In this document: positions 1 through 64,000 of the stretch, one piece after another
How positions within the stretch are numbered: the stretch's first letter is position 1
Layout: every line of letters starts with the position of its first letter
Source of the DNA: a phage
DNA: 64,000 nucleotides
Direction: 5' to 3' (one strand)
Sequence record: PZ295659.1
Made by a program: the position numbers and the translations under genes
Notes under the pieces: model-generated
Seen by the model: the letters and a program-made list of their open reading frames with translations, nothing else
The model's database searches: none
What the model was told of the DNA's origin: nothing

Positions 1-164
1 AGCTTAACCAGAAGCTCAGCAATTTTCTCATCATCGAACACACCTTTTTCTGGCATAACATTAATGAATTCGAATGGCTGTTTCTTAACAGTCAGCAATC
101 GTTTCGCATTATCGCAATAAATGCATTTATGAATAGTAGAGTCATACCCGTACACTTTAAACAT
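1..164 (-). CDS. nrdC: Glutaredoxin/thioredoxin NrdC, 3'-truncated at window edge
   Basis: Manual translation of minus strand from ATG at 162-164: MFKVYGYDSTIHKCIYCDNAKRLLTVKKQPFEFINVMPEKGVFDDEKIAELL..., CxxC redox motif (CIYC); matches remembered T4 NrdC N-terminus; ORF runs off the window. Confidence 0.8.
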   Translation of the reverse strand, partial: MFKVYGYDSTIHKCIYCDNAKRLLTVKKQPFEFINVMPEKGVFDDEKIAELLVK

Positions 165-570
165 TATTTTTCCTTTCATCAATTAAATATGCAACGCCAA
201 ATACAATACATGTAATAAAACCTGTGATACAGATAGAAACCAACAACACTGTACCAAAGAACCAAATCAAGTTATCTTTAGTAGTTTGTTTGATATCCAT
301 CTCACGAATTTCTATAGCTATCGTATCACCTTTATTCAGAAGCGTATAAAACGATGGCGATACACGCCTGTCAAAAACTCGTCCTTGTTCATCTTTATAA
401 ACTGCAATAAATTCCAATTTAGAATATTTTCCTGTAGATTGACCTGAAATTAACTCCACTACCTCCACAGGAATTACTTTAGTTTCCATGTAAGTATTCT
501 GGCTGTTCCAAATGAATGGAATGATGGCAAAAACTAAAGCTGCAATAAAACAACGAAGGCTATATCTCAT
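157..570 (-). CDS. hypothetical membrane protein (N-terminal signal-anchor and C-terminal hydrophobic helix)
   Basis: 137-aa ORF, ATG start; hydrophobic stretches CFIAALVFAIIPFIW and LIWFFGTVLLVSICITGFITCIVFGV. Confidence 0.5.
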   Translation of the reverse strand: MRYSLRCFIAALVFAIIPFIWNSQNTYMETKVIPVEVVELISGQSTGKYSKLEFIAVYKDEQGRVFDRRVSPSFYTLLNKGDTIAIEIREMDIKQTTKDNLIWFFGTVLLVSICITGFITCIVFGVAYLIDERKNNV

Positions 571-875
571 TATAATGTTCTCTCAAATTTGTGGAAGCAT
601 TTACGGCATTTCAATTTCAAGTTATCAGTTGTCCAGTTAACCAGTTGGACTTGGATAGTTCCACATTCCGGGCATGGATGTTTTGCTGCCGATTTGGCAG
701 CATTTTCACGTCGTTCAACCATTTTCATTATTTCGTTCCATGCCGGAGGAACGAACTCTTCTTCACCGTGGATTTTATCTCGCTGAACAAATTCAATCTT
801 TGAACTATCGTCAATAAACTTAACCAAGCTGTGATTAGTGCTCATGTCAATATCCTCTAAAAGACGTAGTTTCAT
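570..875 (-). CDS. hypothetical protein with C-terminal zinc-ribbon-like Cys pairs
   Basis: 101-aa ORF; CPECG...CRKC motif; stop overlaps next start. Confidence 0.5.
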   Translation of the reverse strand: MKLRLLEDIDMSTNHSLVKFIDDSSKIEFVQRDKIHGEEEFVPPAWNEIMKMVERRENAAKSAAKHPCPECGTIQVQLVNWTTDNLKLKCRKCFHKFERTL

Positions 876-1825
876 TATAAAACCTCAATTGCATTTCGTA
901 AACCATCCGCTTTTGCATTCAGAGCTTTTAACGATTTAGTTTGTTCTGCAATCTGGGCTTCGACTTCTTTCAGACGAGATTTGAGATATTCGCGTTCTTC
1001 TCTTAAGTTATCAACTTTTTCTGCTTTAGGCTCTTTAATAGGCTTAGGCTTATACTCGTTAGGGTTCTTCAACTTAATTTGAATGCGAGAACTGTATAAC
1101 ATTGAACCATTATCTTCGGTTTCATCATACATTTCTACCACGTCCATGATTCTTAACATCATGCGAAGTTTATAAGACAGCGAACGAATGGTTTTGTTGC
1201 GCTTATTAATTTCTTCGGCTTTCATGGTACCGAGATTACGTGAGTAGTAATAAGGAACCTGGATATCAATTGACAATGATGCGTTACCATTACCAGTTGG
1301 TTTGAATACTGCAGTAACCCAATCTTTAACATGAACTTTATTTGTACGACCATCACCGCCTGTGAATAATTTACGTGAATGTTTAAAAAGCATATTCACT
1401 TGGTTATTGAATTCACAAGCAAATTTATCAGCGAATTTAGTTTCAGGAATGGTAGATAACCAATCAGCCAAATGAGTCTTTTTAACATCGTTAATAATAG
1501 TAAATTCAACCAAATCAGTTTTAGATGTCACAGATTTAATAAAGCTCGGCTTCATAAAGTTTTTAATGTTATCACGAGCTACAGTAGAAGATAATAAACG
1601 AGAACGTTTAAACCATTGAAGCAGCGTCCCTAATGAATGAGAATACGCATTCTGAGTATCTTTACAGATATGATTTTCTTGGCCTGTGTATGTACCAAAA
1701 TCGCGAAGAATACCACTTACTACAACTCGGTGTGGAACATCAAATCCTAGTGCACCAGTAGCGCGCTGAGCATGAACGTTAGCGATAAGACCTGCAAAAT
1801 AATCAATGTAATGTGAACGTGTCAT
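875..1825 (-). CDS. hypothetical protein, C-terminal coiled coil
   Basis: 316-aa ORF with ATG start, early-promoter-like element upstream (1853-1885); K/E-rich heptad-like C-terminus. Confidence 0.55.
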   Translation of the reverse strand: MTRSHYIDYFAGLIANVHAQRATGALGFDVPHRVVVSGILRDFGTYTGQENHICKDTQNAYSHSLGTLLQWFKRSRLLSSTVARDNIKNFMKPSFIKSVTSKTDLVEFTIINDVKKTHLADWLSTIPETKFADKFACEFNNQVNMLFKHSRKLFTGGDGRTNKVHVKDWVTAVFKPTGNGNASLSIDIQVPYYYSRNLGTMKAEEINKRNKTIRSLSYKLRMMLRIMDVVEMYDETEDNGSMLYSSRIQIKLKNPNEYKPKPIKEPKAEKVDNLREEREYLKSRLKEVEAQIAEQTKSLKALNAKADGLRNAIEVL

Positions 1826-1852
1826 AATATTTTCCTCTCGTTAAGATAGATT

Positions 1853-1885
1853 CATTATACTCCAACCATCCTTGGTTGTAAACTG
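1853..1885 (-). promoter_or_regulatory. T4 early-type promoter-like element (GTTTAC -35, TATAAT -10 on minus strand) with palindromic spacer CAACCAAGGATGGTTG
   Basis: Minus-strand reading GTTTAC-N18-TATAAT about 30 nt upstream of ATG at 1825. Confidence 0.5.
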
Positions 1886-1887
1886 AT

Positions 1888-2820
1888 TTATGATTTTAAT
1901 GCATTCATTGCGTTAAAAAGTTTAGAGTACTGCAACTGGAGCTTGGTAACTACTTGTTGAGCATCATGAAGCTTAGCTTGTGCTTTGTCAAGTTCAACAG
2001 ACAGTTGGTCCACAGTGGCTTTGATTTGATTATAATAGTAATCTTCTGCAGGAAGAAGACCGTTAGAGATTTCCAGTTTAGACGACGGTGTACCGTTAAA
2101 CATAACAGGTTGTGCTGAAGCTGAATTAATCTTACCGATAGTCGGGGCGACAATAATTGACGCTTCAAACGTTGCATTTTCCTTTTTAAGATTTTTATAA
2201 TATTCAGAGTCTTTGTGCCACCATGGCGCAGGAACCTTTTTACCAATAGATACACGAGCCTGGATAGCGATATGGCCCTTATTCTTGATAGGGTCGATAA
2301 TATTAAGCTCACGAGAATAAATTGCTTTAATCTGGTGGATATTATCACCTAACACTTCCAACGCTTGGTGGAATACACGAGCAACGTTATCATTCTTAGG
2401 TTTATACGTAAGAGTGAACTCGTTCTCACTGATAACCATGATTTCTAACTTATCGTAAGTATATTTCAAATGTTTCATGTTAATTGCTTGAGGACGAATA
2501 CGAGAAGCAATGGCCATCAGATTGTTAAGGTTATTCCGGAACTGCTTAGCGAAATATTGTCCTTCACCACCAATACAAAAATTACGAAGTTTCTGTTTGG
2601 CTAATAAACGGCTGAACTCACCATTTTTAATGAACTCTTTAACGGGTGTGTTAGTAACGCATTCAAATTGAGTAAACTTACGAGAAGTAATCCCATAATA
2701 TGAACAGATTTCCTCAATCTCTTCAGGAGTCTTTACAGGCATACGGATAGGATTAGGACCTGGGGTATATGCGTTAGAGGTAAATTCTTTGATAAGTTCT
2801 CTACGTGTAATAGAAGCCAT
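1888..2820 (-). CDS. hypothetical protein, C-terminal coiled coil
   Basis: 310-aa ORF, ATG start; own promoter-like element upstream. Confidence 0.55.
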   Translation of the reverse strand: MASITRRELIKEFTSNAYTPGPNPIRMPVKTPEEIEEICSYYGITSRKFTQFECVTNTPVKEFIKNGEFSRLLAKQKLRNFCIGGEGQYFAKQFRNNLNNLMAIASRIRPQAINMKHLKYTYDKLEIMVISENEFTLTYKPKNDNVARVFHQALEVLGDNIHQIKAIYSRELNIIDPIKNKGHIAIQARVSIGKKVPAPWWHKDSEYYKNLKKENATFEASIIVAPTIGKINSASAQPVMFNGTPSSKLEISNGLLPAEDYYYNQIKATVDQLSVELDKAQAKLHDAQQVVTKLQLQYSKLFNAMNALKS

Positions 2821-2844
2821 TTTATATTCCTCATGTTGAAAAAT

Positions 2845-2876
2845 TTATTATACTCCAACCATCCTTGGTTGTACAT
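2845..2876 (-). promoter_or_regulatory. early/middle promoter-like element (TATAAT -10; same palindromic spacer as 1853-1885)
   Basis: Near-duplicate of the 1853-1885 element (tattatactccaaccatccttggttgta). Confidence 0.4.
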
Positions 2877-3871
2877 CATTCCTTAAGAAGTTTTACTACT
2901 TGAATAAGATTAGCTCGTTCTGTTTTATTTTTACCATTTAAGCCTGCTAATCGTGAGATTTCATCGTCAGTTTGTTGAATAGTTACATTAAGTTCGTTAA
3001 TCAAAGCTTCAAAGTATTTGATTTGCTCAGCATGTTTTGATTCAAATTTCTGAACCGGAATAACGTCTTGGTTTAGTTCATCAATAAGGTCTTTAAGAGC
3101 ATCTTCTTGGTTGATGTCATATTCAACTTCTTTTATTTCTTCAACGAGCTCGTCTTTATATCTAACGTCTTTTAGTCCTGGTGCTGGTCCTGAAATCTCT
3201 TCTTTAAGAGTACAAACATATCCAATACGATATCCAATGCCGTCTCGCTTGATAACAACTTCGTCAATAAATCCACAATGTTTAAGACCAGAGCCGATTA
3301 AGTCAAAATATCCTTGACGTCGTCCTTCAAACGTTACACGAACTACTAAGACAGTTTTACCTGCAACCTTTTGAAGCTCACATTTATAAAAGTCTGTTGA
3401 ACCTGAATAACGTGGATGAGTTTTAAAGTTCATCTGACGATCTAGGCCCATTTGTAAGCGTGCTGATACGGCCATAAAACGTGTTTGGTTCTCGTTAAGA
3501 TGAGCAACAATCCATTTCAAAGGCATTTTACCTTGTTCACGACCGAACAAATCAGTATATCCTAGATTACGCAGGATGTTGTTAGAGTTAATCATCGACA
3601 GAACGTTAAGTTTATTCAGCGCGCTGAAGATTCCATCAGCCATTGATTTTCCGTAACCTTTACACGCTTTAATAAGCGCTCGCGGTAGATTAGTATAGAT
3701 TTCAGACGGCATATGAAAATCAAATTTACTAGTCAGTAATTGATGGACTTGGATAGCAATTTGCTCATAATTAAGTGCTCTGCGATCATTATGGTCTTTA
3801 AACCACACTTTAATCTGTGAAGCACATAAACCGTTAATTTCATGTTTTACCGCATCAGATGTAATGCTCAT
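2876..3871 (-). CDS. hypothetical protein, C-terminal coiled coil
   Basis: 331-aa ORF, ATG start. Confidence 0.55.
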   Translation of the reverse strand: MSITSDAVKHEINGLCASQIKVWFKDHNDRRALNYEQIAIQVHQLLTSKFDFHMPSEIYTNLPRALIKACKGYGKSMADGIFSALNKLNVLSMINSNNILRNLGYTDLFGREQGKMPLKWIVAHLNENQTRFMAVSARLQMGLDRQMNFKTHPRYSGSTDFYKCELQKVAGKTVLVVRVTFEGRRQGYFDLIGSGLKHCGFIDEVVIKRDGIGYRIGYVCTLKEEISGPAPGLKDVRYKDELVEEIKEVEYDINQEDALKDLIDELNQDVIPVQKFESKHAEQIKYFEALINELNVTIQQTDDEISRLAGLNGKNKTERANLIQVVKLLKE

Positions 3872-3933
3872 AACTATTTCCTCAGATTGAATTGGAACTC
3901 AAAACCATTATAACCCGTCCTTGGGTAAAGCGT

Positions 3934-4461
3934 TTATGCGTGAACCGTCTTTAAACGTTCTTCAAATTTCCGAAGAGTACTAATACGTTCTGCTTTCTGT
4001 TTTGTATAGTTTGCAATACGTTCTGAAGTGAGAGCGTATCGTTCGTTTACTGTTTCTTTCATGAAGTCAGGGATTTCACGAGAAGCTTTAATTTCATCAA
4101 ACTTATCGAGTACTGCCTGGTCTTCAGCGATTAAATTTTCATACATCTCGATATCTTTCTTGATAAACTCGATATCTTCCTGGGTTACTTTGGATAAACG
4201 AGATGCTTTATCCTTTTTGTACTGCTCGTTAGTTTCACGAGACCAGAATAATGTACGTTTTTTGTTAGTGTTTTTGTAGACTTCCACAATTCCAACTGAA
4301 TCGATGATAGCAATCCAATTCCAGCGAGATTTGAAAATCTGACCTCCGTCCACGGTAATCTCGTTACCATAAGCAATGTCATTAAAGAACTTGCTTTGTG
4401 CTTCAGATTTAAATTTACCGTCGTTATAATTTACCAGGTTGAAAATATCTTTAGCGTTCAT
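3934..4461 (-). CDS. hypothetical protein
   Basis: 175-aa ORF, ATG start, promoter-like element immediately upstream. Confidence 0.5.
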   Translation of the reverse strand: MNAKDIFNLVNYNDGKFKSEAQSKFFNDIAYGNEITVDGGQIFKSRWNWIAIIDSVGIVEVYKNTNKKRTLFWSRETNEQYKKDKASRLSKVTQEDIEFIKKDIEMYENLIAEDQAVLDKFDEIKASREIPDFMKETVNERYALTSERIANYTKQKAERISTLRKFEERLKTVHA

Positions 4462-4482
4462 GTTTTACCTCCAGTAGTTGAT

Positions 4483-4517
4483 AGGTCTATAATAACATAA
4501 CCATAGACCTTGTAAAC
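4483..4517 (-). promoter_or_regulatory. T4 early-type promoter-like element with flanking inverted repeat AGGTCTAT/ATAGACCT
   Basis: gtaaac (-35 complement) at 4512-4517, tctataataac -10 region; 8-bp inverted-repeat arms at 4483-4508. Confidence 0.45.
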
Positions 4518-4519
4518 AA

Positions 4520-4807
4520 CTAAAAGAAACTTTTTTCGGTATTTTTTCCACTGAACCAAACCGATTTCGGAATTTTCTGTGATTTTTCAGATTTAAGTTT
4601 CTCTTCCTGTTCTTTCTTATATGCATCCTTGTCGTACTGGAACAACTCTAGGGCATTCTTTTGTAGACGGTCTAAGGTAATTAAGGCTTTAGTTTTTCCT
4701 TTCAAGGAAGAGTCCTGGCGAACCTCCTCGCTATATTGCATCGTAGAACTAACCATACGATGAGCATAGAGTTCTACTGCGGCTTTAATTTTTTGCATAA
4801 AATCCAT
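4520..4807 (-). CDS. hypothetical protein
   Basis: 95-aa ORF, ATG start. Confidence 0.4.
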   Translation of the reverse strand: MDFMQKIKAAVELYAHRMVSSTMQYSEEVRQDSSLKGKTKALITLDRLQKNALELFQYDKDAYKKEQEEKLKSEKSQKIPKSVWFSGKNTEKSFF

Positions 4808-4945
4808 AACATATCCTCTTTGATTTGTACATCATTATTTTTAAATATTTCTATGCCCTCAGTAGGTTCCTGGTGTCCTTCTTTGAGGTAAGCCATATGA
4901 TTATTCATCTTTATGGCTTTTGTTACCTCAGAACTTCCTATAAGC

Positions 4946-5947
4946 TTATTTCAGTAAAGTAACTTCAGAGATTTCCTCCCAACCATCTTTATCAGTTGAA
5001 ATAAAATCTGCTACATAAAGAGCCGTACGTAATGATACATTGCGAAGACGAGATACGTTAGCCTTCATCCAGGACAATGCTTTATACGTTTCTGCATCTG
5101 TCAGACCACGTTTCTGCATCATGTCAGTAGATAATATTACATCTTCAACTCGAACCATAATCTCTTCATTAGAGTGTACTCCAAGGTCGAGATACACTGA
5201 ACGAGATACTAAAGCTTGAAGGTGTGGGGCAAGTTTCGAACCGCGTTCTAACTCTTTATCGATATCAACGTTTGTAATGAAAACGATAGTACCTTCAAAC
5301 TCAAATTCTTTATCAATACCCTTATCATCGAGATAAGATGACGCAGTGCTCCAGCAAACTTTGCGTTTATCTCCGGTATCTAATGCTGCTTTAAGAAGGT
5401 TCAAGATGTCCATATCTGAGAATACGTCAACGTCGTCGATTAAGAGAACGCTGTCTGCATCACGGTTGAGCCAAAGTTGTTCGTAAAGACCAATACCAGA
5501 GATTTTACCATTAATGCTTTTGTATTTGATGAAACCGTTATCATTAGCATTATTAAGCGCTTTATCCAGAGAATACGTCTTACCAATACCTGCTGCACCT
5601 GAAATAATGAGTGAACGAATTTTGCCATCGATAATGCCATTCGTCATCATGTTCATTACTTTAAAGCGTTTGTTGATACGAGTTTTCATATCTTCAGTGC
5701 TTTCAACAACTGCAACTGGTGATGTCTCAGCTCCTTCCATTATGATGTCTGATTTGAAGACCCATACTCCACGTTCAGAACCATCGATCATAACGAAAAT
5801 TTTACCGTCACCTAAGTGGGAACATTCAGGATTAAGCTTTGCCGGGAACCATGTCTTTGTGGCAACATAAGAACCAGAGATTTCGTTATTACGATAGATA
5901 CCTTTTTTGATTTGAACGTTGAACATTTTATTCTCCAATTTACTCAT
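4946..5947 (-). CDS. P-loop ATPase (Walker A GAAGIGKT, Walker B LLIDDVD) with ~110-aa N-terminal domain
   Basis: 333-aa ORF; motifs read directly from translation. Confidence 0.6.
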   Translation of the reverse strand: MSKLENKMFNVQIKKGIYRNNEISGSYVATKTWFPAKLNPECSHLGDGKIFVMIDGSERGVWVFKSDIIMEGAETSPVAVVESTEDMKTRINKRFKVMNMMTNGIIDGKIRSLIISGAAGIGKTYSLDKALNNANDNGFIKYKSINGKISGIGLYEQLWLNRDADSVLLIDDVDVFSDMDILNLLKAALDTGDKRKVCWSTASSYLDDKGIDKEFEFEGTIVFITNVDIDKELERGSKLAPHLQALVSRSVYLDLGVHSNEEIMVRVEDVILSTDMMQKRGLTDAETYKALSWMKANVSRLRNVSLRTALYVADFISTDKDGWEEISEVTLLK

Positions 5948-5959
5948 TTCGTTTCGATA

Positions 5960-5993
5960 GGTCTATAATAACATGTTTAAAGCAAAAGTAAAC
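5960..5993 (-). promoter_or_regulatory. early/middle promoter-like element (GTTTAC plus MotA-box-like TGCTTTA, TATTAT -10)
   Basis: Minus-strand GTTTACttttGCTTTAaacatgtTATTATAG upstream of ATG at 5947. Confidence 0.45.
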
Positions 5994-5995
5994 AA

Positions 5996-6214
5996 TTATT
6001 TGCGACGAGATTTTTTGGTAAGAGGTTGAAAGAACACTGCTTTACCTGCAGGAGTCAAAGTAACTCGTAATGCATTACCGATTCCCAAGGATGCTTTAAC
6101 AAGACCTTTAGATTTCAGTTCACCGAATGCTTGACGTTGGTCTGCATCACGAGTGTTAACCATAAGACCTTTATCACCAGCTTCACGAATCATTTCTAAC
6201 ATTTTGGTTTTCAT
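5996..6214 (-). CDS. hypothetical small protein
   Basis: Start moved to ATG at 6214 (MKTKMLEM...), because the longer track ORF overlaps the upstream promoter-like element. Confidence 0.4.
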   Translation of the reverse strand: MKTKMLEMIREAGDKGLMVNTRDADQRQAFGELKSKGLVKASLGIGNALRVTLTPAGKAVFFQPLTKKSRRK

Positions 6215-6235
6215 TTTGTTCTCCTCTTGTTTTGA

Positions 6236-6271
6236 TAGGTCTATAATAACATATCCTAAAAGCATGTACAC
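6236..6271 (-). promoter_or_regulatory. middle-promoter-like element (MotA-box-like TGCTTTTA, TATTAT -10)
   Basis: Minus-strand GTACATGCTTTTAggatatgtTATTATAGACCTATC upstream of ATG 6214. Confidence 0.35.
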
Positions 6272-6298
6272 TACTTTTTAAAAATATTTTGACCCCCT

Positions 6299-6317
6299 AA
6301 AGGGCCCGAAGGCCCTT
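6299..6317 (-). terminator. stem-loop GGGCC-TTCG-GGCCC directly after stop of the nucleotidyltransferase-like gene; weak U-tail
   Basis: Perfect hairpin; same stem sequence as the hairpin after wac at 47343-47356. Confidence 0.4.
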
Positions 6318-6318
6318 A

Positions 6319-7308
6319 TCATTTATAGTATGAATTGTGGTTTTCTAAGTAGACTTGCTCAAGGAAGTCATCCCAGAAACTCATATCTACTTTTTGCTGC
6401 ATACCATTCTTGGCAGCTTGTTCTGATGCTTGTTCAACTTGGTCAACGATATCTTCTAGGAATTCTTGTACAGTTTTAAATGTATGTTTACCAAGCTTAA
6501 CATCGAGAATAAATGGAGCATCCTGAAGTGGGTAAACCAGGTCGCCTGTTTTGTAAATTTCCAATAATTGAAGTCCACCACGACATGCATGACTCAATGC
6601 TTTCCAGTCAATACCTTCGTTAGCTTCTGCCTTACGAGCACGTTCACCATAGTTCTCTTCCAGTTTAACTAGGATGGCATTGAACTCTTTATTGGTTAAC
6701 GTGTCTTGGAATTTACGGTCTAACAGATTATAGAATGTTTGCTTACCTGTTTTCTCGTTTTCAGTTTCAACCCACGAAGCAAATTCACCTACAGGCAGAA
6801 CATTCTTCATATGTGATAAACGAATTACTGCACCATTATCAAAGTATTGTCCCCATTCGTTAGAACGTTTAAGGGCTTGACGAAGAACAGCCAGTCGAGA
6901 ACCCTTGACACCGTATTTAGAAGCTTGCTTACGGACATACCCTAAATAAGATTTCATGTTAGTAGTATAGAAACGAGACCTGTTATCTTGAATATACTTC
7001 CATACATCAGGCAAATCAGATTTAACTACTAAACTTGGTGGAGTGTGAAGCATATCTAATGCGACGGTTTCACCATCCGCAGCTAGTTTAAAGAAATATT
7101 TGAGACTATACAACTCATGGTCAACGTCGTCTTTTGTGTTCTTAGAAGATGTGTTATTCGTGTTCTTGCTCATGTGTTCTTTAACGTTACCGGTCAAGAT
7201 GTCACGAGCATGAGGGACATAAATTTCTTTAAAATCAACGTCAGATTCAGGAGTAGACGTTCCATAAAGGTGGCTACCAAAGTAGCCTTTCATAATTGTT
7301 TTCATCAT
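6319..7308 (-). CDS. nucleotidyltransferase-fold protein (pol-beta-like GS...DxD motif)
   Basis: N-terminus YFGSHLYGTSTPESDVDF fits the hG[GS]-x10-DhD minimal NTase signature; 329 aa. Confidence 0.5.
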   Translation of the reverse strand: MMKTIMKGYFGSHLYGTSTPESDVDFKEIYVPHARDILTGNVKEHMSKNTNNTSSKNTKDDVDHELYSLKYFFKLAADGETVALDMLHTPPSLVVKSDLPDVWKYIQDNRSRFYTTNMKSYLGYVRKQASKYGVKGSRLAVLRQALKRSNEWGQYFDNGAVIRLSHMKNVLPVGEFASWVETENEKTGKQTFYNLLDRKFQDTLTNKEFNAILVKLEENYGERARKAEANEGIDWKALSHACRGGLQLLEIYKTGDLVYPLQDAPFILDVKLGKHTFKTVQEFLEDIVDQVEQASEQAAKNGMQQKVDMSFWDDFLEQVYLENHNSYYK

Positions 7309-7778
7309 TTAGCCTTATATTCAAGAGTAGGACAGACTTTTTCTTTACGAGCTTTAAGGTATTCGCCTATTAATGATTTCTTACGTTCAATAGGCTCAAG
7401 TCCATTTTTAATTCGTTCTTGGTTTTGCGCAATGAGCTCAATTTCTTTATAATATTTTCTGTCGTTATATTTGTCTAACAACCAAGACGGACCAATTATC
7501 AACCCGGCAGAAATAAAAGCCATGACTGATACCATTAAAATGCCTACGCCAATTGAGGCTGGAACTAATGTCCATAGACTGCTAAAAACAAAGAATCTAG
7601 TTAAAATTTCCTGGCCAATGATTACGACTGCTGCTAAAATAGCAAATCCGATAATTGAAACAGACAATACCGGGATTAACGTTTTCCAAAAATAAGCACA
7701 CAACGTTTTAGGGCGATTCCATGTACTATTGAACGCGGCATAAATTTTAAAGTGCCAAGAGTTTTCATTGATAATCAT
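7305..7778 (-). CDS. hypothetical integral membrane protein
   Basis: 157-aa ORF with at least three hydrophobic helices; stop overlaps NTase start (ATGA). Confidence 0.5.
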   Translation of the reverse strand: MIINENSWHFKIYAAFNSTWNRPKTLCAYFWKTLIPVLSVSIIGFAILAAVVIIGQEILTRFFVFSSLWTLVPASIGVGILMVSVMAFISAGLIIGPSWLLDKYNDRKYYKEIELIAQNQERIKNGLEPIERKKSLIGEYLKARKEKVCPTLEYKAK

Positions 7779-7787
7779 AATAATTCC

Positions 7788-8318
7788 TTATTTCAAAGTC
7801 GGGATAATGGAATCAAGATAAGCTTTAAGAGCAACTGCTTCATCTTTGTCTAATGTAACGATATGTTGACGAAGGTCATCAATTTGACGAATAACTACGA
7901 CATCACCATCTTCATAAGAAGGATTAACGCCTAGGACTGTTGTATAGTCAGGGCGGTCCTGATTTGTAATAAAAGCATTACGGCATTTAGCCCATTGAAG
8001 TTTGGCCTTTTTGGCTGTTTCAGATTCCACGAATTCTTTCACCTTAGTGACGAATGTTTTCCAATTATTAATAGAAAAACATTCGTCTTCAGTTTCGATA
8101 TTAACCCCACTATAAAGTCCACGATAAAAACGAACTTGAAGGTCTTCGTCAATGTTAATTACAGATGCATGGCCCGGTGGATTGAGTTTCAAAATCTTGT
8201 CCAGTTCCATAGGAAGAATAGTAACCGCATCATCTTCTTGCGTCAGAACGTAAGCACAACCACGTTTTTCTATACATAAATCACCAAACAACTCAGTCGT
8301 TTCAATTACAGTTTTCAT
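7788..8318 (-). CDS. hypothetical protein
   Basis: Track start at 8330 is TTG; ATG at 8316-8318 (MKTVIETT...) preferred. Confidence 0.5.
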   Translation of the reverse strand: MKTVIETTELFGDLCIEKRGCAYVLTQEDDAVTILPMELDKILKLNPPGHASVINIDEDLQVRFYRGLYSGVNIETEDECFSINNWKTFVTKVKEFVESETAKKAKLQWAKCRNAFITNQDRPDYTTVLGVNPSYEDGDVVVIRQIDDLRQHIVTLDKDEAVALKAYLDSIIPTLK

Positions 8319-8319
8319 A

Positions 8320-8499
8320 TTATTCACCAATTAAAGTTTCAACAAAATTCACCAAAGCATTCTGGCAAGCATCAACCTGATTTTCATAAAAGTCTCCGTT
8401 ATCATTTACCGCATGATAAGCTACATCATTCAAATCTGAATCGGCTTCACGTAAGTCACGGATAAGGTCCATCAATTTATTAGCTTGTTCACGGGTCAT
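8320..8499 (-). CDS. hypothetical small acidic protein (59 aa)
   Basis: Manual translation MTREQANKLMDLIRDLREADSDLNDVAYHAVNDNGDFYENQVDACQNALVNFVETLIGE; below track size cutoff. Confidence 0.3.
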   Translation of the reverse strand: MTREQANKLMDLIRDLREADSDLNDVAYHAVNDNGDFYENQVDACQNALVNFVETLIGE

Positions 8500-8623
8500 T
8501 TTACCATACTCGTTTCAATAAGATTCACTATGCCGTTTACCATGTTATAAGTAAACATCGGATAATTGTATTGTACTACAACATAAGCGATAAGCAAAAG
8601 TTTCATTTTGTTCTCCATTTGTT

Positions 8624-8664
8624 TTGGTAGGATTACTATATCATAGTCCTACCAAGACGTAAAC
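8624..8664 (-). promoter_or_regulatory. early-promoter-like element with near-perfect palindrome TTGGTAGGA...TCCTACCAA
   Basis: gtaaac at 8659-8664; inverted repeat 8624-8655. Confidence 0.35.
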
Positions 8665-8879
8665 TACCGATTGTGTTTTAAAATACTATAAAGAGCTTCT
8701 ACTTGGCTTGCATCCAGGTAAATAACAACATCATCTTGCTCAATGGAAATTCCGCCAGTATTACCTTCAACGAAATTACATTCGCATACTTCAACGGTGC
8801 GATATACATCACCAACTGGATGCTCAGGCTCCAGAACAATCACACCATCTTCAGAACAACCGCTTGGGTCATATAACAT
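8664..8879 (-). CDS. hypothetical small protein, paralog of 8971-9135
   Basis: Track start is TTG; ATG at 8879 with GAGGAA SD gives MLYDPSGCSEDGVIVLEPE..., sharing the MLYDxxGxSEDGV motif with the next ORF. Confidence 0.4.
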   Translation of the reverse strand: MLYDPSGCSEDGVIVLEPEHPVGDVYRTVEVCECNFVEGNTGGISIEQDDVVIYLDASQVEALYSILKHNR

Positions 8880-8970
8880 TACAGTTTCCTCGCTAACCAT
8901 GAAAAGAATAAACCAATTAAAACAGGTCCTACAGCCATTGTTAACCAAGCCCAAGGTTCAAGATAATAAA

Positions 8971-9135
8971 TCATCTCATGCTCCTGTGCCAACAGTTTCT
9001 TGGTTCACGTTTAAAAATTTCATCATGCATTGATTGACAACCAACACAATATATCATCACCATATCATCTTCAGCGCTTTCAGGTAAAAGTTCAAGTACG
9101 CCGTCTTCAGATTTTCCAGTATAATCGTAAAGCAT
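8971..9135 (-). CDS. hypothetical small protein, paralog of 8664-8879
   Basis: ATG at 9135 with GAGGA SD gives MLYDYTGKSEDGVLELLPE... Confidence 0.35.
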   Translation of the reverse strand: MLYDYTGKSEDGVLELLPESAEDDMVMIYCVGCQSMHDEIFKREPRNCWHRSMR

Positions 9136-9142
9136 AATATCC

Positions 9143-9322
9143 TCACATAATCTCGTTAACATACATTTGCAATTCGGTGTGGGCTTCGGCCATCTTTTTC
9201 ATAGCTCTGTTAATGTCGATGTCTCCATCTTCGCAACCATGAGCATTTTCCCAATCAGACACCGCATTAGCATACTCTTCAATCAAAAACATTAACTTAG
9301 AAATTTTTTCTTTACGTGTCAT
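9143..9322 (-). CDS. hypothetical small protein (rI.-1 position)
   Basis: Track start is TTG; ATG at 9322 preceded by GAGGAG SD. Confidence 0.35.
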   Translation of the reverse strand: MTRKEKISKLMFLIEEYANAVSDWENAHGCEDGDIDINRAMKKMAEAHTELQMYVNEIM

Positions 9323-9329
9323 AACGTTC

Positions 9330-9378
9330 TCCTCTAGTAAGTAAAGACTACTATAACACAACCTGAGGAGAAGTAAAC
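9330..9378 (-). promoter_or_regulatory. early-promoter-like element with CTCCTC/GAGGAG inverted repeat that includes the downstream SD
   Basis: gtaaac at 9373-9378; ctcctctag...cctgaggag arms. Confidence 0.4.
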
Positions 9379-9385
9379 TGCTAAA

Positions 9386-9416
9386 TGCAAAAAAGCCCCA
9401 ACCTTTCGGAAGGGGC
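9386..9416 (-). terminator. rho-independent terminator after rI (GCCCCTTCC-GAAA-GGTTGGGGC + U6)
   Basis: Hairpin 9395-9416 followed on the minus strand by TTTTTT; identical hairpin at 25499-25522. Confidence 0.75.
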
Positions 9417-9423
9417 AGGTAAA

Positions 9424-9726
9424 TTAGATAGATTTAGGCTCTAATTTTATTTTCATGAACTCGGCAAATTGTCTGGCAGTTTTTATGCCTTGTTCATGAC
9501 ATTCAAATGCATCATCACAGGGGCTATTTTTGTAATGCTTTGCCATATACTTATAAAATTTTTCAGAATTCTCAACATTTTGAATTTCGAACAAAGTATA
9601 TACGTTTTTAATCCCTGATTCCATAAAGTTGTCAAAGTACGGGTCAACATATGCAGTGCCAACGATAGGAGTTGTTGCTGCAAAAAACCCCAGCATCGCC
9701 ACAATGGCTATCGCTCTTAAGGCCAT
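9424..9726 (-). CDS. rI: lysis inhibition regulator RI (antiholin)
   Basis: 100 aa, N-terminal signal-anchor MALRAIAIVAMLGFFAATTP; VDPYFDNFMESGI and conserved Cys pair resemble remembered T4 RI; located just below tk as in T4. Confidence 0.75.
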   Translation of the reverse strand: MALRAIAIVAMLGFFAATTPIVGTAYVDPYFDNFMESGIKNVYTLFEIQNVENSEKFYKYMAKHYKNSPCDDAFECHEQGIKTARQFAEFMKIKLEPKSI

Positions 9727-9738
9727 ATAGGCCTCCTG

Positions 9739-9951
9739 TTAATTTTGGCCAGTATTTATTTTTCGCCTTTGGACGGCCTTAACATCTGCGAGGTATTTTT
9801 CCAGCTTGCGCTTGCGTGTATAATCTGCTTTAGAACCAGTTTGACGGATATCCTCGTTTAAATGAGAAATAGAATGTCCTAATTCTCTTCGGATTTCATC
9901 CAATTGGGTTACAGTAAGATTACGAAGTTGTTTTTCGTTTAATTGCTGCAT
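9739..9951 (-). CDS. hypothetical protein (rI.1 position)
   Basis: 70-aa basic ORF between rI and tk. Confidence 0.45.
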
Positions 9952-9978
9952 ATATACCTCTTGGTTAGATATTAGTAT

Positions 9979-10560
9979 TTATAACAACCCTGTCAAATCA
10001 TTCCAATGCTTCCGGCATAATGACACATATCTATCGGTGTCACCAATTTCAATTTGACTGCCATCTGTAATTGGAAGTCCGTCTTCCGTGACTCTAGCTA
10101 CCATTGTGGCCTTTTTACCACAATGACAGACACCTTTAAGTTCAACAAGCTTATCGGCAATAGCCATTAATGCTTGAGAACCTTCAAATAGATTACCTTT
10201 AAAATCTGTTCGTAGTCCATATGCCATTACCGGCACATTGTATACGTCAACAATACGACTAAGTTGATACACCTTTTCAGTAGTTAAGAATTGAGCTTCA
10301 TCAACAAATACACAATGAATATCCTTTTGTGCTGCAGCCCATTTATAGAATTCAAAGATATCCATGTCTTTTGTAATTATATTGGCGTCCTGACGAATAC
10401 CAATACGAGAGACTATTTCACCTTTTGAATCGCGAGTATCAATAGCCGGTTTAAGAACTAATACACTCATGCCACGTTCTTTATAGTTATGAGCGGCAGT
10501 AAGTAATGAAGCAGACTTACCAGCGTTCATAGCGGCATATGTAAAAATTAAACTAGCCAT
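9979..10560 (-). CDS. tk: thymidine kinase
   Basis: P-loop AMNAGKS near N-terminus, C-terminal CHCGKKA...C zinc motif; typical TK1-family architecture and T4 position. Confidence 0.9.
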   Translation of the reverse strand: MASLIFTYAAMNAGKSASLLTAAHNYKERGMSVLVLKPAIDTRDSKGEIVSRIGIRQDANIITKDMDIFEFYKWAAAQKDIHCVFVDEAQFLTTEKVYQLSRIVDVYNVPVMAYGLRTDFKGNLFEGSQALMAIADKLVELKGVCHCGKKATMVARVTEDGLPITDGSQIEIGDTDRYVSLCRKHWNDLTGLL

Positions 10561-10750
10561 AAGAGTCCTTAGTTAAATTTTCTAAATATGTTTCTAAATC
10601 ATTTTCAGCTTTATCGATAGATTTTACTAATTCGTAGTATGTTTCAGCATCTCCATAATCCGAAGCCAATTCAAAAGATAAATCTCGTTCTAAACTAATA
10701 ATTTCGCTGATTAAAAATCGTATTTCATTCTTTTGTTCGCGAGTAATCAT
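10553..10750 (-). CDS. hypothetical small acidic protein (tk.1 position)
   Basis: 65-aa ORF; paralogous to next ORF. Confidence 0.45.
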   Translation of the reverse strand: MITREQKNEIRFLISEIISLERDLSFELASDYGDAETYYELVKSIDKAENDLETYLENLTKDSYG

Positions 10751-10932
10751 AAGGAATTTATATAATCAATAAGTTCTTGTTCTTTATCGTCGAAATCTTT
10801 ACACAGTTCTTCGTATTCGTCGGTATTAAAAGGACCGCATTCATCGTAAACTTTTTCCAATTCACTATTTTTATCCATAACTTCGTGAATAAGAGAAAAT
10901 AGTCTGTCTTTTTGTTCTTTACTTAAACTCAT
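10747..10932 (-). CDS. hypothetical small acidic protein (tk.2 position), paralog of 10553-10750
   Basis: Track start is TTG; ATG at 10932 overlaps upstream stop (ATGA). Confidence 0.4.
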   Translation of the reverse strand: MSLSKEQKDRLFSLIHEVMDKNSELEKVYDECGPFNTDEYEELCKDFDDKEQELIDYINSL

Positions 10933-11141
10933 AACCATGTAACCTTTAAGCAATATTCTTCTACATGTTGTTTACGACCTTTCTTATCAATAAAGGTATA
11001 TTCAACGAATGTTCCGATGTAGTCTTTATCTACGTCATGTGGACTATTAATTGGGCATTTAGTACGGCAAATGCGTTCCCATTGACGAATAATTACTGCC
11101 TTATTCTTTGGGTCATATGGATGTGGATAATGTATATTCAT
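10929..11141 (-). CDS. hypothetical protein (tk.3 position)
   Basis: Track start is TTG; ATG at 11141 (MNIHYPHP...). Confidence 0.4.
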   Translation of the reverse strand: MNIHYPHPYDPKNKAVIIRQWERICRTKCPINSPHDVDKDYIGTFVEYTFIDKKGRKQHVEEYCLKVTWL

Positions 11142-11635
11142 AATAATGGTTCCCAATCAACAATCACAATTTCTAGTTTAGTGGAATACGTATCTAAAAT
11201 CTCTTCGATGATATCCCAGTTTCCGCCACCGATACCTGCACCAATTCTTGGCATATAAATTACAGGCTTTGTTATCTTATTCTTTCCGAATTCATTTAAT
11301 TCTATTATACAATTCATTAAAGCAGAGTACTCAAAATTAGGTCCTGGCTCAAACTGTGTATAAAGATTAAAGCAATAAGCTTTATGTGTCTTAAAATATT
11401 TTTCATAAACCGAATAAGTCCCGAGTTTAGACTCGTCTCCGAATTCGGTTTGAAGTTTATCGGCTTCTAGAATTTTTGGATAAGCCTTTGCTAATTGTCC
11501 TGCCACACCAGCGCCCATTGTATGAAAACAATTACACCCATGAGCGATATTATTACCTTTAGAAAACAGGGCGACAATATCGCCCTTGATATAGTTTTTA
11601 ATCACTTGCTGCAAGTCCTCTAGTATAAGAGTCAA
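11138..11635 (-). CDS. macro-domain protein (DarG/TARG1-like ADP-ribose-binding or -hydrolase fold)
   Basis: Motif HGCNCFHTMGAGVAGQLAKAY resembles the N-C-x4-M-G-x-G-(I/V)-A signature of DarG/TARG1-type macro domains; no ATG at the ORF start (TTG at 11635 or GTG at 11605). Confidence 0.55.
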   Translation of the reverse strand: MTLILEDLQQVIKNYIKGDIVALFSKGNNIAHGCNCFHTMGAGVAGQLAKAYPKILEADKLQTEFGDESKLGTYSVYEKYFKTHKAYCFNLYTQFEPGPNFEYSALMNCIIELNEFGKNKITKPVIYMPRIGAGIGGGNWDIIEEILDTYSTKLEIVIVDWEPLL

Positions 11636-11945
11636 CTAGACGGTCCACCATAGAATTGCATGCTGCCTTATCTTTAGGTTCCGCCACCGAGCATTCTAAT
11701 ATTTGCCATTTTTTATGATATCGTTTAATTAAGGTAGACGCCTTGAACCTACTAGACGCCCCATCTTTTTCTCCGTCTTTATACGCATATAACAATTTTT
11801 GTGAAAAATCTACTTTACACTCTTGACTTTTACCACAATAATCAGACGCCGTTCTGTTTGTATACTCCGTTACATCAGTATATGTAGTATTAGCAAGAGC
11901 GTTAAATGAAACCAAGCCAACTATTAAAGCCAACATTTTGGTCAT
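11598..11945 (-). CDS. hypothetical secreted protein (T4 vs position)
   Basis: 115 aa with N-terminal signal peptide MTKMLALIVGLVSFNALA; T4 Vs is 114 aa in this position. Confidence 0.4.
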   Translation of the reverse strand: MTKMLALIVGLVSFNALANTTYTDVTEYTNRTASDYCGKSQECKVDFSQKLLYAYKDGEKDGASSRFKASTLIKRYHKKWQILECSVAEPKDKAACNSMVDRLVDSYTRGLAASD

Positions 11946-12484
11946 TCTTTTATTTCCAGTAGTTTGTTTGATTTAAGGTAATTAGCCTTTTCTAGGACTT
12001 CAGAAGCATATTTACTTCCAGCACTTGTCTTCCATCCCGCATTATATGAGGATATAGCTTTTCTTATATCCCCGTTATGTATATTTAACCAATAAGAAAA
12101 TTCGATATAAGCCCATCTGGCTGAATTAGACCGCTTAGATAGCATTTTCTTAATTTGGGCATCAGACATATTATAACCAAGCTGGTTAATTCTTGCCCTC
12201 ATTGTTGGTAGATAATTTTGGAACATTCCATACGCATGGTGACCTTTCTTATCTTTAAGATTAATACCAGCAGATGATTCCTGCCATAGTATTGCGGCCA
12301 TTATGTATCCAAGTCCTTTCTTATGCATATTTTCATGCGTTTTAAATTTTCCATCCTTAGAAAACTGTTCCCCAAACTGATAAGCATAATTCAAGTTATC
12401 GAGTTGGACATTACTAAAAGTATGCTCGGAGCTATGTGCTGATAAAGAAAGAGCAAATAGACCAGCGAGTAGTGCTTTTCTCAT
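11942..12484 (-). CDS. lytic transglycosylase-like (SLT-domain) protein with signal peptide
   Basis: Signal peptide MRKALLAGLFALSLSAHS; LWQESSAG-type catalytic Glu motif; adjacent to regB like T4 vs.1. Confidence 0.6.
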   Translation of the reverse strand: MRKALLAGLFALSLSAHSSEHTFSNVQLDNLNYAYQFGEQFSKDGKFKTHENMHKKGLGYIMAAILWQESSAGINLKDKKGHHAYGMFQNYLPTMRARINQLGYNMSDAQIKKMLSKRSNSARWAYIEFSYWLNIHNGDIRKAISSYNAGWKTSAGSKYASEVLEKANYLKSNKLLEIKE

Positions 12485-12492
12485 GTTTACCT

Positions 12493-12951
12493 CTAGATTT
12501 TAATCACTGCTTTAGAAGCTTTTCCTGGTAGTCGTTTACTGTTAATAATAGCCATTCTGCATTGAAGAGTCTTCATTTTGAATGCTGGATTTTCGCGACA
12601 AACTGTAAGTCCTAACCAAAGATTTCCATCAGTTATTTCTAAACGGCCTGGGCGATATTCGACGCCTTCGACAAAATCTTCATCAACATCTGGACGTGCC
12701 GGCATTGATAAAAATTCTGCAACTTCTTTAACATGATTTTTTACTTTACGAAATAATTCAAAAACGTAGTTCTCATCTATTTCCCTCTGGATGGCACGAT
12801 CTAAGAGATGTTGAGAATACTTGATATGAAAGCCTGGTAGTCCAAGAGACTTTGCAGCATCTTTTATACCGGCATTTATTTTGCGGAACTCCGTTTCAAA
12901 GATTCGACGGAGTTTATTACGGCGGATAAAAACGTCTGAATTGATAGTCAT
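12493..12951 (-). CDS. regB: RegB site-specific endoribonuclease
   Basis: 152 aa; MTINSDVFIRRNKLRR...RLEITDGNLWLG...GKASKAVIK closely matches remembered T4 RegB. Confidence 0.9.
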   Translation of the reverse strand: MTINSDVFIRRNKLRRIFETEFRKINAGIKDAAKSLGLPGFHIKYSQHLLDRAIQREIDENYVFELFRKVKNHVKEVAEFLSMPARPDVDEDFVEGVEYRPGRLEITDGNLWLGLTVCRENPAFKMKTLQCRMAIINSKRLPGKASKAVIKI

Positions 12952-12958
12952 TTTGATT

Positions 12959-13008
12959 TCTCCTCTAGTTGACAGGTCTATAGTAACACAACTAGAGGAG
13001 AAGTAAAC
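12959..13008 (-). promoter_or_regulatory. early-promoter-like element with perfect 12-bp inverted repeat CTCCTCTAGTTG/CAACTAGAGGAG including the regB SD
   Basis: gtaaac at 13003-13008; -10-like TATAGA between the arms. Confidence 0.45.
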
Positions 13009-13012
13009 TACT

Positions 13013-13228
13013 TTATTGATAAAATGGAGTTAAAGCCCAAGATTCTTTAGATACCATATCGGCGAAATGCCTCATCTCTTCGATTTGGCGACGACGCTGG
13101 TCAGCGTAGTCTTCTTCGCCTTCTTCCTTACAATCTTCAAGGTCTTCTTCAAGATACTTTAAGTATTCACTACAAATTTTGTTGACCTTTTCTTGAAAGT
13201 CTAATAACCCTGTAATAGTAGAAGCCAT
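13013..13228 (-). CDS. hypothetical small acidic protein
   Basis: 71-aa ORF, ATG start. Confidence 0.45.
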   Translation of the reverse strand: MASTITGLLDFQEKVNKICSEYLKYLEEDLEDCKEEGEEDYADQRRRQIEEMRHFADMVSKESWALTPFYQ

Positions 13229-13494
13229 TAGTATTTTTCCTCAGGTCGAAATACTGCACGACACGCCCACATGCTGGCTTCTTTTAGATGTTGCTTAGCA
13301 TACTTAAGAGCCTGCACTGCATCCATATCTTCTTTGGTTTGTTGCTCTGTTTCGTTTTCTTTCAAGATATATGCTTCTTCAATCAGAGCATCAAACATCA
13401 ATCCAAGACGGACTTCTGCATCTTTAATAGCATTCACTTTACTGATTTTATCGTCGGTATGCGGCTTGTAGCCTTTGATGTCTTCAATCGACAT
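13228..13494 (-). CDS. hypothetical small protein; positional candidate for Acb2-like cyclic-nucleotide sponge (T4 vs.4 neighbourhood)
   Basis: ATG at 13494 with GAGGAA SD; 88 aa; the functional call is position and size only. Confidence 0.35.
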   Translation of the reverse strand: MSIEDIKGYKPHTDDKISKVNAIKDAEVRLGLMFDALIEEAYILKENETEQQTKEDMDAVQALKYAKQHLKEASMWACRAVFRPEEKY

Positions 13495-13708
13495 AAGGAA
13501 TTTCCTCATCGGTGGCAAGGTCATATTCGACCAATTGGATAGGCTCATTAATACCATATCCACGTACAGTGATATCGGTTGACGGATATTTTCCAGTAAT
13601 ATCACCCGTTCTAAATGATTCAATGAATGATTGCTCGCCTGAGCAACTAAACCAGGCGGCAAAACATTTTAAAACATCTTCAGACCCTTCTATAATCAAT
13701 TTAGCCAT
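13484..13708 (-). CDS. hypothetical small protein
   Basis: 74-aa ORF, ATG start. Confidence 0.4.
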   Translation of the reverse strand: MAKLIIEGSEDVLKCFAAWFSCSGEQSFIESFRTGDITGKYPSTDITVRGYGINEPIQLVEYDLATDEEIPYVD

Positions 13709-14070
13709 TATAGACTCTCAGTAAAGGTACGAGCGATAACGTCACGCTGCTGTTCCGGAGTCAGAGAGTTAAAGCGAACTGCATAACCGGATACACGGAT
13801 GGTCAGCTGCGGATATTTTTCAGGATGCTTAACTGCATCTTCCAGAGTTTCGCGACGCAGAACGTTAACGTTCAGGTGTTGACCACCTTCAATTTTAACT
13901 TTAGGTTGATGTTCAATTTCAATTTCACGAGCATTAAAACCGTAGAAAATTTCCGGGTCTACAATAGCGTCTTCTTTAAAAGTCTTAGAGACAATAATCC
14001 GGGCTTGAGTATCGTCTTCAAAATAAATAGTGCCTTTATGTGCACCTTCAAGAATTTGATATGCTTTCAT
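13708..14070 (-). CDS. grcA-like: autonomous glycyl radical cofactor (GrcA/YfiD-like)
   Basis: C-terminal [60 protein letters not shown] carries the glycyl-radical RVSGY motif and looks near-identical to enterobacterial GrcA. Confidence 0.85.
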
Positions 14071-14076
14071 ATAACC

Positions 14077-14385
14077 TCAATTAGAAAATAAATTTATCCA
14101 AGATTTTTCTTTAATCAAAAATGGGTCGGAATTATACGCCATTAAACTTTGAGTGATTAATCCCTTAAATGGTCCATCAATAAATTCCATTTTGAAATGT
14201 GGAATACTAGTCATCAACCGTGCATTAGGAGCAGTACAAAGAACCTGCTGCCCTGCGAACGGACCTTTAGTCAAACGATATCGTTTAGGTTTAAAATGGT
14301 AAATCTCGTAATTTTCTACAAGAGCCCTTTTATTGCATACTGGGCTGTTATAACAATACTCAAAAACTTCAATAGTGGTCATCAT
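14077..14385 (-). CDS. hypothetical protein
   Basis: ATG at 14385 overlapping upstream stop (ATGATGA). Confidence 0.4.
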   Translation of the reverse strand: MMTTIEVFEYCYNSPVCNKRALVENYEIYHFKPKRYRLTKGPFAGQQVLCTAPNARLMTSIPHFKMEFIDGPFKGLITQSLMAYNSDPFLIKEKSWINLFSN

Positions 14386-14921
14386 TGCATTCCAATCACA
14401 AAAAATTGAGGACGAGCAATACCGCCGATGCAATATTTGCTTTTGCAGCAGTGCTGTACTGATTTAATATGGACATTGTAAATCTTATCCATATCAGGAG
14501 CTTTAATAGGCTCGTCAATTATATACAGAATACGAGAAAGCATTAATCCACGGAATTTAGAACCTTCATTGCCAATAAAACTACGGACAGAATCAGTAAA
14601 TAAACGGAATCGAATATCATCGCTAGAATAACGAGAAAATTCTTTTTTAATGTTGCCAACAGAAATTTTAGCATAAGCTGAAGTATTAGAAAGAACAATA
14701 ACTGTTCCACCGTCGTACAGCCAATTAACCGCAAAATTAGTTACTGCGGTCGATTTACCTGATTGTCTGCCACCATCTAAACGAAGTGTACAGTACTGCT
14801 TGAGTACGTCTTCAAATGGCGGGGCATAACCGTTCTTACAAATTTCTTCTACTCTAGCATCAGAATGGTGTGTAAAAGCATTCATCAGGGATAGATAAGG
14901 TCCAGTTAAAAATGTTCTCAT
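14382..14921 (-). CDS. small P-loop NTPase (Walker A GGRQSGKST, Walker B-like IIDEP)
   Basis: 179-aa ORF, motifs read from translation. Confidence 0.5.
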   Translation of the reverse strand: MRTFLTGPYLSLMNAFTHHSDARVEEICKNGYAPPFEDVLKQYCTLRLDGGRQSGKSTAVTNFAVNWLYDGGTVIVLSNTSAYAKISVGNIKKEFSRYSSDDIRFRLFTDSVRSFIGNEGSKFRGLMLSRILYIIDEPIKAPDMDKIYNVHIKSVQHCCKSKYCIGGIARPQFFVIGMQ

Positions 14922-15094
14922 TTAGTTTCTCTTAAGGTTGGGGGCCATTCCGTGGCACATGTTAGGTCCTTCGACTCGCTATGTAAACCCATTACCGCAT
15001 TGCGCTCGACCTTATTACAGGTTGGAAAAGGTACATCACTCAGAGGACTCGACGTTCATAAGGAGAGGTTGCGTTTCCCTTTATTAGGCAAGAA

Positions 15095-15424
15095 TTATAC
15101 TCTAGGCTTTTGAGCTTGTTTGGTATTGGATTCCCATGCGGCTTTGGTAATTTTGTTAGCGGCATAACCAAAGGCACTAGATAGAACACCTTTAGAGTTG
15201 AATACATCCAATCCAATAAGTACACCGGCTGTGTTAAATTTAGGAGCAAAGTACGCATTAGTTTTAGAAAGAGCTTTTTTCAATTCAGGGTCTTGAACCA
15301 AGCCATCAAAAACGCCTTTACTATTTACTTTATATGTTACTTTGGGATTTTTAGCTTCTTCGATAGCAGCTTTCTGTTCCGCAGATAATGTAACTTCAGT
15401 GATAAACTCTTGATATGTTTTCAT
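15095..15424 (-). CDS. ipII: internal head protein with capsid-targeting sequence (ipII-like)
   Basis: N-terminus MKTYQEFITE, the T4 CTS cleaved by gp21 after LxE; 109 aa. Confidence 0.6.
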   Translation of the reverse strand: MKTYQEFITEVTLSAEQKAAIEEAKNPKVTYKVNSKGVFDGLVQDPELKKALSKTNAYFAPKFNTAGVLIGLDVFNSKGVLSSAFGYAANKITKAAWESNTKQAQKPRV

Positions 15425-15465
15425 ATGTTTCCTTTAAATGTAAATAGGCCTAAGTATAGGCCTTA

Positions 15466-16044
15466 TTAATTACCACGGGCTGCATTAGCAACGGCATAAG
15501 CGTACTGAACATTAGCGTCTTTAAACGTACCTTTAGAGGTATCTATTTCTGCCTTAAAGCCGCCTTTAGCCATAACATCGGCAAATTCTTTACGGAAAGC
15601 CATTGCATCAAGACCTTTCCATGATGATTTGTGCTTGGCGAATTCAAGACCAGCGTAGTTGACAGCCTTAGCTAATTTATTATCAATAACCCATTTACCG
15701 GCTTTAGGCACAAACTTCGGGCCTTTTTGTTTAGAGAACAGTTTTAAATTCCAGCGACGAAGATCACTGTCGGCTTTAACAAAAGCTGCGTCTAAGTTAC
15801 TAGCAACAACATCTTCAATATGAGCAAATTTAAGTCCGTCAACTTCAATATTTAGATCGTTACGCCAGCGAAGTCCTTCCCAAGCGAAGGCTTTAAAATC
15901 AGAAGCTTTTGTGGCTAGATATCGTTCAATTGGAGCAGTTTTAGGGTCAAAGCCGTTTCCACCACGATAAGTCCACTCGTCCTTATTAATGCCTTGAGCT
16001 TTTCCTGCAAAGGCCTCGGCGATAAATTCTTTATACGTTTTCAT
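15466..16044 (-). CDS. ipIII: internal head protein with capsid-targeting sequence (ipIII-like)
   Basis: N-terminus MKTYKEFIAE; 192 aa, similar in size to T4 IPIII. Confidence 0.6.
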   Translation of the reverse strand: MKTYKEFIAEAFAGKAQGINKDEWTYRGGNGFDPKTAPIERYLATKASDFKAFAWEGLRWRNDLNIEVDGLKFAHIEDVVASNLDAAFVKADSDLRRWNLKLFSKQKGPKFVPKAGKWVIDNKLAKAVNYAGLEFAKHKSSWKGLDAMAFRKEFADVMAKGGFKAEIDTSKGTFKDANVQYAYAVANAARGN

Positions 16045-16065
16045 TTTTGTTTCCTTGTTTGTTTT

Positions 16066-16104
16066 GATAGAGTAATTATACCATATTAATACTTAAGCGT
16101 AAAC
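16066..16104 (-). promoter_or_regulatory. early-promoter-like element upstream of ipIII
   Basis: gtaaac at 16099-16104, AT-rich -10 region. Confidence 0.35.
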
Positions 16105-16169
16105 TGTTTAAGCTTTACCGCCGGAAATAATTCCGAAGTTGTTAAAATCGTATCCAATATCGTCAACAT

Positions 16170-16367
16170 CTACTTTAGGCTTGCTACAACATAAGCAATT
16201 TCACTACGTTTTGCATAGGTGTTGATTTCTTTACCATCGCCACCTAAGAAAAAATACCCATTACGTTTTAATGAGCCAAAGTCTTCCGCATCACCAATGA
16301 AAGCTTTAACTTTAAATTTAGGACCTTTGGCATCTGCTTCAGCGATAAATTCTTGATACATTTTCAT
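16170..16367 (-). CDS. small internal-protein-like ORF with capsid-targeting sequence
   Basis: N-terminus MKMYQEFIAE; 65 aa. Confidence 0.5.
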   Translation of the reverse strand: MKMYQEFIAEADAKGPKFKVKAFIGDAEDFGSLKRNGYFFLGGDGKEINTYAKRSEIAYVVASLK

Positions 16368-16373
16368 TTTTCC

Positions 16374-16787
16374 TTAGTAAATTGATTTACCATAGTATTT
16401 GTACCAAGTAGGACGTTGAGCAATTTTTTCATCTAAGCGTGCTTGACTTATCGCAATGGACGCTTCTGACGGGACATAATTATTACGAAATTCGGCAGGG
16501 ATGTCAGAAATATCCTGAACAGTCGTGTCCTTGATTTTGAAACCACGTTTCAAGCATTCAGCGATTAGCTCGATTTGTCGTAAACGTAAAAATTCGAGTT
16601 TGTCGTAAAAGAATGTTACGTGACCTGTGCCTAAGATAAATGTTGGAGAGATTTTAAAATCCTTTACACGTTTACCGTTTTGAACATGTTTACGGACCGC
16701 ACCAAATACGCGTGGTAATTCACGATACTCAGCCATAAGATGTTGGTCGGTCAGTTCAGAAACAAGTGTTAAATTGATACGAGTCAT
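16374..16787 (-). CDS. denV: endonuclease V (pyrimidine-dimer DNA glycosylase/AP lyase)
   Basis: [34 protein letters not shown]... closely matches remembered T4 DenV; start set at ATG 16787. Confidence 0.9.
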
Positions 16788-16792
16788 AATTT

Positions 16793-16844
16793 CCTCCAAG
16801 TAGTTGATGAATGTATAGTATCAAAGTCCTTGGAGGAAGTAAAC
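16793..16844 (-). promoter_or_regulatory. early-promoter-like element with inverted repeat CCTCCAAG/CTTGGAGG including the denV SD
   Basis: gtaaac at 16839-16844; inverted-repeat arms 16793-16800 and 16829-16836. Confidence 0.45.
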
Positions 16845-16845
16845 A

Positions 16846-17127
16846 CTATTTTTCTGAAGCGCCCGAAATATATTTTTCAAGACGTTGTTTCATCAGCGAA
16901 CCGTTCTTGGCGATTTCTTCCGGTTTATCACACATACGCAACAAGGCTTCAAGCTTAACGATATCACTGGTACGTTCAAATTTGCGAGTATCTATCTTAC
17001 TAGCAAGTTCAGAAATACGTGCTAATAGACTTTCAGCTTCAACCAAAGCTGCACCTAGCTTAGTTGCAAATGTGTCAGTAGCTTCGTTAAGAATAGATTC
17101 TGATAAAAATTCACTATATGTTTTCAT
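16846..17127 (-). CDS. internal-protein-like ORF with capsid-targeting sequence
   Basis: ATG at 17127 gives [10 protein letters not shown]...; 93 aa. Confidence 0.5.
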
Positions 17128-17612
17128 ATATACGCTTTCCAAGTTCCTGTTTTAAATGTTGAGATTACGCGTTTCGCACGATTAGGTGTCTGACGATACC
17201 ATTTAGATTGGGCTAGATTTACTGCCGCTTCGTCCCAACGTTTCTGTTGAAGCATACGAAGAGAATTAGTAAAACCAGCGACGCCTGCTACACCCATTTG
17301 GAAGACCATATTAACCAATGCACATCGACGAACTGCATCTAAAGAATCATATACCGGTTTAAGTTTAGCATTACCCAAGATTCCGCGAACGGCTTTATCA
17401 ACGTCTTCATTAAATAGCTTTTCGGCCTCATCAAGGGTAATTGTACCGTTGCATTTACGTCCGATCATTCTGTCAAGTTCAGCTTTAGCTACGGCTAAAG
17501 ACGGGTTCTTTGTTACTAAATGACCTATGCCAATCGTCCAAAAGCCTTCAGTGTCTTTGTATAAAGTCAGTCTAAGACCTTCGTCATTACGAAGCATTTC
17601 AAATATATTCAT
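17124..17612 (-). CDS. e: T4-type lysozyme (endolysin)
   Basis: [32 protein letters not shown]... strongly matches T4 lysozyme including catalytic Glu11, Asp20 and Thr26; track start at 17624 is GTG. Confidence 0.95.
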
Positions 17613-17646
17613 AATACCTCCCACGTTTATAGGAGGTATTTATTAC
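17613..17646 (-). promoter_or_regulatory. inverted repeat sequestering the lysozyme SD, with a late-promoter-like AATAAATA inside the 5' arm region
   Basis: Minus strand AATACCTCC-TATAAACGTG-GGAGGTATT-ATG: 9-bp stem pairs the GGAGG SD; resembles the translational control described for T4 gene e. Confidence 0.55.
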
Positions 17647-18105
17647 TTATAGGATGGTAGTGAGCACCTTATATAATGATTTGCCCATTACATATTCCCA
17701 TTGAGAAGGTTTAATTAAAGCGAATGCATCAAATTCAGGAATCTGTCGTCCGTCTGGGAATGTATGATAGGAATTACAAACACTGTTTCTGAATTGCTCG
17801 TGCTCTACAGGGATGGTATATAGGAACAGATGAATATTCTTATTGTCTGAGTAATGATGTTCACCTAGGTCTTTCAGGAAGGCAGGGTCATATTGTGTAA
17901 ACCCAGTTTCTTCTTCGCATTCACGAATAGCGGCTTCGATAGGAGATTCACCGGGCTCGACACGACCTTTAGGAATATCCCACCGATGAGCTAAAGAACC
18001 TTTAGGACGAGAACCAGTTACACGCCCCATGAATAATTCTTTATCTTCGGTAAGGAAAATAATACCAGCTGATAGTTCTTTCACTTTATTTTTCTTACTC
18101 ATCAT
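17647..18105 (-). CDS. nudE: Nudix hydrolase
   Basis: Nudix box GRVEPGESPIEAAIRECEEETG; immediately follows e as in T4. Confidence 0.8.
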   Translation of the reverse strand: MMSKKNKVKELSAGIIFLTEDKELFMGRVTGSRPKGSLAHRWDIPKGRVEPGESPIEAAIRECEEETGFTQYDPAFLKDLGEHHYSDNKNIHLFLYTIPVEHEQFRNSVCNSYHTFPDGRQIPEFDAFALIKPSQWEYVMGKSLYKVLTTIL

Positions 18106-18593
18106 CTCAAATTCCTGCATTCGGTAATAAAACGTTCAACTTCATTATTCTTGGCCTTTATCTTGTCTTTATGTTCTTGTAAACTACTTTTAATAAGATT
18201 AATAATGATGGCGGCGGTACCGCCGCCAATGATGCCACCAACAACACTTATGATAATAGATACTAATAAGATAGCAATAATATCAACAAAACCGAAAGAA
18301 CTCACCTTAGTACTGAAAAACCATATAGATGGTACAAATATAATCCATCCTGTTATCCATTGGCACTTATTGAAAAACTTTTCAAGCTCAGCTTGAGTTG
18401 TTCGTATTACTTCATCAATAGGTTGATATCCATTAATGTATCTGTTCACGATAATACCTGCTGGCTGGTCGATTTTAAATTCTTGGCAAATACGTTTCAC
18501 TAAGTAGGATGGACAGGATGTCCAATCTACTGAATAGTATGAAATACCTTCATTGCCGTCGTCTATATTAGACCAATATGTTTTGTTAATCAT
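18102..18593 (-). CDS. hypothetical membrane protein
   Basis: 163 aa; hydrophobic segments WITGWIIFVPSIWFF and IIAILLVSIIISVVGGIIGGG. Confidence 0.45.
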   Translation of the reverse strand: MINKTYWSNIDDGNEGISYYSVDWTSCPSYLVKRICQEFKIDQPAGIIVNRYINGYQPIDEVIRTTQAELEKFFNKCQWITGWIIFVPSIWFFSTKVSSFGFVDIIAILLVSIIISVVGGIIGGGTAAIIINLIKSSLQEHKDKIKAKNNEVERFITECRNLR

Positions 18594-19279
18594 TACCAGC
18601 CTTCCATAGGGAATTCCAGATAAACTTGAGCATTGACACGAATTTCATTGGTAATCTTTTTAACTCGGTCTGTATTACGAGATACACGTCCGAACCAACG
18701 CCATCCATTACTAATTGCACGAGAACCAGTGTGCCATGTTTGCCAATCAAACTGAAGAAGAGTACGATCTGGAGCTTCCCATTTCTCTAGTTCACCTTTT
18801 TCAATTTTTTCGAGGACTTCTTTGTGCCACTGACGATAGATAAGTTCGCCATCAGGAATCTGACTGAACTCTGCAGTTCCTGTTGCAAAATGAGTAGGAC
18901 ACACATCAGCGTTAACAAGACCAAGAATATGTTCAGACAAATAGCGAGGATTGTCATAATCAGGTTGTCCTGCAGTAATAAAGTGCTGACCAACTGGAAT
19001 ATCTGGGCGTGGTACGTCATCATGGTGATATCCAGGAATAGCAGGATACCAACCAGGCATCAGCATGTGGACTCGTGAATCAAATACTACATCCGAGTCT
19101 TTCCAATTATCAGGAAGATTTTGGATAAAGCTACGAGTAATTGGGCCGCCATTATCAAAAGCAAAATTCAAATCACAGTTAAAGAACATAGGCTCGTTTT
19201 TAATCTGGTCGTTTTTAATCGCATGAGCAAAACCACCTACTGCACGAGCTTGGCTATTAAACACTTTAGAACTATTCAT
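18593..19279 (-). CDS. hypothetical protein
   Basis: 228-aa ORF, ATG start. Confidence 0.5.
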   Translation of the reverse strand: MNSSKVFNSQARAVGGFAHAIKNDQIKNEPMFFNCDLNFAFDNGGPITRSFIQNLPDNWKDSDVVFDSRVHMLMPGWYPAIPGYHHDDVPRPDIPVGQHFITAGQPDYDNPRYLSEHILGLVNADVCPTHFATGTAEFSQIPDGELIYRQWHKEVLEKIEKGELEKWEAPDRTLLQFDWQTWHTGSRAISNGWRWFGRVSRNTDRVKKITNEIRVNAQVYLEFPMEGW

Positions 19280-19280
19280 A

Positions 19281-19586
19281 TTATTTTCCTCGACATTCTT
19301 TAATGAAATTTTCTAGATTGGTAGATTCAATAGCTTTTTTACGAGCTTCTGCGTGTTCTTCTTCAGACAATTTACATTTATAATTGACCCAGACATTATG
19401 GTCGAAACTAGTCGTGGCATATAATAACAATGCTCCGACGAATAATAAAAACGGTGATAAGAATACAAAACCGGGAACACCATCCATATCGTAAGCCTTT
19501 TGTAATACTGCAACAGAAAGGGCTGCGTAAAAAGGTGATGCAAATATTGTTAAAAGACCAATTCGGTTGGTTTCGCCTAATTTCAT
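19281..19586 (-). CDS. hypothetical membrane protein (two hydrophobic helices)
   Basis: 101-aa ORF, SD GAGGAG upstream. Confidence 0.45.
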   Translation of the reverse strand: MKLGETNRIGLLTIFASPFYAALSVAVLQKAYDMDGVPGFVFLSPFLLFVGALLLYATTSFDHNVWVNYKCKLSEEEHAEARKKAIESTNLENFIKECRGK

Positions 19587-19604
19587 AATATTCTCCTCAT
19601 GTTT

Positions 19605-19644
19605 TAATAGGACTACTATAACATAATCCTATAATTGTGTAAAC
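19605..19644 (-). promoter_or_regulatory. early-promoter-like element with inverted repeat ATAGGA...TCCTAT flanking the -10
   Basis: gtaaac at 19639-19644; taggactactataacataatcctat. Confidence 0.45.
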
Positions 19645-19656
19645 AGTTTTGTGAAG

Positions 19657-20613
19657 TTATTTGAAAGGTTTCACCATATGAAAATTTTCTTTAAACCGTT
19701 TGATGTAATCATCATGTCCTAAGCTTTGGTACATACTTACTACTTTGCTGTAGTTTTCCCAGGCGTATTCACGGAACCAACCGGAGGTGATGCTTGTACA
19801 GACTTTTTCCAATGCCATCATGAAACTGGCTTCAGGATTAATTTTAAAGTCATTAGGAATCTGAGAACGTTCTAATGCTAGTACACATGATTCTTCATAT
19901 ACACCGGCCAATTTGACCATTTCTGGTAAAGATTCGAACTTCTCGCGTGAGGTCATGACTTCAGAACCGTCTTTCATATAAAATGTATATGCTGGACGGT
20001 CTGTTAGTGCAATGGCTTCATGAATAGTATCATGGTCATATGTATAGATGTCATCTTTAAAGAACGCACTTTTAGAAGTGTCAAGAACTGGGTGAGCATA
20101 GTTCAAGGTTTCTTTCTGGCGTTTCAGCATAATTTCAGTAAGTTCATCGTTCAGTGTAACACCTTTACCACGAAGATACTGAATATGGTTCATAGTCTTT
20201 AAAAAGAATGGATTATTTTTCTTGAAACGATGAGACATCTTAATTGCAAGACATATCTCAGGAGTTGCCCAGTAAAACCCGTTCAAACGGTCTTTAGTCA
20301 AATTTTTCTTGGCGTATTTTAAAAGGTCATAAGAAGACGTGAAATCTTCAGGAGTGAGTTCACCGACTAATTCACGGACATTAGTGATTGCCGGAACAAT
20401 ATATGCTTCAAAATGAGTTTCGCGTCCATTATGGAAGCATTTGAAAACTTGGACATCAGGGTTATCTTGATGAACATATACACCCATCATTTGATTTTTG
20501 AACACATTCCAAGAACATTGGTCCGCAATAAAGTCCCAATCACTATTTTTGATAGCACTAGAATCAATAAGACCGTGATAGTGAAGTGCACGAGAACCAA
20601 TAACTAACATCAT
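19657..20613 (-). CDS. hypothetical protein
   Basis: 318-aa ORF, ATG start. Confidence 0.5.
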   Translation of the reverse strand: MMLVIGSRALHYHGLIDSSAIKNSDWDFIADQCSWNVFKNQMMGVYVHQDNPDVQVFKCFHNGRETHFEAYIVPAITNVRELVGELTPEDFTSSYDLLKYAKKNLTKDRLNGFYWATPEICLAIKMSHRFKKNNPFFLKTMNHIQYLRGKGVTLNDELTEIMLKRQKETLNYAHPVLDTSKSAFFKDDIYTYDHDTIHEAIALTDRPAYTFYMKDGSEVMTSREKFESLPEMVKLAGVYEESCVLALERSQIPNDFKINPEASFMMALEKVCTSITSGWFREYAWENYSKVVSMYQSLGHDDYIKRFKENFHMVKPFK

Positions 20614-20641
20614 AATATTTTCCTCGGATTAATTCATTAAC

Positions 20642-20893
20642 TTAAATTTCACGACATGCGGTATCATATTCATCCCAGAGGTCATCGTGTGAAGCCTCTA
20701 CCAATGGAACGATTGTACCATTTATATCTTCATTATAAGGACAAATTGTACAATGTGCATCTTCGAATCGGATGCCTTTGTGTTCAGATTTTTTATAACG
20801 CATATCGAATATCTTTGCAAACTTTTCACGAGTAATGGTTTTAGCAACCACTTCGGTTCTAATACTTTCGTAATAAATCATTGTGGGCTCCAT
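20642..20893 (-). CDS. hypothetical small protein
   Basis: 83-aa ORF. Confidence 0.45.
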   Translation of the reverse strand: MEPTMIYYESIRTEVVAKTITREKFAKIFDMRYKKSEHKGIRFEDAHCTICPYNEDINGTIVPLVEASHDDLWDEYDTACREI

Positions 20894-20900
20894 TTAATTT

Positions 20901-20940
20901 GATAGGACTACTATAACATAGCCCTATCTTGTTGTAAACT
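20901..20940 (-). promoter_or_regulatory. early-promoter-like element with palindrome GATAGGACTA...TAGCCCTATC around the -10
   Basis: gtaaac at 20934-20939. Confidence 0.45.
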
Positions 20941-20944
20941 GTTT

Positions 20945-21142
20945 TTAGCAAGAATAACTAGATGATACCCAGCCTTGAACAGTAATACTATTATTTGATA
21001 CCGAGATTGCGTTCTGGAGATTCAGACCTGCGTTATCTTCAATCCATAATGTAACTTCTTCGCGTTCTTCTGTTGCAATTTGGAACAGGTTTTCCAGGGC
21101 AGCTACTGCCGTACGTACAGCACAATCTAATTCACGAGACAT
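20945..21142 (-). CDS. hypothetical small protein, member of a tandem paralog trio (C-terminal GWVSSSxxC)
   Basis: Ends QGWVSSSYSC. Confidence 0.4.
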   Translation of the reverse strand: MSRELDCAVRTAVAALENLFQIATEEREEVTLWIEDNAGLNLQNAISVSNNSITVQGWVSSSYSC

Positions 21143-21151
21143 ATGATTTCC

Positions 21152-21424
21152 TTAACAAGTGTGAGAAGATGCAATCCAACCACCGGTTTCGAGGCTTAGG
21201 TTGTAGTCGTATTGGTAAACGTCAGCCCATTCAGCATAGCCGTTTTTTGTACAACGTTCAAGGTCGGCTTTAAGCTGTCCGGGTGAATGATAGGTTCCAC
21301 CCATACCATAAGCTGGATACAAGTCGAATGTTGTGTTTTGTTTATCAGCAATTTCTTTGGCGGCCTCAATAGCTGCATAGATTTTTGCTACAGCTTCAGC
21401 CAGTTCGGTTTGTTCTTTAGACAT
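21152..21424 (-). CDS. hypothetical small protein, tandem paralog (C-terminal GWIASSHTC)
   Basis: Shares YGxGxTYxxPG and the C-terminal motif with 21434-21739. Confidence 0.45.
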   Translation of the reverse strand: MSKEQTELAEAVAKIYAAIEAAKEIADKQNTTFDLYPAYGMGGTYHSPGQLKADLERCTKNGYAEWADVYQYDYNLSLETGGWIASSHTC

Positions 21425-21433
21425 AGTGATTCC

Positions 21434-21739
21434 TTAGCACAACGCAGAAGACGAAACCCAAGCACCTTCAGTAATAACGTAACCATTACCTTCACGCTTA
21501 ACATCGCCACCATTATTTTCAATTTCATTTTTCATCCACTGGGATACGATTTCACCCTTAGGATAATAAGTACGACCGCTACCATAATCACCTACAGAAA
21601 ATGATACGGCATATTGGTCTGCGATCTTTGTTGCTTCTTCTTCGATACGTTCAGCTTGATTCAGAAGTTTATAAATTGCATCTGAAGCGGATTTGGCATC
21701 ATTAAACTCTGGTACTTTAATTTCAATAATCTTACTCAT
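21434..21739 (-). CDS. hypothetical small protein, tandem paralog (C-terminal AWVSSSALC)
   Basis: 101 aa, see neighbours. Confidence 0.45.
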   Translation of the reverse strand: MSKIIEIKVPEFNDAKSASDAIYKLLNQAERIEEEATKIADQYAVSFSVGDYGSGRTYYPKGEIVSQWMKNEIENNGGDVKREGNGYVITEGAWVSSSALC

Positions 21740-22095
21740 TTTCTACATTCCTTAATAAAGTTTTTGATTGTTTCATTTTCACGTCTAGATAAGAGTTCAT
21801 TATAACTAATCATTTGAGAAGCGTAAACCTTTTTATTTTTCTTGTTATGGTTTATAAAATCGTAGTAAAAATAGACTACAGTACAAAATGATGCGATGGA
21901 TGCAAAGGCTTGGGTATACCGTAAGTCCTGCCATTGGTCTGTGAATCCACCAGTGTTCCCTATAAATCCTAACACAACGCCGTCAATAAGAAATCCAACT
22001 AATCCAAAGGCAAATCCCATGCCAATACTCATAATAAAAATTAGAATGTTCTCACCAAGAGAAGGCCATACGGTTAAGAGTTCAGGCTTTTGCAT
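21736..22095 (-). CDS. hypothetical membrane protein
   Basis: 119 aa, multiple hydrophobic helices. Confidence 0.45.
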   Translation of the reverse strand: MQKPELLTVWPSLGENILIFIMSIGMGFAFGLVGFLIDGVVLGFIGNTGGFTDQWQDLRYTQAFASIASFCTVVYFYYDFINHNKKNKKVYASQMISYNELLSRRENETIKNFIKECRK

Positions 22096-22469
22096 CTTAT
22101 CTCCTTAACGAATTCCATGGCTTCTTCATATTCATACTTTTTAACAGCTTCATCATACTGAGCTTGGGCTTTTGCGCACTGAACTTTCCATTCTCTTAAT
22201 CGGGCTCTGTGATGACGGCCTTGGTACCAATATCCCACCCAGTTAATAGGCATTAATAAAAACGGTACAATAAGTGGTGCGACGAACATTAATGAAAATG
22301 CTGCATCAGACGATATAACTTCACTAGAATCTAAAACAGCTCCTATAATCATAAAGATTAAAAATGCTAAAGCTAAAATAGGGCCAAATAGTACTTCGTT
22401 TGGGATTAATTTACGTTTGTATTCATACGCCCAGGGCTTAATTGGCATGTATAGGGTTGGCTTTGACAT
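22074..22469 (-). CDS. hypothetical membrane protein
   Basis: Track start is TTG; ATG at 22469 lies just after the upstream ECR-motif codons. Confidence 0.4.
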   Translation of the reverse strand: MSKPTLYMPIKPWAYEYKRKLIPNEVLFGPILALAFLIFMIIGAVLDSSEVISSDAAFSLMFVAPLIVPFLLMPINWVGYWYQGRHHRARLREWKVQCAKAQAQYDEAVKKYEYEEAMEFVKEIRCKSLNS

Positions 22470-23034
22470 ATTCTCTACATTCCATAATAAATTGCTCAAG
22501 GATTAAATTGTTAGTGAAATTAGGACTAACAACCATGGTTTCATAAAGCGCATCAATAGCACTTAAAGCATCAACTCTTTTAAGCAAAGGCTTGCCTTCA
22601 TACATAGTTTCAGAATCGACGATTAACGTAAAGTAATATTTTTTATTATTGACCAGAACTTCTGTATCAATATAAAACATGTTAGATCTTAAAAGCTTGT
22701 CTCTAAAACCATAATAATCTTCAGAGCGTTCGCTGATATATTCCCATTCAGTGTTTAAACAACAAACAGACCACGTAGGAGCAACGAAATCAGTGAATCT
22801 AATATCATGGTCTGCAACTAGTTTAGCAATAGCTCCGATATCATGAATCATAATACCTGGGGCTAATAAAGATTTTCGGTTATTTGCATATTCAGTTGTC
22901 TCATAAGAAGACGACCAGTACCATTTACGTCCAGTTGCAACATATCGTAATGAATCAACTAAAGACGTAGGTGGATTTACCTTATTTCGGAACTCTTCGA
23001 ACATTGAGTCAATATCATTATTTTGGTTTCGCAT
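22438..23034 (-). CDS. hypothetical protein
   Basis: Track start is TTG inside the upstream terminator; ATG at 23034 preferred. Confidence 0.45.
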   Translation of the reverse strand: MRNQNNDIDSMFEEFRNKVNPPTSLVDSLRYVATGRKWYWSSSYETTEYANNRKSLLAPGIMIHDIGAIAKLVADHDIRFTDFVAPTWSVCCLNTEWEYISERSEDYYGFRDKLLRSNMFYIDTEVLVNNKKYYFTLIVDSETMYEGKPLLKRVDALSAIDALYETMVVSPNFTNNLILEQFIMECREYVKANPIHAN

Positions 23035-23049
23035 GTTAACTCCTTTATT

Positions 23050-23075
23050 ATCCAAAAGGAGGACCGGAGTCCTCC
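23050..23075 (-). terminator. rho-independent terminator (GGAGGAC-UCCG-GUCCUCC + UUUUGG)
   Basis: 7-bp GC-rich stem at 23058-23075 followed on the minus strand by a T-run; downstream of 23084-23677. Confidence 0.6.
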
Positions 23076-23083
23076 GTATTATT

Positions 23084-23677
23084 TTATTTCAAAGAGTTAA
23101 TATATTCTTGTACATCAGCAGAAGTGGTTTCGACACCAGCTGGAGTGCCATTGAACGTTTCAACACGAGTCAGAGTGTCTTCGATATCAACCTTAGTTAG
23201 TGCAGCGATTTCAATTACATCATCAGCCGTAGAGATACCAAGGGCATTGGCTGCTCGAGTTTCACGAATGTATTCGAGTTTGATTGCCAGATTCTGACGA
23301 GCATCGTCAAGTTCAACCACCTTACGAGCAATTTCAATTCGCATAGCGGCATACCCGTCAGCTTTTGTATTAAGTTGTTCGGCAGTTCGACGATACAGAA
23401 GACCAAGCTTAGCATGCATGGTAACATCTTGTCCTTCAGCCAGGAGCTTACGAATTTCACGTTCCTTAGAAGCGGCTTGCTTATTCTTTTCAATAACAAG
23501 TTCGCGAATACGTTTTTCTTCATTAATAGATTTAACAGAAGCCGTTTTTAGTTCTTTGATTTGGGTAATCAACTTATCTGCAGCTGCGTTATACTGTTCT
23601 TCAACAGTCAGATTTTTAGCCATAGCAGTACCCAGTTTAGTGCGGATGAATTCAACAAGTTTCTTCAGTGTGTTCAT
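23084..23677 (-). CDS. hypothetical coiled-coil protein
   Basis: Track start is TTG; ATG at 23677 (MNTLKK...); long heptad-like K/E/R-rich helices. Confidence 0.5.
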
Positions 23678-23747
23678 ATTATTACCTTTCAATTGGTGGT
23701 TTATTATCCAATGAGAGCATTATACTCTGCTCTCAAGAGTTTGTAAA

Positions 23748-23975
23748 TTATTTTTTAATCAAATTGACATAAAACTTGGCGTCTTCCGGATGCATGCCTT
23801 CACAGTATTCTTCAACCATGAACTTCTTAACGGCTTCATAAGGACCACTCAGATTAAGCTCAGTTGTCCAGAACTTGGAATCTTGGACTGAATCGATACG
23901 AACTTCAGGGTGACGGTTGCGAATAACTTCTTCAGTGTATTCATAATCAACGACATCAATACTAACTGTAGCCAT
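23748..23975 (-). CDS. hypothetical small protein
   Basis: 75-aa ORF with promoter-like element upstream. Confidence 0.45.
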   Translation of the reverse strand: MATVSIDVVDYEYTEEVIRNRHPEVRIDSVQDSKFWTTELNLSGPYEAVKKFMVEEYCEGMHPEDAKFYVNLIKK

Positions 23976-23984
23976 TTTGTTTCT

Positions 23985-24034
23985 CCTCTGTAGTTGATAA
24001 GTCTATAGTATCACCATCCTTGGTGCTTGTACAT
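23985..24034 (-). promoter_or_regulatory. early/middle promoter-like element (near-duplicate of the element at 60590-60638)
   Basis: ctcctctgtagttgataagtctatagtatcac shared almost verbatim with 60590-60625. Confidence 0.4.
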
Positions 24035-24042
24035 CATTATTT

Positions 24043-24375
24043 TTAATTTTTCCAACTTAACAACTTGTAGTGCCCTTCATTCGTACGAGGTTTATCCCAA
24101 GAAATACTAATATATGATTCACTGTCAATAGAAGTCGCCGGGTTTTTCTCTACCGTAAGACCTTCACTTTCCAGCCATTCAATAGTATTTGCGCATAAAT
24201 CAGAAGAACACCTCATCGGAAACCTGCAAGATTTTTCACCTTTAGCTGCAGTGTTATACATCTTTTCTAAAATACGCTTTTGCACGTTTTTAAAAATAGT
24301 TTCAGCGGATTCTTCAGATTTTTTATTCAGTTCAGTATAAAGACTCATAACATTCTTCTCATTAATAGGGCTCAT
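24043..24375 (-). CDS. hypothetical protein
   Basis: 110-aa ORF. Confidence 0.45.
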   Translation of the reverse strand: MSPINEKNVMSLYTELNKKSEESAETIFKNVQKRILEKMYNTAAKGEKSCRFPMRCSSDLCANTIEWLESEGLTVEKNPATSIDSESYISISWDKPRTNEGHYKLLSWKN

Positions 24376-24405
24376 AATATCTCAATCATAAGCCCATGTA
24401 AACAA

Positions 24406-24669
24406 TTATTTCATATTATTGAAATAATCTTCCGCATCAAAATCGTTATCATGGTAAACTTTGGTAGACGATTTGGCGTAGCCTTCAGCCGAGAACATAT
24501 TAATCACAACTTTAATTGTATACCACTGTCCGTCTTCATTACCCATTACTGCATAGGTTTCATACACAGGGTGTTCAGGACCGATAACTTTAATATCATT
24601 CACCGTACGTCCGAAATCTTCTGGAACGCATTTCATAAAGAAGTTGAACAGTTCACCGTAATTATCCAT
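24406..24669 (-). CDS. hypothetical protein
   Basis: Start moved to ATG 24669 (MDNYGELF...) with GGAG SD; longer track ORF overlaps promoter element. Confidence 0.45.
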   Translation of the reverse strand: MDNYGELFNFFMKCVPEDFGRTVNDIKVIGPEHPVYETYAVMGNEDGQWYTIKVVINMFSAEGYAKSSTKVYHDNDFDAEDYFNNMK

Positions 24670-24699
24670 TTCATTCTCCAAGTTTTTCTGTATCGGTAG

Positions 24700-24740
24700 T
24701 TGATAGTTGTATAGTACCACAGAAGAACAGGGATGTAAAC
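24700..24740 (-). promoter_or_regulatory. early-promoter-like element
   Basis: gtaaac at 24735-24740 and -10-like tatagtacc. Confidence 0.35.
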
Positions 24741-24807
24741 AGTTTTGTGAAAAAATTTTTAAAAAGTTTTGTGGAATTCTAGGACATGGAGAGGAAAGGC
24801 CTAGATA

Positions 24808-24835
24808 CCAAAAAGCCCTATCTAAATGATAGGGC
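24808..24835 (-). terminator. rho-independent terminator (AGCCCUAUC-loop-GAUAGGGCU + U-run) downstream of the IP-like gene
   Basis: 9-bp perfect stem 24813-24835, T-run on minus strand. Confidence 0.6.
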
Positions 24836-24840
24836 TAAAA

Positions 24841-25404
24841 TTATTTACCTAGTTTAGTTATTATAGCTTCGGCAGCAGCTTTTAGCTTAGATGCAGTGTT
24901 AATACGATTTTTAATTTCAGTATACGCATCGCCAAGAACATCAAGGCTATCAGAATAAACACTTACACTATTGCGTTCGCTATTTGAAATAGAACCTTTA
25001 GTTTTACGATCAAAATCAGTGTACACGTCTTGAAGATCACGGGCTGCCTTCTTTGCATCATCCAATGCATCAAGAGCTTTATTCAAAGCATTGACATATT
25101 TTTTAGTGTCAAACATATTCTTAGAAATTTTAACAGGTGCACGTTCAGGAGTAGCTAAGGCGGATTTAGGAACCTGCGTGCCAGATGCCAGTTTCTTAGA
25201 AATTTTGAAAAACGCTTTATTGAAACTATTTTCTTGACTCATCGTAAAAGAACTAGTATCGATGTTATACATTTCAATAGCTTTAGCTTTCCACTTAAGA
25301 AAATCGCCACGGTCTTTTGGATCCAAGTGGAAGAATACTTTAGTAAGATCTGCTTCAGATGGTAATTTTGCTGCTTCTGTTAAAAATTCGGCATAGGTTT
25401 TCAT
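24841..25404 (-). CDS. internal-protein-like ORF with capsid-targeting sequence
   Basis: N-terminus MKTYAEFLTE; 187 aa. Confidence 0.5.
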   Translation of the reverse strand: MKTYAEFLTEAAKLPSEADLTKVFFHLDPKDRGDFLKWKAKAIEMYNIDTSSFTMSQENSFNKAFFKISKKLASGTQVPKSALATPERAPVKISKNMFDTKKYVNALNKALDALDDAKKAARDLQDVYTDFDRKTKGSISNSERNSVSVYSDSLDVLGDAYTEIKNRINTASKLKAAAEAIITKLGK

Positions 25405-25489
25405 TTAAAATCCTTGAAATAATTTATCGGTTTGTTATTAATTATTTATTACTTTGGTATTATTAGTAACAGCATTCTCTGAGTGATTC

Positions 25490-25522
25490 AAACTAAAAAG
25501 CCCCAACCTTTCGGAAGGGGCT
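25490..25522 (-). terminator. rho-independent terminator, same hairpin as at 9395-9416
   Basis: AGCCCCAACCTTTCGGAAGGGGCT followed on the minus strand by TTTTT. Confidence 0.7.
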
Positions 25523-25640
25523 AAGCCTTGCGGCAACCTTGTCGGGGTTCCACCTGCTAAGGCAAGTGTTTGTACGAAACGCCGGGATTCGAACCCGGTT
25601 ATTAAGCAGTTGACGCTACTCAATATTTTTAAAAGGCCAT
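25523..25640 (-). ncRNA. putative small stable RNA with tRNA-like T-arm, upstream of the terminator
   Basis: Minus strand CCGGGTTCGAATCCCGG T-arm-like hairpin and further helices with no credible ORF; reminiscent of the stable RNAs in the T4 tRNA cluster. Confidence 0.25.
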
Positions 25641-25833
25641 ATCTCGACCATATCCGAACGTTCCGTCAAAAACGCTACTCGGCTTACGGCAAAGATATTT
25701 CCTCGAATCGATAATTCTGTGCGCCGTTTCTGCTGTGATGTAAGGGGATATTAACAAATCATAAAGATTTATTAAGACCAGTCCTTACGCAGGGAACATC
25801 AGTCCGACGACTTACCGGTAGCGACCCGGCTTC

Positions 25834-26178
25834 TTATTTTGGCATATCATCAATTTGCTCTCGACGCCGACGCCATAGATTAATCGCTTCATTAGCACAT
25901 TCGGCGTTTGGTATATGGCGGCAATAATATAATGATTCGCGTTTCTGGAACCGATGTTGCAACGGGATTTCGTTTAAAAGGTCTTTACGGTCAAAGTATT
26001 CAAAACTAGTTAACCCGGAACGATTTTTAAGGAACTTCCAATGGCCGAATTCATTTTGAACATAGATGTAATCTGCATGTTGGTATAACAAATTAATCAA
26101 TCGGTCTGAAATAACTGTATCATATTCGTTAAAATAAAACGTTAAATCATGAACTACCAGATAAATATTGCCTTTCAT
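25834..26178 (-). CDS. hypothetical protein next to the tRNA genes
   Basis: Start moved to ATG 26178 (MKGNIYLV...) to avoid overlap with tRNA-Arg. Confidence 0.4.
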   Translation of the reverse strand: MKGNIYLVVHDLTFYFNEYDTVISDRLINLLYQHADYIYVQNEFGHWKFLKNRSGLTSFEYFDRKDLLNEIPLQHRFQKRESLYYCRHIPNAECANEAINLWRRRREQIDDMPK

Positions 26179-26196
26179 ATTTTCCTCACTTAAAGT

Positions 26197-26273
<77 letters not shown>

Positions 26274-26279
26274 AATATA

Positions 26280-26353
26280 TGACCCAGACCAGATTCGAAC
26301 TGGTAACCTTTCCCTTATGAGGGGACTGCTGCTAACCGTTGAGCTACAGGGCC
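26280..26353 (-). tRNA. tRNA with CAU anticodon (Ile, lysidine-type, or Met), no encoded CCA
   Basis: Manual fold: acceptor GGCCCTG/CTGGGTC with one mismatch, anticodon loop CTCATAA, T arm ACCAG-TTCGAAT-CTGGT. Confidence 0.7.
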
Positions 26354-26432
26354 TAAATAACTTTCTATTATTAAAGGCACTTTAGAGCACCTTTGGTAAT
26401 AGAGGGTATGAATTAATAATAACACATAATTC

Positions 26433-26948
26433 TTAAAGCAAATCAATCATTTTAACGGTTGGCAAAACGATTTCTTCTTCAATATAAGCAAATTCGACAC
26501 GTTCAACTACACGCAAGAAATCATAATCATAATATTCAGAAGCATAGCCAAGAATATCAGTGAGACCTTCTGATACCAAATATCCATTCTCACGGAACAG
26601 GTCAAATACACGTGATTCGTCTTCTTCAGATTTATTACCGAGGTCGACTTCAATATCAAAGACCTTTTTAATGAATTCTGGATAAAGCTGGTCTGAGAAC
26701 AGTCCTTCAACCAAGTATTCATAGATTAAAAGCGAGCAATCACTGAATAGTGTATTACCACAGTAACGTTCAACTTTAGTACTAGAATGACGACTCTTAA
26801 ATTTCTTCAAGAGATATTTAAACTGTTGGAGCTCATGCTCTTCTACACCAAATAATGTTTTGGTTTTATAGTTGTCGCCGTCATTTTCCCAAGTAGTGAC
26901 ATCAATTACATAACCTTTAGGAATTGTACTGCCTAAACAAATATTCAT
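26433..26948 (-). CDS. hypothetical acidic protein
   Basis: 171-aa ORF. Confidence 0.5.
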   Translation of the reverse strand: MNICLGSTIPKGYVIDVTTWENDGDNYKTKTLFGVEEHELQQFKYLLKKFKSRHSSTKVERYCGNTLFSDCSLLIYEYLVEGLFSDQLYPEFIKKVFDIEVDLGNKSEEDESRVFDLFRENGYLVSEGLTDILGYASEYYDYDFLRVVERVEFAYIEEEIVLPTVKMIDLL

Positions 26949-26952
26949 TTAA

Positions 26953-27243
26953 TCACCGTACCATATTAATGTAGTTATATTCAATGCAACGTAATTTCAA
27001 AGGGTTCTTGAAAATATCATATTCAAGAGGGCCTGATTCAGTTTCAATAAAGAAATCAAAGTTAACTGTGTTAAATTTATCATCTTCACAGAGTAATTTA
27101 ACCTGTGAAGACGAACGGTCGATGTAAACCTTTTCAACTTCAAAACATGTTAAAATGCCATAATCATCAATCAAGGCTTTAGCTGCTTCTTGATCATATT
27201 TATATCCATTTTCAATGGATGATACTTTCGCATAAAGAATCAT
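26953..27243 (-). CDS. hypothetical protein
   Basis: 96-aa ORF. Confidence 0.45.
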   Translation of the reverse strand: MILYAKVSSIENGYKYDQEAAKALIDDYGILTCFEVEKVYIDRSSSQVKLLCEDDKFNTVNFDFFIETESGPLEYDIFKNPLKLRCIEYNYINMVR

Positions 27244-27245
27244 TA

Positions 27246-27620
27246 TTAACCTTTATCAACAATAGTATGTGTATGGGCATTTACGATTTGCCACCAGTCA
27301 AAACTATCGCCAAATCGTTTTGATTTATTGTCTTCAATAATTTGGCGTAATTCATCTTCAGTAGCGGCTTTCGCGATTAAATCAGCATATCCACCACGAG
27401 GATAATAATTATCACCTGCAAAAAGTAAAAAGTTTGGTTTAATATTATTAAACTCTTCAAGAGTAATAACTGTTCCACCAGGTTGAACAATATCTACATA
27501 ACTATATCCTAATTTTTGAGCAGCATCTACTGCTTCAAGCAGGGTATCATGAGCCCATCCAATTTGGCAATCTGGCTTTTCAGATGGATTAGCCTGATAA
27601 TCCGCGTACACTTTATACAT
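27246..27620 (-). CDS. hypothetical protein
   Basis: Track start is TTG; ATG at 27620 (MYKVYADYQ...). Confidence 0.45.
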   Translation of the reverse strand: MYKVYADYQANPSEKPDCQIGWAHDTLLEAVDAAQKLGYSYVDIVQPGGTVITLEEFNNIKPNFLLFAGDNYYPRGGYADLIAKAATEDELRQIIEDNKSKRFGDSFDWWQIVNAHTHTIVDKG

Positions 27621-27621
27621 T

Positions 27622-27828
27622 CTATTCACCTTTTGCAATTTTATCCATAACGATAGCGATTAAGCCGATTAGAAATGCTACTACCAATGAGATAGAATTT
27701 TCTGTTGTTGTCAGTAGTCCGCAAATGAATCCTACAAACATCGAAAAACTAAAAGCCATTGAAGCAATTACTACAGCAACATTACGAATCAGTTCAGCGC
27801 GTTTCATTTTATTTCTCCATTTACTCAT
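27622..27828 (-). CDS. hypothetical small membrane protein
   Basis: 68 aa, two hydrophobic helices. Confidence 0.4.
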   Translation of the reverse strand: MSKWRNKMKRAELIRNVAVVIASMAFSFSMFVGFICGLLTTTENSISLVVAFLIGLIAIVMDKIAKGE

Positions 27829-27835
27829 TTGATTT

Positions 27836-27874
27836 GATAGGACTACTATAACATAGTCCTATCAGCATGTAAAC
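27836..27874 (-). promoter_or_regulatory. early-promoter-like element with perfect palindrome GATAGGACTA...TAGTCCTATC
   Basis: gtaaac at 27869-27874. Confidence 0.45.
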
Positions 27875-27877
27875 TAC

Positions 27878-28165
27878 TTACAGAAGAGTTTTTGCAATAA
27901 TTTTAAGCTGAGCTACAGAAATATGCTTAGCTTTAAACAGTGCAGTCTCTTCAGCCGGAGAGATAACAATAGTAGCGCCATCTTTCTTAGCAGACCATCC
28001 ATCCCCTAAGTAAACAGTACCTTTTACTTCTTCGCCGTCAACCAGACTAATCATTGGTTTACCCTCGCGTCCTTTATTTGCTTTAATAACTTCAGAAGTA
28101 AGGGTTGCTTCGGTCAGAGTAGAAACGTTAGCAACAGGTGATATAAATTCTTTAAATGTTTTCAT
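27878..28165 (-). CDS. ipI: internal head protein with capsid-targeting sequence (ipI position, next to 57B)
   Basis: N-terminus MKTFKEFISP...; 95 aa; location as T4 ipI. Confidence 0.55.
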   Translation of the reverse strand: MKTFKEFISPVANVSTLTEATLTSEVIKANKGREGKPMISLVDGEEVKGTVYLGDGWSAKKDGATIVISPAEETALFKAKHISVAQLKIIAKTLL

Positions 28166-28189
28166 TTTATTTCCTTGAGGTCGTTTATT

Positions 28190-28229
28190 TGATAGGATGA
28201 TAGTAACACACCATCATCCTTATGTAAAC
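28190..28229 (-). promoter_or_regulatory. early-promoter-like element with inverted repeat AGGATGAT...ATCATCCT
   Basis: gtaaac at 28224-28229. Confidence 0.4.
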
Positions 28230-28242
28230 TGTTTTGTGAAAA

Positions 28243-28928
<686 letters not shown>

Positions 28929-28932
28929 TTTA

Positions 28933-29667
28933 TTACCTTAAGATTTTTTCAATTTTAGAATAAAGCTCTTCTAAAGAGCCGTCGTTTGTAATAACTAAGT
29001 CGCCTTCTTCAATAGGCAACCCAGCTTCTGTAATATGTTTATCAGTGGATTCAGTACCAGAGCGAACCACATGAATAACTGTAGCACCCATCGCTCTAGC
29101 GGTTTCCATTTCATGGACTTGGCGTGTATCGGTCACAACGTAGTAATCGAAATCACTTCCAATATAATCCATATAGTTTAATGCAAAAAGCTTAACCCAA
29201 TACATACGGTCAAATAAATTAACGACAACATCCGTACCGAGGGCTTGCATAAGACGGCGGATTGACCACGTGTCGTTGATATTATTTATAGCTTCACGCA
29301 GGGCTTCATACGGTTTAATATCTAGATATGAATATCCACCTTCTAGTGATGATAATACGTTAACACCATTAATTGGCAGGTATTGTCGCTGTAAATAAAT
29401 TAGCGTTTCTTCCATTAATTCAATAACATCCAATTTATTGAGATTTAATGGTGTTTCACGGTCGTATCCAATGCCTTCAAAGTATTCATATTTCAACTCG
29501 GTGAATACATCAGGGTTTTCGGCATGTTTACGCTCCCAAGCTATTGCTAGAGCGTCTTTAATTGGATATGCTAATTGATATTTTATGGATTTAAAGTTTG
29601 AATTGATGTAATCAGCAGTAGTGTCTTTACCACTACGTTTGATGCCGCTTAAAAAGATTAGCTCCAT
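28933..29667 (-). CDS. 1: deoxynucleoside monophosphate kinase
   Basis: P-loop GIKRSGKDT at N-terminus; 244 aa; T4 gene 1 position. Confidence 0.9.
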   Translation of the reverse strand: MELIFLSGIKRSGKDTTADYINSNFKSIKYQLAYPIKDALAIAWERKHAENPDVFTELKYEYFEGIGYDRETPLNLNKLDVIELMEETLIYLQRQYLPINGVNVLSSLEGGYSYLDIKPYEALREAINNINDTWSIRRLMQALGTDVVVNLFDRMYWVKLFALNYMDYIGSDFDYYVVTDTRQVHEMETARAMGATVIHVVRSGTESTDKHITEAGLPIEEGDLVITNDGSLEELYSKIEKILR

Positions 29668-29721
29668 AGGTTTTTCCTCATATAATTTATGAACGATTAT
29701 AACATATGGAGCTAGAAGCGA

Positions 29722-30306
29722 TTAACGCAAGGAAGGGTGTCTAGAAATGGATTTAGATTCGACCGCTTGACGTGGCTGTTGAGATACAATGACTTCGCCA
29801 TCCTTTTCTATCGTCATATACGCGTAGTGAATAGTTGCTACGCACGTAACGGCAGGGTCAGAGTCTTCGGTGTAACTAAATTCAATTTCACTCAAATCAG
29901 AAATCCATGGTTTATAGAAATTTGCCGTCAAAACTACTTCGGTCTTATTGTTGTTTAAAATGTGCAAAGTAACAAACTCAGGACCATCTGAGTGGGCCGT
30001 ATTATGTCCGGTTATATAGTTATTAGTGCTGAGCATCCATTTATACATGTTCATCCAGGACGTCATGTCTTCATCAACTATAAATCGTACAACAAAAGGG
30101 TCATATTCAAATGTGGTGCCTGCACGCATTGCACGTCCTAACCCCATTGTGCCTGTCACAGTTTCAACAACAGGAATTCTCACACCTGGTAATGGAGCCG
30201 TTTGGGCATTGAGCACAAAACCTGAAGTTCGTGTACTATCTGGGATATCCACAACAAAGTTTGTTATATTTGTTTGGTTAAAAATCTGTCTCGTTGGACG
30301 AGTCAT
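29722..30306 (-). CDS. 3: tail tube terminator / tail completion protein gp3
   Basis: Gene order 1-3-2-4 as in T4; track start is GTG, ATG at 30306 preferred. Confidence 0.75.
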   Translation of the reverse strand: MTRPTRQIFNQTNITNFVVDIPDSTRTSGFVLNAQTAPLPGVRIPVVETVTGTMGLGRAMRAGTTFEYDPFVVRFIVDEDMTSWMNMYKWMLSTNNYITGHNTAHSDGPEFVTLHILNNNKTEVVLTANFYKPWISDLSEIEFSYTEDSDPAVTCVATIHYAYMTIEKDGEVIVSQQPRQAVESKSISRHPSLR

Positions 30307-30408
30307 AAGCACCTCAAAAACGCTTTAATAAAAATGCAGTATAATGGTTTTAGGTCTCTTCCATTAATCTGGTTCAACAGAATATCAGAAGAACGGAAGA
30401 GAATAGAA

Positions 30409-31230
30409 TTAAGATTTCCAAACAGTATTCGCAGAGAAACGTTTTCCTTTTGACATAAACTGCTGAGTAGGTAACATGATTATGTTAGCCCAGTCTTTGG
30501 GAGCTATTTCTGTTATTGTTCCTCTAATGTGGCCTGGCAGGTATGCTTTAATCATTTTGTCAGCACCTTGAAATCCTTTCACCTTGCTCCAGTCTATCTT
30601 CAACTTTGTGTTATTAGTAATAGTAGTTGTGCTAGCATATTGCTTCAGCAATTCTTCAAGAAACTGTTGACGTGCTTTAGGTGGGATATAGTGCAAGTTT
30701 AGCCCATACATCAAATTATGTTTACCTAATCCTAAATAAATAATCAAAGGATATCGGTCCCAGTATGGCAGAGTATCTTTATGTTTAGCATCATACACGT
30801 AAGTATAAATTTTGCCTGGCGTAGGCTTGACTACTTTATGACCTTTTACACTTTTCTTAATTGTTTCAACGAACCACTTGGATGATTTGTTGTTTACTGC
30901 TGCGCCTTCATTTCTAATCTTTTCTCGTATTGAACTGCGAAACGAGTTTATCATCAGAAGCTGGCGTTCTTGCTTATTGAGTTTATTTTTAGGTTTAGAT
31001 TCAAGCGTTTCAATTTTCTGTGCAGTCTTAATAGATGATGCGTATCTAGACATTGCAGATGTAAACGACGAGTATTTTATTCCTTTTGATTCTGCAAATG
31101 CTTTTGCAGTGATTCCTTTCTCTTTAGCTTTCTTGTATTCTAATCCTATCTCAATCCATTTTCTTTCATTCATAGACTGAGTAATCTTAGGGGCTTGTAC
31201 GCCTTCAGATATAATTTGGAATATGCTCAT
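30409..31230 (-). CDS. 2: DNA end protector protein gp2
   Basis: 273 aa, basic; T4 gp2 position and size. Confidence 0.85.
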
Positions 31231-31232
31231 AA

Positions 31233-31682
31233 TTACCCCTTGTATCCGAGTTTCCTAAGCCCGTCTTCGGTTAGAACTCGAAATTTTATATTTCTCTTTT
31301 CTGCGACAGCAGAAGCAGCTTTCCATTTGTCACAGTTCACAGACCAGGTATATATTTCATTCATATAACGTTTCTTTGCTGCAGTCGTAAGATTTACAGG
31401 CTTAATAGGCGGCTGAGTTTCTTTCTTTGGTTTTATTTCTACAAAGAACTCTTGACCTGATGCATCTTTCATCCATATATCCATAAAGTATCGACGTTTT
31501 TTACCTTCTGCGTTACAGAAATATGGAATTACTGCTGTTTCGCTGCCCCACGCAATAATTTCTGGATTTTTATCTAACCATTCGAAAAAGAATTTTTCCC
31601 AGTTTGAACGATACGTTATTTTGGTATGGTCTCCACGGTATTTTTTTAAATTTTTCGGGACCCATTTACCAGAGTAGGCCAT
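31233..31682 (-). CDS. 4: head completion protein gp4
   Basis: Start at ATG 31682 ([12 protein letters not shown]...) gives 150 aa as in T4 gp4; the longer track ORF runs through the divergent promoter region. Confidence 0.85.
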
Positions 31683-31693
31683 GTTGTCCTCCT

Positions 31694-31701
31694 TATAAAT
31701 A
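31694..31701 (+). promoter_or_regulatory. T4 late promoter TATAAATA for gene 53/5 transcription
   Basis: Exact TATAAATA 43 nt upstream of gene 53 start. Confidence 0.65.
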
Positions 31702-31708
31702 GTATTAT

Positions 31709-31716
31709 TATTTATA
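31709..31716 (-). promoter_or_regulatory. T4 late promoter TATAAATA (minus strand) for gene 4
   Basis: tatttata on plus strand = TATAAATA on minus, 27 nt upstream of gene 4 ATG; divergent from the gene 53 late promoter. Confidence 0.6.
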
Positions 31717-31743
31717 CCAATTTCATATTGGAAGGAGACTATC

Positions 31744-32319
31744 TTGTTATTTACATTCTTCGACCCAATAGGATATAGTGCTAAAACAGTTAATAAGAAC
31801 GCACCTACTATTCCTATGACAGACATATTTCGTAACTATAAAGAGTACTTTAAGCGTGTTGCTGCCAATTATAGATTACGTTCTTATTATATTAAAGGCT
31901 CTCCACGTCCTGAAGAACTAGCAAACATAATTTATGGCAACCCTCAATTATACTGGGTCCTTTTGATGTGTAATGATAACTATGATCCGTATTATGGTTG
32001 GATTACATCTCAGGAAGCAGCGTATCAAGCTTCTATTCAGAAATATGCTAATGCTGGCGGCGACCAAGTTCTTTATCATATTAATGAAAATCGTGAGAAA
32101 TTTTATAACTTAGTTTCATATCCGGACGAGCCATTAGTATGGTATGATAAAGGCGATAAAGCTCGTAAGTATCCACAATATAAAGGACCTTTAGCTGCAG
32201 TAGATACTTATGAAGCGGCTGTACTAGATAACGAAAAACTTCGTAAAATAAAAATTGTTGCAAAAGAAGATATAAACTCGTTTATCACAGATTTGATTCG
32301 TGAGATGGAGATTGCATAA
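31744..32319 (+). CDS. 53: baseplate wedge protein gp53
   Basis: 191 aa, immediately upstream of gene 5 as in T4; apparent TTG start with GGAG SD (next ATG is 24 codons in). Confidence 0.85.
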   Translation: MLFTFFDPIGYSAKTVNKNAPTIPMTDIFRNYKEYFKRVAANYRLRSYYIKGSPRPEELANIIYGNPQLYWVLLMCNDNYDPYYGWITSQEAAYQASIQKYANAGGDQVLYHINENREKFYNLVSYPDEPLVWYDKGDKARKYPQYKGPLAAVDTYEAAVLDNEKLRKIKIVAKEDINSFITDLIREMEIA

Positions 32320-34052
32320 TGGAAATGATTAGCAGTAGCCTTAATTGGTTCGTGGGCGTTGTCGAGGACAGAATGGACCCATTAAAACAAGGGCGAGTTC
32401 GAGTTCGAGTCGTTGGTCTTCATCCGGCGCAGAGAACACAAGGCGATGTACAAGGTATTCCTACAGAAAAACTTCCATGGATGACTGTTATTCAACCTAT
32501 TACGTCTGCATCAATGTCAGGTATTGGTGGTTCTGTTACAGGTCCTGTTGAAGGAACTCGAGTATATGGTCATTTCTTAGACAAATGGAAAACAAACGGG
32601 ATTGTACTTGGTACATATGGCGGAATAGTACGTGAAAAGCCTAATAGACTTGAAGGTTTTTCAGACCCGACAGGCCAGTATCCGCGACGTTTAGGTAATG
32701 ATACGAACGTATTAAACCAAGGTGGTGAAGCTGGTTATTATTCGAACTCTAACGTAATTCAAGATAACAACTTGGATTACGGTATAAACCCAGACGATAC
32801 AGATTTAGCAAATATTCCAGAAGATGATGACCCTAATTTTACAATAACAGAAATGTTACGTCGTGATGAAGGTCTTCGTGATAAAGTGTATTGGGACCAT
32901 CTCGGATATCCTACAGTAGGTATTGGACACCTTATCGTAATGGAAAAGACCCGAGATATGTCTCGAATTAATAAATTGTTATCTGATCAAGTAGGGCGTG
33001 AAGTAACAGGAAATCCCGGGACTATTACATTAGAAGAAGCAACAGCGTTATTTGAGAAGGACCTTGCTAAGATGCAGAAAGACATTCGTTCTAATTCTAA
33101 AGTAGGTCCTGTTTATGCTAAAATGAACAGATCTCGCCAAATGGCATTAGAAAACATGTGCTTCCAGATGGGCGTTGGTGGTGTAGCAAAATTCAATACT
33201 ATGCTTAAAGCAATGGCCACAGGCGATTGGAAAACCGCATACAAATCCGGACGCGATTCGTTATGGTTCCAACAGACTAAAGGGCGTGCTTCACGTGTAA
33301 CAACAATTATTTTAACTGGTAACATGGAATCATATGGCGTTCCTGTTAAAACACCACCTTCACCAGGAGTTGGTGCCAATTTAGTTACTAGAAATACCGA
33401 TCCAGAAGACCCGGCTGGTCCTCCTGTTCCGTTAGATTCACGTATCCTTTTTAAAGAACCTGAATCAAGTTATCGTGGTGAGTATCCATACGTTCATGCT
33501 ATGGAAACAGAAAGCGGTCATATCCAAGAATTTGACGATACTCCAGGTAATGAACGTTATCGCTTAGTTCATCCAACAGGGTCATATGAGGAAGTTTCTC
33601 CGTCTGGGCGTCGTACTCGTAAAACTGTAGAAGACCTTTTTGACATCACTAACGGCGATGGGAACTTCTTGATTTCCGGTGATAAACTTGTTAACGTTGG
33701 TGCTAATGAAATATATTATAACATGGCAGACCGCCTCCATCAAATAGACGGCAATGACACAATCTTTATTCGTGGTAACCAAGCTAAAACTGTTGAAGGC
33801 GATGGAACTCTTTACGTTAAGGGTAATATCAAAATAGTTGTTGACGGAAATGCAGATATTCTTGTTAAAGGTGATGCTAAAACTCAGGTCGAAGGGAATC
33901 ATGATTACACCGTCAACGGAAACGTTAAATGGACTGTTAATGGTAATGTTGATATGACTGTTGCCGGGGATTGGGCAGAGACAATGTCTACAATGAGCTC
34001 AATAGCTTCAGGACAATACACTGTTGACGGATCTCGTATTGATATTGGGTAA
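32319..34052 (+). CDS. 5: baseplate hub subunit and tail lysozyme gp5
   Basis: 577 aa; N-terminal OB domain, central T4-lysozyme-like domain (EGLRDKVYWDHLGYPTVGIGHL) and C-terminal beta-helix repeats. Confidence 0.95.
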   Translation: MEMISSSLNWFVGVVEDRMDPLKQGRVRVRVVGLHPAQRTQGDVQGIPTEKLPWMTVIQPITSASMSGIGGSVTGPVEGTRVYGHFLDKWKTNGIVLGTYGGIVREKPNRLEGFSDPTGQYPRRLGNDTNVLNQGGEAGYYSNSNVIQDNNLDYGINPDDTDLANIPEDDDPNFTITEMLRRDEGLRDKVYWDHLGYPTVGIGHLIVMEKTRDMSRINKLLSDQVGREVTGNPGTITLEEATALFEKDLAKMQKDIRSNSKVGPVYAKMNRSRQMALENMCFQMGVGGVAKFNTMLKAMATGDWKTAYKSGRDSLWFQQTKGRASRVTTIILTGNMESYGVPVKTPPSPGVGANLVTRNTDPEDPAGPPVPLDSRILFKEPESSYRGEYPYVHAMETESGHIQEFDDTPGNERYRLVHPTGSYEEVSPSGRRTRKTVEDLFDITNGDGNFLISGDKLVNVGANEIYYNMADRLHQIDGNDTIFIRGNQAKTVEGDGTLYVKGNIKIVVDGNADILVKGDAKTQVEGNHDYTVNGNVKWTVNGNVDMTVAGDWAETMSTMSSIASGQYTVDGSRIDIG

Positions 34053-34055
34053 TAT

Positions 34056-34571
34056 ATGGCACAAATACTTCCTTTAAATACCGACTTAGGAGAAGACATG
34101 GAAGGGGCGTCTATTGACGTCCTTTTTACTCCACAGTTAGAAACAACCGAAACTTTAGTGTCAATAAATATAACAGATTATGAACCGACACAAGGCATTA
34201 CGGTAGATGGTAATCGTTTATATGGAACATATGAAAGTGTGTTTAGCTTTTCTTCGGATGCATTGAAATACCGATTAAATGATGATTTTGAAACCGCATC
34301 TTCATGGGATGATTTACCGAAAGATGAATCCACACAGTTATATTTGTGGAGAGCTCCTCAGAATCTTCGTAAAGTGTTTAGTTATACGGTTGAAATGATT
34401 TATAACTACCAAGAAGAAAGTTCATCAGGCGGCTCAAGAAGTGACTCTAGTACAGAACCTCCGCCAGCTCCAGTACAAAAAACTCTTACTAAGGTTTATA
34501 CAAAAACTATAGTAGGAAATTGGAGCAAATGGGCTCAACAATTACGAAACTATGTTTATGCGAGGCCATAA
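34056..34571 (+). CDS. 5.1: conserved hypothetical protein (T4 5.1 position)
   Basis: 171-aa ORF between genes 5 and 5.4. Confidence 0.6.
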
Positions 34572-34573
34572 AA

Positions 34574-34867
34574 ATGTCTGGATTAAGTTACGACCAGTGC
34601 GTTACAACAGGTCATGAAGCATGGCCTCCTACAGTAATTAATGCTTCTCAATCTAAAGTATTCACCGGCGGTATTCCTGTTCTTGTAGCAGGAGACCAAA
34701 TAACACCTCATACAGAAATTAAAAAACCGTACGAGACTCATGGCGGTGTTACTGAACCTCGTACATCTAAAGTATATGTCACCGGTAAAAAGGCCGTTCA
34801 AATGGCTGACCCAATTTCATGCGGGGATACTGTTTCTCAGGCCTCGTCAAAAGTCTTTATAAAATAG
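34574..34867 (+). CDS. 5.4: PAAR-repeat spike tip protein gp5.4
   Basis: 97 aa from ATG 34574 ([19 protein letters not shown]...) with PAAR-like motifs; T4 gp5.4 size and position. Confidence 0.85.
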
Positions 34868-34875
34868 GAATTAAA

Positions 34876-36846
34876 ATGGCAAACACTCCTGTAAATTATC
34901 AGTTAGTCAGAACGGCGAATGCTATTCCCGAAATTTTTATCGGGGGCACATTTGCCGAAATCAAACAGAATATTATCGAATGGCTCAACGGACAGAATGA
35001 ATTTCTTGATTATGATTTTGAAGGTTCGCGTTTAAACGTATTGTGTGACCTTTTAGCATATAATACTCTTTATATCCAACAGTTCAGTAATAGTGCAGTG
35101 TATGAAAGTTTTATGCGTACTGCAAACTTGCGTAGTTCTGTTGTACAAGCGGCTCAAGATAACGGATATTTGCCTGCATCTAAATCAGCAGCACAAACAG
35201 AAATTATGCTCACATGTACGGATGCATTAAATAGAAACTATATCACCATTCCACGTGGCACTCGTTTCCTGGCGTATGCTAAAGGTACTTCTGTAAATCC
35301 ATATAACTTTGTCTCTACCGAAGACGTCATTGTAGTTAAAGATAAAAATAATCAATATTTCCCACGTCTTCGATTAGCTCAAGGACGTATTGTTCGCACT
35401 GAATTAACATTTGATAAATTAAAACCTATCATTATTCGCGATAAGAACATCGATCGTAATTTGGTTAAATTGTATGTTGACGGAGCAGAATGGATCAACT
35501 GGACTCGCAAATCGATGGTTCATGCCGGTTCTACTTCAACCATTTATTATATGCGAGAAACTGTTGACGGGAACACTGAATTTTATTTTGGTGAAGGTGA
35601 AATCTCTATTAACACATCAGAAGGTGCTTTAACATCCAACTACATTGGTGGCCTTAAACCTGTCCAGGGTTCTAAAATCGTAATTGAATATATTTCTACT
35701 AATGGCGCTGAAGCAAATGGTGCAGTAGGATTCTCTTATGCTGATACATTAGCTAATATCACAGTTATTGGAATTAATGAAAACCCAAGTAATAACCCTG
35801 ACTTCGTTGGTGCGGATGGCGGTGGCGACCCTGAAGATATTGAACGTATCCGTGAATTAGGTACAATTAAACGCGAAACTCAACAACGATGTGTGACTGC
35901 AACTGATTACGACACATTCGTCTCTGAACGATTTGGTTCTATTATTCAAGCGGTTCAGACATTTACGGATTCATCTAAGCCTGGGTACGCATTTATTGCT
36001 GCTAAACCTAAGTCTGGGTTATATTTGACTTCAGTCCAACGAGACGATATTAAAAATTATCTTAATGAGTATAACTTAGGGACGATAACTCCTGTTGTTA
36101 TTTCTCCTGATTATTTGTTTATTAAAATGAATATTCGCGTTACGTATGCATTGAACAAACTACAGGAATCTGAACAATGGTTAGAAGGCCAAATTATTAA
36201 TAAAATCGACCGTTATTATATTGAAGACGTGGAAATTTTTAACTCGTCATTCGCAAAATCTAAAATGTTAACATATGTCGATGACGCAGATATTTCTATC
36301 ATTGGTTCGTCTGCGACTATTCAAATGGTTCGCGAGGTACAGAACTTCTACAAAACACCTGAAACAGGTATTAAATACAATAACCAGATTAAAGATAGAA
36401 CATTAGAATCTAACGTGTTTTCATTTGATAGTTTACGCGTTGACCCTGAAACGGAAGCTACTATTAAATACGACGTTCGCATTGTAGGTTCAGATAGAAA
36501 TGACCGCGGCATTGGACAAGTTATTATTGGCCCGTTTGCAGATGGCGACGTTATAGAAAACGCTTATATTCAACCATATACTGGTGACGATTTTAATAAA
36601 CTTCATGTTACGGACGGAAGAAGCAAATATTACTCTATAGGTGAAGTAAATTATCCGGCTGATTCAATTTATTGGAATATAGCTAAAATTGATTTAACTT
36701 CTGATAGGTTTGAAGTTCAAACTATTGAACTCTATTCAGACCCAGCTGATGATGTTATCTTTACTAAAGACGGGTCATTAATTGTATTTGAAAATGACTT
36801 ACGTCCACAATATTTAACCATAGATTTGGAGCCTATTTCACAATGA
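34876..36846 (+). CDS. 6: baseplate wedge protein gp6
   Basis: Start at ATG 34876 (MANTPVNYQ...); size and order as T4 gp6. Confidence 0.9.
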   Translation: MANTPVNYQLVRTANAIPEIFIGGTFAEIKQNIIEWLNGQNEFLDYDFEGSRLNVLCDLLAYNTLYIQQFSNSAVYESFMRTANLRSSVVQAAQDNGYLPASKSAAQTEIMLTCTDALNRNYITIPRGTRFLAYAKGTSVNPYNFVSTEDVIVVKDKNNQYFPRLRLAQGRIVRTELTFDKLKPIIIRDKNIDRNLVKLYVDGAEWINWTRKSMVHAGSTSTIYYMRETVDGNTEFYFGEGEISINTSEGALTSNYIGGLKPVQGSKIVIEYISTNGAEANGAVGFSYADTLANITVIGINENPSNNPDFVGADGGGDPEDIERIRELGTIKRETQQRCVTATDYDTFVSERFGSIIQAVQTFTDSSKPGYAFIAAKPKSGLYLTSVQRDDIKNYLNEYNLGTITPVVISPDYLFIKMNIRVTYALNKLQESEQWLEGQIINKIDRYYIEDVEIFNSSFAKSKMLTYVDDADISIIGSSATIQMVREVQNFYKTPETGIKYNNQIKDRTLESNVFSFDSLRVDPETEATIKYDVRIVGSDRNDRGIGQVIIGPFADGDVIENAYIQPYTGDDFNKLHVTDGRSKYYSIGEVNYPADSIYWNIAKIDLTSDRFEVQTIELYSDPADDVIFTKDGSLIVFENDLRPQYLTIDLEPISQ

Positions 36847-39800
36847 CAGTAAAAGCGCCAGCAGTCACGAGTCTCAGATTATCTAAATTGTCCGCAAACC
36901 AAGTTCAAATTCGCTGGGATGAGGTTGGCGCCAATTTCTACTATTTTGTGGAAATAGCTGAGACCAAAACAGCTAATGGGGAAGCAATTCCCCGTAATAG
37001 CTATAGATGGACTAATTTAGGATATACCGCTGATAACAATTTCTTTGAGTCTGGTTTAAATTCATTAACAACATATATGATGCGTGTGGCTACAGCAGCA
37101 GAGGGATTTGAGCAGTCTGATTGGAGATACACCGAAGAGTTTGAAACATTTGAAATAAACGCTTACACATTCCAACATATGATTGAAATGCAATTAGCTA
37201 ACGAGTTTATTTCTGAAAAATTTACAAAAAATAATACCAACTACGTTGATTTTAATAATGACACGATCATGGCAGCACTGATGAGCGAGTCGTTCCAATT
37301 TAGTCCTGCATACACGGATGTGTCATCGATTAGAAATTTTATAATTGGCGAAAATCAGTATCATGAAATCCAGGGGCATATCCAAGATGTATGTAAAGAT
37401 ATAAATCGAGTATATCTAATGGAATCTGAAGGAATTCTTTACCTTTTTGAAAGATTCCAACCTATTGTAAAAGTGTCTAATGATAAAGGCCAAACATGGA
37501 AAGCGGTTAAATTGCTTAATGACCGCGTAGGATATCCACTTTCACGAACCGTATATTACCAATCAGAATATACGACGTATTTGCTCGGCTATGATAAGAT
37601 TTTTTACGGGCGTAAATCATCCGATATTCGTTGGTCTGCTGATGATGTTCGTTTCAGTTCACAAGATGTAACATTTGCTAAAATCGGGGATCGATTAAAT
37701 TTAGGTTTTGATGTAGAGATTTTCGGTACATACGCATCATTACCAGGAAACGTATCACGTATTGCAGAAGCTATTACTTGTAATGATGACTATGTTTATA
37801 TTGCGGCCAGAGATAAAGTTCGCTTCGTTAAAACCAGTAACGCTCCTATTGATTCAGATCCGTTATCTCCGACCTATTCCGAACGATTGTTTGAACCTGA
37901 GACGTTTACAATAACAGGCAACCCTAAAGCAGTTTGTTATAAAATGGATTCTGTTGGTGGAAGAATATTCGCTCTTATTATTGGTGAAGTCGAAAACGTT
38001 AATGACGACCCAAGAACAAAGCCTATTTTGGATTCCGTTGATAAAGGTGTATACGTTTTAGACCATGACGCTGGAACATTTAAAAGAATATTTGGTAATA
38101 CCGAAGAAGAACGCCGTCGTATAGAACCGGCTTTCACCAATATGTCTACTGATGGTGTTGAGCTTTATATCTCTTCTAGTAATTTTAAATTTTTAGAATC
38201 CGATATTGTTGACGACCCAGAAACGCAATCTAAGTATGGACTTTTAGGAGCAGTTAAGTACGAATATCCTAGAGAATGGCTCGCAGATAAACATTACCAT
38301 ATGATGATTTTCGCATCAAACGAAGAAAGTAATTGGGAAACTTTTTCACCAACTCCTATGCAGTATTATGCAGAACCTTTCTTTAGTTATTCTAGAAAAT
38401 CAGGCACACGTTCTTGGATTAATAACTCTGATAGAGCAGTAGTGATTTATTCTGATTTGCTTTACACAAAGGTAGTGGAAAGCCACCCTAGCACTTCACC
38501 TGATCGTAAAGTTCATGAATACTGGAATGATGGTGATTGTAAGATTGTTATGCCGAATATAGAATTCACTGGATTTAAAAAATACGCATCTGGTATGTTG
38601 TTTTATAAATCATCAGGTGAAATAATTTCATATTACGATTTTAGTTATCGTGTTAGAGATAATGTTTCTATAATTTGGAAGCCCACTAACGTATTTTTGA
38701 CCTCCTCATTACAAAACCAAGAAAAAGAAACTTCTTGGGTTCCTGTTGAAGAGACAGGTCTAGCTGACCCGGATTTACGCCCATTACTCACTACAATGAT
38801 GCCAGAGTCTTATCTGTTGGATAATACAAACTTTGAAGCATTTTGTGAAGCGTATATTCAATATCTTTCTGATGGATACGGGACTCATTATAATAACTTA
38901 TTGAATTTGATTAAAAATAAATACCCACGAGAAGAACACGCATGGGAATATCTTTGGTCTGAAATTTATAAACGGAACATTTATTTGAATGCTGAGAAAC
39001 GTGATTTAGTTTCTAGGTTCTTTGAGTCCAGAAGTTACGATTTTTATTCTACTAAAGGAACTGAAGCGTCGTATAAGTTTTTGTTTAAAGTTCTTTATAA
39101 CGAAGACGTTGAAGTGGAAATTGAGTCATCTGCTGGAACAGAGTACGATATCATAATTCAATCTGATTCTATAAGTGAAGATTTGGTTGGACAAACTATA
39201 TACACCGCTACAGGTAGATGTAATGTTACATATTTAGAAAGAAGCTATTCTAAAGGTAAATTACAATGGACTGTGACTATTCATAACCTTTTAGGTAGGC
39301 TTTTAGTCGGTCAAGAAGTAAAAGCCGAAAGACTAGCAGATTTTGAAGGTGAAATAGTTCGCGGTATTAAAGGTAAAGAACTTGCCCAAAACACTATTGA
39401 TTATTTTAATCGTGGTAGAGCTTATTACGTCATGAAAATAAAGTCAAATCTTCCATCCTCTCGTTGGAAATCTGACGTACTACGTTTTGTACATCCGGTA
39501 GGATTTGGATTTATTGCAATAACCTTATTAACAATGTTTATTAATACAGGATTAACGCTTAAACATGTTGAAACTATTATTAATAAATATAAAAATTATA
39601 AGTGGGATTCCGGACTGCCTACGGAATATGCAGACCGCGTCGCTCGTTTAGACCCTCAAGGTAATGTAGAATTCAATCCTGTTACAGGTGAAGTAATTTA
39701 TGATGCCGGTCCTTATGCCGGTATCGAATACCCTTTACCTGCAAATTATAACGAAGAAAATGATAACTCTATTTTCCAAGGACAATTACCGTCTGAACGA

Positions 39801-39941
39801 CGCAAGCCAATGAGCCCATTATTTGATGCATCAGGTACAACGTTCTCTAGATTTAGAGAGCTTGTTAATGAAAGATTGTTAGATAACGTGGGAAATCCTA
39901 GAGACCCGATTAATCCACCACAGGTTAAATTAGATGAATGA
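36843..39941 (+). CDS. 7: baseplate wedge protein gp7
   Basis: 1032 aa, same length as T4 gp7. Confidence 0.9.
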   Translation: MTVKAPAVTSLRLSKLSANQVQIRWDEVGANFYYFVEIAETKTANGEAIPRNSYRWTNLGYTADNNFFESGLNSLTTYMMRVATAAEGFEQSDWRYTEEFETFEINAYTFQHMIEMQLANEFISEKFTKNNTNYVDFNNDTIMAALMSESFQFSPAYTDVSSIRNFIIGENQYHEIQGHIQDVCKDINRVYLMESEGILYLFERFQPIVKVSNDKGQTWKAVKLLNDRVGYPLSRTVYYQSEYTTYLLGYDKIFYGRKSSDIRWSADDVRFSSQDVTFAKIGDRLNLGFDVEIFGTYASLPGNVSRIAEAITCNDDYVYIAARDKVRFVKTSNAPIDSDPLSPTYSERLFEPETFTITGNPKAVCYKMDSVGGRIFALIIGEVENVNDDPRTKPILDSVDKGVYVLDHDAGTFKRIFGNTEEERRRIEPAFTNMSTDGVELYISSSNFKFLESDIVDDPETQSKYGLLGAVKYEYPREWLADKHYHMMIFASNEESNWETFSPTPMQYYAEPFFSYSRKSGTRSWINNSDRAVVIYSDLLYTKVVESHPSTSPDRKVHEYWNDGDCKIVMPNIEFTGFKKYASGMLFYKSSGEIISYYDFSYRVRDNVSIIWKPTNVFLTSSLQNQEKETSWVPVEETGLADPDLRPLLTTMMPESYLLDNTNFEAFCEAYIQYLSDGYGTHYNNLLNLIKNKYPREEHAWEYLWSEIYKRNIYLNAEKRDLVSRFFESRSYDFYSTKGTEASYKFLFKVLYNEDVEVEIESSAGTEYDIIIQSDSISEDLVGQTIYTATGRCNVTYLERSYSKGKLQWTVTIHNLLGRLLVGQEVKAERLADFEGEIVRGIKGKELAQNTIDYFNRGRAYYVMKIKSNLPSSRWKSDVLRFVHPVGFGFIAITLLTMFINTGLTLKHVETIINKYKNYKWDSGLPTEYADRVARLDPQGNVEFNPVTGEVIYDAGPYAGIEYPLPANYNEENDNSIFQGQLPSERRKPMSPLFDASGTTFSRFRELVNERLLDNVGNPRDPINPPQVKLDE

Positions 39942-40938
39942 TTCAAGTGTTGTCTATCGTGCGATAGTTACTTCAAAATTTAGAACTGAAAAAATGTTGA
40001 ATTTCTACAATTCAATAGGTGATGGTGATAATAAAAACACCATCTTTATAACGTTTGGTCGGTCTGAACCATGGGCTGCTAATGAAAATGAGGTGGGCTT
40101 CGCCCCACCGTATCCAACAGACTCGGTTTTAGGTGTAACAGATATGTGGACTAACATGATGGGTTTAGTTAAAGTTATCCCATCTATGTTAGACTCGGTT
40201 ATTCCTAGACGTGACTGGGGAGATATTCGTTATCCGGACCCTTATACATTCAAAATAAATGATATAGTCGTATGTAATACAGCCCCATATAATGCCACTG
40301 AAGTCGGGGCCGGATGGTTAGTATACCGTTGCGTAGATGTTCCTGATGTTGGGATGTGTTCTATTGAGTCTCTCGACAACAAAGAAGAATGTCTTAAATT
40401 AGGTGGTAAATGGACTCCGTCTGTTAGGTCTTTAACACCTCCTGAAGGCCGTGGAGATGCTGAAGGGATTATCGAAGTTGGTGATGGATATATATGGGAG
40501 TATCTTTATGAGATTCCACCTGATGTGTCTATAAACCGATGTACTAATGAATATATAGTCGTTCCATGGCCGGAAGAAGTTAAAGAAGACCCTGCTCGTT
40601 GGGGATATGAAAACAATCTAACCTGGCAACAAGATGATTTTGGCCTTGTGTATAGAGTTAAAGCAAACATAATTCGTTTTAAAGCCTATTTAGACTCAGT
40701 TTATTTCCCTAATGCAGCACTGCCTGGTAATAAAGGATTTAGACAAATTTCTATTATCACAAACCCCTTGGAAGCTAAACTCCGTCCTAATGACCCTAAT
40801 ATAAAGGCTGAAAAGGATTATTATGACCCCAGAGATTTACAGCGTCATTCTGGTGAAATGATTTATATGGAAAACCGTCCACCTATTATTATGGCAATGG
40901 ACCAAACCGAAGAGATCAATATTTTGTTTATGTTCTAA
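39934..40938 (+). CDS. 8: baseplate wedge protein gp8
   Basis: 334 aa, same length as T4 gp8. Confidence 0.9.
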   Translation: MNDSSVVYRAIVTSKFRTEKMLNFYNSIGDGDNKNTIFITFGRSEPWAANENEVGFAPPYPTDSVLGVTDMWTNMMGLVKVIPSMLDSVIPRRDWGDIRYPDPYTFKINDIVVCNTAPYNATEVGAGWLVYRCVDVPDVGMCSIESLDNKEECLKLGGKWTPSVRSLTPPEGRGDAEGIIEVGDGYIWEYLYEIPPDVSINRCTNEYIVVPWPEEVKEDPARWGYENNLTWQQDDFGLVYRVKANIIRFKAYLDSVYFPNAALPGNKGFRQISIITNPLEAKLRPNDPNIKAEKDYYDPRDLQRHSGEMIYMENRPPIIMAMDQTEEINILFMF

Positions 40939-40942
40939 TTTA

Positions 40943-40963
40943 GGGAGACTTCGGTCTCCCTTT
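40943..40963 (+). terminator. stem-loop GGGAGAC-TTCG-GTCTCCC + TTT after gene 8
   Basis: Perfect 7-bp stem with TTCG loop; identical hairpin after gene 23. Confidence 0.6.
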
Positions 40964-40967
40964 CGTG

Positions 40968-40975
40968 TATAAATA
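40968..40975 (+). promoter_or_regulatory. T4 late promoter TATAAATA for gene 9
   Basis: Exact TATAAATA 26 nt upstream of gene 9 ATG. Confidence 0.65.
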
Positions 40976-41000
40976 GTATAAACTATTAAGGATTAGCCAC

Positions 41001-41864
41001 ATGTATATTCAAACTCCAAAACAATTGATTGACGTTGGCGAAATTGGTAACGCTTCTACAGGCGATATCCTTTTTGACGGCGGTGTTAAAATAAACAATG
41101 ATATAAATGCTATTTACAATGCGTTTGGTGACCAACGAAAAATGGCAACTGCTAATGGGACAGGACCAAATGGACAAATAATCCATGCCACTGGATACTA
41201 CCAAAAAGGAGGTCCTACTGATTATTTCACCCCTGTTCCAGTAGGAAGTAGACACGACATAGATGCTTCTACCGGTGGTGTTATTGTTACTGTTGCTAGA
41301 GGTGAACTCGGTGATTCCGTGGAATTTATAAATTCGAACGGGTCAATTTCTGTAAACAACCCATTAAGTATCCAAGCATTAGATTCTATTAAAGGTGTTG
41401 CAGGTAATTTAGTTATAACTACACCTTATACTAAAGTTACTCTTCGTTGTATTTCTTCTGGTGCAGGCGGTTCAATATGGGATTATTCTACAGAAAGTAT
41501 GTTTAGTCATACCGAAATTCCTGTAGACGGGACATGGAATATTATTTCAGACTATGTCAATATTCCTCTATTTTATAAAACTGAATATAACGCTGCTAAA
41601 CTTTTGGTTACATGCCAATCTGCCAACGGCAGAAAAATTAAATCATGCGAAATAAATATTCTAATAGATACAATTAATTCAAGAGTTATTTCAACCGAAT
41701 ACGCAGTTATGCGCGTTGGTAATGATAACGAAGAAGATGAAATTGCGAATATTAGTTTTTCGATAATTAACAATTTTGCCACTATGACAGTTTCTTCACA
41801 TATAAATGGTCTTCGAGTGGCAGCTAAAGTTATTTCAACTCAGAAAATTAGGGTCGCTCAATAA
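41001..41864 (+). CDS. 9: baseplate wedge / long tail fiber socket protein gp9
   Basis: 287 aa; T4 gp9 is 288 aa; order. Confidence 0.9.
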   Translation: MYIQTPKQLIDVGEIGNASTGDILFDGGVKINNDINAIYNAFGDQRKMATANGTGPNGQIIHATGYYQKGGPTDYFTPVPVGSRHDIDASTGGVIVTVARGELGDSVEFINSNGSISVNNPLSIQALDSIKGVAGNLVITTPYTKVTLRCISSGAGGSIWDYSTESMFSHTEIPVDGTWNIISDYVNIPLFYKTEYNAAKLLVTCQSANGRKIKSCEINILIDTINSRVISTEYAVMRVGNDNEEDEIANISFSIINNFATMTVSSHINGLRVAAKVISTQKIRVAQ

Positions 41865-43678
41865 TGAAACAAAATATTAAAATTGGGAACGTCGTTGATG
41901 ACGGACAAGGCGATTACCTTCGTCGTGGTGGTGCAAAAATTAATGAAAACTTTGATGAGTTGTATTATGAATTAGGCGATGGCGAAGTTCCGTATTCCGC
42001 TGGTGCCTGGAAAACATACCATTCTTCAGATGGACTTAATTTAGCTGCTGAATGGGGTAAATCATACGCAATTGATACCTCAACAGGGCGTGTTTCTATA
42101 AATTTACCTAAAGGAACAGTGGAAGATTATAATAAAGTAATTAGAGCCCGTGATGTATTCGCCACATGGAATATTAACCCTGTAACATTAATTGCTGCCA
42201 GCGGTGATACTATTAAAGGTTCTTCTAGCCCAGTAGAAATCAATGTGCAGTTTTCAGACTTAGAATTAGTTTACTGTTCTCCTGGGCGCTGGGAATACGT
42301 TAAAAATAAACAAATAGACAAAATTACTAGTTCTGATATTAGTAGTGTAGCTCGTAAAGAATTTTTAGTCGAAGTTCAAGGTCAAACTGATTTTCTTGAT
42401 GTATTTGGGCCTGTTTCTTATAATGTGAATAATATCCGTGTAAAACATCGTGGTAACGAATTATACTACGGTGATGTGTTCAGTGACAATAGTGACTTTG
42501 GTTCTCCAGGAGCTAATCCTGGAGAAATCGTTGCATTAGACGGTAAAAACATTCGTTTAAGACAACCATGTAATATTGGCGACACCGTACAAATTGAAAC
42601 CTTTTTGGACGGGATTACACAATTACGCAGTTCTTATTCTCGCCGCCAAATACGTATTTTAGATTCGAAATTAACAACCCGTCCTTCCTTAGAAGGAAGT
42701 GTATATGTCGCTGATTTGTCAACTTTGAAATCTATTCCTTTTTCGGCATTTGGAGTTAATCCTTCAGAACCGGTCAATACTAATTCTTTAGAAGTTCGTT
42801 TTAATGGCATTCTTCAAGAATTAGCTGGTACTGTTGGTTTACCTATGTTCAGATGTGAAGGTGCTGATGCAGAAACTTCTACTGAGTGTTCAGCTTTAGG
42901 TGGGACTTGGGTTACATCTAACACAGATTATTCTATTGAATATGATGATAACGATGCAACTATTGCACGTGCTTTAGTCTTTGACCGTAAGTTTGAAGAC
43001 CAAGACATTATTGATATTACATGGTTTAATAACGATTTAGGCACCTTATTAAGTATCGATGACATTTTAGATACAACTGATGAAAAGTATGTCGCACAAG
43101 GTGCAACCGTAAATGTGACCGGCGATGTGGCTTTGACCGATTTCAATAATATCGGATGGCCTAATGTAGAATCTGTTCCGGCATATAGCAGGGAATTCTC
43201 ATCTATTGCAAATATTTTTAACACTATTTACCCTGTCGGTACTATTTACGAAAATGCAGTGAACCCTAATAACCCAGCCACGTATTTAGGATTTGGTTCT
43301 TGGAAATTATGGGGACAAGGAAAAGTATTAGTTGGATGGAACGACGATATTAGCGATCCTAATTTTGCATTAAATAATAACGACCTTGATTCTAGCGGGA
43401 ATCCTACACATACCGCCGGTGGAACAGTCGGAACAACGTCTAACACACTAACTAATTCTGATTTACCTCCTACTCAAACTGACGAGAAAGTTCTTATTTC
43501 CGATGAGAACGGTACAATTATTATTGGTGGATGTCAATACGACCCTGATGCAGAAGGTCCTATATACACCAAATACCGTGAAGGCCACGCCACAACGAAT
43601 AGTACACACGTACCGCCTCAAACCGTAAATAATATTCAACCGTCAATTACCGTATACCGTTGGGTAAGGATTGCATAA
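41864..43678 (+). CDS. 10: baseplate wedge protein gp10
   Basis: 604 aa; order and size as T4 gp10. Confidence 0.9.
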
Positions 43679-44337
43679 TGACCATACTTAATACTAAAGC
43701 GGGAGTAATATCCCGCGAAGCAGATTTTTTAGGATTTAGAAAAAATCCTACTCAAATTGATATTTTAAACAACCAAGGCGTAGGTTCTGTAACTATTTCT
43801 CAATTGGCAAAAGGATTCTACGATGATAACGTAGAATCTGCAATAAACGATGTTCATAATATTGCTAGAGCAGATGTAGGAACAGTTACAATTAACACCT
43901 CAGGTGTATCTCCTGAAGGAACTTCACAGGTAGATTATTGGTCCTTTAGTGGAAGTGTAACTGACCCTAGTTTGCCCGATGGAAGCCCTGTTATTGTAAA
44001 AGTTTACGGACTTCCTGTTAATGCTACTGTAGGTATGACAGCCGACGAATTTGTTGTACAATTACGTACTACTCTCCGGAATGCGATTTCCGACCAATTG
44101 GCCATTGCAGAGTATAAAGATGACCCTACTGTTGGGACTAAATTACAAATAACATATTTAGATAACCAAAGACACGTACTCCCAACGTATTCCGCTTATG
44201 GTATCACGGTTTCTCAAGAAATAGTGTCTCAGGCTAAGTCCGGGTACGGCACTTGGAATTTACTAGGTGCGCAAACCCTTACTCTTGACAACCATAATTC
44301 ACCTACAACCTTTTATTATTTTGTGAGAACCGCATGA
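43678..44337 (+). CDS. 11: baseplate wedge / short tail fiber attachment protein gp11
   Basis: Start at ATG 43678 overlapping gene 10 stop; 219 aa as T4 gp11. Confidence 0.9.
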
Positions 44338-45884
44338 GTAACAATACATATCAACACGTTTCGAACGAATCTGTATATGTTGAATTTGACCCTACCGGGT
44401 CAAATTTTGATAGTTCAATAACCAATGTCCAGGCGGCCTTAGCCTCAATTAGCGCATATGGTGTTAAAGGTGTTCCGGACGCAAGTGAAACAGAAAAAGG
44501 TGTAATTCAATTAGCGTCGGAACAAGAAGTTCTTGACGGTTTTAATAGTACTAAGGCCGTTACACCTGCCACATTAAATGCAAGACTTCAGTATCCGAAT
44601 GCGTCAGAAACACAATACGGCGTAACTAAATATGCAACACAAGAGGAGGCCATTGCTGGCACTTTAGACACTGTTTCTATTACTCCGCTTAAATTAAACC
44701 AAACTATTGATAACACGTTCTCTACTCGTTATTCAACAGAAACAACTAACGGTGTTATTAAAATTGCAACTCAAACCGCTGCACTTGCCGGGTCTGATGA
44801 CACCACAGCAATGACTCCGCTTAAAACGCAGCAATTAGCAATAAAATTAATTTCTCAAATAGCTCCTAATAACGACCCGGCTTCAGAATCTATTACCGGT
44901 GTTGTGCGTTTAGCTACGGTGGCTCAAACACGTCAAGGAACTCTTCGCGAAGGATATGCAATTTCCCCGTATACCTTTATGAATTCTGTTGCAACACAAG
45001 AATATAAAGGTGTTATACGTCTAGGAACACAAGCGGAAATTAATAGCAATTTGGGAGATGTTGCTGTAACAGGTGAAACGCTAAATGGTAGAGGAGCTAC
45101 CGGTTCTATGCGTGGAGTCGTAAAATTAACGACTCAGGCTGGTATTGCCCCTGAAGGCGATAGCTCTGGAGCATTAGCATGGAACGCAGATGTAATTAAT
45201 ACACGCGGTGGACAAACTATTAATGGTTCTTTAAATTTAGATCACCTCACAGCAAATGGAATTTGGTCGCGTGGCGGAATGTGGAAAAACGGTGACCAGC
45301 CAGTTGCAACAGAGAGATATGCATCTGAACGTGTTCCTGTTGGAACAATTCAAATGTTCGCAGGTGATAGCGCTCCTCCAGGCTGGGTTTTATGTCATGG
45401 TGGGACCATTTCTGGAAACCAATTTCCGGACTATCGAAATGTGGTTGGAACAAGATTTGGTGGTGATTGGAATAATCCTGGAATTCCGGATATGCGCGGT
45501 CTTTTTGTTAGAGGAGCTGGCACAGGCAGCCATATTTTAAATCAACGAGGACAAGATGGTTACGGGAAGGATAGACTTGGTGTAGGATGTGACGGAATGC
45601 ATGTTGGCGGTGTCCAAGCACAGCAAATGTCATATCATAAACACGCTGGTGGATGGGGCGAATATCAACGTCATGAGGCGCCGTTCGGAGCATCCGTATA
45701 TCAAGGTTATTTGGGTACTAGAAAATACTCTGATTGGGATAACGCATCATATTTCACAAATGACGGCTTCGAATTAGGTGGTCACCGCGACGCAACAGGC
45801 ACTCTTAACCGTGAAGGACTTATCGGATATGAGACTCGTCCATGGAATATATCTTTAAATTATATTATTAAAGTCCATTACTAA
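44334..45884 (+). CDS. 12: short tail fiber protein gp12
   Basis: 516 aa; repeated GVI(K/R)L(A/T)T motifs and C-terminal receptor-binding domain. Confidence 0.9.
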
Positions 45885-45893
45885 GGGTAAAAA

Positions 45894-47336
45894 ATGATCG
45901 AATTAAAAAGTCTACCATACGTTGATGGCCCTCCTGATGAGGGTCAAAAACGTTTAAACTGGATTAAAAATTCAGAAGAAATAACTGGCGCTGATACGTT
46001 ATACGGTTCTGAAGGAGTAATGAACCGTCCAATAACAGAAGTTCAACGAAATGTAGAAACAATTAACGATAACGTTAAGACTATCGCAGAATCTTTAGAT
46101 ACCGCTAATGCTGATATTGTCACAATTAAAAGTATCTTGGATGTTTCTGGTGACGTAGATGCTTTAGCACAAATTGGACATAACACTGATGATATTGAAG
46201 TATTAAAACACACGGTAAATTCACACGGTGTTGATATTTTAAACACTGAAGAAAAACTAGATGATACTATTGCTAATATCGGAGTAGTTAATCCAGAAAC
46301 AGATTCGGTGTATCGTACGGTGCGTAACGACCTTCTTTGGATTAAAACCGAATTAGGGCAATATACTGGACAAGATATTAATGGTGTCCCAACCGAAGGT
46401 AATGAAAGCACCGGGATGAAACGACGTATTATTACTAACAGTTCAGTGTTGGTTGACCAAGGCGTTCGTTTAACCGAGTTAGAAAATAAATTTGCCGATT
46501 CTGATGTTGGGGCTCTGACAACCGAAGTTGAAAACCTCCGTCAAGAAATAGGTCCTAGACCATCGTTAACAGTACCGGTTTACACTCGTTTATCCGGTAT
46601 TGATTCATCCATTTCTATCCAAACTAGAGATATTGCGGCATTAAAAGATTTTGTTGGATATCCTAATTCAACCGCTATTAAAACTCAAGTCGAGGCCAAT
46701 CGTCTTTCTATATCAACAATAAATTCAGACATTAACTCGCCTGGTGGTATTAAACCACGTTTGACAACGTTAGAAACTACTATAGGCTCTCCAGATTTAC
46801 CGACTACTCTTCAGGGTAAGATCAAATTAAATACCGATTCCATTTCAGGTATTAACACAGTTTTAGGTGTTGATTCTTCTAGTGGTTTACGTTTTAATGT
46901 AGCATGGCTTAATCAGGTGGTTGGCGTTGATTCAAATGGTGGACAACCTGAACCGGCTGGTTCACTTTTATATAGGACCCGTATTCTTGAAACTGATGTT
47001 ACTGACCTAGGCAATAACATTCAAAACGTTCAAACCGAATTGGGAACTAATTCGTCCGGTATTAAAGGACAAGTGACTAGTTTAAATAAACTTATAAGCG
47101 GCACCAACCCAAACGGTCAAACCATAGAAGAACGTGGTATATTGCCAACAGTTAAAAACCATGATACGACAATTAATGGTTTAACTTCTAGAATTGCTAC
47201 TCTTGAAACTGATTTGGCCGCCGCAGAAGCAGAAATTCAGGTCCTTAAAGAGGCTGGATATATTGAAGATGCTCCTTCAGACGGTAAATTCTATGTTCGT
47301 AAAGACGGTGCATGGGTTGAACTTCCTACAGCTTAA
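45894..47336 (+). CDS. wac: fibritin (whisker) Wac
   Basis: 480 aa, segmented coiled coil, C-terminal foldon-like GYIEDAPSDGKFYVRKDGAWVELPTA. Confidence 0.9.
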   Translation: MIELKSLPYVDGPPDEGQKRLNWIKNSEEITGADTLYGSEGVMNRPITEVQRNVETINDNVKTIAESLDTANADIVTIKSILDVSGDVDALAQIGHNTDDIEVLKHTVNSHGVDILNTEEKLDDTIANIGVVNPETDSVYRTVRNDLLWIKTELGQYTGQDINGVPTEGNESTGMKRRIITNSSVLVDQGVRLTELENKFADSDVGALTTEVENLRQEIGPRPSLTVPVYTRLSGIDSSISIQTRDIAALKDFVGYPNSTAIKTQVEANRLSISTINSDINSPGGIKPRLTTLETTIGSPDLPTTLQGKIKLNTDSISGINTVLGVDSSSGLRFNVAWLNQVVGVDSNGGQPEPAGSLLYRTRILETDVTDLGNNIQNVQTELGTNSSGIKGQVTSLNKLISGTNPNGQTIEERGILPTVKNHDTTINGLTSRIATLETDLAAAEAEIQVLKEAGYIEDAPSDGKFYVRKDGAWVELPTA

Positions 47337-47342
47337 TGAAAA

Positions 47343-47356
47343 GGGCCTTCGGGCCC
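47343..47356 (+). terminator. stem-loop GGGCC-TTCG-GGCCC after wac (weak U-tail; may be an RNA stability element)
   Basis: Perfect hairpin; same stem as at 6302-6315. Confidence 0.4.
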
Positions 47357-47368
47357 TAAAGGATTTAT

Positions 47369-48295
47369 ATGTCAGGTTATAATGCACAAAACCCTAAAGA
47401 ATTAAAGGACGTAATATTACGTCGTTTAGGCGCTCCTATTGTAAATGTTGAATTAACTACAGATCAAATTTATGATTGTATTTCACGAGCGTTAGAACTT
47501 TATGGCGAATATCATTTTGATGGATTGAATAAAGGTTTCCATGTATTTTTTGTTGATGACGAAGAAAAATACCGTCACGGCGTATTTGATATGCGTGGTT
47601 CTAACGTATTTGCTGTAACAAGAATTATAAGAACAAACGTTGGCTCTATTACTTCAATGGATGGTAATGCAACTTATCCATGGTTCACTGATTTCCTTTT
47701 AGGAATGGCCGGTGTTTCAGGTGGTATGGGTAGTAATTGTGGTAAATTCTATGGACCGAACGCTTTTGGCGCTGATCTCGGGTATTATTCTCAATTAGTA
47801 TCTTATATGGGTATGCTTCAAGATATGATTGCTCCTCTTCCAGATTTTTGGTTTAACTCTGCGAACGAGCAATTAAAAGTAATGGGTAACTTTAGACAGA
47901 AAGACGTCATTATCGTTGAATCGTATGTTCGCTCTTATATCGAGACCCATAAGATGGTAGGAAATACAGTAGGGTACGGTCAAGTAGGTCCTCGCGATTC
48001 ATGGTCTATTTCTGAACGTTATGATAACCCGGACCATAATTTGGTCGGACGTCGAGTTGGTGAAGATCCTGCAACTAAACAAGGCGCATATAACAACCGC
48101 TGGGTTAAAGATTATGCAACTGCATTAGCTAAAGAGCTTAATGGACAAATTCTTGCTAAACATCAAGGTATGATGTTACCGGGCGGCGTCACTGTCGATG
48201 GCGTTCGATTAATCGAAGAAGCTCGATTAGAGAAAGAAGCTTTACGAGAAGAGTTATATTTACTAGACCCTCCTGCAGGTATTTTGGTAGGTTAA
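47369..48295 (+). CDS. 13: neck protein gp13
   Basis: 308 aa; order and size as T4 gp13. Confidence 0.9.
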
Positions 48296-48296
48296 T

Positions 48297-49061
48297 ATGG
48301 CAACTTATGATAAAAATCTTTTCGCCAAACTAGAAAATCGCGGTGGGTATTCTCAGACAAATGAGACCGAAATCCTCAATCCATTTGTCAATTTTAATAA
48401 CTATGAGAATAGTCAGACATTAGCCGATGTTCTAGTGGCAGAAAGCATACAGATGCGCGGTATTGAATGTTTTTATGTTCCACGTGAATATGTTGCCGTG
48501 GACCTTATCTTTGGTGAGGACCTTAAAAATAAATTTACTAAAGCATGGAAATTTGCTGCATATCTGAACTCATTTGAAGGTTATGAAGGAGCGAAATCGT
48601 TCTTCAGCAACTTCGGAATGCAAGTTCAAGACGAAGTTACATTATCTATTAACCCAGGTCTTTTCAAACACCAGGTCAACAATCAGGAGCCTAAGGAAGG
48701 TGATTTAATATACTTCCCAATGGATAACAGTTTGTTTGAGATTAACTGGGTTGAACCATATGACCCATTCTATCAAGTAGGTAAAAATGCGATTCGTAAA
48801 ATTACTGCAGGCAAGTTTATTTACTCTGGCGAAGAAATCAATCCGGTGCTTCAGAAAAATGAAGGTATCAATATACCTGAATTTAGTGACTTGGAACTTA
48901 ACCCTGTTAGAAATCTTGACGGTATCCATGACATTAATATCGTTGAATATTCTGAAGTTGAGCAAATCAATTCAGAGGCAAGTGAATATGTTGAGCCGTA
49001 TGTAGTAGTTAACAACCGTGGTAGACAAAATTCACCATTTGACGATGGGTTTATGAATTAA
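48297..49061 (+). CDS. 14: neck protein gp14
   Basis: 254 aa; order and size. Confidence 0.9.
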
Positions 49062-49113
49062 TAAATAGATAAGATAAAGCAAACACCGGTCGAAAGGCCG
49101 GTTAGGAGAAATG

Positions 49114-49935
49114 ATGTTTGGTTATTTTTACAACTCGTCGTTCAGGCGATATATCACAATGATGGGCGATTTGTTTTCAAATATCCAAGTTAACCGTCAA
49201 TTGTCTACAGGCAATAAATTAATTAGAGTTCCTATTACGTACGCATCTAAAGAGCACTTTATGATGAAACTTAATAAATGGACCTCTATAAACTCACAAG
49301 AAGATGTGGCTAAAGTCGAAACTATTCTACCACGTATAAATCTCCAAATGGTAGATTTCGTTTATAACCCAACGTTTAAAACGAATATATTGAATAACTC
49401 TCTTTTGAGTAAATCGACTAAGGATATTGTAGACCAATACAACCCATCACCAATTAAAATGATTTTTGAACTGAGCATCTTTACTCGTTATGAAGATGAT
49501 ATGTTCCAAATCGTTGAGCAAATTATTCCATATTTTCAGCCGCATTTTAATACGACTATGATTGAGCAATATGGGCAGGATATTCCATTTGAAAGGGATA
49601 TTAAAGTCGTATGGATGTCAGCAGCAATGGATGAACAAATAGACGGTGATAATTTATCCCGTCGACGTTTAGAGTGGTCATTAACATTTGAAGTAAATGG
49701 ATGGATGTATCCTCCGGTAGGCGCAGCTGAAGGCCTTATTAAAACGACTTATCTTGATTTTCATGCTAATGAACGAGACCTTCAAACAGCCGCCAGCGTT
49801 TTTGAATCAGTTGATACAGAAATTAAACCGAGAGACGTTGAAGCACAAGATTGGAATGGCGAAGTTGAACAAACTTATACTCATGATATTCCAATCCCGA
49901 CTCCACCAACCCCTCCTGGTCCTAGAAAACAATAA
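49114..49935 (+). CDS. 15: tail sheath stabilizer / tail completion protein gp15
   Basis: Start at second ATG (MFGYFYNSSFRRY...); 273 aa; T4 gp15 is 272 aa. Confidence 0.9.
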   Translation: MFGYFYNSSFRRYITMMGDLFSNIQVNRQLSTGNKLIRVPITYASKEHFMMKLNKWTSINSQEDVAKVETILPRINLQMVDFVYNPTFKTNILNNSLLSKSTKDIVDQYNPSPIKMIFELSIFTRYEDDMFQIVEQIIPYFQPHFNTTMIEQYGQDIPFERDIKVVWMSAAMDEQIDGDNLSRRRLEWSLTFEVNGWMYPPVGAAEGLIKTTYLDFHANERDLQTAASVFESVDTEIKPRDVEAQDWNGEVEQTYTHDIPIPTPPTPPGPRKQ

Positions 49936-52261
<2,326 letters not shown>

Positions 52262-52288
52262 AAATAAAGCAAATTAAGAGGAATTAAA

Positions 52289-54271
52289 ATGGCACTTCTC
52301 TCTCCGGGCGTTGAGCTCAAAGAAACTACCGTACAGAGTACTGTAGTTAATAACTCCACTGGTACTGCTGCCCTGGCTGGAAAATTCCAATGGGGACCGG
52401 CATTCCAGATTAAACAAATCACTGATGAAGTTGCATTAGTTGATATGTTTGGTACTCCTAATACGGATACGGCAGATTATTTCATGTCTGCTATGAACTT
52501 CCTTCAATATGGTAATGACCTTCGTGTTGTACGCGCAGTTGATCGTGCTACTGCTAAGAACTCATCTCCTGTAGCAGGCAATATTGAATTCACAATCTCT
52601 GCTGCTGGTAGTAACTATGCAGTTGGTGATAAAATTATCGTTAAGTATTTGACCGAAACTGTTGAAGCAGATGGTTATGTCACTTCAGTTGATGTCGATG
52701 GTAAAATTCTTAACATTTATATCCCAACCGGTAAAATTATTGCTCGTGCAAAAGAAATTAATGAATATCCGGCATTGGGTTCTAACTGGACCGCCGAAGT
52801 TGCCAGTTCTTCTTCTGGGCTTTCCGGCGTTATTACAATTGGTTCTATCGTAACCGATTCGGGTATTCTGTTAACTGAAGTTGAAACTTCTGAAGAAGCT
52901 ATTACTTCTCTAACTTTCCAAGAATCTATTAAAAAATATGGTGTCCCAGGCGTAGTTGCTCTTTATCCTGGTGAACTTGGCGACCAGCTTGAAATTGAAA
53001 TCGTATCTAAAGCGGACTATGACAAAGGTGCTTCAGCCCAGTTAAAAATTTATCCTGATGGTGGTACTCGTGCATCTACTGCTAAAGCAGTGTTTGGATA
53101 TGGCCCACAAACTGATGACCAATATGCAATTATCGTTCGTCGTAACGATGCTGTAGTTCAGAGCGTAATTCTTTCTACTAAACGTGGTGAACGCGATATT
53201 TATGGTAGTAATATCTTTATTGATGATTTCTTTGCTAAAGGCGCAAGCAATTATATTTTCGCTACTGCACAAGGTTGGCCAAAAGGTTTCTCTGGCGTAA
53301 TCAAACTGAATGGTGGCTTATCATCTAATGAAACGGTTGACGCTGGTGATTTAATGGAAGCTTGGGATTTGTTTGCTGACCGTGAATCTGTTAATGCGCA
53401 GTTGTTTATTGCCGGTTCTTGTGCAGGTGAATCTTTAGAAGTTGCTTCTACAGTTCAGAAACATGTTGTAGCAATTGGTGATTCTCGCCAAGATTGTTTG
53501 GTTCTTTGCTCACCGCCACGTGCAACTATAGTCGGTATTCCTGTTAATCGTGCAGTTGATAATCTGGTTGATTGGCGTACAGCGTCAGGAACTTACACTG
53601 ATAATAACTTTAATATAAGTTCTACTTATGCCGCTATTGATGGTAACTATAAATATCAATATGACAAATATAATGACGTGAATCGTTGGGTTCCATTAGC
53701 TGCTGATATCGCCGGTCTTTGTGCTCGCACAGACAATATTTCTCAGCCTTGGATGTCTCCTGCCGGTTATAACCGTGGACAAATTCTTAACGTTATTAAG
53801 CTTGCAATTGAAACTCGCCAACCACAACGTGATCGTTTGTATCAGGAAGCTATTAACCCTGTTACTGGTACCGGTGGTGATGGGTATGTTCTGTACGGTG
53901 ATAAAACTGCCACTTCTGTTCCTTCACCGTTTGACCGTATTAACGTTCGTCGTTTGTTCAATATGGTTAAAACGAACATTGGTTCAGCATCTAAATATCG
54001 CCTGTTTGAATTGAACAACGCATTTACCCGTTCTTCTTTCCGTACAGAGACTTCTCAATATCTACAGGGTATTAAAGCTCTTGGTGGTGTATATAACTTT
54101 AAAGTTGTTTGTGATACTACCAATAACACCCCAGCAGTTATCGACCGTAATGAATTTGTAGCTACTTTCTACTTACAACCTGCCCGCTCGATAAATTATA
54201 TTACGTTGAACTTTGTAGCAACAGCAACTGGTGCCGATTTCGACGAACTAATTGGTACTGTAAGTGGCTAA
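52289..54271 (+). CDS. 18: tail sheath protein gp18
   Basis: 660 aa; T4 gp18 is 659 aa. Confidence 0.95.
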   Translation: MALLSPGVELKETTVQSTVVNNSTGTAALAGKFQWGPAFQIKQITDEVALVDMFGTPNTDTADYFMSAMNFLQYGNDLRVVRAVDRATAKNSSPVAGNIEFTISAAGSNYAVGDKIIVKYLTETVEADGYVTSVDVDGKILNIYIPTGKIIARAKEINEYPALGSNWTAEVASSSSGLSGVITIGSIVTDSGILLTEVETSEEAITSLTFQESIKKYGVPGVVALYPGELGDQLEIEIVSKADYDKGASAQLKIYPDGGTRASTAKAVFGYGPQTDDQYAIIVRRNDAVVQSVILSTKRGERDIYGSNIFIDDFFAKGASNYIFATAQGWPKGFSGVIKLNGGLSSNETVDAGDLMEAWDLFADRESVNAQLFIAGSCAGESLEVASTVQKHVVAIGDSRQDCLVLCSPPRATIVGIPVNRAVDNLVDWRTASGTYTDNNFNISSTYAAIDGNYKYQYDKYNDVNRWVPLAADIAGLCARTDNISQPWMSPAGYNRGQILNVIKLAIETRQPQRDRLYQEAINPVTGTGGDGYVLYGDKTATSVPSPFDRINVRRLFNMVKTNIGSASKYRLFELNNAFTRSSFRTETSQYLQGIKALGGVYNFKVVCDTTNNTPAVIDRNEFVATFYLQPARSINYITLNFVATATGADFDELIGTVSG

Positions 54272-54283
54272 TAAGACGCCTGA

Positions 54284-54303
54284 TGGGCTATTTCGGTAGC
54301 CCA
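54284..54303 (+). terminator. stem-loop GGGCTA-TTTCGG-TAGCCC after gene 18
   Basis: Perfect 6-bp stem immediately before the gene 19 late promoter. Confidence 0.4.
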
Positions 54304-54311
54304 TATAAATA
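54304..54311 (+). promoter_or_regulatory. T4 late promoter TATAAATA for gene 19
   Basis: Exact TATAAATA; sequence ccatataaatataactata repeated at 54922-54940. Confidence 0.6.
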
Positions 54312-54384
54312 TAACTATATCGTTTAAAAATTAATTCTATGGGCATCTGGTTAATCCTAAGCCCATATTACTACAGAGGCTAAT

Positions 54385-54876
54385 ATGTTTGTAGATGACG
54401 TAACTCGTGCCTTCGAATCAGGTGATTTCGCTCGCCCTAACCTGTTTGAAGTAGAAATCTCTTATCTTGGGCAAAACTTTAGCTTCCAGTGTCGTGCTAC
54501 GGCTCTTCCTGCTGCGATCGTTGAAAAGGTTCCTGTTTCTTATATGAACCGTAAAATTAACGTGGCTGGTGATCGTACATTCGATGATTGGACTATTACA
54601 GTAATGAACGATGATGCTCATAGCATTCGTCAGAAATTTGTTGATTGGCAAGGTATTGCAGCAGGACAAGGTAATGAAATTACTGGTGGTAAACCTGCTG
54701 AATATAAAAAGTCTGCTATCGTTCGTCAATTTGCTCGTGATGCTAAAACTGTCACTAAAGAAGTTGAAATTGTTGGCTTATGGCCTACTAACGTTGGTGA
54801 AGTATCTCTTGACTGGGACAGCAATAACGAGATTGAAACGTTCGAAGTAACTCTTGCTCTTGATTGGTGGGAATAA
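54385..54876 (+). CDS. 19: tail tube protein gp19
   Basis: 163 aa, same length as T4 gp19. Confidence 0.95.
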   Translation: MFVDDVTRAFESGDFARPNLFEVEISYLGQNFSFQCRATALPAAIVEKVPVSYMNRKINVAGDRTFDDWTITVMNDDAHSIRQKFVDWQGIAAGQGNEITGGKPAEYKKSAIVRQFARDAKTVTKEVEIVGLWPTNVGEVSLDWDSNNEIETFEVTLALDWWE

Positions 54877-54924
54877 TCTGGTTGGGGAGAAATCCCCAGC
54901 TTCCCGTGATGACGGAGAAGTCCA

Positions 54925-54932
54925 TATAAATA
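54925..54932 (+). promoter_or_regulatory. T4 late promoter TATAAATA for gene 20
   Basis: Exact TATAAATA 29 nt upstream of gene 20 ATG. Confidence 0.65.
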
Positions 54933-54960
54933 TAACTATAATTCCCATTCGGAGAATACA

Positions 54961-56532
54961 ATGAAATTTAATATCTTAAGTTTGTTTGCTCCATGGGCAA
55001 AAATGGACGAACGTGATTACAAAGACCAAGAAAAAGAAAATTTAGAATCTATCACCACACCAAAATTAGACGACGGCGCTAAAGAATACGAAGTATCTGA
55101 AAATGAAGCACAGCAAACATATAATGCTATGTTTCAGAGAATGTTCGGTAGCCAAGAACCAGGGCTCAAATCAACCCGTGAATTAATCGATACGTATCGA
55201 AATTTGATGACGAATTATGAAGTGGATAATGCAGTCTCTGAAATAGTTTCTGATGCTATCGTATATGAAGATGATACAGAAGTCGTTTCTATAAATTTAG
55301 ACAACACAAAATTTAGTCCAAATATCAAATCAATGATGTTGGATGAATTTAACGAAGTGTTAAATCATTTATCTTTCCAACGTAAAGGTTCAGATCATTT
55401 TAGACGTTGGTATGTGGATTCTCGAATTTTCTTCCATAAAATTATTGACCCTAAACGCCCTAAAGAAGGTATTAAAGAGCTTCGTCGTTTAGACCCACGT
55501 CAAGTTCAATATGTCCGTGAAGTTATTACAACCACTGAAGCCGGTGTTAAAATAGTCAAGGGTTATAAAGAATATTTCATTTATGACACATCACACGAAT
55601 CTTATGCTTGTGATGGTCGCATATATGAAGCTGGCACAAAAATAAAAATCCCTAAAGCCGCGATTGTTTATGCCCATTCTGGTTTAGTTGATTGTTGTGG
55701 TAAAAATATCATTGGTTATTTGCATCGGGCTATTAAGCCGGCGAACCAATTAAAACTTCTTGAAGATGCCGTCGTAATTTATCGTATTACTCGTGCTCCT
55801 GATCGTCGTGTATGGTATGTTGATACAGGTAATATGCCTTCAAGAAAAGCAGCAGAACATATGCAACATGTTATGAATACGATGAAAAACCGTATTGCAT
55901 ATGATGCTACTACAGGCAAGATTAAAAACCAGCAGCATATTATGTCGATGACCGAAGATTATTGGTTACAACGACGTGATGGTAAAGCGGTAACAGAAGT
56001 TGACACATTACCAGGTGCAGATAATACTGGAAATATGGAAGATGTACGTTGGTTCCGTAATGCGCTTTATATGGCTTTACGTATTCCTATTACCCGTATT
56101 CCAAGTGACCAAGGTGGTATACAGTTTGATGCTGGTACTTCTATTACACGAGATGAATTGACATTTGGTAAATTTATTCGTGAGCTGCAACATAAATTTG
56201 AAGAGATATTCCTAGACCCGCTTAAAACTAATTTAATTCTTAAAGGAATTATTACAGAAGATGAGTGGAATGATGAAATAAATAATATTAAGATAAAATT
56301 TCATCGGGATAGTTATTTCTCGGAATTAAAGGATGCTGAGATTCTGGAGCGTCGCATTAATATGCTTCAGATGGCCGAACCATTTATTGGTAAATATATT
56401 TCTCACAGAACAGCTATGAAAGATATTCTTCAGATGTCTGACGAGGAAATTGAACAAGAGGCTAAGCAAATTGAAGAAGAGTCGAAAGAGGCTCGTTTCC
56501 AAGACCCCGACCAAGAACAAGAGGATTTTTAA
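54961..56532 (+). CDS. 20: portal vertex protein gp20
   Basis: 523 aa; T4 gp20 is 524 aa. Confidence 0.95.
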
Positions 56533-56759
56533 TGGACGATTTAATTCAAGCTATTAAATCAAACGACCTCGTTGCTACTCGAAAGTTTTTTGAAAGTGCA
56601 ATGGCAGAAAAAACGGTTCGTTTGATTGAAGCACGCAAAGCAGAAATCGCTTCTCAATTTTTGATTGAAGGCGAAGAACCTGAAGAAGAGAAAGATTCGG
56701 AAGACGACGCTGATGAAGGCGATGACGACGAAGACGAAGATGATGAGGACGATGAATAA
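56532..56759 (+). CDS. 67: prohead core protein gp67
   Basis: 75 aa with acidic D/E-rich C-terminus, between 20 and 68. Confidence 0.8.
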
Positions 56760-57184
56760 TGTATCTTATCCCTGAATCTTATGAATTGGTACTCGAAAAT
56801 GTCGAAGCACTTATTCCTGAAGCACAGGGCCGAATCGATGCATTGTCTTCTGCTCTCGATATTGACGATATAAATACTATTATCGAGAACATGCTTGAAA
56901 CTGAAACGGATTTAGCTGTTGCAATGGCTTCCATTATTAATGAAGAACAGTTAAATGAGTTTATCGTTAAACATGTTTCTTCTCGTGGTGAAGTCACTCG
57001 CACTAAAGACCGTAAAACTCGTGAACGTAACGCGTTCCAAACAACTGGTCTTTCTAAAGCAAAACGTAGACAAATCGCTCGTAAGGTCGTTAAAGCTAAA
57101 AAAGCTAACCCTTCAGGCCAAGTTAAAGGCTTGCGTAAGCGTAAAAAAGCTCTTAAACGTCGTAAAGCATTAGGATTAAGCTAA
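56759..57184 (+). CDS. 68: prohead core protein gp68
   Basis: 141 aa, basic C-terminus; T4 gp68 is 141 aa. Confidence 0.8.
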
Positions 57185-57825
57185 TGAATAAACCCGAGTT
57201 ACTTATTGAAACTTGGGGTCAACCCGGTGAGATTATTGATGGCGTTCCAATGTTGGAATCTCATGATGGAAAAGATTCTGGCTTAAAACCAGGGCTTTAT
57301 ATAGAAGGTATTTTTCTTCAGGCAGAGGTTGTTAACCGAAATAAACGTTTATATCCTAAACGCGTTTTGGAAAAAGCAGTAAGTGACTATATTAAAGAAC
57401 AAGTCGAAACCAAACAAGCCCTTGGAGAATTAAACCATCCACCTCGTGCAAATGTTGACCCCATGCAAGCCGCTATCATTATTGAAGATATGTGGTGGAA
57501 AGGAAACGATGTATATGGACGTGCTAGAATTATTGAAGGCGACCATGGTCCCGGTGATAAATTAGCTGCTAATATACGAGCTGGTTGGATTCCAGGTGTT
57601 TCCTCTCGTGGTCTTGGTTCTTTAACCGACACCAATAAAGGGTACCGTATCGTGAACGAAGGATTTAAATTAACCGTCGGCGTAGATGCCGTATGGGGAC
57701 CTTCTGCTCCAGATGCTTGGGTTACTCCTAAACAAATATCAGAATCAGAAAATTCGGTGGAAATCACCAAAAACAGTGCTGACGAAGCATTTAAAGCTCT
57801 CGCAGAGAGTTTAAAAGCATTATAA
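57184..57825 (+). CDS. 21: prohead core protease gp21
   Basis: 213 aa; T4 gp21 is 212 aa. Confidence 0.9.
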   Translation: MNKPELLIETWGQPGEIIDGVPMLESHDGKDSGLKPGLYIEGIFLQAEVVNRNKRLYPKRVLEKAVSDYIKEQVETKQALGELNHPPRANVDPMQAAIIIEDMWWKGNDVYGRARIIEGDHGPGDKLAANIRAGWIPGVSSRGLGSLTDTNKGYRIVNEGFKLTVGVDAVWGPSAPDAWVTPKQISESENSVEITKNSADEAFKALAESLKAL

Positions 57826-57828
57826 ATA
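57821..57828 (+). promoter_or_regulatory. T4 late promoter TATAAATA for gene 22
   Basis: Exact TATAAATA 31 nt upstream of gene 22 ATG. Confidence 0.65.
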
Positions 57829-57858
57829 ATAATGTAATCTAAACCACAGGACACTAAA

Positions 57859-58671
57859 ATGATCAAAGAACAACTTTTGAAAGAAGCTCAGAACATCGAG
57901 ACTTCAGTTGCTCTTAATAGTGTTTTCGAATCAGTAGAACTGTCTCCGGACGTTAAAGCTAATTTCAGCACTGTATTCGAAGCCACCGTTAAGCAGGAAG
58001 CAGTCAAACTGGCTGAATCTCATATCAAAGCCATCGCCGAAAAGGCCGAAGAAGAAGTTGAAAAGGCTAAAGAAGATGCTGAAGAGAAAGCTGATAAAAA
58101 ATTGGCTGAACAAGCTTCTAAATTCCTAGACCATCTTGCAAAAGAATGGCTCGCAGAAAACCAAATCGCAGTTGATAAAGGCATTAAAGCTGATTTGTTC
58201 GAATCCATGCTTGGTGGTCTGAAAGAACTGTTTGTTGAACATAACGTTGTTGTTCCAGAAGAATCTGTAGATGTTGTAGCAGAAATGGAAGAAGAGCTGG
58301 CCGAACATAAAGAAGAAACCGCTCGTTTGTTCGAAGAAGTTACCAAACGTGATGCATATATCAATTACGTTCAGCGTGAAACCGCTATTAATGAAAGCGT
58401 AAAAGACCTGACTGAATCTCAGAAAGAAAAAGTTATTGGCCTGGTTGAAGGTATGGATTATTCTGACGCATTTGGTACTAAGTTAACTGCTATTGTAGAA
58501 ATGGTTAAAGGTTCTACTAAAGAAGAAGCCGCTATTACCGAAAATATAAATACAGTTGACAATGACGCTGCCGGTCTTAATTTTGTTGCCGAAGCAGTTG
58601 ACACTACCACAACTCAGGTAGAACAGAATTCTAATGTAAGTTTATATGCGAAAGTCGCATCTCGTTTCTAA
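57859..58671 (+). CDS. 22: prohead core scaffold protein gp22
   Basis: 270 aa, E/K-rich coiled coil. Confidence 0.9.
   Translation: MIKEQLLKEAQNIETSVALNSVFESVELSPDVKANFSTVFEATVKQEAVKLAESHIKAIAEKAEEEVEKAKEDAEEKADKKLAEQASKFLDHLAKEWLAENQIAVDKGIKADLFESMLGGLKELFVEHNVVVPEESVDVVAEMEEELAEHKEETARLFEEVTKRDAYINYVQRETAINESVKDLTESQKEKVIGLVEGMDYSDAFGTKLTAIVEMVKGSTKEEAAITENINTVDNDAAGLNFVAEAVDTTTTQVEQNSNVSLYAKVASRF
58545..58552 (+). promoter_or_regulatory. candidate late promoter TATAAATA inside the 3' end of gene 22 (possible gene 23 promoter)
   Basis: Exact TATAAATA 137 nt upstream of gene 23 ATG; no closer match. Confidence 0.4.
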
Positions 58672-58688
58672 TTTAAAGGTTAACACAA

Positions 58689-60257
58689 ATGACTACTATC
58701 AAAACTAAAGCTCAGCTCGTAGACAAATGGAAAGAACTGCTGGAAGGTGAAGGCCTGCCGGAAATCGCTAATAGCAAGCAGGCTATTATCGCTAAAATCT
58801 TCGAAAACCAGGAAAAAGATTTCGAAGTATCCCCTGAATATAAAGACGAGAAAATCGCTCAGGCATTTGGTTCTTTCTTGACCGAAGCTGAAATTGGTGG
58901 TGACCACGGTTATAATGCTCAGAACATCGCAGCAGGTCAAACCTCTGGTGCAGTAACCCAGATTGGGCCGGCAGTTATGGGTATGGTTCGTCGTGCTATT
59001 CCTAATCTGATCGCTTTCGATATTTGTGGTGTTCAGCCTATGAACAGCCCTACCGGTCAGGTATTTGCTCTCCGTGCAGTATATGGTAAAGACCCTATCG
59101 CTGCTGACGCTAAAGAAGCTTTCCATCCGATGTATGCTCCAGACGCGATGTTCTCTGGTCAGGGTGCTGCTAAGAAATTCCCAGCTCTGGCTGCTAGCAC
59201 ACAAACCGTTGTAGGTGATATCTATACTCACTTCTTCCAGGAAACTGGTACTGTGTATCTACAAGCTTCCGCTGTAGTAACAATTGATGCTGGCGCTACC
59301 GATGCAACTAAACTGGATGCTGAAATTAAGAAACAAATGGAAGCTGGTGTACTGGTAGAAATCGCTGAAGGTATGGCTACTTCTATCGCTGAACTTCAGG
59401 AAGGTTTCAACGGTTCTACCGATAACCCATGGAATGAAATGGGCTTCCGTATCGATAAACAAGTTATTGAAGCTAAATCTCGTCAGTTGAAAGCAGCTTA
59501 CTCCATCGAATTGGCACAAGACCTCCGTGCAGTACACGGTATGGATGCTGATGCTGAACTGAGCGGTATTCTTGCTACTGAAATTATGCTGGAAATCAAC
59601 CGTGAAGTTGTTGACTGGATTAACTACTCCGCTCAGGTTGGTAAATCTGGTATGACTAATATCGTTGGTTCTAAAGCTGGTGTATTTGACTTCCAGGACC
59701 CGATTGATATCCGTGGTGCTCGTTGGGCCGGTGAAAGCTTTAAAGCTCTGTTGTTCCAGATTGATAAAGAAGCAGTTGAAATTGCTCGTCAAACCGGTCG
59801 TGGTGAAGGTAACTTCATTATCGCTTCCCGTAACGTAGTTAACGTACTGGCTTCAGTTGATACTGGTATTTCTTACGCTGCACAGGGTCTGGCTTCTGGT
59901 TTTAATACCGACACTACTAAGTCTGTATTTGCCGGTGTACTTGGTGGTAAATACCGCGTATACATCGACCAGTATGCTAAACAGGATTACTTCACCGTTG
60001 GTTACAAAGGCGCTAACGAAATGGATGCAGGTATTTACTATGCTCCTTACGTTGCACTCACCCCACTGCGTGGTTCCGATCCTAAGAACTTCCAGCCGGT
60101 AATGGGCTTTAAAACTCGTTACGGTATCGGTGTTAACCCGTTTGCTGAAAGTTCCCTGCAGGCTCCAGGCGCTCGCATCCAGTCCGGTATGCCGTCTATC
60201 CTGAACAGCCTTGGTAAGAACGCTTACTTCCGCCGTGTATATGTAAAAGGCATCTAA
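58689..60257 (+). CDS. 23: major capsid protein gp23
   Basis: 522 aa; MTTIKTKAQLVDKWKELLEGEGLPEIANSKQAIIAKIFENQEKDF... very close to T4 gp23. Confidence 0.97.
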   Translation: MTTIKTKAQLVDKWKELLEGEGLPEIANSKQAIIAKIFENQEKDFEVSPEYKDEKIAQAFGSFLTEAEIGGDHGYNAQNIAAGQTSGAVTQIGPAVMGMVRRAIPNLIAFDICGVQPMNSPTGQVFALRAVYGKDPIAADAKEAFHPMYAPDAMFSGQGAAKKFPALAASTQTVVGDIYTHFFQETGTVYLQASAVVTIDAGATDATKLDAEIKKQMEAGVLVEIAEGMATSIAELQEGFNGSTDNPWNEMGFRIDKQVIEAKSRQLKAAYSIELAQDLRAVHGMDADAELSGILATEIMLEINREVVDWINYSAQVGKSGMTNIVGSKAGVFDFQDPIDIRGARWAGESFKALLFQIDKEAVEIARQTGRGEGNFIIASRNVVNVLASVDTGISYAAQGLASGFNTDTTKSVFAGVLGGKYRVYIDQYAKQDYFTVGYKGANEMDAGIYYAPYVALTPLRGSDPKNFQPVMGFKTRYGIGVNPFAESSLQAPGARIQSGMPSILNSLGKNAYFRRVYVKGI

Positions 60258-60281
60258 TCTTAATTGATTAAATCTTATTTT

Positions 60282-60309
60282 GGGAGACTTCGGTCTCCCA
60301 TTTTGGTTT
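60282..60309 (+). terminator. rho-independent terminator after gene 23 (GGGAGAC-TTCG-GTCTCCC + U-rich tail)
   Basis: Hairpin 60283-60300 followed by attttggtttt; identical hairpin after gene 8. Confidence 0.75.
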
Positions 60310-60578
60310 TATTTCTGTGCAATTTCGATGTAAGTTTTCAAAATATTTTGCCAATTAGGCATACCTTCTTGGACATATGCTAGAGAACCGTCTTTGTTTT
60401 TGAATGATGCAAGTTTATCAGTGGCCCAATAACCTTTAGCTCGAGCTTCAGAATCAACTTTCATCCATACTTTGTTGAAGGCATTACCATTAACTTTTGC
60501 ACCATATTTTTCTACCAACTTAACTGCTTCAGCTTCCAGAACTTTTAAAGTATCTCGTAAGAAACGTGCTTTAGTCAT
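60309..60578 (-). CDS. hypothetical protein, opposite-strand gene between 23 and 24
   Basis: 89-aa ORF with ATG start and its own early-promoter-like element; no GIY-YIG or HNH motif. Confidence 0.5.
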   Translation of the reverse strand: MTKARFLRDTLKVLEAEAVKLVEKYGAKVNGNAFNKVWMKVDSEARAKGYWATDKLASFKNKDGSLAYVQEGMPNWQNILKTYIEIAQK

Positions 60579-60589
60579 TTTGTTTACTC

Positions 60590-60638
60590 CTCTGTAGTTG
60601 ATAAGTCTATAGTATCACATACTAAATACGTTGTAAAC
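60590..60638 (-). promoter_or_regulatory. early-promoter-like element driving the 60309-60578 gene
   Basis: gtaaac at 60633-60638; core nearly identical to the element at 23985-24016. Confidence 0.45.
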
Positions 60639-60644
60639 AATCTT

Positions 60645-60652
60645 TATAAATA
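60645..60652 (+). promoter_or_regulatory. T4 late promoter TATAAATA for gene 24
   Basis: Exact TATAAATA 28 nt upstream of gene 24 ATG. Confidence 0.65.
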
Positions 60653-60679
60653 ATCTATATCACATAAGGAAAAAATGCA

Positions 60680-61963
60680 ATGAGTAAAATCCAAAAATTA
60701 TTGCGTGAATCTACAACGTCTACTAGCAACTCAATTGGTCGCCCAAATCTCGTTGCTTTGACTCGCGCTACGACTAAATTAATATATTCTGACATTGTAG
60801 CAACACAAAGAACTAATCAACCTGTTGCTGCTTTTTATGGTATCAAATATCTTAATCCAGATAACGAATTCACATTTAAAACTGGTGCTACTTATGCAGG
60901 CGAAGTTGGATATGTAGACCGAGAAAAAATTACTGAGCTCACAGAAGAATCAAAAGTCACACTAAATAAAGGCGATTTTTTCAAATATAATAATATCGTC
61001 TATAAAGTGTTAGAAGATACACCATTTGCAGATATTCAAGAAAGTGATCTAGAATTAGCTCTTCAGATTGCGGTCGTTCATTTAAAGGTACGGTTATTTT
61101 CAGATGCAGCGGTAACAAGCAAATTTGAAAGCTCTGGTAGCGAAATTTCTGATGCAAGATTCCAGATTAATAAATGGCAAACTTCGGTCAAATCTCGTAA
61201 ACTTAAAACTGGTCTTACAGTTGAATTAGCGCAAGATTTGGAAGCGAATGGATTTGATGCCCCTAACTTCTTAGAAGATTTGCTTGCTACTGAAATGGCT
61301 GATGAAATTAATAAAGATATTCTTCAGTCTTTAATTACTGTATCGAAACGTTATAAAGTTACTGGAATTACTGACACCGGATTTATTGACTTGAGCTATG
61401 CATCCGCTCCAGAAGCAGGTCGTTCATTATATCGAATGGTGTGTGAAATGGTATCACACATTCAAAAAGAGACAACTTATACTGCAACGTTTTGTGTAGC
61501 CTCAGCTCGTGCAGCTGCTATTCTTGCTGCTTCCGGTTGGTTGAAACATAAGCCAGAAGATGACAAGTATCTTTCACAAAATGCTTATGGATTCTTGGCA
61601 AATGGATTACCTCTTTACTGCGATACCAACAGTCCGTTAGATTATGTTATTGTGGGTGTTGTAGAAAATATCGGCGAAAAAGAAATTGTAGGGTCCATCT
61701 TTTATGCTCCATACACTGAAGGAGTAGATTTAGATGACCCGGAACATGTCGGTGCATTTAAAGTTGTAGTTGATCCAGAAAGCTTGCAACCGTCTATCGG
61801 ATTATTGGTTAGATACGCTTTATCAGCAAATCCTTACACAGTAGCAAAAGATGAAAAAGAAGCGAGAATAATTGATGGCGGGGATATGGATAAAATGGCA
61901 GGACGTTCAGACTTGTCTGTTTTACTCGGTGTTAAATTGCCAAAAATTATCGTTGATGAATAA
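60680..61963 (+). CDS. 24: capsid vertex protein gp24
   Basis: 427 aa, same length as T4 gp24; gp23-like fold. Confidence 0.95.
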   Translation: MSKIQKLLRESTTSTSNSIGRPNLVALTRATTKLIYSDIVATQRTNQPVAAFYGIKYLNPDNEFTFKTGATYAGEVGYVDREKITELTEESKVTLNKGDFFKYNNIVYKVLEDTPFADIQESDLELALQIAVVHLKVRLFSDAAVTSKFESSGSEISDARFQINKWQTSVKSRKLKTGLTVELAQDLEANGFDAPNFLEDLLATEMADEINKDILQSLITVSKRYKVTGITDTGFIDLSYASAPEAGRSLYRMVCEMVSHIQKETTYTATFCVASARAAAILAASGWLKHKPEDDKYLSQNAYGFLANGLPLYCDTNSPLDYVIVGVVENIGEKEIVGSIFYAPYTEGVDLDDPEHVGAFKVVVDPESLQPSIGLLVRYALSANPYTVAKDEKEARIIDGGDMDKMAGRSDLSVLLGVKLPKIIVDE

Positions 61964-61967
61964 AACA

Positions 61968-61991
61968 AAGGGACCGTAAGGTCCCTTTTTT
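61968..61991. terminator. bidirectional rho-independent terminator between gene 24 and rnlB
   Basis: AAGGGACC-GTAA-GGTCCCTT followed by TTTTTT on plus strand and by a U-rich tract on the minus strand. Confidence 0.75.
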
Positions 61992-61993
61992 CG

Positions 61994-62992
61994 TTATGAT
62001 ACTAATTCAATCCATGCAGGGCGCAGAACATCTTGCACCATTCGGACTAATTCTTTCTTAACAAGATTCGGATTATCAGATGATGTTAATACAATACCTT
62101 CACGAGAAGTTTCTTCCAGAATATCTTGAACAGTCAATCCCATCACTTTACCAAAATCTTTTGGCGTTACAGTCCCAATCTTAGAAATCACATTATTAAC
62201 ACGATTTAATGTAACATAACAAGCTAGAACATCAAGCAAGTTTTTGTCAATTTCGGTTAATGGAACCTGAGTTTTAATAGGCTTATCAGACTTTTTCTTT
62301 TCACTGAATTTAGAGTTCTTGCACTTAATAGCTACACGAGTACCGTTTGGCAGCCATTTAGGGAAACAAGGCTTCAGAACATAACCTTCTGCCGTATTAT
62401 CGCCAATAACATTAGCATCAAATACACAATTATTTGCTTCTACAAGGTCTTCTGACGCAGTAGCATTATAAGCGGCTAAGATTGAATCAAGGTCATTTGG
62501 AATCATGATAAGAGAATCAAATGTTCCACGTCCAAGCATTGGTGCCATTTTAAAACCGAATTCATTACAGAAATCTTGCATTTCGTAATCAGTCAAATAC
62601 GTATTATCACCACTTTCTGTATTGATAAGGATATCGAACACATAAAAATCTTTTTCACCGTAGTCAACACCTTTCTGGATTCCACCACCAGCGAATTCAC
62701 CGAATACTTGATATGATACTGCTCGATCTGCGTGCATTAATTCCTGAACGGCTTTAATAGCTTTATCATACTTCTTGAGTACGATTTCATAGCCGTAAAA
62801 ATCTTCTGCTGGAAGAATAGGGCCTGTGCGCTTAGCGCATGTGACGTTGTCACGTTCAATTATTAACGAGAAGTTGGTCCCATGGATTTTCTCACGTGCT
62901 ACCCAAACACCAGTAGTCAAACCATTAGTGTAGAGTTTTTCAATAAACTTAGAGTTGTAGTGGTTTTCAAGACTGCTGTATTTCTTAAACAT
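61994..62992 (-). CDS. rnlB: RNA ligase 2
   Basis: 332 aa; [20 protein letters not shown]...[11 protein letters not shown] contains the ligase KxHG nucleotidyl-lysine motif and matches remembered T4 Rnl2. Confidence 0.9.
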
Positions 62993-63111
62993 AAATCACC
63001 ATTATAAATAATAATATCAAAATAATTAGCAGAGACTCTGTCTCCGACCCAATGTTTAATTTGAATGGATAGAACCTAGATTCATTATACCATCAAAAAA
63101 TGTAAAGCATA

Positions 63112-63363
63112 CTAGAACTTGATTTCTATCCAGTGCCCATCACGCTGGTCGTGATTAATTTTGTACTGAAAGCCGTTATCACGGAACCACTGACCGATTT
63201 GCTCGGTGATAGTTAAATCATTCTTTGACGGATAGTATGTAAATTGTGTCTGGCCTTTGTCAGCGGCTTTCTCTGCCATCACAGAGAAGTTAGTAATAAA
63301 ATCTTTCAACAAATTGGCTTTAGTGGCCAGCGCCCTTTCTCTTAATTCCTGTGCAAAACTCAT
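63112..63363 (-). CDS. hypothetical protein (T4 24.2 position)
   Basis: 83-aa ORF, ATG start. Confidence 0.45.
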   Translation of the reverse strand: MSFAQELRERALATKANLLKDFITNFSVMAEKAADKGQTQFTYYPSKNDLTITEQIGQWFRDNGFQYKINHDQRDGHWIEIKF

Positions 63364-63554
63364 TTCTTCACCTTTTTGTTAATAAAACGTTTACGGTATA
63401 CAACTTTTTCTTTTGCTTTAAACTTTGACCGAGCTGTCTCAGCTTTAGTCCATAATAATCCAACTTCTTTAGGTTGTAAACCGATTTTTTGAGCAATTTC
63501 TACGAATGAAAATCCCGCCTCATGTAATGTATAAACTTCAACTTCAGCTCTCAT
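63360..63554 (-). CDS. hypothetical small basic protein with helix-turn-helix-like segment
   Basis: Track start is TTG; ATG at 63554 (MRAEVEV...); AGFSFVEIAQKIGLQPKEV resembles an HTH. Confidence 0.4.
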   Translation of the reverse strand: MRAEVEVYTLHEAGFSFVEIAQKIGLQPKEVGLLWTKAETARSKFKAKEKVVYRKRFINKKVKK

Positions 63555-63615
63555 AATCAATCCCGTATTATTTGGTTTGTGCCATTATACATCAATCTCA
63601 AGACGTGTTTGTATG

Positions 63616-63648
63616 CTTTAAAAACGAAGAAAGGGGCCGAAGCCCCTT
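63616..63648 (-). terminator. rho-independent terminator downstream of the hoc-like ORF
   Basis: GGGGC-TTCG-GCCCC followed on the minus strand by TTTCTTCGTTTTT. Confidence 0.65.
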
Positions 63649-63652
63649 ACGA

Positions 63653-64000
63653 TTATGGATAGGTATAGATGATACCAGTTTCTAAAGCAGTTTTATGAAT
63701 GATGTATCCATTACGTGATTCTTGAACATCAACTTCTGGATAGTCTTTCATCATCTTCTGAAGGGTGTAACGATGCAAGTAGTACTTACTATCTGGGTCG
63801 TCAGTTTTCCAGTCTTTACCTTCTTCAGCCATTTTTTGGATTTCATCCATAACCCACCAACCGCACCAGATATAAGCTGAAGTACGATGTGGAAGAGGAT
63901 GAACATAAGGTAATTCACCTTCTGGTTCCGGAGCAACTTTATCAGTTACCTGAACTTGACCTGTTGTTTTAACTGTTTTGCTATCATAGTCAGTTGCTGT
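63653..64000 (-). CDS. C-terminal part of a longer protein that enters from beyond the right edge; possibly Hoc outer capsid protein
   Basis: Reading frame stays open from 63850 to the window end (manual translation, no stops); the hoc assignment is by T4 gene order only. Confidence 0.4.
   Translation of the reverse strand, partial: TATDYDSKTVKTTGQVQVTDKVAPEPEGELPYVHPLPHRTSAYIWCGWWVMDEIQKMAEEGKDWKTDDPDSKYYLHRYTLQKMMKDYPEVDVQESRNGYIIHKTALETGIIYTYP

Follow-up and report, generated by a model that had tools for sequence, protein, structure and literature searches.

The 329-residue nucleotidyltransferase (NTase) encoded between positions 6319 and 7308 is the ortholog of T4 NrdC.11 and a member of the RlaP family, and is most likely an RNA 3′-terminal nucleotidyltransferase, with the activity and in vivo substrate of the phage enzyme predicted from sequence relationships. 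The window (the whole 64-kb stretch of DNA that was analyzed) derives from a Mosigvirus, i.e., an RB69-like T-even phage, and the gene cluster is the Mosigvirus form of the T4 nrdC.10–nrdC.11–(mobD slot) segment. The explanation we favor, with moderate confidence, is that this is an accessory segment rather than a functional module: its genes would be adjacent, independently promoted early accessory genes, and the NTase would act in tRNA repair.

The four minus-strand open reading frames of the cluster (Table 1) each have hundreds to thousands of homologs and strong PHROG matches, and are therefore real genes, not chance ORFs. The closest relative is phage phi25-307, with 97.7% identity over the cluster region. 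On the right-hand side of the cluster, the coding strand carries orthologs of nrdC.8 and nrdC.9; together with the nearby MobD.1/y05I-like gene and rI, they bear out the first-pass annotation's placement in the variable nrdC–rI region. Its minus-strand genes, coordinates, and quoted motifs, as well as the small ORF between the ATPase and NTase genes, agree with the ORF listing and translations. The comparison that it proposed with the T4 nrdC.x genes recovers orthologs of nrdC.10 and nrdC.11, with mobD in the slot of the membrane gene; two of its three main genes thus have T4 orthologs, both uncharacterized. These copies are real, correctly read, ordinary, and previously annotated, having been catalogued long ago in T4. 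Literature searches for nrdC.10 and nrdC.11, run on gene names and accessions, turned up no functional work on either gene.

Table 1. Features of the nrdC.10–nrdC.11 segment and its surroundings in the window
Feature	Position	Strand	Details
AAA+ ATPase, T4 NrdC.10 ortholog	4946..5947	-	333 aa; PHROG E 1e-161
T4-early-type promoter-like site, front of ATPase	5956..5992	-	TTTACT, 16 nt spacer, TATTAT; hexamer scan
72-aa basic protein, phrog_6001	5996..6214	-	PHROG E 7e-43
Second early-promoter-like element, front of 72-aa ORF	6234..6270	-	hexamer scan
GC-rich hairpin, UUCG tetraloop (AAGGGCC-UUCG-GGCCCUU)	6300..6317	-	terminator-like scan; 2 nt past NTase stop
RlaP-family (PF10127) pol-beta-type nucleotidyltransferase, T4 NrdC.11 ortholog	6319..7308	-	329 aa; PHROG E 2e-126
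Membrane protein, phrog_944	7305..7778	-	157 aa; PHROG E 4e-52
MobD.1/y05I-like gene	7788-8330
rI	9424-9726

Assignment of the NTase to RlaP is based on both profile and residue conservation. Its score against PF10127 is 48.5 bits (cut-off 23; E 1.2e-12), which passes the Pfam gathering score with a match spanning residues 7–140 only, or model positions 23–147 of 249; PF10127 is also the precomputed assignment of all NTase homologs retrieved. An HMM made from the short RlaPs of bacteria did not detect the window NTase at E < 1e-5, and PDB sequence searches with the single protein and with a profile returned no match for it. Alignments were re-seeded with Cr30 and ValKK3 homologs, the first search having yielded near-identical T-even proteins only. 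Across the 118 aligned NTase homologs, the hG[GS], [DE]x[DE], and third-carboxylate set of RlaP is present: G11, D23, and D25 are conserved in all 118, and S12 in 117. The quoted motif YFGSHLYGTSTPESDVDF is present in the window NTase. The NTase-fold call of the first-pass annotation is thus upheld, with a pol-beta core in which G11–S12, D23, and D25 are effectively invariant. Its suggestion of a third acidic residue in ALDMLH fares well in part; this residue, D85, is Asp in 116/118 homologs, but D63 and E65 are always acidic and conserved as strongly, so that D85 is only one candidate for the third catalytic carboxylate. The minimal NTase core is N-terminal; the protein also has a HEPN-like helical domain, and a beta-hairpin is inserted at approximately residues 177–201.

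Bacterial RlaPs prefer Mn2+ and add 1–2 NMP to the 3′-OH of RNA, with no action on DNA or protein, giving a product directly usable by 5′-phosphate ligases; the biochemistry is limited to the SSN cluster 1a enzymes PfRlaP and PaRlaP of Pseudomonas, and SSN cluster 5 includes T4 NrdC.11, listed as an RlaP of unknown function (bioRxiv 10.64898/2025.12.29.696909). The neighborhoods of bacterial members of the NTase's own clade provide new support for a role in RNA repair. Among 74 such loci, a canonical short RlaP lies in tandem in 37 (218 bits), RtcB is found in 10 (421 bits), Ro60/TROVE in eight, and HD_4 in six, with at least one of these present in 45. No RNA ligase, kinase, or RtcB occurs within 10 kb of the NTase at any of 79 loci in T4-like phages, and the phage association therefore holds at the genome level only; the phi25-307 genome encodes both a polynucleotide kinase and an Rnl1-type RNA ligase.

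Under the tRNA-repair explanation, a host anticodon nuclease of the PrrC or RloC type would cleave a tRNA, perhaps also removing a nucleotide, the phage Pnkp would heal the ends, the NTase would refill the tRNA 3′ end ahead of ligation, and the 5′-phosphate ligase Rnl1 would seal the break. Because RlaP shows little base specificity in the nucleotides that it adds (bioRxiv 10.64898/2025.12.29.696909), restoring an anticodon accurately would be a process of low efficiency. Deletion of nrdC.11–mobD.3 is tolerated by T4 under laboratory conditions, which fits an accessory role and gives no phenotype. Also in favor of the repair explanation, the distribution of RlaP in jumbo phages parallels that of RNA ligases.

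The NTase might instead act like a poly(A) or oligo(U) tailing enzyme, extending RNA 3′ ends for reasons unrelated to repair, e.g., to target host mRNAs or tRNAs for degradation or to control phage transcripts; we regard this as unlikely, though it draws on the same chemistry. RlaP addition is non-templated, involves one or two nucleotides of any kind, and acts on many cellular RNAs, rRNA and full-length tRNA among them (bioRxiv 10.64898/2025.12.29.696909). No ligase adjoins the phage NTase gene, which in other T4-like phages recurrently neighbors tk and genes of NAD salvage. However, addition ends after two nucleotides, unlike that of a tailing polymerase, and bacterial clade members have RtcB, Ro60, and another RlaP as neighbors. 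On a cleaved-tRNA mimic, moreover, RlaP favors the broken end (bioRxiv 10.64898/2025.12.29.696909).

A bolder version of the repair scheme, to which we assign a decidedly low probability, would make the NrdC.11-type "long RlaP" a distinct clade with a specialized function: in bacteria, it would be paired with the short RlaP in RtcB/Ro60 RNA-repair operons; in T4-like phages, the long form would have been captured alone, as a counter-counter-defense enzyme that restores the RloC-removed nucleotide for Pnkp/Rnl1, with the translationally coupled phrog_944 protein localizing or gating repair at the membrane. This phrog_944 protein has a single continuous hydrophobic stretch at residues 29–101, followed by a charged C-terminal tail; the stretch has room for two to three helices, which is the sense in which its earlier description as a 157-aa multi-pass membrane protein can be retained. 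The alignment shows conserved motifs at the N-terminus (SWH[FY]) and C-terminus (YLKAKKxKxCP), as well as LCxYFWKT, and invariant cysteines C27 and C149. The family occurs in 1194 phage records, with hosts of the gene including T2, RB51, phages of Klebsiella, Acinetobacter, and Aeromonas, ICP1, PAK_P1-like phages, and jumbo phage BF. In T2 and RB51, the membrane gene adjoins the NTase gene; T4 does not have it, and the mobD homing endonuclease occupies that slot. The membrane protein is distinct from NrdC.7. As a lead only, the membrane protein tracks RNA-repair genes in PAK_P1-like phages and does not do so in ICP1, BF, or AP1.

It appears very unlikely that the three main proteins work together as a single system, e.g., a membrane-anchored, ATP-regulated nucleotidyltransferase for anti-defense or signaling. 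The order membrane > NTase > ATPase is kept in two Straboviridae subfamilies, including in Acinetobacter phage AM101; the stop of the membrane gene does overlap the NTase start, as first described (AAATGATGAAA); and in PAK_P1-like phages a membrane-protein homolog sits within an RNA-repair cassette, beside an Rnl1-type ligase and a kinase. Against this, the 79 NTase-bearing viral loci include the ATPase in 38 and the membrane gene in 50, with both partners missing from 28 and the membrane gene present without the ATPase in 13. ATPase homologs lack a nearby RlaP in at least nine independent contexts, with no PF10127 neighbor in KVP40-like phages, jumbo phages, or metagenomic contigs, and a search of nine distant contexts for a recurring ATPase partner gene found none. 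The membrane-protein homologs of ICP1, BF, and AP1 lie among unrelated genes, T4 does without the membrane gene altogether, and PADLOC gave no matches. Separate promoter-like elements and a hairpin also divide the block. The trio is thus a synteny block among closer T4-like phages and not an obligate module, and the ATPase is not the partner of the NTase; the original "cluster" is best read as conserved gene order.

The dividing elements are likewise predicted from sequence. A 19-nt block, ATGTTATTATAGACCTATC, shared by the two promoter-like sites has exact copies at 4480–4498, 5956–5974, and 6234–6252, where 0.07 would be expected by chance, and both sites may function as early promoters. The hairpin folds as RNA at −13.4 kcal/mol; this evidence is suggestive rather than significant, because the z-score against shuffles is only −1.2. 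It is probably a transcript-end or stabilizing structure that divides the membrane-NTase unit from the subsequent minus-strand genes. Between the two promoter-like sites lies the 72-aa ORF, with a Shine-Dalgarno sequence (GAGGAG) upstream of its ATG. A 91-aa version extended to a GTG at 6271 was rejected because it would read through the ORF's own promoter-like element. The encoded protein is basic (16 K/R vs 6 D/E) and may possibly adopt a winged-helix-like fold; a MarR-like reading was set aside, as MarR and IclR matches had E above 1 and were not significant. Absent from T4, and found in 138 phage records and 5/79 NTase loci, this ORF is a sporadic insert.

Other readings of the NTase itself are less probable than tRNA repair or tailing. 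It is highly improbable that the NTase is an MNT-like protein nucleotidylator, e.g., one that AMPylates a host HEPN toxin and uses its own HEPN-like domain for recognition: the NTase scores 12.9 bits with the MntA model, whose cut-off is 60, no separate HEPN gene adjoins, and bacterial RlaPs do not label E. coli proteins (bioRxiv 10.64898/2025.12.29.696909). The combination of NTase core and HEPN-like domain that might prompt this reading is not diagnostic of MNT, as kanamycin nucleotidyltransferase has the same layout. We give the least credence to synthesis of a signaling or decoy nucleotide (as by a CD-NTase or the oligo-dA synthase Hailong HalB), or depletion of such a signal, since the similarity does not extend beyond the minimal NTase core common to these enzymes (127 residues at 16% identity), the fit to CD-NTase structures is poor (8yso, E 0.37, probability 0.08), there is no PADLOC or Pfam match to CD-NTase/CBASS families, and the family is RlaP. 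PADLOC and NCBIfam scans overall gave no meaningful matches, and assignment to the CCA-adding/poly(A) polymerase family is unsupported, as Pfam gave no PolyA_pol head-domain match at E up to 1. Of the families and roles originally put forward for the NTase, nucleic-acid end modification is retained in the form of RlaP, whereas the CD-NTase, MntA, and CCA-adding assignments are unsupported.

The P-loop ATPase proved to be a full AAA+ protein: an alpha/beta core and helical lid bear Walker A (GAAGIGKT), Walker B (LLIDDVD), sensor 1, sensor 2, and an arginine finger. Its true start is probably the second ATG, at 5926 (326 aa), which is preferred because GGAG lies 7 nt upstream and because it agrees with the T4 and phi25-307 starts. 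In the 333-aa numbering, an N-terminal five-strand beta domain (approximately residues 9–71) is followed by a linker and by the AAA+ core and lid (residues 84–333). The profile matches RFC4 at E 4e-4, and PDB searches gave weak RFC, DnaC, and Cdc6 matches only; structure and sequence searches resolve no finer than "AAA+". STAND NTPases were considered and rejected (nSTAND3, 17.1 bits vs 27.2; nSTAND_NTPase5, 13.9 vs 34). The ATPase is a stand-alone AAA+ protein with clamp-loader/initiator-like motifs; it probably forms oligomers that use ATP to remodel or load a target, and it belongs to a very large, mostly phage, uncharacterized family.

RNA repair as a phage counter-defense was first exemplified by the T4 Pnkp/Rnl1 pathway, which RloC-type nucleases have been proposed to overcome through removal of the wobble nucleotide. 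Should NrdC.11-type enzymes put this nucleotide back, they would constitute a third layer in the T-even arms race. A refilling role was proposed earlier by others for the RlaP family, and both this family and the membership of T4 NrdC.11 in it are already published. Added here are the placement of the phage NTase in a separate "long" clade whose bacterial members occur in RNA-repair operons, and the finding that the adjoining AAA+ ATPase is not its partner and stands for a very large phage family without functional or Pfam assignment.

Compared with known systems, the ATPase (77% identical to T4 NrdC.10, NP_049708) most resembles the clamp-loader/initiator AAA+ proteins, i.e., RFC small subunits, DnaC/DnaI, Cdc6/ORC, and DnaA; its SRS box aligns with the SRC arginine finger of RFC, and its sensor-2 arginine lies in the helical lid. 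The membrane protein shows full-length homology to other phrog_944 proteins (RB32ORF096c, the PAK_P1 "membrane protein"), sharing the motifs at both termini and the transmembrane segments in the center, though many members have an extra ~85-aa N-terminal region that is missing in the window protein. The NTase (78% identical to T4 NrdC.11, NP_049709) has its pol-beta core in common with minimal MNT-type NTases and Hailong HalB, and with kanamycin nucleotidyltransferase, ANT(4′), it also has in common a fused HEPN-like helical domain. The crystal structure of PfRlaP comprises an N-terminal NTase domain and a C-terminal helical domain whose last helix packs back on the NTase domain (bioRxiv 10.64898/2025.12.29.696909). 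The window NTase has the hG[GS], DxD, and third-carboxylate motifs of the canonical PfRlaP and PaRlaP and appears to follow the same general plan of N-terminal NTase and C-terminal helical domains, but is ~80 residues longer (329 aa vs roughly 250–270) and carries the internal beta-hairpin as well as conserved blocks of its own, Y124–R138 and Y220–R243. Its clade falls in SSN cluster 5, as opposed to 1a for the characterized RlaPs, and the Pfam alignment covers the N-terminal third only; bacterial members of the clade are linked to RtcB operons, whereas the phage long RlaP is solitary, with no adjoining ligase.

The cluster's four minus-strand ORFs and the motifs quoted for them in the first-pass annotation were recovered by an ORF check of the window (table below), and comparison with T4 agrees with its placement between nrdC and rI: orthologs of nrdC.8 and nrdC.9 form one flank, and rI lies on the other. 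Both the observation and the structural reading of that annotation were correct. Other Mosigvirus (RB69-like T-even phage) genomes, Escherichia phage SQ17 and Shigella phage phi25-307 among them, match the 3.9-kb segment at 97-98% identity. T4 NrdC.10 shares 77% identity with the ATPase and T4 NrdC.11 shares 78% with the nucleotidyltransferase (NTase). The membrane protein has no counterpart in T4 because the mobD homing endonuclease occupies its slot there; it adjoins the NTase in T2, RB51, and many further T4-like phages (~48% identity), and its identification with NrdC.7 was rejected on comparison. The 72-aa ORF is found in 138 phage records only and is missing from T4. Phi25-307 and several relatives carry an extra 317 bp between this ORF and the NTase (window ~6215-6318 vs. 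7716-8136 in phi25-307), encoding an additional 93-aa ORF (gp058); the comparison shows that small genes are gained and lost within the block. Elsewhere in the window, tRNA-Arg(TCT) and tRNA-Met(CAT) form a neighboring minus-strand pair (26197-26353), far below the eight tRNAs of the T4 cluster. Translation of NrdC.11 from the T4 RefSeq record (19436-20446) gives an X at residue 108 (DLPDXWKF), implying an ambiguous base in that record.

Coordinates of the cluster, its flanking features, and a comparison cassette (window positions unless another phage is named)
Feature	Position	Strand	Remark
ATGTTATTATAGACCTATC copy	4480-4498	minus	precedes nrdC.8 ortholog
ATPase	4946-5947	minus	333 aa
ATGTTATTATAGACCTATC copy	5956-5974	minus	precedes ATPase
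72-aa ORF	5996-6214	minus	
ATGTTATTATAGACCTATC copy	6234-6252	minus	precedes 72-aa ORF
NTase	6319-7308	minus	329 aa
Membrane gene	7305-7778	minus	157 aa
MobD.1/y05I-like gene	7788-8330		opposite flank from nrdC.8/nrdC.9 orthologs
rI	9424-9726		opposite flank from nrdC.8/nrdC.9 orthologs; 53% identity to T4 rI
RNA-repair cassette, Pseudomonas phage MAG1	4925-7764		metallophosphoesterase, HTH protein, membrane protein, Rnl1-type RNA ligase, AAA_33 kinase

The NTase start is overlapped by the membrane-gene stop (AAATGATG), and a GGGCC-UUCG-GGCCC hairpin lies 2 nt past the NTase stop codon (z = -1.2, suggestive). A 19-nt block, ATGTTATTATAGACCTATC, occurs in three exact copies in the window against 0.07 expected by chance, and each copy makes up the -10 region of a promoter-like site of the T4 early type. 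Together, these features suggest that the membrane gene and NTase form a single translationally coupled unit, with a separate putative promoter for each of the 72-aa ORF and the ATPase. Three more, diverged copies of the block lie at 12971, 20901, and 27836. For the ATPase, the second ATG (5926) is the most likely start: it has GGAG 7 nt upstream, yields the 326-aa product annotated in phi25-307, and lines up with residue 1 of T4 NrdC.10.

Assignment of the 329-aa protein to the NTase fold is upheld by a match to Pfam PF10127 (RlaP; 48.5 bits, cut-off 23), which spans residues 7-140 only, and to phrog_388 "nucleotidyltransferase" (E 2e-126). Family-profile, defense-system, and structure searches gave no support for a CD-NTase, MntA, or CCA-adding enzyme. 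In an alignment of the window protein with 117 homologs (33-40% identity), G11, D23, and D25 never vary, and S12 is kept in 117/118. A candidate for the third catalytic acidic residue had been pointed out in ALDMLH; its D85 is indeed Asp in 116/118, but D63 and E65 on the adjacent strand are acidic throughout, leaving several candidates for the third metal ligand. Near-invariance extends to two more blocks, Y124..Q128..K131-Y-G-x-K-G-S-R138 and Y220-G-x-R...D234-W-K..S-H..R243.

RlaP owes its name to a link with RNA ligases, whose distribution it mirrors among jumbo phages, and is predicted to put back nucleotides taken by RloC-type nucleases ahead of ligation (PMC7824862). Two Pseudomonas RlaPs from rtcB-rlaP-rtcA operons add one or two NMPs to RNA 3'-OH ends, using any NTP and also dNTPs. 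They prefer Mn2+ and, on a mimic of cleaved tRNA, the broken end; they are inactive on DNA and protein, and partly restore aminoacylation of a tRNA missing one anticodon-loop nucleotide (bioRxiv 10.64898/2025.12.29.696909). The 3'-OH product fits 5'-phosphate ligases, and the same study places T4 NrdC.11 in PF10127 (SSN cluster 5), labeled "unknown function" (bioRxiv 10.64898/2025.12.29.696909).

Scanning prokaryotes at one genome per species identified 74 loci with full-length "long" relatives of the phage NTase (26-52% identity), many on megabase-scale contigs from Alphaproteobacteria, Chlamydiae/Dependentiae, Desulfovibrio, and other groups. Clustering, HMMs, and Pfam identified a canonical short RlaP (PF10127, 218 bits, full length) directly downstream at 37/74 loci, RtcB (421 bits) at 10/74, a Ro60/TROVE-vWA protein at 8/74, and an HD_4 protein at 6/74; at least one of these is present at 45/74. 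The long-NTase clade is therefore tied by gene context to RNA repair in bacteria. In the tandem, a long NTase of ~325 aa is followed by a short RlaP of ~250-270 aa, often accompanied by RtcB, Ro60/TROVE, or HD_4 proteins, and HD_4 and the long NTase are joined in a single metagenomic protein (P0162). At 79 viral loci, none of the four partners lies within 10 kb of the NTase, nor is any present in the window; T4-like phages carry the long form only, and short RlaPs are found in phiKZ-like and other jumbo phages. At other sites in its genome, phi25-307, the closest relative, encodes a polynucleotide kinase and an Rnl1-type RNA ligase, the healing and sealing enzymes that an RlaP would serve. These data support, short of proof, the predicted mechanism of tRNA-end refilling.

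Across the 79 NTase-bearing viral loci (40-99% identity, 10-kb flanks), the ATPase lies within 10 kb of the NTase at 38, always downstream on the same strand (+7 to +2272 bp), and the membrane gene at 50, on the same strand and upstream in nearly all; 28/79 have neither, and 5/79 have the 72-aa ORF. Gene order is kept out to Acinetobacter phage AM101, of a different subfamily, and is gone in Cr30, KVP40-like phages, and metagenomic T4-like phages, where the recurrent neighbors, judged by sequence inspection only, are NAD-salvage-like and thymidine kinase-like ORFs. No PF10127 gene or other recurrent partner was found near ATPase homologs in Eneladusvirus, Asteriusvirus, Wroclawvirus, or six metagenomic/bacterial contigs. 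Given these partnerless loci and ATPase homologs, the three genes therefore represent a conserved order among closer T4-like phages without being an obligate unit. Among viral loci with the NTase alone, its recurrent neighbors resemble, again by inspection only, a NatV-like NMN adenylyltransferase-Nudix protein at 14 loci, a NadV-like nicotinamide phosphoribosyltransferase at nine, and a thymidine kinase.

Alignment of the membrane family revealed two invariant cysteines and conserved motifs at both termini. In PAK_P1-like Pseudomonas phages a homolog sits inside an RNA-repair cassette of the composition tabulated for MAG1, followed in MAG1 by NAD-salvage and macro-domain genes; neighbors in ICP1, Serratia phage BF, and Aeromonas phage AP1 are unrelated. 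Proximity to RNA-repair enzymes in two independent lineages is a lead, though it may be coincidence.

The P-loop ATPase call is confirmed by a full AAA+ catalytic set conserved across 116 homologs: Walker A K123 (115/116), Walker B D171/D172, sensor 1 N226, sensor 2 R307, and R249, located in an SRS box aligned to the SRC arginine finger of RFC. The structural model (pLDDT 94.3) shows an AAA+ core with lid, joined by a linker to a small N-terminal beta domain. Exhaustive profile search, clustered at 50% identity, returned 5,633 clusters at E <=1e-3 and 1,526 at E <=1e-30, in many of which the N-terminal region is different or absent; the protein is assignable as an ATP-driven oligomeric AAA+ machine and no further. 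In the jumbo phages Eneladusvirus (8785-12418) and Asteriusvirus (8813-11593), an N-terminally truncated homolog precedes a tandem array of 6-9 small genes (~110-120 aa), annotated as "membrane proteins" in an Erwinia phage.

Hundreds of phage genomes carry annotated near-identical copies of these genes, often mislabeled; many GenBank deposits call nrdC.10 and nrdC.11 orthologs alike "thioredoxin," apparently an error propagated from the adjacent gene name nrdC. No functional study of T4 nrdC.10 or nrdC.11 was found in the literature, though earlier comparative work had flagged them as AAA-like and as a COG3541 NTase, respectively, and T4 tolerates loss of the nrdC.11-mobD.3 segment. An RNA-repair role for the phage NTase is put forward as a testable hypothesis. 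Orthologs of the cluster genes are already catalogued in T4, and both the NTase family and the membership of T4 NrdC.11 in it are published.

What the first reader, a model, noticed from the sequence alone, without database searches (positions are those of the whole stretch)
11138..11635. DarG/TARG1-type macro-domain protein in the tk-vs interval
The translation carries HGCNCFHTMGAGVAGQLAKAY, which resembles the N-C-x4-M-G-x-G-(I/V)-A signature of macro domains that bind or remove ADP-ribose. A phage macro domain could reverse ADP-ribosylation imposed by host defence toxins such as DarT, or tune the phage's own ADP-ribosyltransferases. The ORF has no ATG start (TTG or GTG only) and overlaps the neighbouring gene by about 38 nt, so its translation start is unresolved.
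Basis: partly seen in the sequence, partly recalled or inferred. Interest (0 to 1): 0.6.

Follow-up and report, generated by a model that had tools for sequence, protein, structure and literature searches.

The report
T4 tk.4 (adfM) macrodomain ortholog
This is the RB69-like phage's copy of the phage T4 gene tk.4, a small ADP-ribose-removing (macrodomain) enzyme that a 2025 preprint already showed protects T4 from the bacterial DNA-ADP-ribosylating defence DarTG2, so the finding is correct but not new.

Summary
On the minus strand, between vs and tk.3, lies an intact macrodomain gene carrying the quoted motif. The window is a Mosigvirus (RB69-like T-even) genome. The gene is the syntenic ortholog of T4 tk.4, with 85% amino-acid identity.

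The "unresolved start" resolves by homology to GTG at 11605. That gives 155 aa and an 8-nt overlap with vs, not 38 nt. Seven other T4-like (Straboviridae-type) phages, T4 included, have ATG at this codon, five with an in-frame stop directly upstream.

The function is already published. Deleting T4 tk.4 sensitises T4 to DarTG2, and the gene was renamed adfM (bioRxiv 10.1101/2025.11.20.689424).

One refinement: the protein is not strictly DarG/TARG1-type. The catalytic lysine (DarG K80, TARG1 K84) is replaced by Gln84, invariant in 262 of 262 relatives examined. TARG1's Asp125 is also missing. This matches Streptomyces SCO6735, a Gln-type macrodomain shown to cleave thymidine-linked ADP-ribose from DNA.

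Most likely mechanism: early-expressed orphan-antitoxin hydrolysis of ADP-ribosyl-thymidine on phage DNA. Novelty: already known. Interest: low.

The parts
11138..11605 (-). tk.4 / adfM ortholog: 155-aa single-domain macrodomain protein (GTG start, TGA stop)
   Evidence: Annotated with these exact limits in HX01 and moskry. It is 85% identical over 155/155 aa to T4 Tk.4. Pfam Macro scores 28.4 bits, above the cut-off. The model has pLDDT 95.2. dN/dS is 0.02 against HX01 and 0.06 against T4.
11603..11605 (-). GTG start codon, at the position of the ATG used by T4 and six other T4-like (Straboviridae-type) phages
   Evidence: Seven other phages (Tequatrovirus T4, Kanagawavirus, Dhakavirus, Krischvirus and three records without genus-level taxonomy: Shigella phage sb3, Klebsiella phage Shark_ER15, an Acinetobacter phage) start with ATG at this codon. 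Five of them have an in-frame stop immediately upstream. The 52 homologs aligned all begin M-I-x-x-x-I-x-G-D.
11616..11620 (-). Shine-Dalgarno GAGGA, 10 nt upstream of the GTG and inside the 3' end of vs
   Evidence: Read directly from the sequence. The same GAGGA lies at the same distance in T4.
11501..11542 (-). Codons 22-35, HGCNCFHTMGAGVA: first ADP-ribose-binding loop, holding His22 and Asn25
   Evidence: Translation verified. H22, G23, N25, C26, G33 and A35 are invariant in 52 homologs. N25 aligns with DarG N22, PhiKZ AdfM N23 and SCO6735 N27, residues whose mutation reduces activity.
11354..11368 (-). Codons 80-84, NLYTQ: Gln84 occupies the position of the catalytic Lys of DarG (K80) and TARG1 (K84), and of the essential Gln85 of SCO6735
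   Evidence: Profile alignment to TARG1. MAFFT alignments A3 and A4. Q84 is present in 262 of 262 family members. SCO6735 Q85A/E mutants are inactive.
11216..11251 (-). Codons 119-130, PRIGAGIGGGNW: second (diphosphate-binding) loop; Gly126 sits where TARG1 has the catalytic Asp125
   Evidence: Translation verified. P119, I121, G122 and G124 are invariant. G122 and G124 align with SCO6735 G126 and G128.
11598..11945 (-). Upstream neighbour vs (valyl-tRNA synthetase modifier); its stop TAA (11600-11598) lies inside GTGATTAA, so tk.4 is probably translationally coupled to it
10929..11141 (-). Downstream neighbour tk.3 (DUF7202); its ATG overlaps the tk.4 stop (ATGA)
   Evidence: Pfam DUF7202 at 2e-38, matched from residue 6 of the longer ORF. 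Annotation. Sequence.
11568..11586 (-). Terminator-like RNA hairpin AGGGCGATATTGTCGCCCT followed by GUUUUCU, inside codons 7-13 of tk.4 (side feature, function unknown)
   Evidence: Found by the terminator scan. The stem is kept in T4, Shigella phage sb3, Dhakavirus and Krischvirus despite dS above 1.2 and an amino-acid change. Folding gives z=-2.3.

Best explanation
The gene is the Mosigvirus ortholog of T4 tk.4 (adfM), an 'orphan antitoxin'. It encodes a free-standing 155-aa macrodomain that the phage makes as part of the tightly packed vs-tk.4-tk.3-tk.2-tk.1-tk gene string.

The proposed mechanism is as follows. The host DarTG2 toxin DarT2 ADP-ribosylates thymidines in single-stranded phage DNA (TNTC motif), which blocks replication. 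The macrodomain binds the ADP-ribose between its two glycine-rich loops and hydrolyses the ribose-thymine N-glycosidic bond. Free ADP-ribose and intact DNA are released, and replication continues.

The chemistry is probably that proposed for Streptomyces SCO6735 rather than that of DarG or TARG1. There is no catalytic lysine. Instead an invariant Gln84, held in place by the invariant Asn25, positions the distal ribose for water-mediated cleavage.

Shown here: gene limits, orthology, fold, conserved pocket, the Gln-for-Lys active site, and purifying selection. Taken from the literature: the anti-DarTG2 phenotype of T4 tk.4, and thymidine-ADP-ribose hydrolysis by a Gln-type macrodomain. Inferred: that this particular protein hydrolyses ADP-ribosyl-thymidine, and that it does so in this phage.
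For: Orthology:
- 85% identity over the full length to T4 Tk.4, in the same place between vs and tk.3.
- All 15 family-invariant residues are identical in T4 and the window protein.

Function of the ortholog:
- tk.4 was the single significant hit of a T4 transposon library on a DarTG2 host.
- A clean knock-out sensitised T4 to DarTG2 (bioRxiv 10.1101/2025.11.20.689424).

Fold and pocket:
- Pfam Macro passes its cut-off, and the model has pLDDT 95.2.
- Both ADP-ribose loops are invariant.

Active site:
- Gln84 aligns with DarG K80, TARG1 K84 and SCO6735 Q85.
- Gln84 is invariant in 262 of 262 relatives.
- SCO6735 removes DarT-made thymidine ADP-ribose from DNA and rescues DarT toxicity. It loses all activity as Q85A/E and nearly all as N27S (PMC9411070).

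Other support:
- An unrelated-lineage phage macrodomain, PhiKZ gp104, removes DarT2 marks in vitro. This shows the strategy exists in phages (PMC13309987).
- Strong purifying selection: dN/dS 0.02-0.06 against close relatives.
Against: - No experiment exists on this phage's protein. The T4 evidence is genetic only and comes from a preprint. No biochemistry on any Tk.4-type protein was found.
- The protein lacks the catalytic Lys that is essential in DarG (K80A is the inactive control).
- It also lacks two things that matter in SCO6735: the 5-residue 'mobile loop' insertion and the DNA-positioning Lys34 and Lys89.
- Sequence and structure scores to Bt_1257, Poa1p, TARG1 and DarG are nearly equal. 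The substrate therefore cannot be read from similarity alone.
- The NCBIfam DarG equivalog score is 30.5 bits against a cut-off of 250.
Confidence: 0.75

Rival explanations
1. The protein blocks DarT2 mainly by binding it (stoichiometric inhibition), or by shielding modified or target DNA, rather than by catalysis.
For: Catalytically dead SCO6735 Q85A, DarG K80A and TARG1 K84A all still inhibit DarT activity in vitro, and SCO6735 does so most strongly (PMC9411070). The canonical catalytic Lys is absent here.
Against: The active-site residues H22, N25 and Q84 and both ADP-ribose loops are invariant across hundreds of relatives from very different phages. That is the pattern expected of an enzyme, not of a binder that co-evolves with one toxin. 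There is no equivalent of DarG's C-terminal DarT-binding domain: the protein is 155 aa, and the DarG model is matched only over positions 4-146 of 338.
Confidence: 0.08
2. It is a small-molecule 'phosphatase' or deacylase, as the RefSeq annotation says: ADP-ribose-1''-phosphate phosphatase (Poa1p-like) or O-acetyl-ADP-ribose deacetylase acting in nucleotide metabolism, with no role in defence.
Against: The only phenotype found for tk.4 is conditional essentiality on DarTG2. Poa1p has Ser where this family has its invariant Gln (alignment). The 'phosphatase' label is an inherited domain-name annotation, not a tested activity.
Confidence: 0.07
3. It erases other ADP-ribose marks. Candidates are the phage's own Alt/ModA/ModB modifications of host proteins or RNA, or marks made by other host defence ADP-ribosyltransferases (RNA- or protein-directed). 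Under this reading DarT2 reversal is only one of several activities.
For: SCO6735 and TARG1 act on protein (Glu/Asp-linked) as well as DNA substrates. A macrodomain specific for Arg-ADP-ribose exists (MavL, listed). The family is very large and occurs in 2845 of 50,697 phage records from many genera, which is wider than one would expect for a counter to one defence system.
Against: No data link Tk.4 to Alt or Mod targets. That Alt/ModA/ModB modify arginine, a linkage ALC1-like macrodomains are not known to cleave, is my own knowledge and was not tested. In the T4 screen tk.4 scored only with DarTG2 among the systems tested.
Confidence: 0.1

Closest known systems
Phage T4 Tk.4 = AdfM (anti-DarT factor Macrodomain), bioRxiv 10.1101/2025.11.20.689424
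   Same: Same length (155 aa) and 85% identity with no gaps. Same position between vs and tk.3. Same Shine-Dalgarno sequence and spacing. All invariant residues are identical.
   Different: GTG instead of ATG start, and an 8-nt rather than 4-nt overlap with vs. There are 23 substitutions outside the conserved core. The anti-DarTG2 phenotype has been tested only in T4.
Streptomyces coelicolor SCO6735 and Bacteroides Bt_1257 (Gln-type subclass of ALC1-like macrodomains; PDB 5E3B, 2FG1/2AFC)
   Different: Only 23-32% identity. The 5-residue mobile-loop insertion that characterises that subclass is absent. The DNA-positioning Lys34 and Lys89 are not conserved; Ala32 stands at the Lys34 position.
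DarG macrodomain (antitoxin of DarTG2; PDB 5M31, 5M3E, 5M3I, 7OMU) and PhiKZ gp104, also named 'AdfM' (PMC13309987)
   Different: About 19-21% identity. DarG and PhiKZ gp104 carry the F-P-T-K motif with the catalytic Lys, whereas this family has N-L-Y-T-Q. DarG has Asn where this protein has His22. There is no C-terminal DarT-binding domain and no adjacent darT. The name AdfM has been given independently to these two non-orthologous phage macrodomains.
Human TARG1 (C6orf130; PDB 4J5R/4J5S)
   Same: Top Foldseek hit (E=3.5e-10). TARG1 also removes thymidine ADP-ribose from DNA.
   Different: The Lys84/Asp125 catalytic dyad is Gln84/Gly126 here. TARG1 has Ser where this protein has Asn25.
Yeast Poa1p (ADP-ribose-1''-phosphate phosphatase; PDB 6LFQ-6LFU)
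   Different: About 24% identity. Poa1p has Ser at the Gln84 position. Its substrate is a small molecule, and no defence role is known.

Membership tests
Macro domain superfamily (Pfam PF01661) | Profile score at or above Pfam's gathering threshold | tested here: met
   28.4 bits against a cut-off of 22, E=1.7e-6, covering profile positions 2-117 of 118.
Macro domain superfamily (Pfam PF01661) | Three-layer alpha/beta/alpha macrodomain fold with two glycine-rich ADP-ribose-binding loops | tested here: met
Macro domain superfamily (Pfam PF01661) | Binding of ADP-ribose | not testable with these tools
   Needs ITC or a co-crystal with the purified protein.
T4 Tk.4 / AdfM orthologous group | Full-length high identity to T4 Tk.4 | tested here: met
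   132 of 155 residues identical, no gaps, E=5e-105.
T4 Tk.4 / AdfM orthologous group | Conserved position between vs and tk.3 in the tk-vs gene string | tested here: met
   The same order is seen in Shigella phage sb3, Kanagawavirus, Dhakavirus and Krischvirus.
T4 Tk.4 / AdfM orthologous group | Required for growth on DarTG2-carrying hosts | not testable with these tools
   Shown only for T4. It needs a knock-out in this phage.
DarG antitoxin (NCBIfam NF048014 equivalog) | Score at or above the equivalog cut-off | tested here: not met
   30.5 bits against a cut-off of 250. The PADLOC DarG model matches at 2.3e-8, over the macrodomain part only.
DarG antitoxin (NCBIfam NF048014 equivalog) | Catalytic lysine in the F-P-T-K motif (K80 in T. 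aquaticus DarG) | tested here: not met
   The aligned residue is Gln84 in N-L-Y-T-Q. Gln is present in 262 of 262 relatives.
DarG antitoxin (NCBIfam NF048014 equivalog) | C-terminal DarT-binding domain and an adjacent darT gene | tested here: not met
   The protein is 155 aa and matches only positions 4-146 of the 338-position DarG model. Its neighbours are vs and tk.3.
TARG1-type hydrolase | Lys84/Asp125 catalytic dyad | tested here: not met
   The profile alignment puts Gln84 opposite K84 and Gly126 opposite D125.
SCO6735/Bt_1257 subclass of ALC1-like macrodomains | Gln at the Lys position, positioned by the loop-1 Asn | tested here: met
   Q84 aligns with Q85 and N25 with N27; both are invariant. 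Their roles are described in PMC9411070.
SCO6735/Bt_1257 subclass of ALC1-like macrodomains | Mobile loop five residues longer than in DarG and TARG1 | tested here: not met
   The insertion after the Gln (HGMKT / HGIYK) is absent from the window protein and the other Tk.4-family rows of alignment A4. 167 of 262 relatives have the short 8-residue spacing.
SCO6735/Bt_1257 subclass of ALC1-like macrodomains | DNA-positioning Lys34 and Lys89 | tested here: not met
   Ala32 aligns with Lys34, and Lys89 lies in the missing loop.
Poa1p-type Appr-1''-p phosphatase | Active-site residues probed in Poa1p (His23, Ser30, Phe152) and phosphatase activity | tested here: inconclusive
   His22 aligns with His23, and Thr29 aligns with Ser30 (alignment). 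Phe152 was not mapped, and activity is not testable here.

The most novel reading that the evidence does not exclude
Tk.4-type phage macrodomains may be a third mechanistic subtype of the ALC1-like class. They have the Gln active site of SCO6735, but lack its mobile loop and DNA-positioning lysines, and also lack the Lys of DarG and TARG1. Their very wide spread (2845 phage records; 17,778 cluster representatives) may reflect a broader substrate range than DarT2-modified thymidine. They could, for example, also erase RNA- or protein-linked ADP-ribose made by other defence systems. That would make them general anti-ADP-ribosylation factors.
Probability: 0.15. Interest if true: 0.45.

Novelty: already known. 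Interest (0 to 1): 0.15.

Why it matters
The finding itself adds little. The gene has been annotated as an A1pp/macro-domain protein since the T4 genome annotation, and its anti-DarTG2 role was reported in 2025.

This analysis adds three things of practical use:

- The correct gene model for RB69-like phages is a GTG start at 11605, giving 155 aa.
- The T-even 'AdfM' is not a DarG-type (Lys) enzyme but a Gln-type macrodomain. Mechanistic work and inactive-mutant design should therefore target Gln84 and Asn25, not a lysine.
- The name AdfM now covers two non-orthologous phage macrodomains, T4 Tk.4 and PhiKZ gp104. This could mislead annotation transfer.

Tried and rejected
- TTG at 11635 as the start (165 aa, 38-nt overlap). 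Rejected because all homologs start ten codons later. T4 and four other phages have an in-frame stop directly before that codon.
- Classifying the protein as DarG or TARG1. Rejected on the catalytic-residue tests.
- Promoter scan of 9300-14500. It found fewer sigma-70-like sites than shuffled sequence (15 against 19.4), so nothing can be said about the gene's own promoter.
- First structure job with the T4 sequence in the alignment.
- Literature searches for biochemistry on Tk.4. None was found beyond the HIDEN-SEQ genetics and an Hfq RIL-seq mention.
- Rfam and tRNA scans of the window. They found only two tRNAs, unrelated to the finding.

Full report
**What the window is**

The 2.1-kb stretch around the finding is 99.4% identical to Escherichia phage vB_EcoM_SQ17. 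It is 96-99% identical to about 150 other Mosigvirus (RB69-like T-even) genomes. In those genomes the gene order on the minus strand is regB, vs.1, vs, the gene in question, tk.3, tk.2, tk.1, tk. Phage T4 has the same order.

**The observation**

The translation contains HGCNCFHTMGAGVAGQLAKAY. Thymidine kinase lies at 9979-10560 (Pfam TK 2.5e-57) and vs at 11598-11945. The place and the motif are therefore real.

**The start codon**

- GenBank and RefSeq records of close relatives annotate a 155-aa product that begins at window position 11605.
- That codon is GTG. It is preceded by GAGGA with a 10-nt spacer.
- T4 has ATG at the homologous codon, with the same GAGGA at the same distance and an in-frame TAG directly upstream.
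- Seven other phages (Tequatrovirus T4, Kanagawavirus, Dhakavirus, Krischvirus, Shigella phage sb3, Klebsiella phage Shark_ER15 and an Acinetobacter phage, the last three without genus-level taxonomy in their records) also have ATG there. Five have a stop immediately before it.
- All 52 homologs aligned begin M-I-x-x-x-I-x-G-D.

The gene is therefore 11138-11605. It overlaps vs by 8 nt (GTGATTAA), not 38, and overlaps tk.3 by ATGA.

**Is it a macrodomain?**

- Pfam Macro scores 28.4 bits, above its cut-off of 22.
- PHROG 335 matches at 6.9e-67.
- An AlphaFold2 model built on 52 homologs has mean pLDDT 95.2 and pTM 0.90.
- Foldseek against the PDB gives TARG1, Poa1p, Bt_1257 and DarG at E=3.5e-10 to 3e-7.
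- The two glycine-rich ADP-ribose loops are invariant or nearly so in the family.

**Is it a working gene?**

dN/dS is 0.02 against HX01 and 0.06 against T4. tblastn finds a homolog in 2845 of 50,697 phage records across many genera. A profile search of 1.84 billion cluster representatives finds 17,778 relatives at E of 1e-3 or better, and 1,134 at 1e-30 or better.

**What is already known**

- T4 tk.4 is annotated 'phosphatase; contains A1pp phosphatase motif'.
- A 2025 preprint (HIDEN-SEQ, 10.1101/2025.11.20.689424) infected a DarTG2-expressing host with a T4 transposon library and found tk.4 as the single significant hit. A clean knock-out sensitised T4 to DarTG2. The authors noted similarity to the DarG macrodomain and named the gene adfM. 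They inferred enzymatic removal of ADP-ribose from DNA but did not show it.
- Earlier work had shown that T4 lacking both adfA and adfN stays resistant to DarTG2, and had predicted a further factor (PMC11825919).

The window protein is 85% identical to T4 Tk.4 over its whole length.

**Where the 'DarG/TARG1-type' label needs correcting**

I recovered the true sequences of the DarG macrodomains from PDB alignments, and those of Bt_1257, TARG1 and SCO6735 in the same way. PhiKZ gp104 came from its paper. I aligned all of them with the family (A3, A4). The result:

- The motif N80-L-Y-T-Q84 lies opposite DarG N-F-P-T-K80, PhiKZ M-F-P-T-K, TARG1 L-I-T-K84, and Bt_1257/SCO6735 N-M-I-G-Q85.
- The HMM alignment to TARG1 gives the same pairing, and puts Gly126 opposite TARG1 Asp125.
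Tyr82 is also in 262 of 262, Asn80 in 261, Asn25 in 260 and His22 in 254.

The family therefore lacks the lysine that is essential in DarG and TARG1. The NCBIfam DarG equivalog scores only 30.5 bits against a cut-off of 250, and covers only the macrodomain part of the model.

**A precedent for a lysine-free enzyme doing this job**

Streptomyces SCO6735 has Gln85 at this position. It removes DarT-made ADP-ribose from thymidine in DNA faster than DarG or TARG1, and it rescues DarT toxicity. It is dead as Q85A or Q85E and nearly dead as N27S. The authors propose water-mediated catalysis, with Gln85 positioning the distal ribose and Asn27 locking the Gln (PMC9411070).

The window protein shares His, Asn, Gln and the two loop glycines with SCO6735. 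It lacks that subclass's 5-residue mobile-loop insertion and its DNA-positioning Lys34 and Lys89. It is best described as a separate, phage-rich branch of the ALC1-like class with an SCO6735-like active site.

The chimallivirus protein PhiKZ gp104 was also named AdfM and was shown in vitro to remove DarT2 marks (PMC13309987). It is a true DarG-type (F-P-T-K) macrodomain and is only about 19% identical to the window protein. The shared name hides two independent acquisitions.

**Mechanism proposed**

DarT2 ADP-ribosylates thymidine in single-stranded phage DNA. The macrodomain, translated from the vs-tk gene string and probably coupled to vs translation, binds the ADP-ribose between its two loops. 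It hydrolyses the ribose-thymine bond with Gln84 and Asn25 positioning the substrate. Replication then continues.

- Shown here: gene model, orthology, fold, pocket and active-site make-up, selection.
- From the literature: the T4 phenotype, and the chemistry of a Gln-type relative.
- Inferred: the activity of this protein in this phage.

I put this at 0.75.

**Rivals**

- Inhibition by binding rather than catalysis. Dead mutants of relatives still inhibit DarT, but the invariant catalytic-site residues argue for an enzyme.
- A Poa1p-like small-molecule phosphatase, as annotated. Structural similarity is equal to the others, but the only known phenotype is the DarTG2 one.
- A broader eraser that also acts on protein- or RNA-linked ADP-ribose. 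This is not excluded and is favoured somewhat by the family's very wide distribution.

**Verdict**

The feature is already known and of low interest as a discovery.

Noticed in passing
window 11568-11586 (minus strand), with flanks 11555-11630: A GC-rich hairpin (AGGGCGA-UAUUG-UCGCCCU) followed by GUUUUCU sits inside codons 7-13 of tk.4 and was picked up as terminator-like. The stem uses codons that look GC-rich for a 38% G+C genome (GGC, GTC, GCC; codon usage was not computed). It is kept in T4, Shigella phage sb3, a Dhakavirus (loop change only) and a Krischvirus. In the Krischvirus the peptide changes from GDIVA to GDLIA, yet the stem is kept and is one pair longer. This holds although synonymous divergence between these phages exceeds 1.2. 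The hairpin is absent in Kanagawavirus, Klebsiella and Acinetobacter relatives. The minimum-energy fold also pairs the tk.4 Shine-Dalgarno (UAGAGGAC) with GUUUUCUA just after the hairpin (z=-2.3). T4 shows one compensatory pair there. Possible roles are a terminator or attenuator, an mRNA 3'-end stabiliser for vs, or a translation gate.
   Followed up: partly
tk.4 mRNA (window 11138-11605, minus strand); literature: A 2026 preprint (10.64898/2026.06.19.733364) found the phage T2 tk.4 transcript in Hfq RIL-seq chimeras with the host small RNA ArcZ, and detected Tk.4 protein in the T2 proteome. No effect on protein level was seen. The hairpin plus U-run noted above might be the Hfq-binding feature, but this was not tested.
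   Followed up: no
window 17647-18120 (minus strand), next to lysozyme at 17124-17624: A 157-aa NUDIX hydrolase (Pfam NUDIX 2.2e-16) lies beside the phage lysozyme gene, at the position of T4 nudE (e.1). From my own knowledge, not checked here, T4 NudE hydrolyses ADP-ribose among other substrates. ADP-ribose would be the product released by the macrodomain.
   Followed up: partly
window 11598-11945 (minus strand), gene vs: The immediately upstream gene vs, whose stop overlaps the tk.4 start, was the most strongly depleted T4 gene in minimal medium relative to rich medium in the HIDEN-SEQ screen. Pfam has no family for it.
   Followed up: no
window 26197-26353 (minus strand): There are only two tRNA genes in 64 kb, tRNA-Arg(tct) and tRNA-Met(cat), 6 nt apart. 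From memory T4 has a larger cluster of eight, so this would fit an RB69-like genome. That comparison was not checked with the tools.
   Followed up: yes
window 9979-11945 (minus strand): Six consecutive genes (vs, tk.4, tk.3, tk.2, tk.1, tk) are chained by 4- or 8-nt stop/start overlaps (ATGA or GTGATTAA types). This suggests translational coupling along the whole string. tk.3 matches DUF7202 at 2e-38 and has no known function.
   Followed up: partly
literature / nomenclature: The name AdfM has been given independently to two non-orthologous phage macrodomains: PhiKZ gp104 (DarG-type, F-P-T-K lysine) and T4 Tk.4 (N-L-Y-T-Q glutamine). They are about 19% identical. Annotation transfer by name would blur two different active sites.
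   Followed up: yes

Follow-up and report, generated by a model that had tools for sequence, protein, structure and literature searches.

The window, the whole 64,000-nucleotide stretch of PZ295659.1 that was analyzed, is the early-gene region of an RB69-like T-even phage (Mosigvirus) with ~98% identity to Shigella phage phi25-307. Upstream of regB, positions 13008-12949 of the minus strand read GTTTAC-ttctcctctagttgtgt-TACTAT-agacctgt-caactagaggagaa-atcaaa-ATG, in which an early promoter is merged with a predicted hairpin that would mask the Shine-Dalgarno (SD) sequence (12949..13008; 14 bp helix, -20.7 kcal/mol). The -35 element (13008-13003) is followed by the 5′ arm TTCTCCTCTAGTTG (13002-12989), the -10 element TACTAT (12985-12980), a predicted transcription start (+1) at ~12973, the 3′ arm CAACTAGAGGAGAA (12971-12958), and the ATG (12951). 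This 3′ arm contains the whole SD, GAGGAG (12965-12960), and both halves of the repeat originally predicted before regB, CTCCTCTAGTTG/CAACTAGAGGAG, are present. The preceding gene has its stop codon 5 nt ahead of the regB -35 element, no terminator-like site was found between that gene and the regB promoter, and a MotA-type middle promoter is predicted upstream of regB, at 14544. Read-through across regB is plausible.

A second promoter with a predicted SD-masking hairpin precedes denV (16785..16844, minus strand; 10 bp helix, -16.9 kcal/mol). Here, the -35 element (16844-16839), the 5′ arm TTCCTCCAAG (16838-16829), the -10 element TACTAT (16820-16815), the predicted +1 (~16808), the 3′ arm CTTGGAGGAA (16800-16791), which again includes the whole SD, and the ATG (16787) follow one another. 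The repeat that had been predicted before denV, CCTCCAAG/CTTGGAGG, occupies 16838-16829 and 16800-16791. At both genes the spacer of the promoter holds the 5′ arm (-30..-16), and the predicted +1 (12973 and 16808, respectively) falls inside the loop. For all promoters, +1 was placed 7 nt after the -10 element, from -10 spacing.

Early promoters and their inverted repeats

The pattern GTTTAC-N17/18-TAnnnT had 21 matches in the window, compared with 2.13 +/- 1.28 in dinucleotide shuffles, and none of 100 shuffles reached this number. Nineteen of the 21 matches are on the minus strand, and in 18 of these 19 a start codon lies just downstream; three extra promoter sites carry -35 variants with one or two base changes (23748, ATTTAC; 6271, GTGTAC; 2876, ATGTAC). 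The original prediction of at least 17 minus-strand promoters of the GTTTAC type was therefore right, given the 18 minus-strand matches that precede start codons and the three variant sites. The sites, predicted from sequence, have the features of T4-type early promoters, namely GTTTAC, a spacer of 17 +/- 1, and an extended -10 TAnnnT; the context upstream is A-rich (ttcacaaaac-type), and tgt or tga precedes the -10 element at most sites. By these features, the embedded promoters are sigma-70-type early promoters (GTTTAC, 17-18 nt, TGn-TAnnnT) located in very short intergenic gaps. An Rfam search of the whole window at the gathering score returned two tRNAs only, and the promoter hairpins match no family.

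Site-specific inverted repeats, which had been predicted at many of the promoters, are carried by more than half of them. We grouped the sites into eight with arms flanking the -10 element (class A), two with a hairpin in the spacer only, three in which the spacer pairs with the SD, two that are ambiguous, and six of the 21 (21828, 16104, 14988, 6271, 5993, and 903) without a convincing repeat. The arms are built from the spacer, the stretch between the -10 element and +1, and the leader, the cassette being free to vary in these parts only.

Pairing of a promoter's upstream part with its own leader gave a mean duplex energy of -12.1 kcal/mol, compared with -9.0 kcal/mol for non-cognate combinations, and the cognate mean was equalled in 0/20,000 permutations. 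When regB, denV, and site 9378 were removed and only arms flanking the -10 element were considered, the cognate mean was -8.9 versus -6.0 +/- 0.6 (0/20,000 permutations); 8 of the 18 promoters had energies of -10 kcal/mol or lower, compared with 5.5% of random positions of the same geometry. The excess of own-partner complementarity was also seen in five other genera, represented by T4, VR7, Moon, STP4-a, and CIP9 (each P <= 0.0016). These data show that promoter hairpins of the type termed PeSL (see below) are under selection in six genera. Interruptions of the G.U type (12) were about as numerous as those of the A.C type (11) in 67 promoter hairpins from six genomes; therefore, selection on the sense-strand RNA is not demonstrated for the cassettes in general.

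Predicted masking of the SD sequence

We folded the leaders of read-through and promoter-started transcripts and compared the predicted cost of opening the ribosome-binding site. For regB, opening would cost 18.5 kcal/mol in the read-through RNA versus 4.6 kcal/mol in the promoter-started RNA (difference, 13.9), and for denV 11.8 versus 2.7 kcal/mol (difference, 9.1), whereas the difference was about 0 for class A promoters. As a positive control, we used the SD hairpin of the lysozyme gene e (17613..17640, minus strand; arms 17640-17629 and 17624-17613; ATG 17612), which has the late-promoter-like TAAATA/TATAAA on and inside its 5′ arm. Its opening costs were 17.4 kcal/mol for read-through RNA versus ~5 kcal/mol for RNA started within the hairpin, a difference of ~12.

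The original prediction had generalized the lysozyme mechanism to the embedded early promoters: the hairpin of read-through transcripts would in several cases pair with the SD, and transcripts started at the promoter would lack the 5′ arm. Both parts hold as predictions for regB and denV, the SD pairing more weakly for site 9378 as well, but class A hairpins never reach the SD, and transcripts from class A promoters lack both arms, given the predicted +1. We also constructed chimeras in which the upstream halves of promoters were exchanged between leaders. The difference in opening cost exceeded 4 kcal/mol at 6/21 promoters, compared with an average of 4.4/21 in the chimeras (P = 0.23), and its mean was 2.4 for cognate combinations versus 2.1 for chimeras. 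Since SD masking is no commoner than in the chimeras, we rejected it as a general rule for all 21 promoters, and with it the general form of the lysozyme-type proposal, which prediction and conservation support well at regB and denV. In the absence of a within-genome enrichment, the case for these two genes rests on conservation across lineages.

Pairing in regB and denV variants was counted from individual folds, since the register of the stems shifts from lineage to lineage and defeats alignment: for 13 denV leaders aligned with MAFFT, RNAalifold predicted no consensus pairs. Among eight distinct upstream variants of regB, all four bases of GGAG were paired in seven and three of the four in VR7, where the partner has shifted to the -10 region and the SD and AUG are still covered. 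The stems themselves vary by lineage (CTCTAGTTG/CAACTAGAG, CTCTTGACTG/CAGTTAAGAG, CTGTAAG/CTTACAG, CTTTTAGT/ACTAAAAG, and CTCTTTATG/CATAAAGAG). For denV, GGAG was fully paired in 17 of 18 distinct variants (2/4 in the other), with the SD partner at -28..-24 or -3..+1 and never further downstream; the opening-cost difference exceeded 4 kcal/mol in 28/28 distinct upstream regions with a recognizable promoter, compared with ~20% of chimeras. No regB or denV variant compared has the SD partner downstream of the predicted start. Masking at the two genes has been kept across many T4-like lineages although the arms differ: several arm sequences are unrelated to one another, and the 5′ arm occupies either of two positions.

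The third site with spacer-SD pairing is an early promoter (9320..9378, minus strand) that precedes a 59-aa ORF at the position of mobD.5. Its spacer arm, ACTTCTCCTCAG (9374-9363), is predicted to form a 12 bp helix (-13.2 kcal/mol) with CTAGAGGAGAACGT (9337-9324), in which all four bases of the SD are paired; the -10 element is at 9355-9350 and the ATG at 9322. The opening-cost difference of 4.9 kcal/mol is inside the chimera background, and in T4 the mobD.5 promoter does not belong to the sites where this difference exceeds 4 kcal/mol. SD masking at 9378 is plausible but weaker.

Two further minus-strand sites are ambiguous. At the e.8-position promoter (24669..24740), an interrupted helix of TCCCTGTTCTTCTGT (24733-24719) with ACAGAAAAACTTGGA (24691-24677) touches three of the four SD bases; the difference of 6.7 kcal/mol is inside the chimera background, and the similar T4 sequence has no pair changed on both sides. 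At the promoter in 60578..60640, TTGTTTACAAC of the -35 region (60640-60630) can pair with GGAGTAAACAA (60590-60580), located between the SD and the ATG (-9.8 kcal/mol; difference of 6.3 kcal/mol, inside the chimera background). We treated SD masking at sites 24740, 60638, and 2876 as unproven.

Hairpins that leave the SD free

When the position of the repeats relative to the -10 element and +1 was checked, class A repeats proved to share one center, at the 5′ edge of the -10 element; their 3′ arms end at -1 to +8. All eight class A sites are on the minus strand. The promoter of the ipI-position gene (28194..28229) has the arms AGGATGATGGTG (28220-28209) and TACTATCATCCT (28205-28194; 12 bp, -14.4 kcal/mol), with the 3′ arm ending at -1 and an opening-cost difference of 0.1; its T4 equivalent has the same geometry and different arms. 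At 27835..27874, TGATAGGACTAT (27864-27853) and GTAGTCCTATCA (27846-27835) flank the -10 element TATAGT (27850-27845; 12 bp, -16.7 kcal/mol; opening-cost difference, -0.6). The repeat GATAGGACTA/TAGTCCTATC that had been assigned to this site and to 20901..20939 is found here, but at the latter the 5′ arm is GATAGGGCTA, with one G.T pair (G.U in RNA). The arms at 20901..20939 are GATAGGGCTAT (20928-20918) and GTAGTCCTATC (20911-20901; 11 bp, -14.5 kcal/mol; opening-cost difference, -0.3).

At 24368..24403, the arms GGGCTTATGAT (24395-24385) and ATTATGAGCCC (24378-24368; 11 bp, -14.4 kcal/mol) include GGGCT/AGCCC where the T4 e.7 promoter has AGGCT/AGCCT, that is, one pair altered on both sides. 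The site with the -35 ATTTAC (23708..23748) has CTCTTGAGAGCA (23739-23728) and TGCTCTCATTGG (23719-23708; 10 bp, -12.7 kcal/mol); in the same place, Kanagawavirus-like relatives have GTGTAGGAG/CTCCTACAC and T4-like relatives have no hairpin. Two other class A promoters are at 19607..19644, with ATAGGATTAT (19632-19623) and GTAGTCCTAT (19616-19607; 10 bp, -9.9 kcal/mol), and at 8621..8664, with GTCTTGGTAGGACTAT (8658-8643) and GTAATCCTACCAAAAC (8636-8621; 14 bp, -14.4 kcal/mol). The 8664 cassette has GGTAG/CTACC where its three sister cassettes have GATAG/CTATC: cassettes 27874, 20939, 19644, and 8664 share an almost identical core of ~30 nt. For the genes downstream of 19644 and 24403, only near-identical relatives were found. 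At the nrdC.8 promoter (4483..4517), the arms AGGTCTATGGT (4510-4500) and ATTATAGACCT (4493-4483; 11 bp, -12.4 kcal/mol) flank the -10 element, whereas in T4-like phages and two other lineages the spacer pairs with the SD. As far as pairing is predicted, what is conserved at nrdC.8 is some hairpin, not SD masking.

The two spacer hairpins, also on the minus strand, lie between the -35 and -10 elements. The predicted CAACCAAGGATGGTTG was located at 1878-1863 in the promoter at 1854..1883 and at 2871-2856 in a duplicate of this cassette (2847..2876), which precedes a tandem paralogue and whose -35 element has degenerated to ATGTAC.

No T run follows any of the promoter hairpins; the bases beyond the stems are A-rich instead (..atcaaa.., ..gaaatcaaaatg). 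Separate canonical terminator-like hairpins occur in the window at 6317-6291, 15463-15446, 24836-24814, and 23075-23058, and the promoter hairpins are not among them. We therefore rejected the reading of the promoter hairpins as intrinsic terminators.

Relation to known systems and interpretation

PeSL stem-loops lie between the -35 and -10 elements or overlap the -10 element (Arbiol et al. 2010, PMC2839356), and ten of the present sites, the eight with arms flanking the -10 element and the two spacer hairpins, show this placement. The resemblance to PeSLs (PMC2839356; Comeau et al. 2014, PMC4122927) extends to a strong sigma-70-type early promoter with A/T-rich sequence upstream, a stem-loop that lies between the -35 and -10 elements, overlaps the -10 element, or ends just before the start, a cassette whose 3′ end comprises the SD and start codon, short gaps between small variable early ORFs, and near-identical copies at several loci. 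Published PeSLs are those of RB49/phi1 (G-run/C-run stems), PST/T4 (stems drawn just upstream of the promoter), and nt-1/KVP40; we found no description for RB69-like phages in the literature searched. In contrast to the published examples, the stems described here are 10-14 bp long and of mixed sequence, with no T run. The PeSL papers propose termination or attenuation together with recombination, and contain no stem with the SD as its 3′ arm and no translational role.

Hairpins that sequester the ribosome-binding site and contain an internal promoter are known from T4 e, soc, 49, and I-TevI (PMC3014915). As in the T4 e type, the SD or AUG of regB, denV, and 9378 would be in a helix of long transcripts, a promoter inside the hairpin is predicted to start translatable RNA without the 5′ arm, and at regB and denV the structure is kept in relatives, with predicted energies of the size of the e hairpin. 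The 8 regB and 18 denV variants include changes on both sides of pairs, as expected for this type; its SD pairing was not found at the eight class A, two spacer-hairpin, and six repeat-less sites. The internal promoter of the T4 e type is late (TATAAATA) and delays translation to late infection, whereas the regB and denV promoters are early sigma-70 promoters with the 5′ arm filling the -35/-10 spacer and a predicted effect of early-only translation. Neither regB nor denV is among the sequestering hairpins exemplified in PMC3014915. In the papers searched, no early promoter with a hairpin extending over the SD is described; the classical T4 literature may contain such a description. We conclude that the observation is real and for the most part already described, and that regB and denV add new members to a known mechanism of translational gating.

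T4 produces RegB early in infection (PMC9697503), and the enzyme efficiently cuts the SD of its own gene. This autoregulation (PMC3014915) involves the same GGAG of regB and likewise limits RegB synthesis post-transcriptionally, but it acts in trans, by enzymatic cleavage of an accessible GGAG, whereas the hairpin described here would act in cis. In read-through regB RNA, the cis hairpin would hide the GGAG from ribosomes and probably from RegB too.

The sequences, statistics, predicted energies, and conservation are established by the analysis; start sites, folding in the cell, and effects on translation are inferred. We consider it probable that two kinds of element coexist: ten PeSL-type cassettes, and anti-SD spacers that gate translation at regB, denV, and possibly 9378. 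The PeSL-type hairpin would be present only in read-through RNA or in the DNA itself and would leave the ribosome-binding site untouched; it may act on read-through RNA, for example by attenuation or by shielding the upstream message at its 3′ end, and/or mark recombining cassettes. At regB, denV, and possibly 9378, the anti-SD (CTCC) of the spacer would pair with the gene's own GGAG in read-through RNA. RNA from the embedded promoter of regB or denV would start in the loop, lack the 5′ arm, and have its SD free, such that translation of these genes may be restricted to the transcripts of their own early promoters. Once those promoters are shut off, translation would end despite middle and late read-through RNA, following the logic of T4 lysozyme with an early promoter in place of the late one.

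The architecture of all the repeats fits the PeSL description, the cassettes are located among small, variable early ORFs, the near-identical cores (27874, 20939, 19644, and 8664) and the 1883/2876 duplicate are as expected from spread by recombination, and the hairpin type at nrdC.8 is interchangeable between lineages. All the repeats, including those of regB and denV, could accordingly be PeSL stem-loops that attenuate or terminate upstream transcription and provide homology for shuffling, the SD overlap being a by-product of packing. We regard this as unlikely: none of the hairpins is terminator-like, although canonical terminator-like hairpins exist in the window, and the SD of regB and denV is the constant partner while the helix and even the location of the 5′ arm change, which would not be expected of an accidental overlap. 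The same invariant partner, an RNA signal, speaks against repeats that act in DNA, as -10-centered palindromes that bind a protein, extrude cruciforms, or tune promoter strength or shut-off. The fixed center of class A repeats and the lack of a G.U excess over A.C interruptions (12 versus 11) would suit such a role, and how early promoters are shut off is, according to PMC3014915, incompletely understood. Yet the arm sequences vary among sites, which leaves no common operator, and the fixed position is also explained by the lack of unconstrained bases outside the spacer and the -10-to-+1 stretch; we consider a DNA-level role highly improbable. That the repeats reflect chance complementarity, or a partly self-complementary promoter consensus, has next to no likelihood. 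The -10 TATA and the conserved ..CCTATCAA.. downstream do give all promoters a shared pairing potential, visible in the -9 kcal/mol average of non-cognate combinations, but the permutations contradict this explanation (0/20,000 here, with own pairing exceeding swapped pairing in all six genera tested), as does the frequency of promoters at or below -10 kcal/mol (8/18 versus 5.5% of random positions).

The SD hairpins might instead serve mainly to shield the GGAG of read-through polycistronic RNA from RegB, stabilizing downstream cistrons, with ribosome blocking as a secondary effect. The GGAG of early SDs is cleaved by RegB, an activity that RNA structure inhibits, and sixteen RegB-resistant GGAG sites of T4 are in stable structures; the SDs of denV, mobD.5, and gene 1 are resistant or poorly cut in vivo (PMC1702504), and the T4 denV and gene 1 promoters are among those predicted to mask the ribosome-binding site. 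However, Durand et al. (2006, PMC1702504) explain the resistance of the T4 denV SD by the nucleotides that follow GGAG on its 3′ side rather than by structure: changing only 7 nt there made denV cleavable, and probing found the structure unchanged. The efficient cleavage of regB's own SD by RegB (PMC3014915) also argues against shielding, which, being compatible with translational gating, does not exclude it. As the main function, we judge shielding improbable, more so than a PeSL role for all the repeats.

Should the hairpins of regB and denV function in the predicted way, shut-off of the early promoters would automatically stop translation, middle and late transcripts notwithstanding. A cis layer of RegB control would be added beside the known self-cleavage, and a textbook T4 mechanism would be extended from late to early promoters, and probably to middle promoters too. 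RNA-seq abundance would be a poor predictor of protein synthesis for such genes, and the annotation and engineering of T4-like therapeutic phages should count the promoter spacer within the translational element. The -10-flanking hairpins, the larger group, are already published as PeSLs.

More tentatively, and with somewhat less than even expectation, translation from the own promoter only could be a general timing device of T-even phages that uses all three promoter classes, with regB and denV representing early and gene 1 middle promoters. A gene would be translated only while its embedded promoter fires, whatever read-through exists, and synthesis of RegB, a dangerous nuclease, would be confined to the first minutes of infection. 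As parts of such a device, regB, denV, and gene 1 would be undescribed members beside the late e, soc, 49, and I-TevI, and the -10-flanking hairpins would be a second, functionally distinct promoter-tied element, with 3′-end protection, attenuation, or a DNA-level function as candidate roles. The gene 1 promoter concerned is of the MotA type (29714-29659).

Early promoters and their inverted repeats

By megablast, the region of the window is about 98% identical to Shigella phage phi25-307 and many other Mosigvirus (RB69-like) T-even phages; around regB, T4 is about 74% identical to it. The early-gene region occupies the minus strand at roughly 1-30,000, from nrdC, tk, vs, regB, denV, e and ipI to genes 57, 1 and 3; two tRNA genes within it (26200-26353, minus strand) were the sole Rfam matches across the whole window. 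The pattern GTTTAC-N17/18-TAnnnT matched 21 times in the window against 2.1 ± 1.3 times in shuffled sequences, and 19 of these matches lie on the minus strand, which bears out the original prediction of many early promoters of this type on that strand. As a working set we took 21 promoters directly 5′ of a start codon, including three with a variant −35, and named each by the coordinate at which its −35 starts. The repeats quoted in the prediction are all present, with two small corrections: the copy at 20939 contains one G.T pair, and the second copy of CAACCAAGGATGGTTG (2871-2856) follows a degenerate −35. There, three tandem paralogous ORFs of 310-331 amino acids (875-1825, 1888-2820 and 2876-3871, minus strand) lie side by side; two of them share the same upstream promoter with a spacer hairpin, the −35 of the upstream copy having decayed to ATGTAC.

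We calculated the best pairing of the upstream part of each promoter (−35 to the first −10 bases) with a downstream part (−10 end to ATG). Cognate duplexes averaged −12.1 kcal/mol and non-cognate ones −9.0 kcal/mol, the cognate mean being reached in none of 20,000 permutations. When regB, denV and promoter 9378 were left out and only arms flanking the −10 were allowed, the cognate value was −8.9 against −6.0 ± 0.6 kcal/mol; without the same three promoters, 8 of 18 reached −10 kcal/mol or lower, a level met by 5.5% of geometry-matched random positions. The own-partner test was also significant in T4, VR7 (Gaprivervirus), Moon, STP4-a (Gelderlandvirus) and CIP9 (Kanagawavirus). Thus, the repeats are real and site-specific, and in each of the six Tevenvirinae genera tested they are a general property of the early promoters.

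Eight promoters, termed class A (28229, 27874, 24403, 23748, 20939, 19644, 8664 and 4517), have arms flanking the −10. Their stems are of 10-14 bp (−10 to −17 kcal/mol), with the 5′ arm in the spacer at about −30 to −15, the 3′ arm running from the −10 end to between −1 and +8, and TGn plus most of the −10 in the loop. A hairpin lies inside the spacer at 1883 and its duplicate 2876. At 13008 (regB), 16844 (denV) and 9378, the spacer pairs with the Shine-Dalgarno sequence (SD): the 5′ arm (−31 to −16), directly after the −35, contains CTCC, and the 3′ arm (+3 to +20) contains GGAG. Promoters 24740 and 60638 are ambiguous, and 21828, 16104, 14988, 6271, 5993 and 903 have no convincing repeat.

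Predicted masking of the ribosome site at regB and denV

For two RNAs per promoter, one extended 60 nt 5′ of the −35 to represent read-through and one beginning at the predicted +1, we compared the free-energy cost of opening the ribosome site (−15 to +3 around the ATG). The positive control was the classical lysozyme (e) SD hairpin, ATACCTCC...GGAGGTAT (minus strand, arms 17640-17629 and 17624-17613), with late-promoter-like TAAATA/TATAAA on and inside the 5′ arm; it gave 17.4 against about 5 kcal/mol. The difference was 13.9 kcal/mol for regB, 9.1 for denV, 6.7 for 24740, 6.3 for 60638, 4.9 for 9378 and 4.1 for 2876, and −0.6 to 2.4 at the remaining sites of the set. When upstream halves were swapped among promoters, 17-21% of chimeras exceeded 4 kcal/mol, so the observed 6 of 21 promoters represents no excess of SD masking (P = 0.23). 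Taken by itself, this genome shows nothing that stands out except how large the effects at regB and denV are.

The regB promoter lies in the gap (12959-13008) 5′ of the ORF (12493-12951) and reads, on the minus strand from 13008 to 12949, GTTTAC ttctcctctagttgtgt TACTAT agacctgt caactagaggagaa atcaaa ATG. Of 12 distinct regB upstream regions (the window, five annotated-genome loci and further viral contigs), 11 fold so that promoter sequence pairs with the SD; the exception is the most distant relative, with 40% protein identity. In eight tabulated regions, all four bases of GGAG are paired in seven and three of four in VR7. The stems vary by lineage: CTCTAGTTG/CAACTAGAG in the window, CTCTTGACTG/CAGTTAAGAG in T4, CTGTAAG/CTTACAG in Moon, CTTTTAGT/ACTAAAAG in CIP9 and CTCTTTATG/CATAAAGAG in a Gelderlandvirus-like contig, while in VR7 the −10 region serves as the SD partner (GTTATGATTATC, paired with GGAGATAATCATGAC). 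A DenV search of viral contigs yielded 33 distinct upstream regions, and all 28 with a recognisable early promoter showed an opening-energy difference (4.6-19.5 kcal/mol). GGAG is fully paired in 17 of 18 denV variants compared and half paired in the other, the anti-SD lying either in the spacer at −28 to −24 (window, T4) or just before the predicted start at −3 to +1. In neither gene does the SD partner lie downstream of the predicted +1. Selection to hide the SD in longer transcripts would produce just this pattern, a fixed target with a varying partner; at both genes, the transcription starts and the consequences for translation are predictions throughout.

Read-through into regB is plausible: the stop codon of the gene upstream of it lies 5 nt ahead of the regB −35, and no terminator-like site was found between the two genes. 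A candidate MotA-box middle promoter at 14544 (minus strand, AATGCTTTC-12-TATAAT), inside the vs.8-position ORF, would direct middle-mode transcripts towards regB. The lysozyme gene, with its late promoters, lies upstream of denV.

A review of T4 post-transcriptional control lists e, soc, 49 and I-TevI as having ribosome-site-sequestering structures with an internal late promoter, and gives only the early promoter and self-cleavage for regB (PMC3014915). Stems go unmentioned in the RB69 genome paper, which predicted 57 early promoters (PMC1524935). In the papers searched, we found no description of SD-including early-promoter hairpins, which may nevertheless have been noted earlier. Durand et al. 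report RegB resistance for the SDs of T4 denV and mobD.5 and very weak cleavage at gene 1, and they explain the denV and gene 1 behaviour by the sequence 3′ of GGAG (PMC1702504). The hairpins at regB and denV, with their predicted effects, are most fittingly classed as further, new examples of the known "promoter inside ribosome-site-masking hairpin" mechanism, driven by an early promoter whereas the known members are driven by a late one. The proposed generalisation of the lysozyme mechanism is supported for these two genes, with 9378 a possible further predicted SD-masking site.

Upstream of gene 1 (dNMP kinase, ATG 29667) is a MotA-box-like middle promoter (29659-29714, minus strand; atcGCTTct, 12 nt, TATAAT), whose spacer AGCTCCATAT pairs with tATGGAGCT, comprising the start codon and codons 2-3 (MFE −22.6). 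T4 gene 1 has the same design with other arms (TTCAGTTTTGTGTGT/ACACATGAAACTAA), a change in codon 2 being among the differences. The masking design apparently also occurs, therefore, with a middle promoter.

Class A hairpins and their turnover

The lysozyme mechanism does not account for the promoter-embedded repeats in general: most belong to the PeSL type and make no contact with the SD, and the class A sites, as modelled, cannot act through it. Class A hairpins fit the promoter-early stem-loop (PeSL) cassettes published for T4-type phages (PMC2839356, PMC4122927), for which termination/attenuation and recombination were proposed (PMC2839356). Here, no class A stem is followed by a T run, and none was detected as terminator-like, unlike separate canonical hairpins. 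A test for selection on sense-strand RNA counted 12 G.U against 11 A.C interruptions in 67 hairpins from six genomes, a nearly even split that points neither way. Our tentative, low-confidence preference is that the class A hairpins act on read-through RNA or take part in the recombination of cassettes. The canonical terminator-like hairpins (G+C-rich stem and T run), intergenic on the minus strand, are at 6291-6317, 15446-15463, 23058-23075 and 24814-24836; two sit just upstream of early promoters 6271 and 24740.

Class A hairpins are recurrent yet evolutionarily labile. At the e.6-position promoter, the arms differ between Mosigvirus and Kanagawavirus-like phages, and T4 has none. At nrdC.8 (window 4461-4517, compared with six relatives' loci), the downstream half agacctatcaactactggagg is kept in several lineages; in T4-like phages and two other lineages a spacer containing CTCC masks the SD, and in Mosigvirus, where the promoter is class A, aggtctatgg has taken the place of that spacer, with agacct as its pairing partner. 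Hairpin type has thus switched at an orthologous promoter through spacer replacement in Mosigvirus.

Four cassettes (27835-27874, 20901-20939, 19607-19644 and 8621-8664) have in common a near-identical core, (g)ATAGGaCTATGtTATAGTAgTCCTAtCAAA, ahead of small, unrelated ORFs; the 8664 cassette carries a paired change, GGTAG/CTACC for GATAG/CTATC. This looks like the spread of one cassette, as the PeSL shuffling proposal has it. Four leaders (27807-27828, 20881-20893, 8606-8618 and 5926-5947, minus strand) contain an in-frame ATG 12-21 nt upstream of the SD-served ATG, overlapping the SD as aaATGGAG in two of them; ORF callers tend to choose this upstream ATG, so the annotated starts of these small genes may be too long. 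In the T4 reference NC_000866, an N at about 70340 falls in the 5′ arm of the hairpin at the e.7 promoter (ataggctNatgatt).

Follow-up and report, generated by a model that had tools for sequence, protein, structure and literature searches.

Results

Six genes for proteins with a capsid-targeting sequence

The stretch of phage DNA analyzed here (PZ295659.1, 64,000 nt, hereafter the window) contains exactly six ORFs that begin with a capsid-targeting sequence (CTS), all on the minus strand. Gene e, encoding a T4-type lysozyme (17124..17624, minus strand; PF00959), is the upstream neighbor at the start of the internal protein (IP) locus that runs from e to vs.8. It is followed by IP93 (16846..17127; 93 aa counted from ATG; Ip5 family, orthologous to RB69 ORF127c) and by denV (16374..16799, minus strand; PF03013), which encodes endonuclease V, a pyrimidine-dimer glycosylase, and is a context gene between IP cassettes rather than an IP gene. 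Next come IP65 (16170..16367; CTS MKMYQEFIAE, 65 aa), a truncated allele of the RB69 ORF125c family, IP192 (15466..16044; MKTYKEFIAE, 192 aa), the ipIII orthologue, and IP109 (15095..15424; MKTYQEFITE, 109 aa), the orthologue of RB69 ORF123c. The remaining two are IP187 (24841..25404; MKTYAEFLTE, 187 aa), which corresponds to RB69 ORF149c, and the ipI orthologue IP95 (27878..28165; MKTFKEFISP, 95 aa). When all six frames were scanned for MK..xEFxxx, these six ORFs and no others were returned, and looser CTS patterns gave no additional ORF start over the window. In 100 shuffles of the window, the mean number of CTS-bearing ORF starts was 0.07 and the maximum was 1, against the six observed. All six ORFs listed in a preliminary description of this DNA are thus present, and its comparison with three in T4 agrees with our count of three over the homologous 16 kb.

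We then compared the CTS residues. Residue 4 is Tyr or Phe and residue 7 is Phe in every CTS of the window, and residues 8-10 read ITE, IAE, IAE, LSE, and LTE in all proteins but IP95. According to PMC9026906, an aromatic residue at position 4 and Phe at position 7 determine targeting by the CTS of T4 IPIII (citing Mullaney & Black 1996), and residues 8 and 10 are required for its processing. The full combination (aromatic residue 4, Phe7, Ile or Leu at 8, and Glu10) is kept in five of the six. Cleavage by gp21 at residue 10, which the preliminary description implied for the whole set, is predicted for these five, whereas IP95 has I-S-P at residues 8-10. The predicted mature proteins have a pI of 9.0-9.7, as T4 IPs do, except IP93, whose mature form (pI 6.3) is not basic and carries no net charge. 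Five of the genes lie within the classical IP loci (e to vs.8; 57B to tRNA.4), and IP187 lies outside them. With the targeting residues kept and both gp21 and gp22 encoded in the window, these results support the view that the six are CTS-bearing internal protein genes.

IPI and IPIII orthologues

IP95 shares 89.5% identity with T4 IPI, is identical to RB69 IPI over all 95 residues, and matches PF11634 (IPI_T4) with E=1.3e-50 and a score of 169.7 bits (gathering cut-off, 25). Its residues 20-95 correspond to residues 1-76 of 2JUB_A, that is, the whole mature protein IPI* (E=5.7e-42). Like T4 IPI, it has LTE at residues 17-19 in addition to the ISP at residues 8-10. Given the agreement with mature IPI* of PDB 2JUB from residue 20 onward, cleavage is predicted after LTE19, giving a propeptide of 19 residues (MKTFKEFISPVANVSTLTE).

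IP192 is 92.7% identical to T4 IPIII over 192 aa and matches phrog_5341 (E=8e-118); its predicted mature form has 182 aa and a pI of 9.6. The nucleotide identity between the ipIII genes of the window and T4 is 89.9%, against 71-79% in the flanks. Orthology to the characterized T4 proteins suggests that IP95 and IP192 are inhibitors of type IV enzymes. RB69 IPI prevents GmrSD restriction (PMC6024577).

An Ip5-like protein and a truncated allele

The mechanically defined ORF of IP93 extends past its ATG to a TTG at 17142. The ATG (17125-17127) overlaps the stop codon of e (17124-17126) in the sequence ATGA. IP93 matches phrog_3499, "internal head protein" (E=1e-46), and is 47.6% identical to Ip5 of RB15 (CAA84462, Z35082) over 84 of 85 aa (E=5e-24), with a similarity that continues beyond the CTS through the body. 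A second possible cut lies after LNE15. Of the six proteins, two are simply IPI and IPIII and one is Ip5-like, and the "extra divergent members" of the preliminary description are overstated.

IP65 matches phrog_2667, also "internal head protein" (E=1e-15). Loss of one base from a run of C near position 16176 causes a frameshift, and the DNA downstream retains, in another frame, the 21 codons that the C terminus lacks. Members of this family have 86 aa in RB69, phi25-307, and SQ17, compared with 65 aa here. An identical product was absent from the phage records searched, in which the best match was 98.5%.

IP109 and IP187

IP109 has a predicted mature form of 99 aa with a pI of 9.7, and its profile match is phrog_3966, of unknown function. 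It occurs in 91 phage records, the RB69 copy at 96%, and nearly all of the matches listed are annotated "hypothetical protein." Among the matches listed, one is annotated "endonuclease repair enzyme" and another "RNA polymerase ADP-ribosylase." The single-sequence AlphaFold2 model was unusable (pLDDT 52).

IP187 (predicted mature form, 177 aa, pI 9.5) matches phrog_2280, likewise of unknown function. The gene, an insertion relative to T4, is located between e.8 and rnaC/rnaD-like RNAs. It is found in at least 165 phage records, mostly of Tequatrovirus, all of the matches listed being "hypothetical protein," and the copy of Tequatrovirus RB14 is 95% identical. An exhaustive HMMER search with the mature sequence returned one remote relative, P0020 (29% identity), whose N terminus, MITFNEFLNE, is CTS-like, and otherwise fragments or chimeras. 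Single-sequence AlphaFold2 gave an all-helical sketch of low confidence (pLDDT 67). A Foldseek search of BFVD with this weak model retrieved its own family only, with no informative fold match. In a word-indexed search of 5.8 billion proteins, IP187, IP109, and IP93 matched near-identical phage copies only.

The profile and structure search against anti-restriction proteins suggested in the preliminary description placed IP95 in the IPI family and gave nothing for the four non-T4 proteins (IP109, IP65, IP93, and IP187). Searches of Pfam, NCBIfam, and PDB sequences with these four returned sub-threshold noise only, and no tie to characterized inhibitors was found by homology or by fold with the low-confidence AlphaFold2 models. 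Cytochrome b562, ALIX, ETV6, a transporter, and Cas7c appeared below threshold and were rejected as chance matches.

Processing machinery

The window encodes the gp21 prohead core serine protease (57184..57825, plus strand; PF03420 Peptidase_S77, E=2.5e-107) and the gp22 scaffolding core protein (57859..58671, plus strand; PF25623 T4_CASP, E=1.5e-89). The gene for gp67 (56532-56759; PF17634) lies just upstream of the gp22/gp21 region. From their positions, we take the ORFs at 54961-56532, 56759-57184, 58689-60257, and 60680-61963 to be gp20, gp68, gp23, and gp24, respectively. The gp21 of the window is the enzyme expected to strip the CTS propeptides. In the proposed pathway, the CTS of about 10 residues would recruit each product into the gp22 scaffolding core of the prohead, and gp21 would then cut after [L/I]xE, at residue 10 in five proteins and at residue 19 in the IPI orthologue. 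The small, mostly basic mature proteins would remain in the DNA-filled head and be ejected with the DNA into the cell. We found no virion proteomics in the literature covering any Mosigvirus IP.

Gene number, order, and cassette exchange

The window is that of an RB69-like T-even phage of the genus Mosigvirus. CTS genes number six in SQ17, seven in phi25-307, and seven in RB69, with one more in RB69 that has a degraded CTS. Six CTS genes are ordinary for Mosigvirus, and the "expanded set" of the preliminary description does not hold against these counts; since six is normal for the genus, the underlying observation is correct but largely ordinary. The position of denV was also judged correctly, insofar as it lies between CTS genes here and otherwise in T4, where the order on the plus strand is denV-ipII-ipIII-e. 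It is no peculiarity of this phage, however: e-IP-denV-IP-IP-IP is the standard Mosigvirus layout, and denV has the same position in RB69, phi25-307, PhAPEC2, and SQ17. The locus is also common to phiC120. Nucleotide identity to T4 is 78% in denV and 71% in the e/nudE region.

The IPs of the window resemble those of T4 in carrying a CTS at the N terminus and a motif for gp21 cleavage, in the small basic mature proteins, and, for five of the six genes, in the use of the same two classical loci (e to denV; 57B to tRNA.4). They differ in that ipII is missing, denV stands amid the IP genes, and the bodies of IP109, IP65, IP93, and IP187 are unrelated to T4 IPs beyond the first 10-14 residues. In RB69 (NC_004928), the type Mosigvirus genome, ORF123c, ORF125c, ORF127c, ORF149c, and ipI are directly orthologous to genes of the window and agree with them in order and position. 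RB69 differs in having ORF124c at the place of ipIII and an additional ORF156c beside ipI.

Breaks in the homology to phi25-307, RB69, and PhAPEC2 lie at 15394-15424, 16016-16044, and 28143-28197. All are within the 30 nt coding for the CTS and its 5' leader, which indicates that the bodies are exchanged as cassettes. Homology for insertion, deletion, or replacement of bodies within and between genera would be supplied by the conserved 5' leader together with these 30 nt, and the breakpoint mapping thus presents the 30-nt coding leader as a portable tag for recombination and packaging. When IMG/VR was scanned for the CTS-coding pattern, the matches listed were mostly single and probably due to chance.

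Repoila and coworkers (EMBO J 13:4181) reportedly described, in 1994, a polymorphic set of T-even internal proteins, Ip4-Ip13, for example Ip5/Ip9/Ip7/Ip8 of RB15. As in the window, unrelated ORFs with only the CTS in common stand in tandem in a hyperplastic locus. The Ip4-Ip13 genes are reported from the ipI locus of Tequatrovirus, whereas the Ip5-like gene of the window adjoins gene e. In a comparison covering Ip5, Ip7, Ip8, and Ip9 of RB15, IP109, IP65, and IP187 had the CTS alone in common with these proteins, and no short records of the Repoila type were among the tblastn matches listed for the three.

Discussion

Probable anti-defense function of the CTS proteins

T4 Ip1, Ip2, and Ip3 are inhibitors of GmrSD-type type IV enzymes, each with a different enzyme as its target (PMC12373910), and Bas37_0260 of phage KarlGJung, a small protein with the CTS MKTYQEFIAE encoded in the ipI locus, inhibits McrBC (bioRxiv 10.1101/2025.11.20.689424). 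By analogy with these four proteins, the injected anti-defense effector proposed in the preliminary description is the best-supported function for the CTS class, and related phages carry the same genes, none of which has an assigned non-defense function. We consider it probable (about 0.72) that the six are polymorphic IP-class genes, exchangeable as cassettes, whose products are packaged through the CTS, cleaved by gp21, injected, and most likely directed against type IV nucleases. Most likely, each mature protein would counter a single type IV restriction enzyme of the host, a GmrSD- or McrBC-like nuclease active against DNA with sugar-modified hydroxymethylcytosine (hmC). For the four non-T4 proteins, we infer packaging, cleavage, injection, and anti-restriction from the same precedents, T4 Ip1-3 and Bas37_0260. 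Bas37_0260 itself was compared with all six proteins of the window and rejected as a relative, with no similarity in the body. Relatives of the window genes in Bas37 are bas37_0261, identical to Ip5, and bas37_0243, the IP187 orthologue; the main text of the HIDEN-SEQ preprint (bioRxiv 10.1101/2025.11.20.689424) makes no mention of either.

Some of the six could instead be decaying or nonfunctional cassettes, remnants of past exchanges that are no longer packaged or active. This is possible for IP65 in particular, and somewhat unlikely as a whole. The 1-nt deletion that shortens IP65 yields an allele unique among the phage records searched, and IP65 may be inactive through this truncation. Comparable decay is seen in relatives: PhAPEC2 has a 38-aa internal deletion allele, and in RB69 the IP187 counterpart ORF149c is frameshifted and the CTS of ORF127c is corrupted, while ORF125c has the full 86 aa. 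However, the CTS and first 63 residues of IP65 are intact, and the single-base change, located in a homopolymer run, could be a sequencing error. The other five proteins have their full length, and numerous independent isolates carry copies that are 96-100% identical.

It is also conceivable, and in our judgment doubtful, that at least one of the orphan proteins IP109 and IP187 acts outside type IV restriction, on another defense system or on a process of the host, for example transcription or membrane function, as the DNA enters. Silas et al. proposed that the proteins of two Ip loci all target GmrSD variants (PMC12373910), and IP187 is encoded outside both. Its mature form, with 177 aa and an all-helical fold in the weak model, is unlike IPI or Ip2. 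The CTS-like start of its remote relative P0020, together with a structural relative in a Yersinia phage, suggests an older and broader conservation than that of a narrowly co-evolving inhibitor. Alt, also packaged in T4, modifies RNA polymerase (PMC9026906). Mosigvirus DNA carries arabinosyl-hmC, compared with glucosyl-hmC in T4 (PMC6024577, PMC8594841), and a target of IP187 or IP109 other than GmrSD and McrBC may be, for example, an arabinosyl-hmC-specific defense or a non-nuclease system. On the other hand, all CTS proteins whose target is known to date are inhibitors of type IV enzymes, and we found no positive evidence pointing to an alternative target. Accepting only tentatively that IP187, and possibly IP109, represent unrecognized families of packaged and injected effectors, that IP187 marks a third cassette site adjoining the stable-RNA/tRNA cluster, and that at least one of the two hits a defense other than GmrSD and McrBC, we regard this combination as unlikely.

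The extra IPs might, finally, be mainly structural, as basic counter-ions or fillers for condensing, packing, and ejecting DNA, with no host target and under neutral drift; the basic pI of five of the six, the ~300 copies of each IP in the T4 head and their binding of DNA at low salt (PMC9026906), the contacts of IP lysines with DNA phosphates (PMC3012670), and the lack of a detected target-like domain in the four non-T4 proteins are consistent with this role, but it is improbable given that the three T4 IPs and Bas37_0260 all have specific nuclease targets (PMC12373910; bioRxiv 10.1101/2025.11.20.689424), that IP93 has no net charge, and that whole bodies give way to unrelated folds with the CTS alone kept, a pattern more in line with an arms race than with a general role of charge.

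Significance and minor observations

Host immunity encounters the injected internal proteins before any other phage factor. As every IP characterized so far overcomes one particular type IV restriction enzyme, cataloguing CTS genes yields a list of candidate anti-defense proteins, here including two families called hypothetical in databases, IP109 and IP187. Such a catalogue is relevant to predicting the host range of therapeutic T-even phages and to finding new host nucleases, and the CTS tag also underlies engineered protein delivery with T4 heads. The anti-defense idea for internal proteins has been in print since 2010 (PMC3012670); with the concept published in 1994 and 2010 and confirmed experimentally in 2025, the window adds instances and no principle.

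We also scanned for regulatory signals. The exact late promoter TATAAATA was absent upstream of e and of every ip gene in the window. T4 has two exact copies upstream of e and none directly upstream of its ip genes, so that the absence at the ip genes of the window is uninformative. Generic sigma-70 and terminator scans of the window showed no enrichment over shuffles. A promoter-like TTTACG-17-TATAAT is present at 16103-16075, by ipIII, and a terminator-like hairpin at 24836-24814 lies next to IP187.

Six genes with a capsid-targeting sequence

A list of the ORFs and a scan of all six frames for the motif agreed that six ORFs begin with the T4-type capsid-targeting sequence (CTS), as the preliminary description had claimed, and all six lie on the minus strand. 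Named by length in amino acids, their products are IP109 (15095-15424, MKTYQEFITE), IP192 (15466-16044, MKTYKEFIAE), IP65 (16170-16367, MKMYQEFIAE), IP93 (16846-17127, also with a CTS N-terminus), IP187 (24841-25404, MKTYAEFLTE), and IP95 (27878-28165, MKTFKEFISP). The pattern MK..xEFxxx did not occur again in the six-frame translation of the window, and relaxed CTS patterns gave no additional ORF start. The observation is correct and far exceeds chance (mean 0.07, maximum 1 in 100 shuffles). Five of the genes have an AAGGA-type ribosome-binding site upstream of the start. The stop codon of gene e (lysozyme) overlaps the IP93 start in an ATGA at 17124-17127, which suggests that the two may be translationally coupled. 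The sole late-promoter-like sequence upstream of e is the near-consensus AATAAATA at about 17634-17641; in T4 the exact TATAAATA occurs twice at this place.

IP95 is IPI (PF11634, E=1.3e-50), identical to the RB69 protein and 89.5% identical to that of T4. Because mature IPI* (PDB 2JUB) aligns with residues 20-95 of IP95 (E=6e-42), the propeptide is longer than 10 residues: it has 19 and ends in LTE. IP192 is IPIII (phrog_5341, 92.7% identity to the T4 protein), and no counterpart of T4 ipII was found in the window. IP93 belongs to the Ip5 family: across 84 residues it is 47.6% identical to the Ip5 protein of phage RB15 (GenBank Z35082, the record of Repoila et al. 1994, which also holds Ip9, Ip7, and Ip8). 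IP109 is RB69 ORF123c (phrog_3966, function not assigned), present in 91 phage records and called 'hypothetical protein' in nearly all matches listed. Past the first 10-14 residues, the bodies of IP109, IP65, IP93, and IP187 resemble neither one another nor the T4 internal proteins.

The set in its genus

In megablast, the region was assigned to the Tevenvirinae, genus Mosigvirus, as RB69-like, with S143_2, SQ17, phi25-307, phiC120, and Av-05 as best matches (96-98%). No single record matched both internal-protein regions; ChristianSchoenbein and PhAPEC2 matched best (about 95%) at 23.5-28.8 kb. Homologous regions hold three CTS ORFs in T4, six in SQ17, seven in phi25-307 (six of which, among them ipII and the gene of a 104-aa protein, lie between e and vs.8), seven in RB69 plus ORF127c with a degraded CTS, and at least six in the part of PhAPEC2 compared. 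Among these few genomes and the window, about eleven distinct body families were counted. The order nudE-e-IP-denV-IP-IP-IP-vs.8 is common to RB69, SQ17, phi25-307, and PhAPEC2. Since counts and gene order agree among relatives, the set described as expanded does exceed that of T4 but is normal for the genus, and the position of denV, thought unusual, is the genus layout; in T4 the order is denV, ipII, ipIII, e on the plus strand, with denV before ipII as the preliminary description states.

The window also encodes the gp21 prohead protease (PF03420, E=2.5e-107), the gp22 scaffold (PF25623), and gp67, so the machinery for CTS packaging and processing lies on the same fragment. Flanking head-gene ORFs we take, from their position and not from a family match, to be probable gp20, gp68, gp23, and gp24.

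Predicted function of the products

The first 10 residues of IPIII are sufficient for head targeting, with residues 4 and 7 setting targeting and 8 and 10 setting gp21 processing; each internal protein is present at about 300 copies per T4 head (PMC9026906). T4 internal proteins are injected along with the DNA (PMC12373910). IPI* inhibits GmrSD (PMC3012670), Ip2 and Ip3 block two further variants of GmrSD without cross-protection (PMC12373910), RB69 IPI protects RB69, a phage with arabinosyl-hmC DNA, from restriction by GmrSD (PMC6024577), and a Bas37 CTS protein inhibits McrBC (bioRxiv 10.1101/2025.11.20.689424). In the window, the targeting residues are kept in all six proteins, [I/L]xE occupies residues 8-10 in five, and the sixth has an IPI-type site at 17-19; mature pI is 9.0-9.7 except for IP93 (6.3). 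From these features and the published functions, we infer that the six products are packed into the head, cleaved, and delivered into the host with the DNA, where they would serve as specific factors against restriction. IP95 and IP192 would do so by close orthology, and IP109, IP65, IP93, and IP187 might do so purely as members of the class.

The profile and structure search proposed in the preliminary description identified the IP95 body as IPI, but family, solved-structure, homology, and fold searches linked IP109, IP65, IP93, and IP187 to no known protein. AF2 models were weak (IP187 helical, pLDDT 67; IP109, pLDDT 52). Genes of Bas37 (phage KarlGJung, MZ501089) were also compared: the McrBC inhibitor bas37_0260 was similar to none of the six internal proteins of the window, bas37_0261 is identical to Ip5, and bas37_0243 is orthologous to IP187 (96.8%). 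The latter two are not mentioned in the main text of the preprint (bioRxiv 10.1101/2025.11.20.689424). The idea of injected anti-defence effectors agrees with published work but is already contained in it. Mildly new are two widespread CTS families (IP109 and IP187) that are 'hypothetical' in nearly all matches listed, a third cassette site beside stable-RNA genes, breakpoints placed base by base at the CTS leader, and the window's frameshifted allele of the ORF125c family.

Probable cassette exchange at the CTS leaders

When the window was aligned with relatives by local blastn, homology broke exactly at the CTS-coding 5' ends. Against phi25-307, the first block runs up to the IP109 start codon (15424); a second one opens at 15394, where the IP109 CTS pairs with that of the extra ipII gene; and the third begins at 16016, where the ipIII CTS pairs with that of the extra 104-aa gene. 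Against RB69, homology restarts at 16016 inside the CTS, so that ORF124c replaces the ipIII body while promoter, leader, and CTS are identical. At the ipI locus, the extra RB69 ORF156c is bracketed by a repeated segment (28143-28197) of CTS and leader. Across the six leaders and CTS-coding stretches, 19 of 66 columns are invariant. Nucleotide identity to T4 is 89.9% for ipIII, 71% for e, 78% for denV, and 79% for vs.6-8, and IP187 with its flanks is 94.7% identical to Tequatrovirus RB14. These breakpoints and identities fit a mechanism in which bodies would be exchanged, also across genera, by recombination via the conserved leader and CTS. Such a model was reportedly proposed by Repoila et al. 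in 1994.

The ipIII stretch (15449-16056) is about 90% identical to T4, against 71-79% for the flanks (14000-15025 and 16378-18095), and RB69 has no ipIII at the corresponding position. This gap, together with the RB69 arrangement, suggests that ipIII passed recently, as a cassette, between Tequatrovirus and Mosigvirus, and IP187 (95% to RB14) follows the same pattern.

A terminator-like hairpin separates ipIII from IP109 (15446-15463), and another directly follows IP187 (24814-24836).

A third site and altered alleles

IP187 is the intact version of RB69 ORF148c/149c (phrog_2280, function not assigned). It occurs in 165 records, and the matches listed are all 'hypothetical protein' and mostly from Tequatrovirus. 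Relative to T4, IP187 and its hairpin (24836-24814) are inserted between e.8 and the rnaC/rnaD homologues (25492-25839), which makes this a third place for CTS genes in addition to the two Ip loci that Silas et al. 2025 discuss (PMC12373910). Compared with T4, the insertion site holds the hairpin in duplicate, so the cassette appears to bring its own terminator. The 25492-25839 stretch (minus strand) shares 92% identity with the T4 segment that contains rnaC and rnaD, two small stable RNAs; it had no Rfam match at the gathering threshold, and tRNA-Arg and tRNA-Met (26197-26353) are immediately upstream of it. In PhAPEC2 and Bas37, a second CTS-like gene (154-157 aa; MKSYAEFLTE and MKSYTQFLNE) adjoins the IP187 orthologue (8413-8877 and 7718-8191 of the respective segments); it is absent from the window, and its junction is a short repeated segment corresponding to 25495-25521.

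IP65 falls in the family of RB69 ORF125c (annotated 'internal head protein', phrog_2667), whose members have 86 aa in RB69, phi25-307, and SQ17, as against 65 aa in the window. A 1-base deletion in a C run (16170-16180, minus strand) shifts the frame, and the 21 lost C-terminal codons (VDVDDIGYDFNNFGIISGGKA) persist out of frame downstream (16105-16172). As no identical 65-aa product is encoded in 50,697 phage records, the deletion either arose recently or reflects a sequencing error in the homopolymer.

In the type phage RB69, the IP93 counterpart ORF127c (3923-4204 of the segment compared) has a scrambled N-terminus, MKTYMNFYQNLSLNE, that retains the LNE15 site alone, and ORF149c (12551-12991) is IP187 in a frameshifted form, 146 aa long. 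These differences reflect either cassette decay in RB69 or errors in the 2003 sequence.

The IP187 family is an orphan. An exhaustive HMMER search gave one remote relative, P0020 (29% identity), which starts with the CTS-like MITFNEFLNE, and Foldseek matched a protein of Yersinia phage fHe-Yen9-01 at 21% identity. The metagenomic protein P0010 (116 aa) is a chimera in which about residues 110-176 of IP187, its C-terminal half (97% identity), follow an unrelated N-terminus without CTS, an instance of domain-level mosaicism in this family.
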